Shown here: positions 1 to 38,685 of the stretch, piece by piece | Layout: each line of letters starts with the position of its first letter | Position numbering within the stretch: position 1 is the first letter of the stretch | Sequence record: SRR20825019_282 | Length of the DNA: 38,685 bases | Strand: one strand, 5' to 3' | Notes under the pieces: generated by a model | Told to the model about the DNA's origin: nothing | Seen by the model: the letters and a program-made list of their open reading frames with translations, nothing else | The model's database searches: none | Translations under genes and position numbers: made by a program

Positions 1-4
1 GGAA

Positions 5-197
5 TGTACGACCTCGTGGGACATCTCGTGTAATTTGACTTGCACGGAGGATGATGACCATGAATAGCGATGAAAGAGAGATCAGGCGCAAGCTTCGGGT
101 ACTTGAGAGAGCCGCTGGCCCGAACCGATCAGGCAACGGCATGATGGCTTTTCCGAGGGAAACTGATCAAAAATTCACGCATCACCGCTACGACTAG
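5..197 (+). mobile_element. Probable IS481-family remnant (left end plus truncated transposase N-terminus)
   Basis: TGT-starting sequence at 5, GGAGG at 46-50, ORF 51-197 beginning MMTMNSDEREIRRKLRVLERA. This resembles the N-terminus of IS481-type transposases, then diverges and stops after 48 aa. Confidence 0.5.
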
Positions 198-205
198 CTG
201 ATGCA

Positions 206-607
206 TCAATTCAGATTTGCCAGAAAATCTAGGATCGCGCAGTCGGGCATTTCGTTTCCCTGACAGTCTTTCGTAAGGCGGTCAAGTTGCGTACACAGCG
301 TCGCGAGCTTTTCCATCTTGCTTCTGGTTTCCTCTAGATGTTTGGTCGCCAGCTTTTTGACGTCAGCGCTTGACCTGTCTTGGTTCATGAAAAGGTCAAG
401 AAGCGCCCGGCTGTCTTCAACCGAGAACCCCAGATTGCGAGCATTCTTAATGATTCTGAGCGCCCGAAGGTCGGATGACCTGAATTGTCGAAAGCCGTTC
501 TCAGCCCTCAATGGAGCAACCAAACCAACATCTTCATAATAGCGGATCGTTTTTTCCGGCAGACCAACATATTCAGCGGCCTCACCAATTTTCACAAGGG
601 CGTCCAT
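206..607 (-). CDS. cueR: Cu(I)-responsive MerR-family regulator CueR
   Basis: MerR HTH (KIGEAA...TIRYYEDVGL), Ser at the start of the dimer helix (RSSADVK), C-terminal CQGNEMPDC loop. Start moved to ATG 607, which has GAAAGG upstream. Confidence 0.9.
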   Translation of the reverse strand: MDALVKIGEAAEYVGLPEKTIRYYEDVGLVAPLRAENGFRQFRSSDLRALRIIKNARNLGFSVEDSRALLDLFMNQDRSSADVKKLATKHLEETRSKMEKLATLCTQLDRLTKDCQGNEMPDCAILDFLANLN

Positions 608-631
608 GCCAATACCTTTCTCAAAAGCATT

Positions 632-648
632 GAACTCCTTGAACCCAC
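632..648 (+). repeat. 17-bp direct repeat, copy 1 (GAACTCCTTGAACCCAC)
   Basis: Identical to 1172-1188. Confidence 0.9.
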
Positions 649-703
649 AAACATAATACAATCAAATATTGTATCGGTTCAAATATATTTTCTGTGCGTA
701 TTC

Positions 704-745
704 TTGACAGAAATCAATTAGGTCCGGTTTCAGTTTGGATAACGT
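704..745 (+). promoter_or_regulatory. FNR/FixK-type box with class II promoter
   Basis: TTGAC-AGAA-ATCAA at 704-717 (consensus TTGAT-N4-ATCAA) and -10-like TAACGT at 740-745. This puts the box centre near -41.5 from a predicted TSS at about 752. Confidence 0.7.
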
Positions 746-766
746 ATCGGGAGAAAGGAATATCCC

Positions 767-1234
767 GTGAGGCGGTTCCAACATTTTCTTCGTATGCTTT
801 TGATCGGCGCGTTCATTATAGCGCCGATTGGGACGCGTGCGGCTGAAAATGACGCCGAAGTCATGACACAAGTAACCTGCCTGGATACATGGCAAGACGC
901 ATGGAGCATGATCTCTACGCAGGAAAAGTCAGCCTCTGAGGTCTTTTGTGACCATTTTATGGGAGCAAAAGATATTTTTGACAGTGGTGGTAAAACCTCA
1001 ATCCTTCATGTCGTTCCGCCATTTGTGATCGTCGCTATGACATTTGACTTTCCGTCCCCTCCGTCCGTAAAGACGGCTATTCCACGCCAGTATGTGCCAT
1101 ATTCTCTCCATCCCGAAGTGGCCCCACACCCCCCAAAGTATCTAGATTCAGCGGAAGCACACCCCGGTCTGGAACTCCTTGAACCCACCCGTTTTATCCG
1201 GGGTGTGTCCGCAAGCTACGCATTCACAATCTGA
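767..1234 (+). CDS. Secreted leader-type protein with late PEVAPHPPK motif (CutF/CruR-like uORF candidate)
   Basis: GTG start with AAGGA SD, signal-peptide-like N-terminus, Cys and CDH residues, HPPK at aa 121-124, first gene before the porin. Confidence 0.55.
   Translation: MRRFQHFLRMLLIGAFIIAPIGTRAAENDAEVMTQVTCLDTWQDAWSMISTQEKSASEVFCDHFMGAKDIFDSGGKTSILHVVPPFVIVAMTFDFPSPPSVKTAIPRQYVPYSLHPEVAPHPPKYLDSAEAHPGLELLEPTRFIRGVSASYAFTI
1151..1212 (+). promoter_or_regulatory. GC-rich RNA hairpin with repeat copy 2 (1172-1188) in its loop
   Basis: CACACCCCGG (1158-1167) pairs with CCGGGGTGTG (1198-1207), extended by GCGGA/TCCGC. Confidence 0.7.
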
Positions 1235-1260
1235 ACAATGTTCTTTTAGGGAGACTTGCT

Positions 1261-2592
1261 ATGAGGGCAATCTCACGCGGAGGCTTGGTTGTCTGCCTGC
1301 TATGCACGACAGCGCTGAGCCTTGGGGTACCGGCATACGCCGATGAAACACCCCAAACGAAGCTTCTAGAGCGGCTAAACGCCTTGGAAGCCGAAGTGAA
1401 ACAGCTGAAAGCCAAACTGACTGAAACCAGTCAAAGGGCCGAGCAGACAGACAAACGTGCTGAACGCGCGGAAAAACAGGCGAAAAAAGCTGTCGAAGTG
1501 GCTGACCCTGTCCGCCCCAATGCGTGGCATCTGGCAGGTTATGCCGATGTTGGCATTGAATTTAGTGATGGTGAGAATTCCGACACTTTCACAAGTGGAA
1601 AATTCAATCCTGCTTTTCACTTCCAGTATAAGGACCTTATCCTTTTTGAATCGGAATTTGAGGTCTCAACCAATAGCAATGGCGAGACTGACATGGTGCT
1701 AGAATATAGTCAGCTCGACTTTCTGCTGCATGACAATGCTGTGCTGGTTGCGGGAAAGTTCCTAAGCCCGGTTGGCCAGTTTCAAGAAAGATTGCACCCC
1801 AGCTGGATTAACCGGTCGGTCAATGCACCTGCGGGCTTCGGCCACGGTGGCATTCAGCCAATCAGCGAGGTGGGGCTGATGCTGCGTGGTGGTGTGCCGG
1901 TCGGCGAGCGCATGTTCACTTATTCGGTCGCGGTCGGGAATGGCCCTCGGGCTGGACATGGCGGTGTCGAAGTAGAGGGGTTTGGTCGCGATGACAATAG
2001 CAATAAAGCAATCAGTGGACGGCTGGCTTTCTTCCCATTTGACGATTTAGAAATTGGGGGATCGTTGCTTACTGCAAAGGTCGCACCTGAAGCAGAAGAA
2101 GGCGGTGATGATCACGATGAGGAACCTGTTGTCGACGATCATGATGAAGCTGATGAGCTATTCGAGGATCAGCCGCAGGGTGATTATAACCTATGGGGCT
2201 TTGATGCGGCCTACACAGGCGGCAACTGGGATATCCGCGCCGAATATCTGAATGCAGACCTCAAGAACTTCGGTGAAGCCGACGAAGACCATGGGGAACC
2301 AGAGCCTTTATCTTGGAAAGCTTGGTACGCACAAGCAGCATATCGATTGTCCGATATTTCAGATTCCCCTCTTATTCAACGACTGGAGCCGGTCGTGCGA
2401 TACGGCCAGTTTAAGGTCGCTGGTGATCATGAGCTTGAGGAAGAGACCAATGAGAAACGCTTCAATGTTGGCCTTAACTATTGGTTTTCACCTTCTGTCG
2501 TCGTGAAAACCGGCCTGGAGTTCCGCAATTATGAAGCAGAAGAGCGGGACGACGACACACGTCTGCAGTTCCAGTTGTCATACGGCTTCTAA
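1261..2592 (+). CDS. Outer-membrane beta-barrel porin with N-terminal coiled coil and acidic/His-rich loops
   Basis: Signal peptide, coiled coil (LLERLNALEAEVKQLKAKL), amphipathic strands, C-terminal QLSYGF BAM-type signal, loops EEGGDDHDEEPVVDDHDE and EADEDHGE. Confidence 0.85.
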   Translation: MRAISRGGLVVCLLCTTALSLGVPAYADETPQTKLLERLNALEAEVKQLKAKLTETSQRAEQTDKRAERAEKQAKKAVEVADPVRPNAWHLAGYADVGIEFSDGENSDTFTSGKFNPAFHFQYKDLILFESEFEVSTNSNGETDMVLEYSQLDFLLHDNAVLVAGKFLSPVGQFQERLHPSWINRSVNAPAGFGHGGIQPISEVGLMLRGGVPVGERMFTYSVAVGNGPRAGHGGVEVEGFGRDDNSNKAISGRLAFFPFDDLEIGGSLLTAKVAPEAEEGGDDHDEEPVVDDHDEADELFEDQPQGDYNLWGFDAAYTGGNWDIRAEYLNADLKNFGEADEDHGEPEPLSWKAWYAQAAYRLSDISDSPLIQRLEPVVRYGQFKVAGDHELEEETNEKRFNVGLNYWFSPSVVVKTGLEFRNYEAEERDDDTRLQFQLSYGF

Positions 2593-2610
2593 GGAAGAGG
2601 AGATATTCGA

Positions 2611-2904
2611 ATGTTGAAGAAAAATGAACTACTTCCGGTTGTCTTGTTCGCGGCTCTTGCGTCAGCGGTTGGCGTGGGAGCGGTTTTCGCGGATACATCG
2701 CCAGCGAAACCCGATCCTATGCAATTTGCTCGCGGTGCCAAGGCGTGGGCAGCCAACTGCGCTCGCTGTCACAATATGAAAAGCGCACAGGACAACTCCG
2801 ATGAAGAATGGCATGTGGATGTTACCCACATGCGGGTCCGGGCGAATATTCCTGGAGATGTTGCTAGGGATATCAAAGCCTTCCTTCAGGCCAGCAACAA
2901 GTAA
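2611..2904 (+). CDS. Small periplasmic monohaem cytochrome c
   Basis: Signal peptide, CARCH haem motif, distal HM candidate ligand, GAGGAG SD. Confidence 0.88.
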   Translation: MLKKNELLPVVLFAALASAVGVGAVFADTSPAKPDPMQFARGAKAWAANCARCHNMKSAQDNSDEEWHVDVTHMRVRANIPGDVARDIKAFLQASNK

Positions 2905-2914
2905 GGAGTGAAAG

Positions 2915-3253
2915 ATGAAAAGACAATACGTGATATCGCTGATTGCCATTTCGGCTTTCTCTGTTGCTGCGCAGGCCGCACCGCAAGACTTGGCCAATGG
3001 TAAAGAGAAATACGAAGAGACCTGTATCGCCTGCCATGGCGAGAATGGAAAGCCAACCATTCCTGGGTTGCCGGATTTTACATCGCGCACGGGACCTCTA
3101 AAAAAGGGTAACAGTGCGCTTTTCAAAAGTGTGATGGAAGGTGTTGATCGTCCGGGCGCGGACATGGCTATGCCCCCTCTAGGCGGCAATCCGGATCTGA
3201 CCGAGGACGATGTTCGTGACATCCTTTCCTACATGCGAAAGACCTTTCAGTAG
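2915..3253 (+). CDS. Class I (c5/c555-like) monohaem cytochrome c
   Basis: Signal peptide (AQA), CIACH, distal MAMPP Met ligand, AAGGAG SD. Confidence 0.9.
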   Translation: MKRQYVISLIAISAFSVAAQAAPQDLANGKEKYEETCIACHGENGKPTIPGLPDFTSRTGPLKKGNSALFKSVMEGVDRPGADMAMPPLGGNPDLTEDDVRDILSYMRKTFQ

Positions 3254-3267
3254 CAAAGGCCAATGAA

Positions 3268-3295
3268 AAATGCCCGCCTTATAGGGCGGGCATTT
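3268..3295. terminator. Bidirectional intrinsic terminator
   Basis: AAATGCCCGCC-ttatag-GGCGGGCATTT between convergent operons. Confidence 0.85.
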
Positions 3296-3322
3296 AAATA
3301 TGATCACTGCGAGTTGCTGAGA

Positions 3323-3673
3323 TCAGTGCATCATCGTTTTCGTGACCCTAAAGATTCCATCTTCGCCACGCGCCAGGGCCATCATGACTTCCTGTCCTGG
3401 ATCCAGCGAGGCTATATCGATGTCGTCAGCTACTTTCATATCCATGGTCATGGCTGGCCAATGAAGTTTTTTGATAGGGCCGTGACTGACATTGAGCGTC
3501 CTTTCTGCGATATTCACGCTATTGACCTTGGCATGGACCATAACCTCCTCCATATCGCCATGCGGGGCCTGGTGGCTTTTATGCTTGTGATCATCCTCGC
3601 TGGCGTGGGCTACCAGCGAACTCAATCCAATAATAGTGAGGGCCATTAAAGGCGCTTTTAATATCTTTCTCAT
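3323..3673 (-). CDS. cusF: CusF-family periplasmic Cu(I)/Ag(I) chaperone
   Basis: Signal peptide, His-rich N-terminus, HGPIKKLHWPAMTM with the H/W/M/M site. Confidence 0.88.
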   Translation of the reverse strand: MRKILKAPLMALTIIGLSSLVAHASEDDHKHKSHQAPHGDMEEVMVHAKVNSVNIAERTLNVSHGPIKKLHWPAMTMDMKVADDIDIASLDPGQEVMMALARGEDGIFRVTKTMMH

Positions 3674-3700
3674 GACAACTCCTTTGACACTGACTTGCTA

Positions 3701-4777
3701 TTATTTTTGATCAGAAATCGGGCGGGAGGACCAATGGGCGTGTACCACTTTCCATCCGTCAGGCCCTTCAGAGATGCCTAGCGTCTCGATGCTGTTGAAG
3801 CGGTGTTGCTGGCCTTTATTTTCAATGGTGAGAATAGAGGACGTTGTTACAATTGCGAGATCTTCCCCACCGATGACGTTTTGACTTATGACCTGCCGGT
3901 CAGCGGACTTCAACATCGGTAGTTCGGGTTTCAAGTGGTGTTCCAGATAGCCCTTGAGCGACGCTTCTTTTTTGCCGTTCTCGAATACGGTGGCGTCGGG
4001 TGCAAAGCTGCTGGCCACCCTGTCAAAGTCCCCACTGAATAAGGCTTGCTGGAACAGTGTTACGAAGCCAAGAGCGGACGTTTCCCGCGACGTTTGGGTG
4101 TCGTGTTGATGCACGTCAGCCTCGTCGCTATGCATTTCTGTGTCTGCCATCTGGGCGGGATTGTCGCCCGCGTAGCCGCCGTCCCCATGGCTATGGCCGA
4201 CATCCTTATCTTCCTGCACGGCTTCGAGACCTTTATCATGTGAATGACCACTATCGTGATGATCTTCATCTTCGGTGCTTTCCTGGCCTTCGTGGTCGTG
4301 TGACGCGTTGCCGCCATGATCGTGACCTTCACCACTTGTGTCAGGCAGGCGCATGACGCCCAAGCCGTGGCGGTATACAAGCTCTGCCCCCAAATAGCCG
4401 GTCACGCCTACAAGACTTGTGAGCGCCAGACTGGCCGCGATGATAGCGCTTGAGATAGCCTTCGACTTGTAGACCCATACCGCAACCAAGATTATCGCGA
4501 CTGCCGTCCCTAGCGCCCAGGCCCGATGGACCTTCATCACCTTGTGCGCAATATCGTCATGGACGACACTGTTGAAGGCCTGTATGCCAGCCAACACAGT
4601 TAAGACAGTGATGGTTGCGCCCAGCCACAGGGTCCATTTCCCGGCAGTTTCGAATATCGTGACATGCTTCTTCTGTACGAGTTTCGACAAAACAAGAAAC
4701 AGTGCCGAGCTTACGGTCAAGCCCACCGTGAAATGGACCAGCAACGGGTGCCAATTGGGAATAATTAGATCAGTCAT
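3701..4777 (-). CDS. DUF2231-like membrane domain, His-rich linker and NTF2/SnoaL-like domain fusion
   Basis: N-terminal HPLLVHF with 4 TM helices and GYLGAELVYRHG, a His/Asp-rich linker, and a C-terminal WKVVHAHWSSR. Confidence 0.8.
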   Translation of the reverse strand: MTDLIIPNWHPLLVHFTVGLTVSSALFLVLSKLVQKKHVTIFETAGKWTLWLGATITVLTVLAGIQAFNSVVHDDIAHKVMKVHRAWALGTAVAIILVAVWVYKSKAISSAIIAASLALTSLVGVTGYLGAELVYRHGLGVMRLPDTSGEGHDHGGNASHDHEGQESTEDEDHHDSGHSHDKGLEAVQEDKDVGHSHGDGGYAGDNPAQMADTEMHSDEADVHQHDTQTSRETSALGFVTLFQQALFSGDFDRVASSFAPDATVFENGKKEASLKGYLEHHLKPELPMLKSADRQVISQNVIGGEDLAIVTTSSILTIENKGQQHRFNSIETLGISEGPDGWKVVHAHWSSRPISDQK

Positions 4778-7700
4778 TTTCGCCTCCCTGTACTGAGTTG
4801 GATGTGATGGATGCCTGTTTGGATAGCTGTTTCACTTCACGCCCCTTCCACAGGAGATACATGGCAGGGATTACCAGAAGCGTGAGGATGGTGGCGCTGA
4901 CCATGCCGCCCACCATCGGGGCCGCAATCCGGCGCATAACTTCTGACCCGGTGCCGGAGCCGAGCATGATGGGCAACAGACCCGCGATGATGACAGCTAC
5001 GGTCATCATGATCGGTCGAACCCGCATAAGGGCACCCTGGACAACTGCGTTTGTCAAATCTGCAACGACCAGTGGCCGCCCTTCGTTTTCGGCGTTGGAT
5101 TTGGCCTTTTCCCAAGCCTGATTGAGATAAACGATCATCAAGACGCCGATCTCTACCGCGACACCTGCAAGGGCGATAAAGCCCACGCCCACGGCGACGG
5201 ACAGGTTATAGCCCAAAAGATACAACAGCCAGATGCCACCGACGAGTGAAAGCGGCAGTGTGCCCATGATGATCAGAACCGACGTCAGGTTCTGGAAATT
5301 AATGAACAATAGAAGCAGGATGATGATCAGTGTGACGGGGACCACCACACTCAGTTTCGCCTTCGCCCGTTCCATATATTCATATTGGCCGGACCATGCG
5401 ATCGAATAGCCCGCGGGCAGATCGACCTTTTCCCGGACCACCTTTTGCGCTTCTTTCACATAAGAACCGATATCGACACCAGCGATATCCACGTAAATCC
5501 AGCCGTTCAGACGGGCATTTTCGGACCGAATGACGCCAGGGCCACCAGAGACACTGATCGTGGCAACCTGCCCAAGCGGTATGTGTTCTCCCATCGGAGT
5601 AATGATCGGTAGGGCGCGCAAGCGGTCAAGTGAGTCCCGGTATTCTCGTGGATAGCGCAAGTTGATGGGGTAGCGCTCCAGCCCTTCAATGCTTTCCGTC
5701 ACCGACATGCCGCCAATAGCGGTGCGGATCACTTCCTGCACATCCGCGATATTGAGGCCATAGCGTGCGGCTTTCACGCGGTCGATGTCAGCGTTGACAT
5801 AGCGTCCGCCAGTGACACGTTCAGCATAGACGGATGCGGTGCCAGGCACATTTTTCATCACCGCTTCAATCCGTTGCCCAACTTCGCTAATCACATTCAG
5901 GTCAGGTCCTGCTACCTTGATCCCCACGGGGGTTTTGATGCCTGTTGCCAGCATGTCGATCCGGTTCTTGATCGGCATAATCCATACATTCGTGAGGCTT
6001 GGGACTTGAACGAGGCTATTCAGTTCGGCCTTCAGCTTTTCAGTCGTCATCCCTTCGCGCCACTCGCTTCTGGGCTTCAGTTTGATGGTGGTCTCAATCA
6101 TTGTGAGCGGCGCCGGGTCGGTGGCTGTTTCAGCGCGTCCCGCCTTGCCATACACTGCCTCCACTTCAGGGACCGACTTAATCAGTTTATTTGTCTGCTG
6201 GACAATTTGCGCGACCTTCCCTGCTGAAACAGCAGGGAAAGCGCTGGGCATATACAGAAGATCGCCTTCATCGAGGTCCGGCATAAACTCGCCACCGATA
6301 TGGCTGAGCGGATACCAAGCGCTGATCATGATGACGAGTGTTACCATCACCATACTTTTCGGGAACTTCAACACCATACCGATAAAAGGGCGATAGGCAG
6401 CGATCAGCCCCCGGTTGATGGGGTTTTTGTGTTCGGGCAAGATCTTGCCGCGAATGAAATACCCCATCAGAACAGGTACCAAGGTGACCGATAAGGCGGC
6501 CGCTGCGGCCATGGCATAGGTCTTGGTGAAAGCCAGTGGATGGAAAAGCCGACCCTCTTGTGCTTCGAGCGCGAAGATCGGCACGAAACTAAAAGTGATG
6601 ATCAGGAGCGAGAAAAAGAGTGGAGGCCCAACCTCTACCGCGGTTTTGGTGACAACCTCCCAGCGGTTCGCGCTGGTTACTTCTTCTTCCTCCATATGCT
6701 TGTGGAAGTTTTCGATCATCACAATGGTGGCGTCCACCATGGCGCCGATGGCGATTGCGATGCCCCCGAGCGACATGATGTTTGCGTTGATACCTTGAGC
6801 GTTCATCACAATAATCGCCGCAAGAATGCCAACAGGGAGACTGAGCACGACAACAAGCGCAGAGCGCAAGTGGAAAAGGAATACAGCGCACACAAGCGCG
6901 ACGACTATGAATTCTTCGATGAGCTTTTCATTCAGCGTGTCGACAGCCCGCTCAATCAGCGACGAACGGTCGTAGGTTTCTACAACCTCCACACCTTCTG
7001 GCAGGCTGTCCTTGAGGAGCTCCAGTTTCTCTTTTACACGGTCAATGGTGGCCAGCGCGTTTTCGCCCCAGCGCATGATGATCACGCCACCTACGGCTTC
7101 ACCCTCACCATTTAGCTCTCCAATGCCGCGACGGAGTTCTGGCCCCATGCGAATGTCCGCTACTTCCCTAAGTAGAATTGGGGTGCCATTGGCGGTCTGA
7201 CCTACAGGAATGGTCTCCAGGTCCTTGATGTTGCCAATATAACCCGAGGCACGGACCATATATTCGGCTTCCGCCATCTCGATCACGCGGCCACCAGTTT
7301 CCTGATTGCCGCGCTTGATGGCCTGTTTGACCATGTGAAGCGGGATATCATAGGCACGCAGGCGGTTCGGGTTTACCACTACCTGATATTGCTTGACCAT
7401 GCCGCCGATGGTGGCAACCTCTGAGACACCTGCCACCGTCTGCAACTCATATTTGAGGAACCAGTCCTGAATGCTCCTGAGTTCGGCAAGGTCATGTTGT
7501 CCAGTGCGATCCACCAGGGCATATTGGTACACCCAGCCAACACCCGTTGCGTCCGGGCCAAGGGCGGTTCTCGTGCCTTCAGGCAATGTGGGAGCAACCT
7601 GGCTGAGATATTCAAGAACGCGTGACCGTGCCCAATAGAGGTCGGTACCATCTTCAAAAATAATATAGACATAACTGTCGTTGAAGAAACTGTAGCCGCG

Positions 7701-7946
7701 CACGGTTACCGCACCAGGGACAGACAGCATGGCAGTGGTCAGCGGATAGGTGACCTGGTCTTCAATCACCTGTGGGGCCTGGCCCGCATAGGTGGTTTTG
7801 ACGATTACCTGTACGTCAGAAAGGTCGGGGATGGCGTCAAGTGGCGTCTTCGACAGCGAATAGGCACCCCAACCGGTGAAAAGAAGTGTCAGGATCACAA
7901 CCAGAAAACGGTTCTGAACCGACCAGCGAATAAGATTGGCTATCAT
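4770..7946 (-). CDS. cusA: CusA/SilA-type Cu(I)/Ag(I) HME-RND efflux transporter
   Basis: 1058 aa RND, DAIPDLSDVQVIV, Met triad contexts LLYMP, PLTMIET and RIDML. Confidence 0.96.
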   Translation of the reverse strand: MIANLIRWSVQNRFLVVILTLLFTGWGAYSLSKTPLDAIPDLSDVQVIVKTTYAGQAPQVIEDQVTYPLTTAMLSVPGAVTVRGYSFFNDSYVYIIFEDGTDLYWARSRVLEYLSQVAPTLPEGTRTALGPDATGVGWVYQYALVDRTGQHDLAELRSIQDWFLKYELQTVAGVSEVATIGGMVKQYQVVVNPNRLRAYDIPLHMVKQAIKRGNQETGGRVIEMAEAEYMVRASGYIGNIKDLETIPVGQTANGTPILLREVADIRMGPELRRGIGELNGEGEAVGGVIIMRWGENALATIDRVKEKLELLKDSLPEGVEVVETYDRSSLIERAVDTLNEKLIEEFIVVALVCAVFLFHLRSALVVVLSLPVGILAAIIVMNAQGINANIMSLGGIAIAIGAMVDATIVMIENFHKHMEEEEVTSANRWEVVTKTAVEVGPPLFFSLLIITFSFVPIFALEAQEGRLFHPLAFTKTYAMAAAAALSVTLVPVLMGYFIRGKILPEHKNPINRGLIAAYRPFIGMVLKFPKSMVMVTLVIMISAWYPLSHIGGEFMPDLDEGDLLYMPSAFPAVSAGKVAQIVQQTNKLIKSVPEVEAVYGKAGRAETATDPAPLTMIETTIKLKPRSEWREGMTTEKLKAELNSLVQVPSLTNVWIMPIKNRIDMLATGIKTPVGIKVAGPDLNVISEVGQRIEAVMKNVPGTASVYAERVTGGRYVNADIDRVKAARYGLNIADVQEVIRTAIGGMSVTESIEGLERYPINLRYPREYRDSLDRLRALPIITPMGEHIPLGQVATISVSGGPGVIRSENARLNGWIYVDIAGVDIGSYVKEAQKVVREKVDLPAGYSIAWSGQYEYMERAKAKLSVVVPVTLIIILLLLFINFQNLTSVLIIMGTLPLSLVGGIWLLYLLGYNLSVAVGVGFIALAGVAVEIGVLMIVYLNQAWEKAKSNAENEGRPLVVADLTNAVVQGALMRVRPIMMTVAVIIAGLLPIMLGSGTGSEVMRRIAAPMVGGMVSATILTLLVIPAMYLLWKGREVKQLSKQASITSNSVQGGEND

Positions 7947-7964
7947 GGGTTCAAACTCCGTCTT

Positions 7965-9464
7965 CTACATTTTCATGGCTGAGACGATGATGAAGGACCC
8001 ATCCTCGCCTTGTTGAAGTTGGAAGTGCATCCGGTCGACTGGCTCGAAAATGGAAAGATCCACCTCTGGCGCGACCGTGAAATCCATGGTCATCTCAGGC
8101 CAGCCCAATGACTGGATCGGATCATGCGTCAGATTGACGGTGCTGCCGGTAATCGAATTGACCGTCCCCATGCCATGATGGATTTCCGCTTCGTCAGGTG
8201 AAGCCGTAGGTTCGCCATCCTGCATGACCATGTCAGCTATGGGAGCATCGGCGTCGAGCATGCGCAGGAAGGCACTGTTGATGCTGGCTTCACTATCGAT
8301 CAGGAATTGGCCTGATGTGACAACTTTTTCGCCTGCGCTAAGGCCTCCCTTGATGGCGACCCGGTCGCCGCTTTCATGGCCAGCGACAACTTCCGCCGGG
8401 CGGAAACGGCCATCCCCCAGTGCCAGAATAACCCGGTCGGTCTTGCCTGTACGAATGAGGGCTTCGCGCGGAATGGACAATACATCGGCCTCAGGCGCTG
8501 CCATGATGCTGATCTCGCCATACATGTTGGGCTTCAGGCGTCCATCCTTGTTTGGGAATGCGAGACGCACCTGCACGGTCCGGCTTTTTGGGTCAACCAA
8601 AGGGTAGACATAGTCAACCGTTCCGTCCCAGGTTTCACCCGGCAGGAAGGGGAGTTGCATGATTGTCTTTTGGCCCTCAGCGACCCAGTCGCTTTGGCCT
8701 TCAAACACATCAACCATAACCCACACGGTTGAAAGGTCAGCGAGTGAGAAGACGGTTTTGGAGGGCTGGATATACATCCCTTCGCCAATGCTCAAGTCCA
8801 CAATGACCCCGTCCTGAGGGGCGCGAACCTCAACAAGCTGTTTGACAGTGCCACTTTTTCGAATGTCCGAGATTTGGCCGTCTGTCATGCCCAGGGCCCG
8901 CAGGCGTTCCTGCGAGGCCCGGGTCAGGCCCTCCTGTTTCAGGCGAATTGCCTGCAGGAATTCCGTCTGGGCATTCACCAGTTCAGGTGAATAAAGTTCG
9001 AAAATCAGTTCGCCTTTCCTGACTTCCTCACCTACGGCCTTCCGGTACAGTTTTTCAACCCAGCCAGCCGTCCGAACATGGACATGGGCGGTCTTGTCTT
9101 CGTCCATGTCGATATAGCCCACGGTTTCGATCTCTCGGGTCATATCGGCAACGGTGGCCGCCGCTGTCCGGACGCCCAGATTGTTGACAACGGCAGCACT
9201 GATTTTCAGCGCGTTTGCGTCACCCCCGCCACCGGCTTCATCGGCATAGACTGGGATCAGGTCCATCCCCATCGGTGACTTACCTGGTTGGTCGCGGCGA
9301 TAGTTGGCGTCCATCGGCGCAACCCAATACAGGATTTCGCGCTCGCCGGATTTGGCAGAACCAGCAGTTTCACTAGCGCCTGGCGCTGTTAGTTGACTGC
9401 CCGCATAGCCAAGGGTAATCCCTACCGCAAGCGTGGCCGTGGCGATCATTAATGTCTTACGCAT
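7965..9464 (-). CDS. cusB: CusB-type periplasmic adaptor with C-terminal CusF-like domain
   Basis: YWVAPMD...GKSPMGMDL metal-binding motif, MFP core, C-terminal HDPIQSLGWPEMTMDF. Confidence 0.93.
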   Translation of the reverse strand: MRKTLMIATATLAVGITLGYAGSQLTAPGASETAGSAKSGEREILYWVAPMDANYRRDQPGKSPMGMDLIPVYADEAGGGGDANALKISAAVVNNLGVRTAAATVADMTREIETVGYIDMDEDKTAHVHVRTAGWVEKLYRKAVGEEVRKGELIFELYSPELVNAQTEFLQAIRLKQEGLTRASQERLRALGMTDGQISDIRKSGTVKQLVEVRAPQDGVIVDLSIGEGMYIQPSKTVFSLADLSTVWVMVDVFEGQSDWVAEGQKTIMQLPFLPGETWDGTVDYVYPLVDPKSRTVQVRLAFPNKDGRLKPNMYGEISIMAAPEADVLSIPREALIRTGKTDRVILALGDGRFRPAEVVAGHESGDRVAIKGGLSAGEKVVTSGQFLIDSEASINSAFLRMLDADAPIADMVMQDGEPTASPDEAEIHHGMGTVNSITGSTVNLTHDPIQSLGWPEMTMDFTVAPEVDLSIFEPVDRMHFQLQQGEDGSFIIVSAMKM

Positions 9465-10770
9465 CGTCTTCCCCTTCGAGGAATAATAGTTGAGCCTGGG
9501 CCTTCATGCGTTCGCTCTGGAGCTTGAGCAGACTAAGCTCCGCATCCAGTTCAGCGAGCCGGGCCCGAACAAGTTCTGCAAAGTCGGTGATCCCATTTTG
9601 GTAGGATGTCAGGGACGCTTCGGTCGTTTCCTTTGCTCGCTTAATGACCACGGATTGGAACAAGCCAACGCGTTTCTGCAGCCGTTGCCAATCGGCATAG
9701 CTGCTGTCGAGCATCTTCTTCAGGTCTAGAAGGACGGTGTCATGCCCCAACTGGGCGGCCTGCCGGTCTTTCTTCGCAGCAGACAGGCGTCTGTCTTGGC
9801 GTTTTTGGGTAAACATGGGCACATCCATCACGACACCAACGGTGGCCAGATCGGTCCTATCAGCCCCGCGTGCGCCATAGCCCACGTTCACTGACCAGCC
9901 AGGCTTATATTGCTCGCGGGCCACGCCAACGTCTTTGTCTGCCACGGTTACATTGGCCTCCTGGACACGGGCCGCAGGGTGTTGGCTGAGGCGTTCCGTC
10001 AGTGGTGCGATATCGGAAGGATGACGCATTGATGGTAGTGACGCGGGAACCTGTCTGGTGGCCGCGACTTGCCCTATGCGGCGGGCAAGTCGGGCTCGCA
10101 CCATTGCATCTTGGCGGTCTATTTCGACCAGCCGGTCATCCAGCAGGCTTAACTCCAGCTCCGCACGGAACACGTCCTGGCTGGTTTCCCGACCCGTCGC
10201 ATAGATGGCTTCAATGACTTCGATCAGTTCGGCGATGGCCGTTCTGCTGGCCAGGACCTTTTCCCGGGCAGCAGTCCAATAATAGAGATCAAGCCAGTTT
10301 TGTCGCGTGTCGAGCACAACCTCCCGTCGGCGTAGGTCCAGCCTGGCTTGTTCCAATCCTGCCAATGCCTGCCGTTTCTGGCGATTGAACTTGAGCGTAT
10401 CGCCTTTTGGAAAACTTTGGCTCAGTCCCAACTGAAGCTGGGTCATCGGTTCTTGGGTATAGCTAAAGCTATTTGTTGGCCAATTGGCGAATGTGGCCCG
10501 GAACTTGGGATCGGGCAACTGCGAGTCAGCCACGGCGCGGTCCTGTTGGGCGGCAGCGCGAACGCCGGGCTCCAGAAGATATGGGTCGGCAGAATTGAGC
10601 GCCAGCCGAACGGCCTCTTTCATCGTAAGGGAGGGTTGGTGCTTATCTTGTTGTATTGCAACTGGTGAAGTAGCAGGCGCAACTTCTATGGGCGTGGCAT
10701 TTTCCGATGCCAAGCCCGGAACGGCCATCATAATAGCCGCGATAGCGACCAAGGGTGTCTGTCGGTACAT
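9457..10770 (-). CDS. cusC: TolC-family outer-membrane factor (CusC-equivalent)
   Basis: Signal peptide, OEP repeats (LPDPKF...QEPMTQ), overlaps the cusB start. Confidence 0.88.
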   Translation of the reverse strand: MYRQTPLVAIAAIMMAVPGLASENATPIEVAPATSPVAIQQDKHQPSLTMKEAVRLALNSADPYLLEPGVRAAAQQDRAVADSQLPDPKFRATFANWPTNSFSYTQEPMTQLQLGLSQSFPKGDTLKFNRQKRQALAGLEQARLDLRRREVVLDTRQNWLDLYYWTAAREKVLASRTAIAELIEVIEAIYATGRETSQDVFRAELELSLLDDRLVEIDRQDAMVRARLARRIGQVAATRQVPASLPSMRHPSDIAPLTERLSQHPAARVQEANVTVADKDVGVAREQYKPGWSVNVGYGARGADRTDLATVGVVMDVPMFTQKRQDRRLSAAKKDRQAAQLGHDTVLLDLKKMLDSSYADWQRLQKRVGLFQSVVIKRAKETTEASLTSYQNGITDFAELVRARLAELDAELSLLKLQSERMKAQAQLLFLEGEDDA

Positions 10771-10804
10771 GTCTAAACCTCAACTGACAAAGGACAGGAA
10801 TAGG

Positions 10805-10854
10805 TGGCTGGCGACGCAAAATACGCCAGCATAAGGGCAGATTGGCTGGCCAAT
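10805..10854 (-). promoter_or_regulatory. Alternative hairpins in the leader-cusC intergenic RNA
   Basis: GCTGGCG (10807-13) and CGCCAGC (10824-30) form a stem. TGGCTGGC is repeated at 10805-12 and 10843-50, so the central arm has two possible partners. Confidence 0.5.
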
Positions 10855-10860
10855 ACTACC

Positions 10861-11265
10861 TTAAGAAAGGGCCAGGAGGCGTGGAGGAGGGGTAACGATG
10901 GAGTGCGTTACAGAAAGGCCAACTTGGGGTGTCAGCTCATAAATTGGTGCCGCACCATAGTGGTCGTCCTGTTTACCCAAAGGATCGGGCAGTACGACAA
11001 TATTGGCGAAACTCGCACAGCAGGCAATACTGCAGGGAGCTTTGGAAGAGCTGCGGTCATGATCGTCATGAGCATTGTCTTGCGCCATGCTTTTGACATG
11101 CTGGCTATGGATGAGCGCGCCGTCCATATATATCGTTGAAAAAGACATTTCTGTTTCTGGGCAACATGCATGCGCCGCCACTTTCGCCATCACTGGAGCG
11201 CTGGCGAGGGAGACAAGCAGAAGCGTAGCCAATAGCGCGCTATGTATGTGTCTGACGAATCGCAT
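10861..11265 (-). CDS. CutF/CruR-like secreted leader peptide (Cys/His motifs, C-terminal TPPPR)
   Basis: 134 aa from ATG 11265: signal peptide, HACC, HDDHD, CSIACC, and PPPR five residues before the stop. It lies directly upstream of cusC. Confidence 0.75.
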   Translation of the reverse strand: MRFVRHIHSALLATLLLVSLASAPVMAKVAAHACCPETEMSFSTIYMDGALIHSQHVKSMAQDNAHDDHDRSSSKAPCSIACCASFANIVVLPDPLGKQDDHYGAAPIYELTPQVGLSVTHSIVTPPPRLLALS

Positions 11266-11272
11266 ATCTAGA

Positions 11273-11303
11273 AGCATACCCCTGTACCATAGTTCAGGGT
11301 CAA
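11273..11303 (-). promoter_or_regulatory. MerR-family promoter of the leader-cus operon
   Basis: TTGACC-19 bp-TATGCT with dyad CCCTGAAC-TATG-GTACAGGG. Confidence 0.85.
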
Positions 11304-11364
11304 GGGGCTTTTCACTGTTCACATCGAGTTGATCGTGGCGTGTGTCGCTAAACCAAATTCCTGT

Positions 11365-11395
11365 TTGACCTTCCAGTTTGTGGAAGGTTTAGCCT
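11365..11395 (+). promoter_or_regulatory. CueR-type promoter
   Basis: TTGACC-19 bp-TAGCCT with perfect ACCTTCC-N7-GGAAGGT dyad. Confidence 0.88.
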
Positions 11396-11464
11396 GCATT
11401 GAGATTATAGATAGCCAGGCATGCCGCCTGCCCGGAGCTGGGTGAAAGCGAATAATCGCCTCCA

Positions 11465-11509
11465 ATTGACGACGGTCAATCCGCAGTTGCGTTTCATGCC
11501 ATCTATAGT
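11465..11509 (+). promoter_or_regulatory. FNR/FixK-type box with class II promoter
   Basis: Palindrome ATTGAC-GACG-GTCAAT at 11465-11480 and -10 TATAGT at 11504-11509. Confidence 0.7.
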
Positions 11510-11584
11510 GTGAGGGGCAGTTTTGAGTCCACACGAACATATGGCTGCCGCCCCATTGTGGCGCAACAGAAAAGGAGATATCCA

Positions 11585-12946
11585 ATGATGAAACTGGCAT
11601 TCATGGGTGCGGCGGGAACCGTTACAGGGTCTAAATATCTCCTGTCAGGAGCGGACTCCAAAATCATGGTGGACTGTGGGCTGTTTCAGGGGCTCAAGGA
11701 CTTGCGGCTAAAGAACTGGGCACCGCTTGAGGTCGCTCCCTCAACTATTGATGCAGTTTTGCTGACTCACGCGCACCTCGACCACTCTGGCCATCTACCG
11801 TTGTTGGCGAGAGAGGGCTTCTTTGGTCCTATCTATTGCACCGGTGCCACGGCCGATCTTTGTAGCATCCTGCTGCGTGATAGTGCCTACCTGCAGGAAA
11901 AGGATGCCGAATTCGCGAATCGTTACGGCTTTTCTAAGCACAAACCGGCGCGCCCACTATACACCAGTGAAGATGCTGAAAAGGTGATTGGACTCTTGCG
12001 GTCACAGAAATTCGACCATCCGATGCATGTGCAGAACGGTATTGAGGCAACTTTTCGGATAGCGGGGCATATTCTGGGAGCGTCCACCATCTCGTTGCAG
12101 ATGGAGGGCCGCACAATTGTCTTCTCTGGAGATCTTGGGCGCTTGGCAGACCCGGTGATGCTTCGCCCGGCACAGGTTGAGAGTGCAGATTATCTGATTG
12201 TGGAATCCACTTATGGAAACCGAAAACATGAAGATCTTGACGTTGAAGCAAGGCTTGCCGACATAATATCCAGCACGGCGGCCCGCGGCGGCTCGGTGAT
12301 TGTACCGGCTTTTGCCGTCGGGCGAACCCAGTCGCTTCTCTATTATGTGTCAAGGCTAAAGAAGGCCGGGCGAATACCCGACTTGCCGGTGTTCCTTGAT
12401 AGCCCGATGGCTATCAATGCCAGCAAGATTTATTGTGACAATCGCGAAGTACACCGGCTTTCTGATACGGAATGTAAGGCAGCTTGCTCTGTTGCCAAAT
12501 ATACCCGTAAAGTCGAGGAGTCGAAGAAATTAACCTATCTTGCGATGCCTTCGATCATTATTTCTGCAAGCGGTATGGCGACAGGCGGTCGGATTTTGCA
12601 CCATCTCAAGCATTATGTTGCGGACCGGCAGAACACGATCCTGTTCACTGGGTTTCAGGCTGCGGGCACTCGCGGCCGCGCAATGGTCGAGGGCGCACGC
12701 CAGATCAAGATCCATGGTTCCTACATTCCGGTAAATGCGCATGTGGAAAACCTTGATGCTTTGTCGGCGCACGCTGACTGCGACGAAATACTTGAATGGC
12801 TTTCTGGGTTACAGCACTCGCCCAAAACCACCTTTGTCACCCACGGTGAACCTGAGGCGTCGGCTGCACTCGCTGCCCGCATAAGGGACGAACTTGGCTG
12901 GCACTGTGAAATCCCGGAATTGGGGCAGGAGGTTGAGCTGCCATGA
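11585..12946 (+). CDS. MBL-fold beta-CASP ribonuclease (YSH1/TTHA0252-like)
   Basis: THAHLDH, GHILG, SGDLG, ESTYG, PAFAVGR, SAHAD, THGE. Start moved to ATG 11585 after AAGGAG. Confidence 0.92.
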   Translation: MMKLAFMGAAGTVTGSKYLLSGADSKIMVDCGLFQGLKDLRLKNWAPLEVAPSTIDAVLLTHAHLDHSGHLPLLAREGFFGPIYCTGATADLCSILLRDSAYLQEKDAEFANRYGFSKHKPARPLYTSEDAEKVIGLLRSQKFDHPMHVQNGIEATFRIAGHILGASTISLQMEGRTIVFSGDLGRLADPVMLRPAQVESADYLIVESTYGNRKHEDLDVEARLADIISSTAARGGSVIVPAFAVGRTQSLLYYVSRLKKAGRIPDLPVFLDSPMAINASKIYCDNREVHRLSDTECKAACSVAKYTRKVEESKKLTYLAMPSIIISASGMATGGRILHHLKHYVADRQNTILFTGFQAAGTRGRAMVEGARQIKIHGSYIPVNAHVENLDALSAHADCDEILEWLSGLQHSPKTTFVTHGEPEASAALAARIRDELGWHCEIPELGQEVELP

Positions 12947-14469
12947 CCATGCCACGGGAAGCAGGGGCATGCCATCTGGGTATCCGGCTGAAGCGGCTCG
13001 GCATCAACAGTCGCTCTGATCATATCATCTATATGCGTGACGACTGCGCAGTTTGTCGGGCAGAAGGCTTCAACGCGCAGGCGCGTGTCCGCGTGGACAT
13101 GGGTGACAGGTTCATCATCGCGACCATCCATCACGTCAACTCCGATCTGTTGACCGACGGGGAGGCAAGCCTCTCTGAGCGAGCATGGGAGTTTCTGGAT
13201 GCAAGCGAAGGAGATTGTATATCACTCTCTCACCCCGCACTTCTGGAATCGCTCCGCAAAGTTCGCGGCAAGATCTATGGTCGGGCCTTCGAGGGAGACG
13301 ACCTTTCAACCATTGTTCGGGACCTAACCGAGGGCCGTTATTCCGATGTGGAAACGGCAGCCTTCATCACTGCCTGCTCGGCCCAGGATTTGGATGGAGC
13401 AGAACGCATTGCGCTGACCAAGGCCATGGTTGACGTGGGCGACAGGCTTGAATGGTCGCGCACGCCAGTAGTCGATAAGCATTGTATCGGCGGGTTGCCT
13501 GGCAACCGGACCACGCCGATTATTGTTTCCATCGTTGCTGCGAACGGCCTTCTGATGCCCAAAACATCGTCGAGAGCCATCACCTCGCCTGCTGGCACGG
13601 CGGACACGATGGAGGTGTTGACCAAGGTTGACCTTGACCTTGCGGCCATCCGGCGGGTGGTGGCAAGTGAAGGCGCCTGCCTTGCCTGGGGTGGGGCGGT
13701 GCGCCTCAGCCCGGCTGATGATCTGCTGATCCGCATTGAGCGCGCGCTTGATATCGATAGCGACGGCCAACTTGTTGCCTCGGTTCTGTCGAAAAAGATA
13801 GCCGCCGGGGCCACCCACCTTGTCCTTGATATCCCTTATGGGCCGACGGCCAAGGTGCGGTCCCTTGAGGCTGCAGAGAAACTGAAGGCTAGCCTTCTGG
13901 ATGTTGCGGCGGCTTTCGGCCTGAAAGCGCACGCGGTCTTAAGTGATGGGACAGAGCCTGTAGGACGCGGTATCGGCCCGGCCCTTGAGGCGCGGGATGT
14001 GCTGTCTGTCCTCAGGTGCGAGCCGGACGCGCCGCAAGACCTGCGGGACCGCGCCATCACCCTTGCCGGGTGCCTGCTTGAAATGGCGGGCTGTGTTGAT
14101 GCCGGGGCAGGTGCTGCCCGCGCCACTGCCACCTTGGAAGACGGATGCGCCTTCAAGAAATTTGAAGATATCTGTGCTGCCCAAGGCGGCTTGGCCAAGC
14201 CGCCTGTCGCGCCGCATCGGTGGGCGGTTGAGGCGACAGAAAACGGACGGGTGGCGGGTATCGACAACCGCCGCATCGCCCAAGTAGCAAAGCTGCTAGG
14301 CGCACCCGATGCTAAAGCTGCAGGGGTACTGATGATGGCGCGTGTGGGCGATCGGGTAGAAGTTGGCGCGAAACTATATGAGATGCACGCCGAAACCACG
14401 GGCGAGATGGCATACGCGCAGGCCTATGTGGATCAGAACCAAGACATTATTGCCGTGGAGGTCAGCTAA
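12943..14469 (+). CDS. AMP phosphorylase-like (archaeal-type thymidine phosphorylase family) protein
   Basis: Extra N-terminal domain with CAVC, DKHCIGGLPGNRTT, KTSSRAITSPAGTAD, PVGRGIGPALEA. ATGA overlap with the upstream gene. Confidence 0.9.
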   Translation: MTMPREAGACHLGIRLKRLGINSRSDHIIYMRDDCAVCRAEGFNAQARVRVDMGDRFIIATIHHVNSDLLTDGEASLSERAWEFLDASEGDCISLSHPALLESLRKVRGKIYGRAFEGDDLSTIVRDLTEGRYSDVETAAFITACSAQDLDGAERIALTKAMVDVGDRLEWSRTPVVDKHCIGGLPGNRTTPIIVSIVAANGLLMPKTSSRAITSPAGTADTMEVLTKVDLDLAAIRRVVASEGACLAWGGAVRLSPADDLLIRIERALDIDSDGQLVASVLSKKIAAGATHLVLDIPYGPTAKVRSLEAAEKLKASLLDVAAAFGLKAHAVLSDGTEPVGRGIGPALEARDVLSVLRCEPDAPQDLRDRAITLAGCLLEMAGCVDAGAGAARATATLEDGCAFKKFEDICAAQGGLAKPPVAPHRWAVEATENGRVAGIDNRRIAQVAKLLGAPDAKAAGVLMMARVGDRVEVGAKLYEMHAETTGEMAYAQAYVDQNQDIIAVEVS

Positions 14470-15371
14470 TGGGATTTATCTATTATGCGCTGCCGGGGGC
14501 GGAAGAATTGGCGGAAAATCTGGCGCGCCGGGCAGATGCCAAGGTTGGTAGGCTAGAAGTGCGCCATTTCCCCGATGGCGAAATATATGTGCGGGCCCAT
14601 ACGCTATGTGCAGGCCACAGAGCGGTGCTGGTTGCTGATCTTGCGCGACCTGACCATACGGTTCTAGCACTGATTTTCGCGGCTGATCTCCTGCATGACC
14701 TTGGCGCTGAAGATATTGGCCTTGTTGCGCCCTATCTGGCTTATATGCGCCAGGATAAACGGTTCCGTGAGGGCGAGGCGGTCACCTCTGCCTCCTTCGC
14801 CAAACTGGTCAGCACCGCGCTGGACTGGATGGTAACGGTCGATCCGCATTTGCACAGGCGCAAGAGCTTGTCAGAAATTTATTCTATTCCAGCCAGTGCG
14901 CTTCATGCGGCACCTGTTATCGGTGAATGGATGGCGCACAATGTGCCAGACGCCCTTCTTGTGGGGCCGGATGGAGAAAGCGAACAGTGGGTGAAGGCTG
15001 TGGCGGAGGTCGCTGACATGCCTTTCATTGTGCTCAGAAAGGTCAGGCATGGAGACCGCGATGTGGAGGTCAGCGTGCCGCAGGCCGACCAGTGGCACGA
15101 TAGAACGCCGGTGTTGGTGGACGATATCATTTCAACAGCCCGGACGATGATCGAAACCGTCTTTCATCTAAAGAATGCAGGCATGAAGCCTCCCATCTGT
15201 ATTGGTGTGCATGCCATCTTTGCTGGCGATGGGTATGAGGCACTGAAGAATAGGGGGGTGAGGATCGTCACCTGCAACGCTGTGCCGCATCCCACAAACG
15301 CAATCGACCTCACCGGTCTGATCGCCAGCGGGATACAGACGCTTCTCAGCACCAAACAGGGGGTATTGTGA
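14469..15371 (+). CDS. prs: Ribose-phosphate pyrophosphokinase-like protein
   Basis: FPDGE, PYLAYMRQDKRF, VDPHLH, GPD, PRPP motif variant VLVDDIISTARTM. Confidence 0.88.
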   Translation: MGFIYYALPGAEELAENLARRADAKVGRLEVRHFPDGEIYVRAHTLCAGHRAVLVADLARPDHTVLALIFAADLLHDLGAEDIGLVAPYLAYMRQDKRFREGEAVTSASFAKLVSTALDWMVTVDPHLHRRKSLSEIYSIPASALHAAPVIGEWMAHNVPDALLVGPDGESEQWVKAVAEVADMPFIVLRKVRHGDRDVEVSVPQADQWHDRTPVLVDDIISTARTMIETVFHLKNAGMKPPICIGVHAIFAGDGYEALKNRGVRIVTCNAVPHPTNAIDLTGLIASGIQTLLSTKQGVL

Positions 15372-16408
15372 ATCAGACACTCCGATATATCGCAATAGGC
15401 GCGATTGTGGCTGCCGTTGCCGCTGTAGCCTGGTTTTGGCAGCAGAATGACGGCGTCTGTGCGGCAGGTGGTGCGCCAGCGATCTGTGTTCCCGAACAGA
15501 TCATTCTCTATGGCAACGTGGATGTGCGGCAGGTCAATCTGGGTTTCAAGGTATCCGGTCGGGTAGATCAGGTGCTGGTCGAAGAAGGGGATCGGGTGAC
15601 GCAAGGCCAGAAGTTGGCAACCCTTGAAAAGCCCGATTTTGCGGACGACGTCGCGCTTGCTCAAGCACAGTCCGATGGCAGTGCCGCCGCGCTCAAGCAG
15701 CTTGAAAACGGCGCGCGGCCCCAAGAAATTGCACAGGCGCTAGCGCTTGTGGAAGAACGGCAGGCGACGGTTGAGAATGCCCGTCGAACCGTGCAGCGCC
15801 GCTCTGAGTTGGCCGAGGATGGTTTTACTGCCCATCAGGCGCATGAGGATGCAGAGGCAGCGCTCCTTGAAGCGGAAGCACGGCTTCGGTCTGCGATCGA
15901 GACTCTGAAACTCGTCAAGGCCGGGCCTCGGCAGGAGGAAATCGCGCGAGCTCGCGCCGCTCATACTGCGGATGCAGCCTCGCTGTCGCTCGCAAAACGT
16001 CGACTTAAAGATGCAGAGCTGTATGCACCAAACGAAGGCACCGTACTCACCCGCGTACGGGAACCCGGTGCGATCGTTCAGGCGGGGGAACCAATCCTGA
16101 ACCTGAGCCTCAATTCGCCGGTCTGGGTTCGCACCTATGTGGAAGAACCTCAGCTTGGGTTCATCACACCCGGCATGACAGCAACCGTGCAGACGGATTC
16201 CGGGGGCGCGTATGAAGGCCAGGTTGGGTTCATATCGCCCGTCGCGGAATTTACACCCAAAACCGTGGAGACCAGGGAACTGCGCACGCGCCTTGTCTAT
16301 CGTGTTCGGGTGATCGTGGACGGTGATGACGATGGATTGCGGCAGGGTATGCCAGTGACTGTGGTCCTTGTGCCGAAAGGGGCTGTGGCCGGTGCAGCCG
16401 CTGATTGA
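15368..16408 (+). CDS. ybhG: HlyD-family periplasmic adaptor (YbhG-like)
   Basis: N-terminal anchor, LYGNVDVRQVNLGF, AEFTPKTVETRELRT. Confidence 0.88.
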   Translation: MNQTLRYIAIGAIVAAVAAVAWFWQQNDGVCAAGGAPAICVPEQIILYGNVDVRQVNLGFKVSGRVDQVLVEEGDRVTQGQKLATLEKPDFADDVALAQAQSDGSAAALKQLENGARPQEIAQALALVEERQATVENARRTVQRRSELAEDGFTAHQAHEDAEAALLEAEARLRSAIETLKLVKAGPRQEEIARARAAHTADAASLSLAKRRLKDAELYAPNEGTVLTRVREPGAIVQAGEPILNLSLNSPVWVRTYVEEPQLGFITPGMTATVQTDSGGAYEGQVGFISPVAEFTPKTVETRELRTRLVYRVRVIVDGDDDGLRQGMPVTVVLVPKGAVAGAAAD

Positions 16409-18107
16409 CATACAAGCGGTTAGCAAGAGCTTTAGTGCTTGTCGTGCTGCAATACAGGACGTGTCCGCCAGCCTGATGCCAGGCCAGATAACAGGAATTG
16501 TTGGTCCTGACGGCGCGGGCAAAACCACCTTGCTTCGGATGATGGCGGGGCTTCTTACCCCCGATGAAGGACGCATACTGGTTGATGGCGAAGATAGGTG
16601 TGATGGAGGCAGGAGGCGTGACCATCTGGCCTATATGCCCCAGCATTTCGGCCTGTATGAAGACCTGACGGTCATGGAAAACCTACAGCTGTATGGCGAT
16701 TTGCGATCGCTGGCTAAGGCGGAGCGACCGGCGCGCTATGAAACGCTTTTGCAGTTTACGGGCCTTGGTCCTTTTACCGAGCGGCTCGCTGGGCGTCTCT
16801 CCGGTGGCATGAAACAGAAGCTTGGCCTTGCGTGTGCCTTGATCCGAACGCCCAAAATACTGCTTCTTGATGAGCCAAGCGTGGGTGTGGACCCAATTTC
16901 GCGGCGGGAACTATGGGCGATGAAGCAGGAATTGGCGGGCCAAGGCATGGCGATCGTGTGGAGCACCGCATATCTGGACGAGGCGGCGCGCTGCTCATCA
17001 GTGTTGTTGCTGGAAAGTGGACGGGTTTTATATAGCGGTCCCCCTGGTGTGGCGACCGATTGCATGGAAGGCCAAAGCTATGTCGTGCAGGGTCTTGCGT
17101 CGGGTCAGCGCAGGATGTTGGTCAAGGTTATGCAGCAGGACGGCGTGCTTGACGCGACGATCGAGGGGCATGAGGTTCGCTTCCTTATGGCCGCTGACGC
17201 AGACAGGCTAACACCGCGCGCTCTGGATGTTGACGGCGATGCCGTTATCGTGCCCGTTAAACCGCGATTTGAAGACGCCTTTATAACTTTGCTCGGAGGT
17301 GCACGCCTCAGCGCTTCGCCCTTTGCGGACATGCAGAAAGTGGCGCACAACGGTAACGACGTCTCGATACACGCTGATGGATTGACACGCCGGTTTGGCG
17401 ATTTCGTTGCGGCAGATCAGGTCAGTTTCTCAGTTGGACGGGGTGAGATTTTCGGCTTGATCGGGCCGAACGGCGCGGGAAAATCCACTACCTTCAAGAT
17501 GCTCTGCGGGCTTTTGAAGCCCAGCGCAGGCAATGCTTCAGTCGCAGGCCTAGACTTGAGGAAAGCCTCGAGCAAGGTGCGTGGCCGGATCGGATATATG
17601 GCACAGGGCTTTGCCCTATATGGCGACTTGAGTGTCATACAGAATCTCACCTTTTTTGCGGGCATCTATGGGCTGAAGAGGAAAAGCGCCCAGCTTGCCA
17701 TTGAGCGCGTCAGCGACATTTTTGGACTAGCTGCCCACCATGGGGGGCGTGCGGGCGATTTGTCCCTGGGATTCAAGCGCCGCCTAGCGCTCGCCTGCTC
17801 TGTCATGCACGGGCCGGATATACTTTTTCTCGATGAGCCGACCTCTGGTGTGGACCCGAAAACACGGCGCGAGTTTTGGGGGCATATCAACGCCATGGTT
17901 AGTCGAGGTGTCACTATTATCGTGACAACCCATTTTCTGCATGAAGCCGAATATTGTGACCAAGTGGCCCTGATCAATAAGGGCCGGATCATCGCTGCAG
18001 GTGCCCCGGATGCCCTGAAATCAGAAGTGTGTGCCCCTGATCTGCCCAATCCTACGCTTGAGGACGCATTCGTCTCACTGGTCGCGAGGCAGGAGGCCGC
18101 GGCATGA
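16392..18107 (+). CDS. ybhF: ABC ATPase with two NBDs (YbhF-like)
   Basis: Two Walker A motifs (GPDGAGKT, GPNGAGKS), LSGGMKQ, two DEP motifs. Start uncertain (GTG 16392 or 16368). Confidence 0.9.
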   Translation: MQPLIDIQAVSKSFSACRAAIQDVSASLMPGQITGIVGPDGAGKTTLLRMMAGLLTPDEGRILVDGEDRCDGGRRRDHLAYMPQHFGLYEDLTVMENLQLYGDLRSLAKAERPARYETLLQFTGLGPFTERLAGRLSGGMKQKLGLACALIRTPKILLLDEPSVGVDPISRRELWAMKQELAGQGMAIVWSTAYLDEAARCSSVLLLESGRVLYSGPPGVATDCMEGQSYVVQGLASGQRRMLVKVMQQDGVLDATIEGHEVRFLMAADADRLTPRALDVDGDAVIVPVKPRFEDAFITLLGGARLSASPFADMQKVAHNGNDVSIHADGLTRRFGDFVAADQVSFSVGRGEIFGLIGPNGAGKSTTFKMLCGLLKPSAGNASVAGLDLRKASSKVRGRIGYMAQGFALYGDLSVIQNLTFFAGIYGLKRKSAQLAIERVSDIFGLAAHHGGRAGDLSLGFKRRLALACSVMHGPDILFLDEPTSGVDPKTRREFWGHINAMVSRGVTIIVTTHFLHEAEYCDQVALINKGRIIAAGAPDALKSEVCAPDLPNPTLEDAFVSLVARQEAAA

Positions 18108-19225
18108 AGTTCAACATGGGGCGCATATTCGGGCTGGCACGTAAGGAAAGCAGGCAGATTTTAAGAGACCCGAGCAGTCTGATCATTGCCGTCTTTCTAC
18201 CACTTACCTTGCTGTTCCTGTTTGGGTACGGCGTCACGTTCGATCCGCGCAACTATGATATTGGCCTAGTGGTGGAGCAGCCCACGCCCGAGACCGGCAG
18301 CTTTACGGCCTCGCTGGTGACGTCCAGTTACTTCCGTGTGGCAACCGGTCGCGATGTGCGGGACCTGGAAAGCAAGCTAGTCTCGGGTGAGCTGAAGGGC
18401 ATCGTCGTGCTGCGCGCTGACTTTTCTCGCCGCGCCTTTCGCCGGGATACGGCTCCGATCCAGGTTCTGGTGGACGGGACGGACGCCAATACCGCGGAAT
18501 TGATCCGTGGCTATGTGCAGGCTGTGTGGGCGTCGTGGCTTGGCCAGGAGCTTTCTAGCAACGGGATCGACTACTCGCCGCCTGTAGGCCTTGTGTCCCG
18601 CCTGTGGTACAACCCGGAAGCCTCCAGCAAGAATTATCTGGTGCCTGGGTCCGTGGCGATCATCATGACGATGATTGGCGCGTTGTTGACCGCCCTTGTG
18701 GTGGCGCGGGAATGGGAACGCGGTACGATGGAAGCGTTATTGACCACCCCGATCGGCCGGTGGGAACTGCTTCTTGGGAAACTGGCGCCTTATTTCCTGT
18801 TGGGCATGGTATCCATGGTCCTATCGGTTGGGGTGGCTATCTGGCTTTTTGCTGTGCCGTTCCGGGGATCCTTCTGGGTGTTGGGGCTGACGTCAGCCGT
18901 GTTCATGTGGACATCGCTTGGTATGGGGCTGCTGATCTCGACCATCTCGCGAAGCCAACTGATCGCCGCCCAGATTTCCATTCTGTCAGCCTTTCTTCCT
19001 GCCTTTTACTTTTCGAACTTTGTTTTTGAGGTCGACAGCATGCCAGCCCCTCTTCAGGGGATCAGCTATATTGTACCGGCCAAATATTTTGTCTCGACGC
19101 TTCAAACGCTGTTCCTGGCGGGGGATGCGGGTGACGTGATCGTGACGGACACGCTGGTCCTGGCGCTGATCGGCTTGGTGTTTTTCATGGTGGCCGTCAA
19201 GAAAACCAGAACGGATTTGGAGTAG
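18104..19225 (+). CDS. ybhS: ABC-2 permease (YbhS-like)
   Basis: KESRQILRDPSS, AREWERGTMEALL, multiple TM helices. Confidence 0.9.
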   Translation: MKFNMGRIFGLARKESRQILRDPSSLIIAVFLPLTLLFLFGYGVTFDPRNYDIGLVVEQPTPETGSFTASLVTSSYFRVATGRDVRDLESKLVSGELKGIVVLRADFSRRAFRRDTAPIQVLVDGTDANTAELIRGYVQAVWASWLGQELSSNGIDYSPPVGLVSRLWYNPEASSKNYLVPGSVAIIMTMIGALLTALVVAREWERGTMEALLTTPIGRWELLLGKLAPYFLLGMVSMVLSVGVAIWLFAVPFRGSFWVLGLTSAVFMWTSLGMGLLISTISRSQLIAAQISILSAFLPAFYFSNFVFEVDSMPAPLQGISYIVPAKYFVSTLQTLFLAGDAGDVIVTDTLVLALIGLVFFMVAVKKTRTDLE

Positions 19226-19231
19226 GCAACC

Positions 19232-20344
19232 ATGTGGACCCGACTTTATGCGCTGATCAAGAAGGAATTGTGGGCCAACATCCAGGACAGACAAACCCGG
19301 TTCCTGTTGCTGGTGGCGCCCCCGTTCCTGTTGCTGATTTATGCCTTCGCACTGACGCAGGAGGTCAAGAATGTGTCACTTGCAGTTTTCAACCAGGATC
19401 AGGGCCTTGAATCCCGCGAACTGGTGTCGCGCTTTGTCGGGGCCCCGACCTTCACGCATGTAACCTATCTGGCAGGCGACAAGGAAATTGGCGAGGTCAT
19501 CGAAAACCAGACGGCATTGATGGTGCTTCACATCCAGTCGGATTTTTCCAGACGGGTCGCACAGGGCGAGACATCAAACGTGCAGATTATTCTGGATGGC
19601 CGCCGATCGAACGTTGCGCAAATACTGGCGAGCTATACAGGGGAAATCGTTGCCACCTTCAATGCCGAGATGGAGGCGCGGACGCCTAGGAGTGGGACCC
19701 CACCCAGTGAGATTGTTTCCCGAACCTATTTCAATCCGAATTTTGATACCATCTGGTCGGGCACGCCGGGGCTGTTTGCTGGGCTAATCGCCACGGTGGG
19801 CTTTATGGTGTCTGCTTTCTCGGTCGCTCGGGAGCGTGAGTTGGGAAGCTTCGAGCAGTTGCTGGTATCGCCGCTGCGGCCGTTTGAGATTTTGGTTGGG
19901 AAGACCATTCCCGCGCTGATCATTGCCATGACAAGCGCGCTGGCGATGCTGATCCTCAGTATCCTTGTCCTGGGCGTGCCGTTTGAAGGCTCCGTTCTTC
20001 TGTTATTTGCCGCGATGACGCTCTATCTTGCGGCCATCATCGGTATCGGGTTGTTTATATCATCGCTTGCGTCCACGCAGCAGCAAGCCATTATCGGGAT
20101 ATTCATGTATATGGTGCCAGCCATCCTGCTCTCTGGCTATGCTACACCGGTAGAGAACATGCCCGACTTGCTGCAGGCTGTCACTCAAACCAACCCGATA
20201 ACGCATTTCATTGCGATCTGTCGCGGCGTGTTCCTAAAGGCTGTGCCAGCAGGTGATGTGGTCGGCCATATGTGGCCAATGCTCGCGATTGCTATTGTGA
20301 CCCAGTCAGCCGGTGCCTGGATGTTTCGGCGCAAGCTCTCCTGA
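19232..20344 (+). CDS. ybhR: ABC-2 permease (YbhR-like)
   Basis: ARERELGSFEQLLVSP, LLSGYATPVENMP. Confidence 0.9.
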   Translation: MWTRLYALIKKELWANIQDRQTRFLLLVAPPFLLLIYAFALTQEVKNVSLAVFNQDQGLESRELVSRFVGAPTFTHVTYLAGDKEIGEVIENQTALMVLHIQSDFSRRVAQGETSNVQIILDGRRSNVAQILASYTGEIVATFNAEMEARTPRSGTPPSEIVSRTYFNPNFDTIWSGTPGLFAGLIATVGFMVSAFSVARERELGSFEQLLVSPLRPFEILVGKTIPALIIAMTSALAMLILSILVLGVPFEGSVLLLFAAMTLYLAAIIGIGLFISSLASTQQQAIIGIFMYMVPAILLSGYATPVENMPDLLQAVTQTNPITHFIAICRGVFLKAVPAGDVVGHMWPMLAIAIVTQSAGAWMFRRKLS

Positions 20345-20350
20345 TGTCAT

Positions 20351-20377
20351 AGCGGTGTGCCAAGGCGACACACCGCT
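20351..20377. terminator. Hairpin between convergent operons (probable terminator)
   Basis: AGCGGTGTG-ccaaggcga-CACACCGCT. Confidence 0.7.
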
Positions 20378-20398
20378 TAAAGGAAAGGGACTGGGCGA

Positions 20399-20761
20399 TC
20401 AGTGGTTGTGATCGTGCTCTTTCTTCTTCTCGCCTTCTTGTTTCATGTCATCCTTGTCCATGCCCTTTTTCATCCCTTGGTCCATTGGCATCATCGACAT
20501 ACATTCATCCATTTGCAGCATCATGTTGCTGCGGATCTTGGCTGGGTCAGTCTCATGATCCATTTCCATTTTCTCGGTCATGCAGACCTTCATATGCTTG
20601 CGCATCATATCCCGCATCATCATGCCGTCTTTCATCATCATATGGCCCGCCTTATCTTTGTGATCATCCTTATGATCACCGTCGTGGGCATTAACCGGCA
20701 TTGTGAGCGACAGGCCGATAGCGGCTGCTGCCAATGTAGTGACGATTGATTTGCTTTTCAT
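20399..20761 (-). CDS. Secreted Met/His-rich small protein (putative Cu/Ag-binding)
   Basis: Signal peptide (VNA/H), 22 Met, 9 His and 2 Cys in the 95-aa mature part, AGGAGG SD. Confidence 0.8.
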   Translation of the reverse strand: MKSKSIVTTLAAAAIGLSLTMPVNAHDGDHKDDHKDKAGHMMMKDGMMMRDMMRKHMKVCMTEKMEMDHETDPAKIRSNMMLQMDECMSMMPMDQGMKKGMDKDDMKQEGEKKKEHDHNH

Positions 20762-20830
20762 GAAAACCTCCTGAGGATTGATTGTGGTCTGTTTGGAAAT
20801 TCCAAATGTTGGGATTGATGCGGCAGAGGA

Positions 20831-21466
20831 TCAGGCGCCTGTCAGATTCGGGACAAAGCGTGGTGTGTGCTCGGCATACCGTGTGAAGGTTTCGCCGAAA
20901 TCCCTTTCTGCCTGGTGTTCTTCCGTGATTGACAGTCGCCAGTAGACAATAAGAAGTATAGGGAACATCGCGAGCGTCAGGATGGTCGGCCACTGCAGGA
21001 GGAACCCAAACATGATCAGAACAAAAGCCACATACTGGGGGTGCCGTATACGGGCATAGGGGCCGCTGGTCGCCAGCGTTCCTGTCTTTTGTGCCCGATA
21101 TAGGACGTTCCAGGCCGCCCCCAGCAGCAAGAACCCGCCGCCGATGAAAACCATGCTCAGAATATGGAAAGGACCGAAGTGCGGGTTGGCTTTCCAGCCG
21201 AACATCATCTCCAGCAGATGGCCGGAATCGTGCGCGAACCAGTCCACATCAGGAAATTGGCTTTGCAGCCATCCGGATAGGAAATAGATCGTTAGTGGCA
21301 CGCCGTACATCTCAGTGAAGAGGGCGACAATGAAAGCGCTGAAAACACCGAAGGAGCGCCAGTCAGTTGTCGTCTTTGGCTTTGTGAAGCTAAAAGCAAA
21401 GAATATGAAAATGGCCGAGTTCAGGATCACGAGGCTCCAGAGCCCATAGGACGATGAATGATCCAT
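20831..21466 (-). CDS. Isoprenylcysteine carboxyl methyltransferase (ICMT/PEMT) family membrane protein
   Basis: LATSGPYARIRHPQY...EE motif, ALFTEMYG. Confidence 0.88.
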   Translation of the reverse strand: MDHSSSYGLWSLVILNSAIFIFFAFSFTKPKTTTDWRSFGVFSAFIVALFTEMYGVPLTIYFLSGWLQSQFPDVDWFAHDSGHLLEMMFGWKANPHFGPFHILSMVFIGGGFLLLGAAWNVLYRAQKTGTLATSGPYARIRHPQYVAFVLIMFGFLLQWPTILTLAMFPILLIVYWRLSITEEHQAERDFGETFTRYAEHTPRFVPNLTGA

Positions 21467-21472
21467 GGCGAC

Positions 21473-21685
21473 TTACTCCTCATCCTTGTGGTCATGGTGA
21501 GAATGACCCCCATGCATGAACAGATGCATTCCTACGCATAGCAGCAACAACAGCAGTAACGGCGCATTGCCACCGAGTGTTATATGAGCCCTATGTTCAT
21601 AAACTAACATCAAACCAGCGATCGCTAGGAACACGATGAACACGAAACCGATCCGTGTTTGAAAGAAGCCTGGAGAATTTTTCAT
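21473..21685 (-). CDS. DUF2933-like small membrane protein
   Basis: EHRAH...LLCVGMHLFMHGGH signature, GGAGG SD. Confidence 0.85.
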   Translation of the reverse strand: MKNSPGFFQTRIGFVFIVFLAIAGLMLVYEHRAHITLGGNAPLLLLLLLCVGMHLFMHGGHSHHDHKDEE

Positions 21686-21711
21686 GGTCGCCCTCCGAAA
21701 GGTTTAGCACG

Positions 21712-21742
21712 AGCTTAGGGCTTCCAGTTACAGGAAGGTCAA
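21712..21742 (-). promoter_or_regulatory. CueR-type promoter of the DUF2933-ICMT operon
   Basis: TTGACC-19 bp-TAAGCT with dyad ACCTTCC-TGTAACT-GGAAGCC. Confidence 0.88.
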
Positions 21743-21801
21743 GGCAGGAAATCTCCAGGCGCATTATTTTTTCAGAGGGTCAAAAAAATGCAGAAAGCCT
21801 A

Positions 21802-21832
21802 TTGACCTTACCCTTACTAGAAGCTTTAGGCT
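21802..21832 (+). promoter_or_regulatory. CueR-type promoter of copA
   Basis: TTGACC-19 bp-TAGGCT with imperfect dyad ACCTTAC-CCTTACT-AGAAGCT. Confidence 0.82.
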
Positions 21833-21867
21833 TCCGGCGAATCCACCGTTGATCAGGAGTTTCGCCC

Positions 21868-24351
21868 ATGTGTGAGCACCACGACCATCATCACCACGCC
21901 GGTCACGATGCACCCGTTGTCCATGACCCCGTTTGCGGCATGTCGGTCGACCCGGCTGCAAGCAAGCGCAAGGTCAGCCATGCCGGGCATGACTATTATT
22001 TCTGTAGCGATCATTGCAAGGCCAAATTCGAGGCGGAACCAGACACATATACAACAGCCAAAGATCCGGTCTGCGGCATGACTGTCGACCGGGGCACGGC
22101 GTCCCATGTTCAAAAGCATGAAGGGGATCGCTATTATTTCTGTTCGAAAAAGTGCGAGCAGAAGTTCGTGGCTGATCCTGCCCAATATCTTGGTGACATG
22201 CCGACCCCGGAGCCGATGCCGGAAGGCACGATATATACCTGCCCGATGCATCCCGAAATCCAACAGGTGGGTCCGGGAACCTGCCCCATCTGCGGTATGG
22301 CACTAGAGCCCATGGGTGTGCCCGCGGGGGATGAAGGCCCAAACCCGGAGTTGGTCGACTTCAAGCGCCGTTTCTGGTTGGGGGCAATTTTCACGGTACC
22401 ACTTCTGGTGCTATCCATGGGGCCGTATATCGGCCTTGGTGGCGTTCGTGAGATCTTTGGGGAACGTCTGACGCTGTGGATTGAGTTCGCCCTTGGCACG
22501 CCGGTGATCTTGTGGGCCGGGTGGCCTTTCTTTGTTCGTGGGGCCCAATCCTTTGTTACAGGTAACCTCAATATGTTCACCCTGATCGGGATCGGGACCG
22601 GCGCAGCCTATCTTTTCAGCGTCGTCGCGGTGTTGGCACCTGGTATCTTCCCTGATGGGTTTCGCGATCCGGAAGGCCATGTGGGAGTCTATTTTGAAGC
22701 GGGTGCTGTGATCGTGACCCTCGTGCTGCTTGGACAGGTGATGGAGTTGGGCGCGCGGGAGCGCACCGGTGCTGCCATCAAGGCGCTTCTGGACCTGGCG
22801 GCCAAGACCGCCCGGAGAATCCGCGATGATGGCCGGGAGGAAGAGATTTCGCTTGAAGATGTAGCCGTTGGTGATCGCCTTCGTGTGCGGCCCGGCGACA
22901 AGATCCCAGTAGACGGCGTTGTGCTCGAAGGTCGGTCGTCGGTCGACGAATCCATGATTTCAGGCGAACCCGTACCTGTTGAGAAGGTGGGAGGCGATAC
23001 ACTCACAGGTGCCACGATCAACGGAACGGGTAGCCTGATCATGAAAGCGGAACGTGTGGGTAAGGACACCATGCTGTCGCAGATTGTCGAGATGGTCGCA
23101 AATGCGCAAAGGAGCCGGGCACCAATCCAGAAACTGGCAGACTCTGTTGCGGGCAAGTTTGTGCCGGTGGTAATTCTTATTGCTGTGCTCGCCTTTATCG
23201 CCTGGGCTGTTTGGGGGCCAGCACCGGCATTGTCATATGGCTTGGTTGCGGCTGTCGCTGTACTCATCATCGCATGTCCATGTGCGCTCGGATTGGCAAC
23301 GCCGATGTCGATTATGACAGCTACCGGCCGCGGCGCACAGGCGGGCGTGTTGATCAAAAATGCAGAAGCGCTCGAGCGCTTTGCCAAAGTTGATATCCTG
23401 ATTGTCGACAAGACCGGGACCCTGACGGTGGGCAAGCCCAAATTGGTGGCTGTGTTGCCGCAGGCGGGGCACAGCGAAGAGGATGTGCTCCGTTTTGCAG
23501 CGAGCCTTGAGCGCGGGTCCGAGCATCCGCTGGCAGAAGCCATTGTATCCGGCGCGGAAGAGCGCGGCCTGAAGCTTGTGGCTGCCGACGATTTTGAAGC
23601 GGTGACCGGCAAGGGCGTGAAAGGCGTGATCGACGGCACTTCCGTAGCGCTCGGGAACGCCAAACTGCTTGAGGGCATGGGGATTGATGGTGGGGCACTG
23701 TCCGATACCGCCAATGCTCGTCGCGATGAGGGCGAAACCGTCATGTTTGTCGTGCTCGATGGTGAAATAGCGGGGCTTGTATCGGTAGCGGACCCGGTGA
23801 AGGAAACCACACCAGATGCCCTTAAGGCACTTCACGCAGAAGGACTGACGGTAATCATGGCTACGGGCGACAATGAACGCACTGGCCGGGCCGTCGCCGC
23901 AAGGCTCGGGATTGATGATATCCGTGCCGACGTATTGCCGGAAGACAAAGCCCGTATTATTCGGGAACTTCAGGAACAGGGACACCGTGTCGCCATGGCG
24001 GGCGACGGTGTCAATGACGCGCCCGCGCTGGCGCAGGCCGATGTGGGAATTGCCATGGGGACCGGTGCTGACGTGGCGATTGAAAGTGCGGGCTTCACCC
24101 TTGTGAAAGGGGACCTGACCGGGATTGTCAGGGCGCGGCGGCTGGCTTGCGCCACGATGCGCAATATCAGGCAAAACCTGTTCTTTGCGCTCGTCTATAA
24201 CGCCGCTGGTGTGCCGATTGCGGCCGGTGTTCTGTATCCCTGGCTGGGTCTCCTGATTTCGCCCATGTTCGCGGCCGCGGCCATGAGCCTGAGTTCTGTG
24301 TCGGTGATCAGTAACTCGCTCAGGCTGAAGTCGATCCGGCTCCAGGAGTGA
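21868..24351 (+). CDS. copA: P1B-1 Cu(I)-translocating ATPase with two YHS/TRASH domains
   Basis: His-rich N-terminus, two DPVCGM...YYFCS repeats, YTCPMHP, CPC, DKTGT, HP, GDGVND, YN, MSLSS. Confidence 0.96.
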
Positions 24352-24355
24352 AGTC

Positions 24356-24760
24356 ATGGCACAGCTGACGATTGGAAAACTTGCTGACGCGACCGGCGTT
24401 GGCATTGAAACGATACGGTATTATGAGCGATGCCATGTCCTCCCCACGCCTGAGCGCACCAGCGCCGGATATCGGGTATATGGCTCGGAAAATGTCAGGC
24501 AGCTTAAGTTCGTGAAGGAGGCGCAGTCTTTAGGTTTTACACTTAAAGAAATAAGGGAGCTCCTGGAACTGTCAGCGAGTCCTGCGGCTGATTGCGCAGC
24601 CGTCAACAAGATTGCAAGAGACAAGATTGAACAGATCGACGGCAAGCTGGCTCTTCTGACCAAGATCAAGCAGAATTTGGAAGTGTTGGCAAATTATTGT
24701 CCTGGCAATGATCAGCCGCTTCAGGACTGTAGCATAATCAATCATTTGTATGGCGACTAA
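24356..24760 (+). CDS. MerR-family metal-responsive regulator (three-Cys type)
   Basis: HTH, ADCAAV Cys at the dimer-helix start, CPGNDQPLQDC. Confidence 0.9.
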   Translation: MAQLTIGKLADATGVGIETIRYYERCHVLPTPERTSAGYRVYGSENVRQLKFVKEAQSLGFTLKEIRELLELSASPAADCAAVNKIARDKIEQIDGKLALLTKIKQNLEVLANYCPGNDQPLQDCSIINHLYGD

Positions 24761-24807
24761 CCAATGCGCGTAAATTTGCTAAAGCTCGTTTCGAGTGGGA
24801 ACAAACC

Positions 24808-25542
24808 GTGAAAAAACAACAGGTTCATAAATTTCTTGCTAAAACCCACAAGTGGATCGGCCTGGTCCTCGGCCTTCAGGTCCTTGCCTGGACGGTAGGC
24901 GGCGTGGTCATGAGTTGGATCCCGATCGACACTGTTCGCGGCGCTCACAATGTTGAAGAACAGTCCTCTATTGCGTTGATGGAGCTAAATAGCTTTTTGC
25001 CAATAGCGGAAATCGCCAAGCGGGTTGAAGGGCCGATCACGCGGGCAACCTACATGACGTTGTTGGAAAGGCCTGTTGTCAGGATAATACAGGCGGCCGA
25101 AGTTGTTACGCTCGTGGATGCCCAATCGGGGCATGTCTTGCCGCCGGTTGATGAACGGCTGGCCCGTCGTGTCGCAGAGGCGGATTTTAAGCCCGATGTG
25201 TCCATAACGTCGGCGGTACTCGTCGATCAACACACGATCGACTATCGTGGCCCACTTCCAGTTTGGCAGGTACAATTCGCGGACAAGGACACAACGTCAA
25301 TCTATGTGTCGCCAGTGGAGGGGCGTGTTCTGGCTAGGCGATCAGCCACATGGCGCTTATATGATTTTTTCTGGATGCTACACATCATGGACTATGATGA
25401 GCGCGAGAATTTTAACAATCCGCTGATTATGACCTTCGCCTTAAGTGCCGCACTATTCACCCTGTCGGGGCTGGGGCTGGTGTTTTTCCGTTTCTATCGG
25501 CGAGATTTCAACTGGCTCCTCGGACGGAGGAAGCGGCTTTAG
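24808..25542 (+). CDS. PepSY-domain membrane protein
   Basis: N-terminal TM with THKWIG, two PepSY-like repeats (VDAQSG, VSPVEG), WMLHIMD, C-terminal TM. Confidence 0.82.
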   Translation: MKKQQVHKFLAKTHKWIGLVLGLQVLAWTVGGVVMSWIPIDTVRGAHNVEEQSSIALMELNSFLPIAEIAKRVEGPITRATYMTLLERPVVRIIQAAEVVTLVDAQSGHVLPPVDERLARRVAEADFKPDVSITSAVLVDQHTIDYRGPLPVWQVQFADKDTTSIYVSPVEGRVLARRSATWRLYDFFWMLHIMDYDERENFNNPLIMTFALSAALFTLSGLGLVFFRFYRRDFNWLLGRRKRL

Positions 25543-25589
25543 GTGCTGCCCGGTGGCTGCTGGAAAGGATGCTGGCTTTGGAAAAGACA

Positions 25590-25976
25590 ATGAAGATATC
25601 GGATTTTTCGGCCTACTCAGGTGTGCCGAGTGATACTATTCGATACTATGAAAGGCGCGGGCTTCTTCCAGCACCTGCGAGGAAGCCCTCCAACTACAGG
25701 ATGTACAGCAAAGATGACGCCGCACAGGTTCGTTTCTTGCATGATCTTCAATCCTTGGGGTTGTCGCTTCATCAATTGGTCACTTTGCTTTCTATCTGTG
25801 ATGAGAAAAAGTCGTTGAGTTTGGATGATGAATCCTTTGTCGATACGATACTTGGAGACCTTGAGGCAAGGCAGGCTTTGTCAGACCGCTTGGAAACAGT
25901 GCTGAGAGAGTTGAAGGCTGGTGAGAAGTGCTCGGACGTAGCGTGGAAAATGTTCGGGGAAAGGAATGCTTCTTAG
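25590..25976 (+). CDS. MerR-family regulator lacking the canonical C-terminal Cys loop
   Basis: MKISDF...TIRYYERRGLL...YRMY HTH, no C-x7-9-C loop. Confidence 0.82.
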   Translation: MKISDFSAYSGVPSDTIRYYERRGLLPAPARKPSNYRMYSKDDAAQVRFLHDLQSLGLSLHQLVTLLSICDEKKSLSLDDESFVDTILGDLEARQALSDRLETVLRELKAGEKCSDVAWKMFGERNAS

Positions 25977-26044
25977 ACAGCAACCGACACGCCTGTGTCA
26001 TTGCTCAAGATGGAGAGTTTAAGATCAGGGAAAGGATCACCAAG

Positions 26045-26308
26045 ATGAAACTCAACGTAATCGCTATGGCAAATGCTGGTGCTGCAACGGCAGCAATCCT
26101 ATGGACGATCTGCAGCCTGCTTGTATATGTACTGCCGGTTATGATGATGTCGACGACAGGACATATGGTCCATTTGGATATGGGGGCGCACAGCTGGACC
26201 CTAACACTCTATGGCTTTACCTTTGGACTTGTAATCTGGACAGCATTTGCCTGGATAACTGGGTGGTTTTTGGGTGCCTTTTACAACAAGTTTGGCGATG
26301 ACGCTTGA
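26045..26308 (+). CDS. Small two-TM membrane protein (DUF5676-like)
   Basis: ATG 26045 after AAGGA; TM with ICS, HMVH loop, second TM ending YNK. Confidence 0.7.
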   Translation: MKLNVIAMANAGAATAAILWTICSLLVYVLPVMMMSTTGHMVHLDMGAHSWTLTLYGFTFGLVIWTAFAWITGWFLGAFYNKFGDDA

Positions 26309-26351
26309 TGATGCGCCGCCGGACTTTGAATAGTAAATGAGGAATCTGGAA

Positions 26352-27251
26352 ATGCACGCGGACAATATGGACCAGTGGATGCATAGCCATGATTTTCATG
26401 GTGCCGGCGAAAAGGCAGAGAAAAGCACCCGGCGGGTGGTTTGGCTAACAGTTATTATGACGGTGGGAGAAATTGCTGCGGGACTCATGTTCGGCTCAAT
26501 GGCGCTTCTAGCCGATGGTTGGCACATGGGTGCCCACGCTGCCGCATTAGGGATCACGCTGTTTGCCTACGCGTATGCGCGAAAGCATGCCAGGAGTGAA
26601 GCCTTCAGCTTCGGCACTGGCAAGGTCAGCGTGTTGGGCGGCTATTCGAGTGCGATCGTCCTTGGCGTCGTGGCGCTTTTGATGGCACTTGAATCAGTCG
26701 AGAGGCTGATCGCGCCGGAGGCCATCCAATTTGACCAGGCGATTGCCGTCGCGGTGTTGGGGCTTGCGATCAATGTCGCCAGCGCCTTCATGCTGGGCGG
26801 TAATCATCATGATGGCAGTCACAGCCATGGCCACCATCATGATCATAATCTACGGGCCGCCTACCTGCATGTGCTCGCGGATGCACTCACGTCGGTGTTG
26901 GCGATCATCGCGCTTTTTGCTGGCAAGTCACTCGGCTGGGTCTGGATGGATCCAATGACGGGTATTGTGGGCGCGGTCATCATCACGCGCTGGGCCATAG
27001 GCCTTGGCAAGGACACGGCGGCGATCCTCCTGGATCGGCATGACGACACCGGCGCACGTGAGAAGATCGTTAGTCTGATTGAGGGCAACGAGGATGACAA
27101 GGTGGCGGACCTTCATGTCTGGCGCCTGAACTCGAACCAGCTCTCCGCCATCGTCTCGATTATGACGAACACACCAAAGCATCCAGATCACTATAAGGAG
27201 ATTATCACTGAAAAGATCGGCATCTGCCACCTGACGGTCGAGGTGTATTAG
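26352..27251 (+). CDS. dmeF: CDF-family Co(II)/Ni(II) efflux transporter DmeF
   Basis: HSHDF N-terminus, ALLADGWHM, FSFGTGKV, His-rich loop, HNLRAAYLHVLAD. Confidence 0.9.
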   Translation: MHADNMDQWMHSHDFHGAGEKAEKSTRRVVWLTVIMTVGEIAAGLMFGSMALLADGWHMGAHAAALGITLFAYAYARKHARSEAFSFGTGKVSVLGGYSSAIVLGVVALLMALESVERLIAPEAIQFDQAIAVAVLGLAINVASAFMLGGNHHDGSHSHGHHHDHNLRAAYLHVLADALTSVLAIIALFAGKSLGWVWMDPMTGIVGAVIITRWAIGLGKDTAAILLDRHDDTGAREKIVSLIEGNEDDKVADLHVWRLNSNQLSAIVSIMTNTPKHPDHYKEIITEKIGICHLTVEVY

Positions 27252-27411
27252 TGCCGTTAGATTGAGTTGCGTTGGCGACGGGCGTTTCGATTCCAAGGTT
27301 ATATAGTCAATTTTAATTTCTAGTGGCCAGGAGCTTGGGTCTTCCTCGTTGGTATCAGGAAAGCTCTTGCTCTAGCTGATCAAGCGGGTAGGCTATCGGG
27401 AGGAGTGCCGG

Positions 27412-28080
27412 ATGGTGAGCAATAAAACCCAATGGGAAGGAAAGCTCCTGCTTGCGCAAGGGTGGGCGCATTATCATGGGCCCGCGGGCGATACGACTTT
27501 CCATGCACATTACCCTGTCCAACTTGTCTTTTCTGAGTCCTGCGAGGCGACGGTGACATTTGATGATCGCCAGATGGTGGGCCGTTTTCTCCTTGTCCCG
27601 TCGAATGCAAAGCATATGCTTGCGCCAAGCCAGCGGCCGCTTGATCTGCTTTATATTGAGCCAACCTTACTCGACGGAAGCGAGGGCGAGAGTAGACCCC
27701 TTTCGGCGTGGCTGTTAGCGTTGCGGCAGGGCATGTCCACAGTTGACAACCCCAAGATGTTCCGCGCCCTTGAGGCCGTCGACGGCGCGCTTGGCGGCAA
27801 GGTCACACTGGATATGGTCGCGCGTGCTGCCGGCATGTCCAAAAGCAGTTTTACGAAACTGTTCCGCGCCATCATCGGTATGCCGCTCCGGCGGTATGTC
27901 ATGTGGCGGCGTCTGAATGTTGCGGTTTCCGAGATTGGCGCGGGAGCAGATGCAACCCAAGCTGCCCATAAGGCAGGCTTTGCGGATTCTGCTCATTTCT
28001 CAAGAACCATGAGGGAGACATTCGGTGTCTCCCCCGCGGATAGTCTTCTTAAAATCAAGATGACGGTCGTGTCACCCTAG
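27412..28080 (+). CDS. AraC-family transcriptional regulator
   Basis: HAHY cupin-like N-terminus, double HTH ending [12 protein letters not shown]. Confidence 0.9.
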
Positions 28081-28550
28081 TGTTCGTGCTTTTTGGGTTT
28101 GTAATCGCGGCTTGAAGAGTGCGTGTGCACCACCTTCCATTCGCCATCAATTTGCCGGAACAGGAATGTCTGTCGCCCGGCCTTGTCGAACTCACGGCCA
28201 TTTTTACGTACTTTGCCTTTGACGCGCGTGTCGGCAACAGCCCAGGCAAAACCGCCTTCGAAATGGATTTCAATGTCTGAGAAATCCAGGCTTAGAAATT
28301 CAAGGGCGTCTTTCTCGGGCTCCACATGGTTGGTAACCAGATCGTCCAGCCCCTCATTCTGGCCGCCGGACTCGATATAGCGCGCCCCTTCAAAATCGAG
28401 GAAATGTTTGCGGAACGGCTCTCCGTCGCCATTTTCCCAACCATATTCAATGGCTGCGATAATTTCCTTGATGGCTGTTTCATCCTCCGTGGAGGCAAAA
28501 ACAGACATAGACCCAAACGCGATGAGTGCTGCGCAGATCAGTGTTTTCAT
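28077..28550 (-). CDS. Secreted NTF2/SnoaL-like (DUF4440-type) protein
   Basis: Signal peptide (VFA), C-terminal [21 protein letters not shown]. Confidence 0.85.
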
Positions 28551-28611
28551 GTAGTTCCTCTCCTTTTTCTTACTACACTGATACTAAAGGCTTTTCATGC
28601 TGAATAATAAC

Positions 28612-29502
28612 CTATTCGGCAGCCTGATTTGATGCTGGCGCATTTATATTAGCGGGCGCCCTGAACGGCTGTAGCAGTTGCGCAACATAGGTGGTTGGAT
28701 AGCTTGGCTCTTTGCCGATTCCGAGGTCGCCTGACGTGAAGTGGCGGTTGGCGTCATAAACGGCTGTTCCCAGTAGCCGGTCCCAGATTGTGGTGAACAA
28801 GCCGAAGTTCACATCGCCTTCCACTGGCCATTTTATATGGTGAAACCGGTGCAGGGGTGACAGAGCCAGTAGAAAGCGGAGCGGCCCAATCTTCACATCC
28901 ACATTGCTGTGCTGCAAGAGCAGCTGGATTGCGATCGCGAAGGCGAGCAGCGCCGCAATGTCAAGGGGGATTCCCGTCAGGATAAGTGGGAAGGTGCCAC
29001 CAAGCGTTTCGATCGCCTGATGAAGTGGATGTTTCATTAGGCCGTTAAAACCATACATGCGTTTGACGCTGTGATGCACCGCATGGAAGCGCCACAAGGT
29101 CGGATAGATGTGGCTCGCGTAGTGCACAAGCGTGATACCGCAGTCGGCAATCAGGATGGCGAGCAAGAGTTGCCCCCACATCGGCCAGGCGGTCGGCCAA
29201 ACGTCAAATCCGGGCACAACAGCTACAATCAAGGGCAACAATGCAACAGAAGACGCATTGGCTGCTTCATTCACAGTAGCATGCGCCAGATCACGCCATC
29301 GGTCGTTACGATCTTCATTCCATTGCTTTTCGTAGGGCACGATGCGCTCCAGGCAAAATGAGACGCCAATTGCAAGAAGCAATAGCGCCAGTAACGAGGC
29401 ATAGCCAAAGCCATTTGAAACCACAAAAAGCGCTGCGGACAAAAAGCCGCCCAGCATCGATGGCACATAGGCCACCTTGATGAATTCTCTCAATAGAAAC
29501 AT
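28612..29502 (-). CDS. Sterol desaturase / fatty acid hydroxylase family protein
   Basis: His boxes HYASH, HAVHH, QH, HRFHH and NFG. Confidence 0.9.
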   Translation of the reverse strand: MFLLREFIKVAYVPSMLGGFLSAALFVVSNGFGYASLLALLLLAIGVSFCLERIVPYEKQWNEDRNDRWRDLAHATVNEAANASSVALLPLIVAVVPGFDVWPTAWPMWGQLLLAILIADCGITLVHYASHIYPTLWRFHAVHHSVKRMYGFNGLMKHPLHQAIETLGGTFPLILTGIPLDIAALLAFAIAIQLLLQHSNVDVKIGPLRFLLALSPLHRFHHIKWPVEGDVNFGLFTTIWDRLLGTAVYDANRHFTSGDLGIGKEPSYPTTYVAQLLQPFRAPANINAPASNQAAE

Positions 29503-29637
29503 CGAACTCTCTCCTTCGTTCAGGTGAAAAATAGCGATTGATGGTCTGACTAGCTTGAAGAAATGGCCATTTCTTCAAGCGTGATCCGCGACTGTTCACT
29601 AAGTTTGCGGCCTAGGAAGCGAAACCAGGAGGTGGCA

Positions 29638-30351
29638 ATGCCGAACATAGCAAAACACGACAGGGACGAAGCCCAGGCCTTTGTTCCAGCCCTTCGCTAT
29701 AAGTGGGCCACCGGAATCTATGACTGGGTTATCGAATATTTTACACGCGGCGAGGCACTGCGACGTCTGTCGGTCAACGCCACAGCGCCTCAGGCCGGGG
29801 AAGCTATCCTTGACCTTGGCTGCGGCACAGGCGGTCTATCCATCGCCGTGGCGAAGGCTGAACCAAAGGCGAATGTCACTGGTTACGATATCGATCCAGA
29901 TATCCTAGACATAGCACGCAAAAAGATGGGTTCTCGAGCGGAGGCACCTGCGGTCACTTTTCGGGAAGTCAATGTGGCGGAGATCGCTGCACTCCCCCAG
30001 ACCGACATCGGTCGCTTCGACTGTGTGACCTCAAGTCTCGTGTTCCACCATTTGGCCCCTGATCGAAAGCGGATGGCTCTGCAAGCTGTTCGGGCATTGT
30101 TGCGCCCGGACGGCAGGTTTGTTTTGATCGACTGGGGTCCAGGGGCAAATATCCTTCTAAGGGGCGCTTTTTTGTTGGTGCGACTGCTCGACGGGCTGGC
30201 GGTAACCCGTGACAATGCCAGAGGAAACTTGCCGGTTATGCTTGAAGGGGCCGGCTTCTCGCAGATTGAGGCGAGACCGATGCTGAACACTATGTTTGGA
30301 ACAGTATGGTGCTACCACGCAAAGGTGCAGTCTCTCCAAGGAAGTGAGTGA
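29638..30351 (+). CDS. Class I SAM-dependent methyltransferase
   Basis: ILDLGCGTG, SSLVFHHL, LRPDGR. ATG 29638 after AGGAGG. Confidence 0.9.
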   Translation: MPNIAKHDRDEAQAFVPALRYKWATGIYDWVIEYFTRGEALRRLSVNATAPQAGEAILDLGCGTGGLSIAVAKAEPKANVTGYDIDPDILDIARKKMGSRAEAPAVTFREVNVAEIAALPQTDIGRFDCVTSSLVFHHLAPDRKRMALQAVRALLRPDGRFVLIDWGPGANILLRGAFLLVRLLDGLAVTRDNARGNLPVMLEGAGFSQIEARPMLNTMFGTVWCYHAKVQSLQGSE

Positions 30352-30357
30352 CCTACG

Positions 30358-30918
30358 TTATCGGTGGTTTTGGTCGTACCAAGCTTGGCCTGCCTCCCAA
30401 CGGTCAACCGGCCCAAGCGGTCCAATAGGGCAGTGATGTTCTTTGGTTGGTTTGCCAGTGACCAAGGAGTAAAGATGGTGGAAAGCCCGCATCTCGCAAC
30501 CCGGCGTTCCAATCAGGGCAGCGACGACAAAGGCCAGACCGAGGTGGCTGAAGATATAAAGCTCCCAGATGTGGACGGTATGCGCGAGCAAGGGCGTTTC
30601 AAACATGTCAGCTTGAATGTAGCCCACCAAGGCCATGCCCGCCAAAGCCGCCGCGCTTACGGCAACGGGCCATTTCTTCCAGGAGCGCGAGAAGCCGATG
30701 TTGACCACATAGCTGACCAGTATGAGGCCGATGACGATGCCGTTCCACAGAAGTGGGCGGATGGCACCCTCACTCGTCATCAGATCGCCGCGCACGGCCC
30801 ACAGCCCAAAGACATAATATAGGCACATAGTCCCGAACAGGAGGCGAACCAGGCGCCCGACCGGGCCGGGCCTTGGCAACGTGCCGCACTCTTCCAGTTT
30901 CAGGTCTGTCGTGGCCAC
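30358..30918 (-). CDS. Unknown membrane protein at the end of the mer operon
   Basis: GTG start with AGGAG, about 4 TM helices, GCEMRAFHH and HHCP motifs, 38 bp after merA. Confidence 0.75.
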   Translation of the reverse strand: MATTDLKLEECGTLPRPGPVGRLVRLLFGTMCLYYVFGLWAVRGDLMTSEGAIRPLLWNGIVIGLILVSYVVNIGFSRSWKKWPVAVSAAALAGMALVGYIQADMFETPLLAHTVHIWELYIFSHLGLAFVVAALIGTPGCEMRAFHHLYSLVTGKPTKEHHCPIGPLGPVDRWEAGQAWYDQNHR

Positions 30919-30956
30919 CTCGGCTCTCCTCGCTGCTCTTTATACCCTCTCCCGCT

Positions 30957-32402
30957 CTATCCCGCGCAGCACGACAGGGTGCTGACATCCTTGTCGAAGG
31001 TTTGGACGGCAAGCTTCAAGCCTTCCACCCCTGTCAGATAGGGGAATATGGTCTGCCCCAGCTCTTTCGTGGTCATGCCCGCCTTGATCGCCATCACCGC
31101 GGTTTGGATGAGTTCCCCGCCCTCTGGGGCCAGAATATGCGCGCCGATCAATCTGTCAGTCGCCTTGTCTGCCACCAGCTTGATCAGCCCGCGTGTGTCG
31201 CGGGCCGCCAGATAACGCGGTACATGGTCCAGGGTGATCAGGCTGGTCTTCACATCGATGCCTTGCCCCCTTGCCTGTGCTGCCGTCAGCCCCACGGAGG
31301 CGACTTGGGGATCGGTGAAAACCACCTCGGGCATGGCAGCATTATCATAGGGGCGTTCCTCGCCGCCGATAGCATTGAGCGCCGCCAGTTTGGCGCCGTA
31401 TGCCGCCATATAGACGACCATGTCCCTGCCGGTCACGTCACCAGCGGCATAGATCATGGGGTTGCTGGAGCGCATGGTGATATCAACCTCAATCCCGCCT
31501 TTTGCGTTCACGGCGACCCCGGCCTCCCCAAGCCCCAATCCTTCCGTGTTAGGGCGGCGTCCGGCAGCGAGTAGGAGCGTTTCCGCTGCCAATGTGCGCC
31601 TGTTACCATCCTGCTGATAGGTGAGCGTGACCGTACCATTCTCCTGGGTGACCGAGTGATAATCAAGCCCGCTAAGAACACGAATACCCTCGTCTTCCAG
31701 ATACCGTGCCAGATGCTCGCTGATCTCGCCCTCCATACCGGGTAGCAGACGGCTTCGGCAACAGATGGTCACCCTGACGCCCGCACGCGCGAACATCTGG
31801 CTCAGCTCGCAGCCAATCACACCGCCGCCGATCACGATCATGGATGCGGGCAGCGTCGCGAGATCGAGTGCGGAGGTGCTGTCGAGATAGGGCACACCGT
31901 CGATACCGGGAATGGGCGGCACCGCGTTCGACGAGCCGGTCGCGATAATAATCTTGTCAGGCCTAAAGAGTATACCGTCTACCAACACGCCGTCCGCCGT
32001 CAGTCGGGCTTTGCCTTCGACATAGGTCACGCCGGGGTGGGACGGCAGCACGTCGGTATATTTGGCTTGCCTCAGTTCATCCACCAGTTGTTGCTTCTGC
32101 GTAACCGTGGCTTGCCAGTTCAACACCGTCGCAGCGGATGAAATGCCATCGAACCGGCTGGCGTGCCGGGCCTGATATAGGGGCTCAACCGCTCGGATCA
32201 TCGTCTTTGACGGCACACAGCCTACGTTAACACAGGTGCCGCCGATGGTGCCCGTACCCACCAGCGTTACGGCCGCTCCAGCCTCCGCAGCCGTGATGGC
32301 AGCCGAGAAACCAGCTGAACCGGCACCAATGACCATCAGGCTCATCTGTTGCCCGGACCCCTTACCGCTGCAACACCTATCTTCGGCCTTGTCGAACGCC
32401 AT
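30957..32402 (-). CDS. merA: Mercuric reductase (no NmerA domain)
   Basis: GAGSAG, GGTCVNVGC redox pair, FPYLT, C-terminal SCCAG. Confidence 0.96.
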   Translation of the reverse strand: MAFDKAEDRCCSGKGSGQQMSLMVIGAGSAGFSAAITAAEAGAAVTLVGTGTIGGTCVNVGCVPSKTMIRAVEPLYQARHASRFDGISSAATVLNWQATVTQKQQLVDELRQAKYTDVLPSHPGVTYVEGKARLTADGVLVDGILFRPDKIIIATGSSNAVPPIPGIDGVPYLDSTSALDLATLPASMIVIGGGVIGCELSQMFARAGVRVTICCRSRLLPGMEGEISEHLARYLEDEGIRVLSGLDYHSVTQENGTVTLTYQQDGNRRTLAAETLLLAAGRRPNTEGLGLGEAGVAVNAKGGIEVDITMRSSNPMIYAAGDVTGRDMVVYMAAYGAKLAALNAIGGEERPYDNAAMPEVVFTDPQVASVGLTAAQARGQGIDVKTSLITLDHVPRYLAARDTRGLIKLVADKATDRLIGAHILAPEGGELIQTAVMAIKAGMTTKELGQTIFPYLTGVEGLKLAVQTFDKDVSTLSCCAG

Positions 32403-32403
32403 C

Positions 32404-32730
32404 TCAGGACCCTTGTGTCAGGGTTGCAGGATAGCCGGCATTTGTGGAGGCGGCGGCAATGGCGTCGGTGTCCGCTTTTGACGGGTCGAAGACCACGGTC
32501 GCGGTTTTGCTTTCATAGTCCGTATCCACGGAAAGCACACCATCGACCTTTTCCATCGCCTTGCGGACCGTGATCGGGCACATGGCACAGGTCATTTTTT
32601 CAATGGTGAAGGAGGCGGTTTTCTGTGCGGTCTGTTCCGCGGCCACCTGTGTGTCGTGGGCATGCGCCCCTGCCGGGATTGCCAGACCAAGGGCGAGGCC
32701 GATCAGTGTTGCTTTCAAAAGATGTTTCAT
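32404..32730 (-). CDS. merP: Periplasmic Hg-binding protein
   Basis: Signal peptide, MTCAMCPITV HMA motif, AGYP. Confidence 0.92.
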   Translation of the reverse strand: MKHLLKATLIGLALGLAIPAGAHAHDTQVAAEQTAQKTASFTIEKMTCAMCPITVRKAMEKVDGVLSVDTDYESKTATVVFDPSKADTDAIAAASTNAGYPATLTQGS

Positions 32731-32745
32731 GTTGCTTGCTCCGTA

Positions 32746-33117
32746 TCAGATATAGTTGCCAAGGACGGGTGCCCAGACGTCGACCGTCAGCGCCAGCAGA
32801 ACCAGCGCCGTCGACACCCACAGAATGATTTTGATGATCCGGTCCGACTTGGCGGTTGCGCAGTAACCCTCGTCGCACTGCTTTTTGGGTTTGATATAGA
32901 CCTGCCAGAAACCGACGCCGAGAAAGACCAGCGTCACCGCCGCAAAATAGTCTTTGTAGGGTTCCAGTACCGTCAGGTTGCCGATCCAGGCGCCGCTGAC
33001 GCCCAGCATCAGGAAGACAAAGGGCAGGATGCAGCAGGAAGACGCCAGAATTGCACCGATCACGCCAAAGCTCGCGGCCCAGTTTTTCGTTCCATCTGTT
33101 TGTTCCATGTCGCTCAT
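32746..33117 (-). CDS. merT: Mercuric transport protein
   Basis: ASSCCILP, GAWIGNLT, loop CDEGYC. Confidence 0.93.
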   Translation of the reverse strand: MSDMEQTDGTKNWAASFGVIGAILASSCCILPFVFLMLGVSGAWIGNLTVLEPYKDYFAAVTLVFLGVGFWQVYIKPKKQCDEGYCATAKSDRIIKIILWVSTALVLLALTVDVWAPVLGNYI

Positions 33118-33184
33118 AAATATTCTTCATCACAGTTTCGTTGATTTCATCGCCCCGGCTTGCGCCGATGGTCCCATGTCCTGT

Positions 33185-33215
33185 AGGCTACGCCCTGTAG
33201 TAAATACAGGATCAA
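33185..33215 (-). promoter_or_regulatory. mer operator/promoter
   Basis: TTGATC-19 bp-TAGCCT with dyad CCTGTA-N5-TACAGG (33194-33210). Confidence 0.88.
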
Positions 33216-33222
33216 CAGGAAA

Positions 33223-33633
33223 ATGACCGTATCGCAAAAACGTGAATTCACGAGAGGAACGCTCGCGAAAGAGAGCGGGGTTAATCTGGAGACCATTCGT
33301 TTCTACGAGAAGATCGGCCTTATGCCCAACCCGCCGCGCACAGCCTCCGGTTATCGCTGTTATTCCACGGATCACCTGAAGCGGCTAAAGTTCATCCGCC
33401 GGTCCCGCGGACTTGGCTTCACTAATCAGGAGGTGGCAGGCCTCTTGGAGATGGTGGACGGCACCTACGCCTGCGATGATGTAAAAGACATGGCACTTGC
33501 GCATGTGGCGCTGATCAAAAGTAAGGTTGCCGACCTCGCGAAACTACAGGCCGCGCTTGAAAGCATGGCGGCGGAATGCCACGGCGGTGACACGCCCGAT
33601 TGTGCGATTATAGACCGGTTACTTGACAATTAG
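33223..33633 (+). CDS. merR: Hg-responsive regulator MerR
   Basis: Divergent from merT; HTH with ETIRFYE; three Cys (YAC, ECHGGDTPDC). Confidence 0.88.
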   Translation: MTVSQKREFTRGTLAKESGVNLETIRFYEKIGLMPNPPRTASGYRCYSTDHLKRLKFIRRSRGLGFTNQEVAGLLEMVDGTYACDDVKDMALAHVALIKSKVADLAKLQAALESMAAECHGGDTPDCAIIDRLLDN

Positions 33634-33745
33634 AGGCACTCGCTGAGCGCTTCTGCGCTGCGGGTAGAACCGACACTGTAGGCTACACACCCGGCCTCTA
33701 GCATTAGCAGGCTGGGCGTGCGGACCGTGTTTTAATGGCGCCACA

Positions 33746-35650
33746 TCAATTCTTCTTGCTAAAAAGACTCCTGGACAAGAAAGCAAGGGAAGCGATCAGG
33801 ATCGATGCTTGCAGATACAGGCCTTCCTGGTTTGGATAGATCCCCAACCATTCGATTGCATTGAACTGCAACAGGGTTTGCGGGATTGTGCCCGCCTCCT
33901 GAAGCGCTGCAATGCCCTTGCCTGCAAAGATGAACGATAGCGCGAGCAACAGAATTCCTGTGCTCGAAAAGAACTGTCGTAGTGGCAACCTCACGCTGAA
34001 GCGGATAACCAGCCCGGCCAAGACGGCAAGGATCAAGACCCCGGCACCAAACCCGGCCATGATCCAGTCAGCGCTGTCCCTGGTGGCTTGGGCCCAAAGG
34101 GCCTGATAGAAGAGGATGGTTTCAAAGACTTCTCGATATACGGAAATGAAGGTCAGTCCGGTCAGGCCCCATAATGTTCTCCTGTTGAGGACGGCCTGAA
34201 GGCTCTTCTGGATGAAGGTCTGCCACCCGGCTGCGCTTGTCTTGCTGTGGAGCCAATAGCCGACAAACAGCAGCATGCCGGAAGCCAGCAGCGCGGCCAC
34301 ACCCTCGGTCACTTCGCGTGTGGCGCCGCTGATTTGGATGAAGCGTTCGGATACCACCCATGTGAGGCCGCCCAGCAAAAGCGCGGCGATCCAGCCTGTA
34401 TGAAGAAATGGCATTGCTTCGCGCCGTCCGGTTTTTATCAGAAAAGCGGATATTGCCACGACCACCAGTAATGCCTCCAAGCCTTCACGTAACAGGATAA
34501 CCAGACTGGTGACAAACGCGGCCGTCGCGGACAGCCCTTCGTTATTGTTGAAGGCAGTCTTGGCGCGCTGTAAAAGGGACTGTAATTCCTGGACACGGGA
34601 CGTGACTTCACCCACTGGAGCTTCGGTGCGGATTGCGCTGCGGAGTTGCATCATCTGTGCTTCTATTTGCCGCATCAATGGAGCGTCGATGGCGGACAGG
34701 CTGGCCTCCACAAGCTCGAAACCTTCGAGGTAAGCGGCAAGGGTCGCTGTATACGCGTTCTCTGCGTCTCCATTCTCGTAGCTGTCCAGGCCGGATCGAA
34801 GCAAGGCTATTGCCACATCAAGCGGCTGGTCCTTGCGATCAAACAATGCTGTCGGATCGGTTCGCAGGTATGCCATCATCTCTGCGCCGCTGGCCCACTT
34901 TTCCGCTGCCTCCTCTGGTGACAGCCCGGCATATCTTTCGATGTCAATCGGGGCTGGGGCATCAGACTGATGCCATATCTGTCTGCCTTTGTGTGCCATG
35001 TCACCTACGGCACCAAATTGTCCGACATAGGCGGCGAGATTCCATCGGTCATCCGCTGAAAGGTGCGCATAGGCAGCCATCCCGGTTCCTTCGACCCCGT
35101 TCGTGATGGTGTTATACAAGGCGTAGAGCGAACGCTGGCTATAGCGCGCCTCATCCGTGAAGTCGGTTGGCTGCGGGTCCAACTCCTCGGCAAGCTCACC
35201 GTCCCCACTGCCGCCAGCGCCGTGGCACGCAGCGCACTCCCTTTGATATAGTAGTTTGCCGCGGCCTATGTCGGGAGCCTGATCCGGAGTGACCTTCAGG
35301 CCCGACATCTGAATGATGGTTGCGCGCATCGACTGTGAGAGCGATTTGACCTTTGCCGAAGGCGCTCTTGAAAGGATCAGGCCTTTCAGGTCTTTCGCTT
35401 GCTCAAGCAAACCCTGCATTTCTGATGCGGTCGCCATCTTTTGCAATTCGATCTCAATGATGCCGGAAAATTCCACCATTTCTTCGTATTCAAGCTGGTT
35501 GACAACAACGCCGTTTGAAACCGCCTCGCTATAGTCCACGCCAACATAGTCAACGAGCTGAACCAGGCGAGCGCTGTCATTCGCATACGCGCCGGTCAAA
35601 AAGGTGAACTGCAGGATGAGGATAAAGAGTAAACAATTTTGTCGGGTCAT
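33746..35650 (-). CDS. Cytochrome c-FTR1 family iron/lead permease fusion (PbrT-like)
   Basis: Signal peptide, LVDYVGVDY, CAACH, two RExxE motifs (REGLE, REVFE). Confidence 0.92.
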   Translation of the reverse strand: MTRQNCLLFILILQFTFLTGAYANDSARLVQLVDYVGVDYSEAVSNGVVVNQLEYEEMVEFSGIIEIELQKMATASEMQGLLEQAKDLKGLILSRAPSAKVKSLSQSMRATIIQMSGLKVTPDQAPDIGRGKLLYQRECAACHGAGGSGDGELAEELDPQPTDFTDEARYSQRSLYALYNTITNGVEGTGMAAYAHLSADDRWNLAAYVGQFGAVGDMAHKGRQIWHQSDAPAPIDIERYAGLSPEEAAEKWASGAEMMAYLRTDPTALFDRKDQPLDVAIALLRSGLDSYENGDAENAYTATLAAYLEGFELVEASLSAIDAPLMRQIEAQMMQLRSAIRTEAPVGEVTSRVQELQSLLQRAKTAFNNNEGLSATAAFVTSLVILLREGLEALLVVVAISAFLIKTGRREAMPFLHTGWIAALLLGGLTWVVSERFIQISGATREVTEGVAALLASGMLLFVGYWLHSKTSAAGWQTFIQKSLQAVLNRRTLWGLTGLTFISVYREVFETILFYQALWAQATRDSADWIMAGFGAGVLILAVLAGLVIRFSVRLPLRQFFSSTGILLLALSFIFAGKGIAALQEAGTIPQTLLQFNAIEWLGIYPNQEGLYLQASILIASLAFLSRSLFSKKN

Positions 35651-35678
35651 TGTTGGGCTACCAGTTGTTCGAAAAAAT

Positions 35679-35720
35679 GCAATTGAGAATTAATATGAAA
35701 TATGACAGGGCAATGTACAA
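35679..35720 (-). promoter_or_regulatory. Sigma70 promoter overlapped by a Fur-like box
   Basis: TTGTAC-17 bp-CATATT on the minus strand. GCAATTGAGAATTAATATG (35679-35697) matches GATAATGATAATCATTATC at 12 of 19 positions. Confidence 0.55.
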
Positions 35721-35722
35721 CC

Positions 35723-36202
35723 TCATTCTGGGCCTGACGCATTTTCACGTTCGTTCGTGTCGTCTTTGGGCCATGTGCTCTCGACGTAGGAGAGGACAGC
35801 CACAATTTCTTCGTCCTTAAGGGTGTCCTCAAAGGCGGGCATATCGCTGTTCAATGTGCCCTTGCCTTCAAGCGCATGAACACCGAATTTGGTCATTATG
35901 AAAAGCGATTTATCGGAGTGCCTCCAGGCTTTCCCTGTCGCGTCAAGCGGAGGAGCGCGCGGGCGCTCAAAAGGCTTCTTTTCCTGCCAGCCCGGTTGTC
36001 CTTCAAGGTTATCGCCGTGGCAGGCCGCACAGTATTGGCTGTACAGAACTTGACCGCGCTGCACCAAAACCGGGTTTTCCGGATGAAGTGTCATATCCGG
36101 GAGGGTCTGCGCCTCATAATAGGACAGCAGGTAGAGTGACGCGGACACAGCCCCAAGCGCTGCCGTGTATTTCAGGATCAAATTTTTCTTTTCGGCTTTC
36201 AT
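35723..36202 (-). CDS. Membrane-anchored monohaem cytochrome c
   Basis: N-terminal TM, CAACHG..LEGQPGW, MPAF. Start is 36202 or 36232. Confidence 0.85.
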   Translation of the reverse strand: MKAEKKNLILKYTAALGAVSASLYLLSYYEAQTLPDMTLHPENPVLVQRGQVLYSQYCAACHGDNLEGQPGWQEKKPFERPRAPPLDATGKAWRHSDKSLFIMTKFGVHALEGKGTLNSDMPAFEDTLKDEEIVAVLSYVESTWPKDDTNERENASGPE

Positions 36203-36253
36203 CCTTTGGAGTTTCCTGTGCTCGGCTTTCATGGTGGGACAGGCCCAAAAGGT

Positions 36254-36294
36254 GGCCTGGCAACGTGTAGATGGGGGTCATATGTTGCCAGGCC
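36254..36294. repeat. Perfect 11-bp inverted repeat
   Basis: GGCCTGGCAAC-N19-GTTGCCAGGCC. Confidence 0.7.
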
Positions 36295-36442
36295 GTGGGG
36301 TACAGCCGGATTGTCAATACAGTCTGACTGACTGGCCGTCCGATACCCCTTGGAACCGGCGACAGGACCGCGAGGTTATCCCGCCGCCGGGCTGCCTGCT
36401 GAGCACAATTGGCGCAGTGCATCAGCAGGCATGGGCAGAGCT

Positions 36443-36760
36443 TTAGCTGCCGTCGATCTTGATGGCCTGTTCCACGTCGGTCACATAGATCCAGCCTGCC
36501 GTCTTCTGGCCGGTCCGGCCCTGACGGCTGATGATGTCGATAGCATCATCCAGTTGGCCATCGTCGCACACCAGTTCCAGCTTGATCTCGGACACCACCT
36601 TGGTGCCCAGATCTACAGAATACTGTTGCTCCTGAGAGCTGAGGGCCTTGAGAAGCCCCAGCACATCGACGACCGAGATATATTTATATCCTGCCTGTTT
36701 CAATTCATGAACGACATCCGAAATCCTGTTTCGGTGTATGAAAGCCTTTATCTCTTTCAT
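36443..36760 (-). CDS. PII-like protein associated with a czc-type efflux operon
   Basis: MKEIKAFI, KLELVC, GRTGQ..G.IYV; ATGA overlap with the czcA stop. Confidence 0.88.
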   Translation of the reverse strand: MKEIKAFIHRNRISDVVHELKQAGYKYISVVDVLGLLKALSSQEQQYSVDLGTKVVSEIKLELVCDDGQLDDAIDIISRQGRTGQKTAGWIYVTDVEQAIKIDGS

Positions 36761-38685
36761 GATGACACCTCATTTTTTGAAGGAAGGGGTTTTGTCTTGC
36801 CGCTCCGGCTTTCCATCCAGTCATAAATAACTGGCAACAGCACAAGGGTGAGCAGGGTCGATGTGATCAACCCGCCCACCACGACGGTCGCGAGCGGCCG
36901 CTGTGTCTCTGCACCAACGCCGCTGGAAAGCAGCATCGGTACCAGGCCGAGGATGGCGACACTGGCGGTCATGAGTACGGGCCTGAGCCTGAGCTCCGTC
37001 CCCCTTTGCACCGCATCGCGCACGCTCATGCCTTTGGCCCTGAGCTCGTTGATGAAACTCACGAGCACGATGCCGTTGAGCATGGCCACGCCAAACACTG
37101 CGATAAAGCCGATGGCTGACGGTACCGACACATATTGACCTGTGACGAATAACCCGATCAGTCCTCCCGCCGTGGCAAACGGCACGTTGGCAATAATCAG
37201 CGTGGCAAAGCGCACCGAGTTGAAGGCAGTATAGAGGAGCACAAAGATGAAGAAGATCGTCAACGGTACAATCACCGACAGACGCGCAAGGGCACGTTGC
37301 TGGTTTTCAAAAGCGCCGCCCCATTCGACCCAGTAGCCTGGCGGCATATCGACCTTCTCTTCAATCACCCGATTGGCGTCTTGAACGAAGCCATCCACGT
37401 CACGTCCGCGCACATCCATCTGGATGACCGCATAGCGCTGTAGCTGCTCGCGCCGAACGAAGCTATAGCCTTCAGCAACACTTACATCGGCCACATCGGC
37501 GAGTGATATGATGGCACCCGATGATGTGCGCACCGGTATCCTCTTGATCGCTTCCACAGAGACTTTCGAGGCGTCCTGAAGACGCGCCGTGATGTCAAAG
37601 CGTTTGACGCCATCAATCAGGGTACTGACCGGCTCGTTGCCAATACCAGTACGTACGATATCCAGGATATCATCGGCGTTCATGCCGTACCGCGCGAGCG
37701 CTGTCCGGTTCACCTGGATACGGACCTGTGGTTTACCGATGTTTGCTTCAAGCGACAGGTCTGCAACACCAGGAACCAAAGATACGGCTTCCTTGATCTG
37801 GGCACTCAGCCGGTCAAGCTCGCCCAAGTCTTCACCATAGAGTTTAACCGCAAGCGTGGCCCGCACGCCGGAGATCAACTCCTCCACCCGCATCTGAATG
37901 GGCTGCGTGAAAGCAATGACCGACGTGGGAACAGCTTTTTCCAATTTTTCCCGCATGGCATCAGCCAGTTCTTCGATGGACCGGTTGTTACTCCATTCGT
38001 CATGTGGTTTGAGTGCGGTATAAATCTCCATATAGTTTACATCCGCGGTTTCACCTTTTTCGGCGCGGCCAATCATAGCGATTGTTGTTTCCACTTCCGG
38101 AAACTTGCCCAGTGCCAACTCAATATCTTTCGATATCTTGATCGACTGATCGAGCGATGTAGACGGAATGGAGGTTACCCGCCACATGATCGAGCCTTCT
38201 TGCAGCTGTGGCATGAACTCTTTACCGAGAAACGGGAAGAGCGCCAAACTGCCAAGTAGCAGCGCAACCGCACCGCCAACAACAGCTTTCTTGTGTCCAA
38301 GGGCCCACGCGAGCAGCGGTAGATACCGCCGCTTGATCCAGGCCACCAGGAAAGTATCTTTTTCCTTCTTTGGTTTGAGGATCAGTGCTGCCAGCACCGG
38401 AATGATGGTCAGCGTCAGCAAGAGCGAACCCGCCATGGCGAAGCTGATATTGAAGGCCATGGGCTTGAAGAGTTTGCCCTCAAGTCCCTCAAGGCTGAAG
38501 AGCGGCAGGAACACGACGATGATAATCAGGATTGCGAACGAAATCGGATTCGCCACCTCACGTGCAGCCTCGAGTACCGCTGCGGTTCGGTTGACATCTT
38601 CCCCGGCCTCCTTGCGTTCAGCCATAACCCGGAACGAGTTCTCGACCATCACAACCGCGCCGTCCACCATCATGCCGATGCCGAT
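36757..38685 (-). CDS. czcA: CzcA-family divalent-metal HME-RND transporter (3' part; continues beyond the window)
   Basis: VDGAVVMVEN, LEGLEGKLFKPM, FTQPIQMRVEELISGV, RLRPVLMTA, GAETQRPLATVVVGG. Confidence 0.93.
   Translation of the reverse strand: MGIGMMVDGAVVMVENSFRVMAERKEAGEDVNRTAAVLEAAREVANPISFAILIIIVVFLPLFSLEGLEGKLFKPMAFNISFAMAGSLLLTLTIIPVLAALILKPKKEKDTFLVAWIKRRYLPLLAWALGHKKAVVGGAVALLLGSLALFPFLGKEFMPQLQEGSIMWRVTSIPSTSLDQSIKISKDIELALGKFPEVETTIAMIGRAEKGETADVNYMEIYTALKPHDEWSNNRSIEELADAMREKLEKAVPTSVIAFTQPIQMRVEELISGVRATLAVKLYGEDLGELDRLSAQIKEAVSLVPGVADLSLEANIGKPQVRIQVNRTALARYGMNADDILDIVRTGIGNEPVSTLIDGVKRFDITARLQDASKVSVEAIKRIPVRTSSGAIISLADVADVSVAEGYSFVRREQLQRYAVIQMDVRGRDVDGFVQDANRVIEEKVDMPPGYWVEWGGAFENQQRALARLSVIVPLTIFFIFVLLYTAFNSVRFATLIIANVPFATAGGLIGLFVTGQYVSVPSAIGFIAVFGVAMLNGIVLVSFINELRAKGMSVRDAVQRGTELRLRPVLMTASVAILGLVPMLLSSGVGAETQRPLATVVVGGLITSTLLTLVLLPVIYDWMESRSGKTKPLPSKNEVSS

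Follow-up and report, generated by a model that had tools for sequence, protein, structure and literature searches.

A porin-cytochrome unit, apparently undescribed, that may take part in copper redox chemistry when oxygen is scarce

The DNA analysed here (the window) is a stretch of 38,685 nucleotides from sequence record SRR20825019_282. From position 704 to 3295 it holds an FNR/FixK box, a gene for a small secreted protein (orf155), genes for an acidic 16-strand porin and for two monohaem c-type cytochromes (cyt1 and cyt2), and a strong hairpin. These features and their flanks are as follows.

206..661, minus strand: cueR-like MerR regulator gene, divergent; likely start near 607, at an ATG giving MDALVK
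704..717, plus strand: FNR/FixK-type box TTGACAGAAATCAA, an exact match to the consensus
740..745, plus strand: possible -10 hexamer TAACGT, read from the sequence, 22 nt past the box, as in class II geometry
767..1234, plus strand: orf155, small secreted Cys/His protein of 155 aa with a signal-peptide-like N-terminus
1151..1212, plus strand: intercistronic hairpin, holding a second copy of CCTTGAACCC at 1177-1186
1261..2592, plus strand: outer-membrane porin, 443 aa, with signal peptide and C-terminal YGF
2611..2904, plus strand: cyt1, 97-aa monohaem c-type cytochrome, CARCH at 2758-2772
2915..3253, plus strand: cyt2, 112-aa class I monohaem cytochrome c, CIACH at 3023-3037, MAMPP loop
3268..3295, either strand: GC-rich hairpin of 12 bp in the gap where cyt2 and cusF converge, candidate terminator serving both directions
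3323..10770, minus strand: cusF, DUF2231-SnoaL, cusA, cusB(-CusF domain) and cusC, assigned by Pfam, convergent with the unit

The genes orf155, porin, cyt1 and cyt2 are taken to form a four-gene operon, for which common transcription is predicted; the gaps between porin and cyt1 (18 nt) and between cyt1 and cyt2 (10 nt) each contain a Shine-Dalgarno-like sequence. The initial annotation of this DNA had placed the unit divergent from cueR and convergent with cus, and had ended it at a terminator. Both statements stand: a MerR gene and the cusF-cusCBA region lie on the minus strand on either side, and the hairpin at 3268-3295 folds with -21.3 kcal/mol (z -4.1), which none of 200 shuffled sequences equalled; it was missed by a simple terminator scan because its T-run is short. 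The cueR-like gene product scores 123 bits against the TIGR02044 CueR model, under the cut-off of 147, and matches the MerR Pfam families, and a C-x7-C loop is readable in the translation. The region 1140-1262 folds with -36.9 kcal/mol (z -2.3), and copies of the CCTTGAACCC element lie near cueR as well as some 80 nt upstream of the porin gene, in the window and in the related loci L002 and L003. The first gene, previously labelled a leader ORF, is instead conserved and encodes a secreted protein: homologues of orf155 (about 130-155 aa, with conserved Cys, FC(G/D)HF and SLHPEVAPHPPK) occur in seven Kordiimonas-type loci, and in this clade the unit begins with orf155. It matches no family in Pfam or NCBIfam. 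A DUF2946-like identity, considered for orf155 and for similar small Cys/His proteins, was rejected, there being no Pfam support even at E<=1.

The beta-barrel with Asp/Glu/His-rich loops that had been described for the second gene was borne out by modelling and by inspection of the sequence. The AF2 model has a helix at residues 31-79, predicted to be a periplasmic coiled coil, and about 16 long strands, and Foldseek matches it to OmpU, OmpC, Omp32, OprO and OprP, with 4rjw and 2o4v among the structures and E values of about 1e-11 to 1e-13, so that a 16-strand trimer-type fold is predicted. By sequence, the best Pfam match of the window porin is Porin_4 (23 bits, below the 27-bit cut-off), many close homologues carry a precomputed PF07396 assignment (23.8 bits against a cut-off of 20.9 for an Alteromonas relative), and a profile of the family finds marginal similarity to OprO/OprP in the PDB (E 0.005). 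The rich loops lie at residues of about 276-306, 336-349, 388-397 and 425-431, and the L3 loop is the most conserved segment of the homologue alignment. The anion (phosphate) selectivity of OprO and OprP resides in an arginine ladder and a lysine cluster. Among the porin homologues listed, 75 of 76 carry net charges from -4 down to -43, the remaining one being not shown; this acidity argues, as a matter of composition only, against anion selectivity. Sixteen strands with L3 folded in would leave the barrel without space for a cytochrome, which makes a trans-membrane electron path doubtful.

The CARCH and CIACH cytochromes of the initial annotation are both present, and each is predicted to be a class I c-type cytochrome with a signal peptide, a single CXXCH and a distal Met or His. 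The invariant residues of cyt1 are C50, C53, H54 and H73-M74-R75, and its AF2 model has a pLDDT of 81.5; its family matches reach only 20.6 and 18.4 bits, short of the cut-off, the nearest structure in a fold search, SorB (2blf_B), is not significant at E 0.3, and an atlas search returned only "cytochrome c, class I". A cyt1 profile collects 617 cluster representatives at E<=1e-10, and cyt1 was found in two of 301 sampled alphaproteobacterial genomes. In cyt2, PF13442 and PF00034 are both above cut-off. Where the two are fused into a dihaem protein, the best sequence matches in the PDB are the haem domains of CcoP, together with small soluble cytochromes. The cytochromes share no conserved copper-binding motif; in cyt2 an MxM beside the axial Met is almost invariant across alignment A3, with a single Met in the Legionella domains.

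A gene-neighbourhood survey established that porin and cytochromes form a real conserved unit. Across 80 related loci from Alpha- and Gammaproteobacteria, porin and cyt1 are adjacent in 79, the sole miss (L056) being a locus that stops at a contig end, and cyt2 follows in 74; this synteny rules out chance adjacency. In 28 of the 80 loci, cyt1 and cyt2 are fused into a single dihaem protein of about 200 aa, and a plasmid-encoded protein of Legionella anisa (758 aa) joins three cyt2-like domains, 37-44% identical to window cyt2, to a coiled coil and to a porin barrel of the present family, which aligns with residues 91-443 of the window porin (E 7e-31). Fusions of this Legionella type between porin and cyt2-like domains occur in 14 protein clusters of 532-758 aa. 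A functional link between porin and cytochrome is supported by these natural fusions.

The promoter region points to control by oxygen. The box at 704-717, of the TTGAT-N4-ATCAA type, stands 50 nt ahead of the start codon, and is one of two matches to TTGAYNNNNRTCAA in the window, where 0.25 would be expected by chance. That the box is real, as first annotated, follows from its conservation and from the genes that the same motif heads elsewhere. Phylogenetic footprinting found it in all seven Kordiimonas-type loci, always 62-65 nt ahead of the leading gene, with a fixed TTGA/TCAA around a variable centre, and its position is kept in L002-L007. The hexamer at 740-745 may serve as the -10 element of a class II promoter; in alignment A4, at a spacing of 21 nt, the corresponding sequences are TATAAT in L004 and TATAGT in L007. 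More widely, exact boxes lie within -700 to +60 of the porin gene in 17 of 75 loci, a density upstream of the porin of 0.319/kb against 0.018/kb elsewhere in the same loci (about 18-fold enrichment), and in 14 loci a box falls no more than 100 nt upstream of the porin or its preceding small gene. In the nearest genome, G001, whose sampled words are 100% common with the window, the box occurs 19 times and a control pattern five times; hemN, ompW, a usp gene and a haem-copper oxidase cluster (DsbD_2 and a COX1-family oxidase gene) are preceded by it, and an FtrB/Fnr-like regulator of the Crp/Fnr family adjoins hemN. Among the loci free of metal genes, L031 has the unit beside a Crp/Fnr regulator, L038 beside HemN and L071 beside a FixLJ-like pair with Crp/Fnr. 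With its promoter-proximal box, and with a Crp/Fnr regulator and a low-oxygen regulon in G001, the unit is a predicted member of an FNR/FixK regulon.

Other kinds of promoter were sought as well. No operator or promoter of the CueR/MerR type, defined by a dyad within a spacer of 19-20 bp between the -35 and -10 elements, was seen between 608 and 766; a MerR-type promoter does stand before the porin gene in L054. An ECF-type promoter (GAAC-N15-19-CGT[CA]) before the porin matched in L004 and L006 only and was rejected as too weak for the window. By eye, L014 and L017 have GAACTT-N16-CGTT in this position.

The linkage to metal islands extends to the homologues, as the initial annotation would have it. 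Metal genes lie within 6 kb of the unit in 55 of the 80 loci, and in 36 of the 46 whose flanks are complete; Cus genes are near it in 34 loci and a YHS/HMBD P1B-ATPase in 20. In 11 loci the porin-cyt1-cyt2 triad immediately precedes a cusCBA that shares its strand; in L041 the order is cusCBA-porin-dihaem. In L047, L048 and L052 the gene just before the porin encodes a pseudoazurin. Ten of the 46 full-flank loci have no clustered metal gene, although one of these, L072, has CusS/R on closer look, and the plasmid context of the fused Legionella protein is not metal-related. The module, carried in copper-resistance islands of marine bacteria, is a widespread but rare accessory unit, with 236 relatives among species genomes. 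FTR1-cytochrome c fusions are also encoded, at 33746-35650 in the window and in L072.

Less of the original case survives for multicopper oxidases, whose absence had been used to argue for an alternative route of copper oxidation. A scan of 39 ORFs of the window finds none, and homologues occur in just three of the 80 loci, so that part holds; but G001 encodes a 648-aa multicopper oxidase about 13 kb past the right end of the window, which weakens the argument.

The reading preferred here, to which a probability of about 0.4 is given, is that of a porin-anchored cytochrome unit that exchanges electrons with copper at low oxygen. Its footing is the observed gene content, synteny, fusions, box conservation and island linkage. 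An outer-membrane porin of the trimer type would be acidic at its mouth and carry a coiled-coil stalk on the periplasmic side, and the split dihaem c-type cytochrome would act at or on it, presumably by physical docking. If the promoter is FNR/FixK-dependent in this organism, the unit would be made at low oxygen, and it would travel as an accessory of Cu(I)-efflux islands. A metal cation may pass through, or be held at, the porin or its periplasmic face; the cytochromes would exchange electrons with this redox-active cation, most probably copper, and these electrons would go to or come from the respiratory chain, as the resemblance of cyt2 to the haem domains of the cbb3 subunit CcoP might suggest. 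The unit would then be the low-oxygen counterpart of the pairing of a multicopper oxidase with an outer-membrane protein (PcoA/PcoB) that is thought to act in air. The multicopper oxidase encoded about 13 kb away in G001 counts against this mechanism, since no replacement would be needed. So do the ten full-flank loci lacking a clustered metal gene, the plasmid context of the Legionella fusion and the want of a conserved copper-binding motif. As to the direction of electron flow, chloride stabilises Cu(I) in seawater, so that a c-type cytochrome might act as a reductant of Cu(II) and not as an oxidant of Cu(I); either direction is possible. It is tempting to suggest a haem-based cuprous oxidase independent of multicopper oxidases, in which the acidic porin and the docked split dihaem protein take electrons from Cu(I) (or from Ag/Cu-related species) at the outer membrane and in the periplasm and pass them to a high-affinity respiratory chain; in this specific form the proposal is possible but doubtful. 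If true, copper detoxification would persist, and even yield energy, where oxygen is too scarce for enzymes of the CueO/PcoA type.

It may be instead that porin and cytochromes are co-regulated but have separate jobs, the porin serving as a cation-selective replacement under low oxygen or metal stress and the dihaem pair as an extra soluble carrier to a cbb3 oxidase or another terminal enzyme, without any metal redox chemistry. Such an arrangement would accord with the CcoP haem domains and small soluble cytochromes that are the best solved sequence relatives of cyt2, with the FNR regulon of G001, which holds a haem-copper oxidase cluster together with another outer-membrane protein gene, ompW, and with the pseudoazurin gene found just before the porin in three loci (L047, L048 and L052). 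Damage by copper to c-type cytochrome assembly is described in the excerpt of PMC4600104, so spare carriers could help. Plain co-regulation, however, leaves unexplained why, in two classes of bacteria, cyt1 stays next to the porin in 79 of 80 loci, and why cyt2-like and porin domains are covalently joined in 14 protein clusters, and this explanation is considered unlikely.

A split Fe(II) oxidase resembling Cyc2 is less probable still. Here Fe2+ would enter the porin, cyt1 would oxidise it and cyt2 would relay the electrons, for iron detoxification or energy at low oxygen, and the copper setting would be incidental. Fe(II), like Cu(I), lasts only at low oxygen, which would suit FNR control; the window and L072 have FTR1-cytochrome c fusions (that of the window at 33746-35650); and the barrel is of the same type as the OprO/OprP-like 16-strand porin of Cyc2 reported in the excerpted PMC8406198. 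Yet cyt1 lacks the motif and spacing that define Cyc2, and the neighbouring genes overwhelmingly concern Cu(I) (Cus, YHS/HMBD ATPase, CueR-like, CopG/DUF411, cupredoxin) and not iron. Least probable is a role in copper supply at low oxygen, with the porin admitting copper and the cytochromes setting its redox state for the loading of cuproenzymes, for example cbb3 oxidase or denitrification enzymes: FNR-type control is shared with oxidase genes, and HemN and Crp/Fnr genes adjoin the unit in loci without resistance genes, but the frequent cusCBA efflux genes on the same strand and the metal-sensing regulators fit defence better.

Copper exchange by a porin-anchored cytochrome unit, should it be confirmed, would matter because copper is most toxic as Cu(I) at low oxygen, where a periplasmic multicopper oxidase is without its co-substrate. 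The unit bears on how bacteria other than E. coli handle copper under these conditions beyond Cus efflux, since one operon next to Cus unites an outer-membrane channel, haem electron carriers and predicted FNR control. If it acts on copper, it would be a new component of copper homeostasis, and the Cyc2-type idea of a small porin plus one haem would reach beyond iron. If it does not, it still represents a porin-cytochrome family that has not been characterised, and one whose naturally occurring split and fused forms make it a good subject for structural work.

No characterised system with this layout had been known to the initial annotation, and a literature search likewise found no description of one. 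The closest comparison is with Cyc2, which, in the excerpted text of Keffer et al. 2021 (PMC8406198), joins an N-terminal monohaem cytochrome to a porin of 16 strands whose structure resembles OprO/OprP. The window unit likewise pairs an OprO/OprP-like 16-strand barrel with a small monohaem cytochrome, predicted to sit on the barrel's periplasmic N-terminal side, and porin relatives are covalently fused to cytochrome domains. Unlike Cyc2, its parts are separate genes, fused forms being confined to a distant clade and carrying cyt2-type domains; it has two differing haem domains and a coiled-coil stalk on the porin; and its context is copper efflux and FNR rather than iron oxidation. The Cyc2 cytochrome is marked, in the same excerpt (PMC8406198), by AXPXFAR[Q/K][T/Y] five residues before CXXCH and PXL four residues after it. 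Both elements are missing from both window cytochromes: cyt1 reads PDPMQFARGAKAWAANCARCHNMKSAQ, with GA after FAR, eight residues to the Cys and no PXL, and FAR is not conserved across the cyt1 family. With OprO and OprP (PF07396) the porin shares the PF07396 assignment of its homologues and the fold matches to 4rjw and 2o4v, but its family is strongly acidic where theirs is Arg/Lys-lined, and it has an added N-terminal coiled coil and an obligate cytochrome neighbour. The MtrAB, PioAB and MtoAB systems, which serve metal redox at the outer membrane, also have a porin gene beside genes for c-type cytochromes. In MtrAB-type complexes a 26-strand barrel sheathes a decahaem protein, according to the excerpt of PMC8406198, whereas the window porin has about 16 predicted strands and each cytochrome, monohaem and class I, a single CXXCH, so that a haem wire across the membrane is unlikely here. 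PcoAB has been proposed as a porin-oxidase system (He et al. 2017, PMC5566968, in excerpt). Like PcoA/PcoB (CopA/CopB), the window unit combines a periplasmic redox protein with an outer-membrane barrel inside copper islands; unlike them, it has a barrel from a different family and a redox partner that is haem-based and would need no oxygen at its own site.

The box, open reading frame, porin gene, two cytochrome genes and hairpin described in the initial annotation are all present at 704-3295, together with the cueR-like and cus flanks:

704-717, FNR/FixK-type box (a low-oxygen regulator site), TTGACAGAAATCAA, exact match
767-1234, orf155, open reading frame of 155 aa
1261-2592, porin gene, 443 aa
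2611-2904, cyt1, small c-type cytochrome with CARCH
2915-3253, cyt2, small c-type cytochrome with CIACH
3268-3295, hairpin of 12 bp

The gaps separating porin, cyt1 and cyt2 are 18 and 10 nt, and each of these three genes is preceded by a Shine-Dalgarno-like sequence. A cueR-like MerR gene diverges from the unit on its left; on its right, in convergent orientation, lie cusF, a DUF2231-SnoaL gene and cusA/B/C. Elsewhere the window is a heavy-metal island, with genes for a YHS/HMBD P1B-ATPase, a CDF transporter and a second RND pump, three further MerR genes, and merTPA. The gene at 3701-4777, located between cusF and cusA with an 8-nt overlap into the cusA start, encodes a SnoaL-like domain fused to a DUF2231 membrane domain via a His/Asp/Glu-rich linker; 12 related loci also have SnoaL-like genes. 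A 634-aa fusion of an FTR1 iron permease with a cytochrome c domain, followed by a 169-aa cytochrome c, is encoded at 33746-36232, and such a fusion is also found near the module in the related locus L072, adjoining CusS/R.

The first gene, previously termed a leader ORF, does not encode a leader peptide: orf155 has homologues in seven loci, hereafter the Kordiimonas-type loci. The homologues are about 130 aa long, have a signal peptide and share a single conserved Cys, the motif FC(G/D)HF and, at the C-terminus, SLHPEVAPHPPK; the mid-region varies freely. No Pfam family was matched by orf155, and we can only guess that it might be a periplasmic metal-binding helper. Several unrelated-looking small secreted island proteins likewise combine a Cys/Asp/His-rich centre with a C-terminal [FL][HR]PP[KRI] or HPPK. 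They comprise cluster 27 (loci L059/L060/L070/L073), cluster 26 (L014/L015/L020/L023/L055), cluster 89 (L067/L069), cluster 43 (L016/L049/L050) and the product of window 767-1234; none of these small proteins has a Pfam match, even at E<=1.

Species genomes were scanned for porin relatives; 236 were found, and the locus counts that follow are taken from the best 80 of these. The proposed gene-neighbourhood survey found porin-cyt1 adjacency kept in 79 of the 80 loci, the sole exception stopping at a contig end; cyt2 comes next in 74, and L048, L052 and L065 have cyt1 without cyt2 despite available flanking DNA. The hosts include Kordiimonas, Emcibacter, Hyphomonas, Robiginitomaculum, Maricaulis, Parvibaculum, Haliea, Cellvibrionaceae, Thiotrichales and Shewanella. 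It is a rare module: two of 301 sampled alphaproteobacterial genomes were matched by the cyt1 profile, among them G001, the genome nearest to the window.

For a census of metal genes, the ORFs of the 80 loci were clustered and the clusters named by Pfam. CusA was found in 30 loci, CusB in 24, CusC in 20 and the YHS/HMBD P1B-ATPase in 20, followed by ECF sigma factors (14), MerR regulators (12), Metal_resist (9), DUF411/CopG (6) and cupredoxins (4). At least one metal gene is present in 55 of the 80 loci, and in 36 of the 46 with full flanks. In 11 loci cusCBA lies directly downstream of the triad of porin, cyt1 and cyt2 on the same strand, and in L041 the triad follows cusA without a gap. The porin-dihaem operon of L054, which has a MerR gene upstream, is preceded at about 1180-1215 by a textbook MerR-type promoter consisting of TTGACC, a 9-bp dyad (CCTGTGTCC/GGACACAGG) and TAAACT. 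Multicopper oxidase homologues occur in only three of the 80 loci; G001 encodes one of 648 aa with a twin-arginine-like N-terminus (contig C1, 1428055-1429629), some 13 kb past window position 38685. Three Maricaulis loci have a gene for a pseudoazurin-like blue copper protein directly before the porin:

L047 5263-5757, pseudoazurin-like gene (PF00127, E 1e-15)
L048 5465-5932, pseudoazurin-like gene
L052 5412-5864, pseudoazurin-like gene

The FNR/FixK-type box is kept in all seven Kordiimonas-type loci, 62-65 nt 5' of the first gene, with TTGA and TCAA fixed and the centre variable. Within -700..+60 of the porin an exact box was found in 17 of 75 loci, a rate of 0.319 per kb compared with 0.018 per kb over the remainder of those loci; because related loci are not independent, this enrichment overstates the number of separate events. 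In 14 loci the box lies no more than 100 nt before the porin or before a small gene preceding it, and in L009, L021, L038, L051 and L065 it is the porin itself that is so placed. TAACGT lies 22 nt 3' of the window box, with TATAAT (L004) and TATAGT (L007) at 21 nt, and the promoter would appear to have class II geometry. G001 contains 19 boxes as against five for a reversed control pattern; those in intergenic regions precede a usp gene, ompW (adjoining a P-type ATPase), a DsbD_2 gene with a COX1-family oxidase gene next in line, and hemN (scoring above the TIGR00538 cut-off), the last adjoined by an FtrB/Fnr-like regulator. Among loci without metal genes, the module neighbours a Crp/Fnr regulator in L031, HemN in L038, and a PAS kinase, a LuxR-type regulator and a Crp/Fnr gene in L071.

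A second exact box, TTGACGACGGTCAA, lies at window 11466-11479, 31 nt before a one-strand cluster (11510-20344) encoding a beta-CASP metallo-hydrolase, thymidine-phosphorylase-like and PRPP-synthetase-like proteins, HlyD, an ABC ATPase and two ABC-2 permeases. Genes for the thymidine-phosphorylase-like and PRPP-synthetase-like pair stand immediately before the porin gene in L018, L019 and L039, and farther upstream in L065. A 17-nt element ending CCTTGAACCC, which could be a promoter or operator, has two copies, at 630-646 adjoining the cueR-like gene and at 1170-1186 about 80 nt before the porin; both equivalent positions are occupied in L002 (5354 and 5917) and L003 (5353 and 5908).

The AlphaFold2 model of the porin (30 homologues, pLDDT 74.5) has a helix at residues 31-79 and then about 16 long strands, and Foldseek matches it to classical 16-strand porins including OprO and OprP, although by profile against the PDB the sequence tie to OprO is marginal (E 0.005). 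The window porin itself reaches no Pfam cut-off; many of its homologues carry PF07396. Conservation across the family is highest at residues 169-201, a long loop between strands 5 and 6 in the L3 position. The outer loops are acidic and contain histidines, and net charge is -4 to -43 in 75 of the 76 homologues listed, with one not shown; for an anion-selective OprP-type channel the reverse would be expected. The N-terminal helix, with weak alanine-zipper and Lpp-like matches, is probably a periplasmic coiled-coil stalk.

An ordinary class I cytochrome c is encoded by cyt2, which scores above the PF13442 and PF00034 cut-offs. Mature cyt1, of about 70 residues, matched no curated family, and its model (pLDDT 81.5) matches SorB at no better than E 0.3. 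The residues invariant in cyt1 are G42, A43, W46, C50, C53, H54, N55, W67, H73, M74, R75, F91 and L92, and a search of 1.84 billion proteins with the cyt1 profile yielded 617 cluster representatives (E<=1e-10), the best 150 spanning 54-290 aa. A single open frame of about 190-290 aa with one signal peptide covers both cyt1 and cyt2 in 28 of the 80 loci, so that what the window encodes is a dihaem cytochrome in split form; the nearest solved sequences to the fused relatives are the haem domains of CcoP, a cbb3 oxidase subunit.

Fusion extends to the porin. On a Legionella anisa plasmid (NZ_CP082853; locus L106, 5705-9891) a natural 758-aa protein comprises two cyt2-like domains, a coiled coil, a third cyt2-like domain and a barrel of the window's porin family, which aligns with window porin residues 91-443 (28.6% identity, E 7e-31); its cyt2-like domains share 37-44% identity with cyt2. 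The next gene encodes a cyt1-cyt2-like dihaem protein, and the locus also encodes a 415-aa cytochrome with a weak MtrC/MtrF-domain match; no metal genes were found in its surroundings. The fused cytochrome-porin form is common to 14 protein clusters (532-758 aa), and it is these natural fusions that suggest that the cytochromes may act at the porin. That porin and carriers have separate functions is a less likely alternative, though one to be taken seriously.

The unit had been interpreted as a low-oxygen metal-redox or metal-channel module, with an O2-independent conduit for Cu(I) oxidation as an example. Comparative support was obtained for low-oxygen control, metal-island linkage and porin-cytochrome coupling, but did not extend to copper oxidation, transmembrane electron conduction or O2 independence. 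That the unit carries out copper redox, the preferred reading, is put forward tentatively, with a probability of roughly 0.4.

The statement that no characterised system has this layout agrees with a full-text literature search, in which no description of a porin and small-cytochrome module in copper islands was found (subscription-only papers lying outside its scope). The closest known architecture is Cyc2, a fused monohaem cytochrome-porin Fe(II) oxidase whose barrel is described in PMC8406198 as OprO/OprP-like. The window unit resembles a split version of this plan yet is not a member: its parts are in separate genes, and cyt1 lacks both of the defining motifs, AXPXFAR[Q/K][T/Y] and PXL. 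A split Cyc2-like Fe(II) oxidase is doubtful, and copper supply at low O2 is more improbable still. With 16 strands and single haems, the unit is not an MtrAB-type complex either. Its context has a parallel in PcoA/PcoB, proposed as a porin-oxidase pair by He et al. (PMC5566968).
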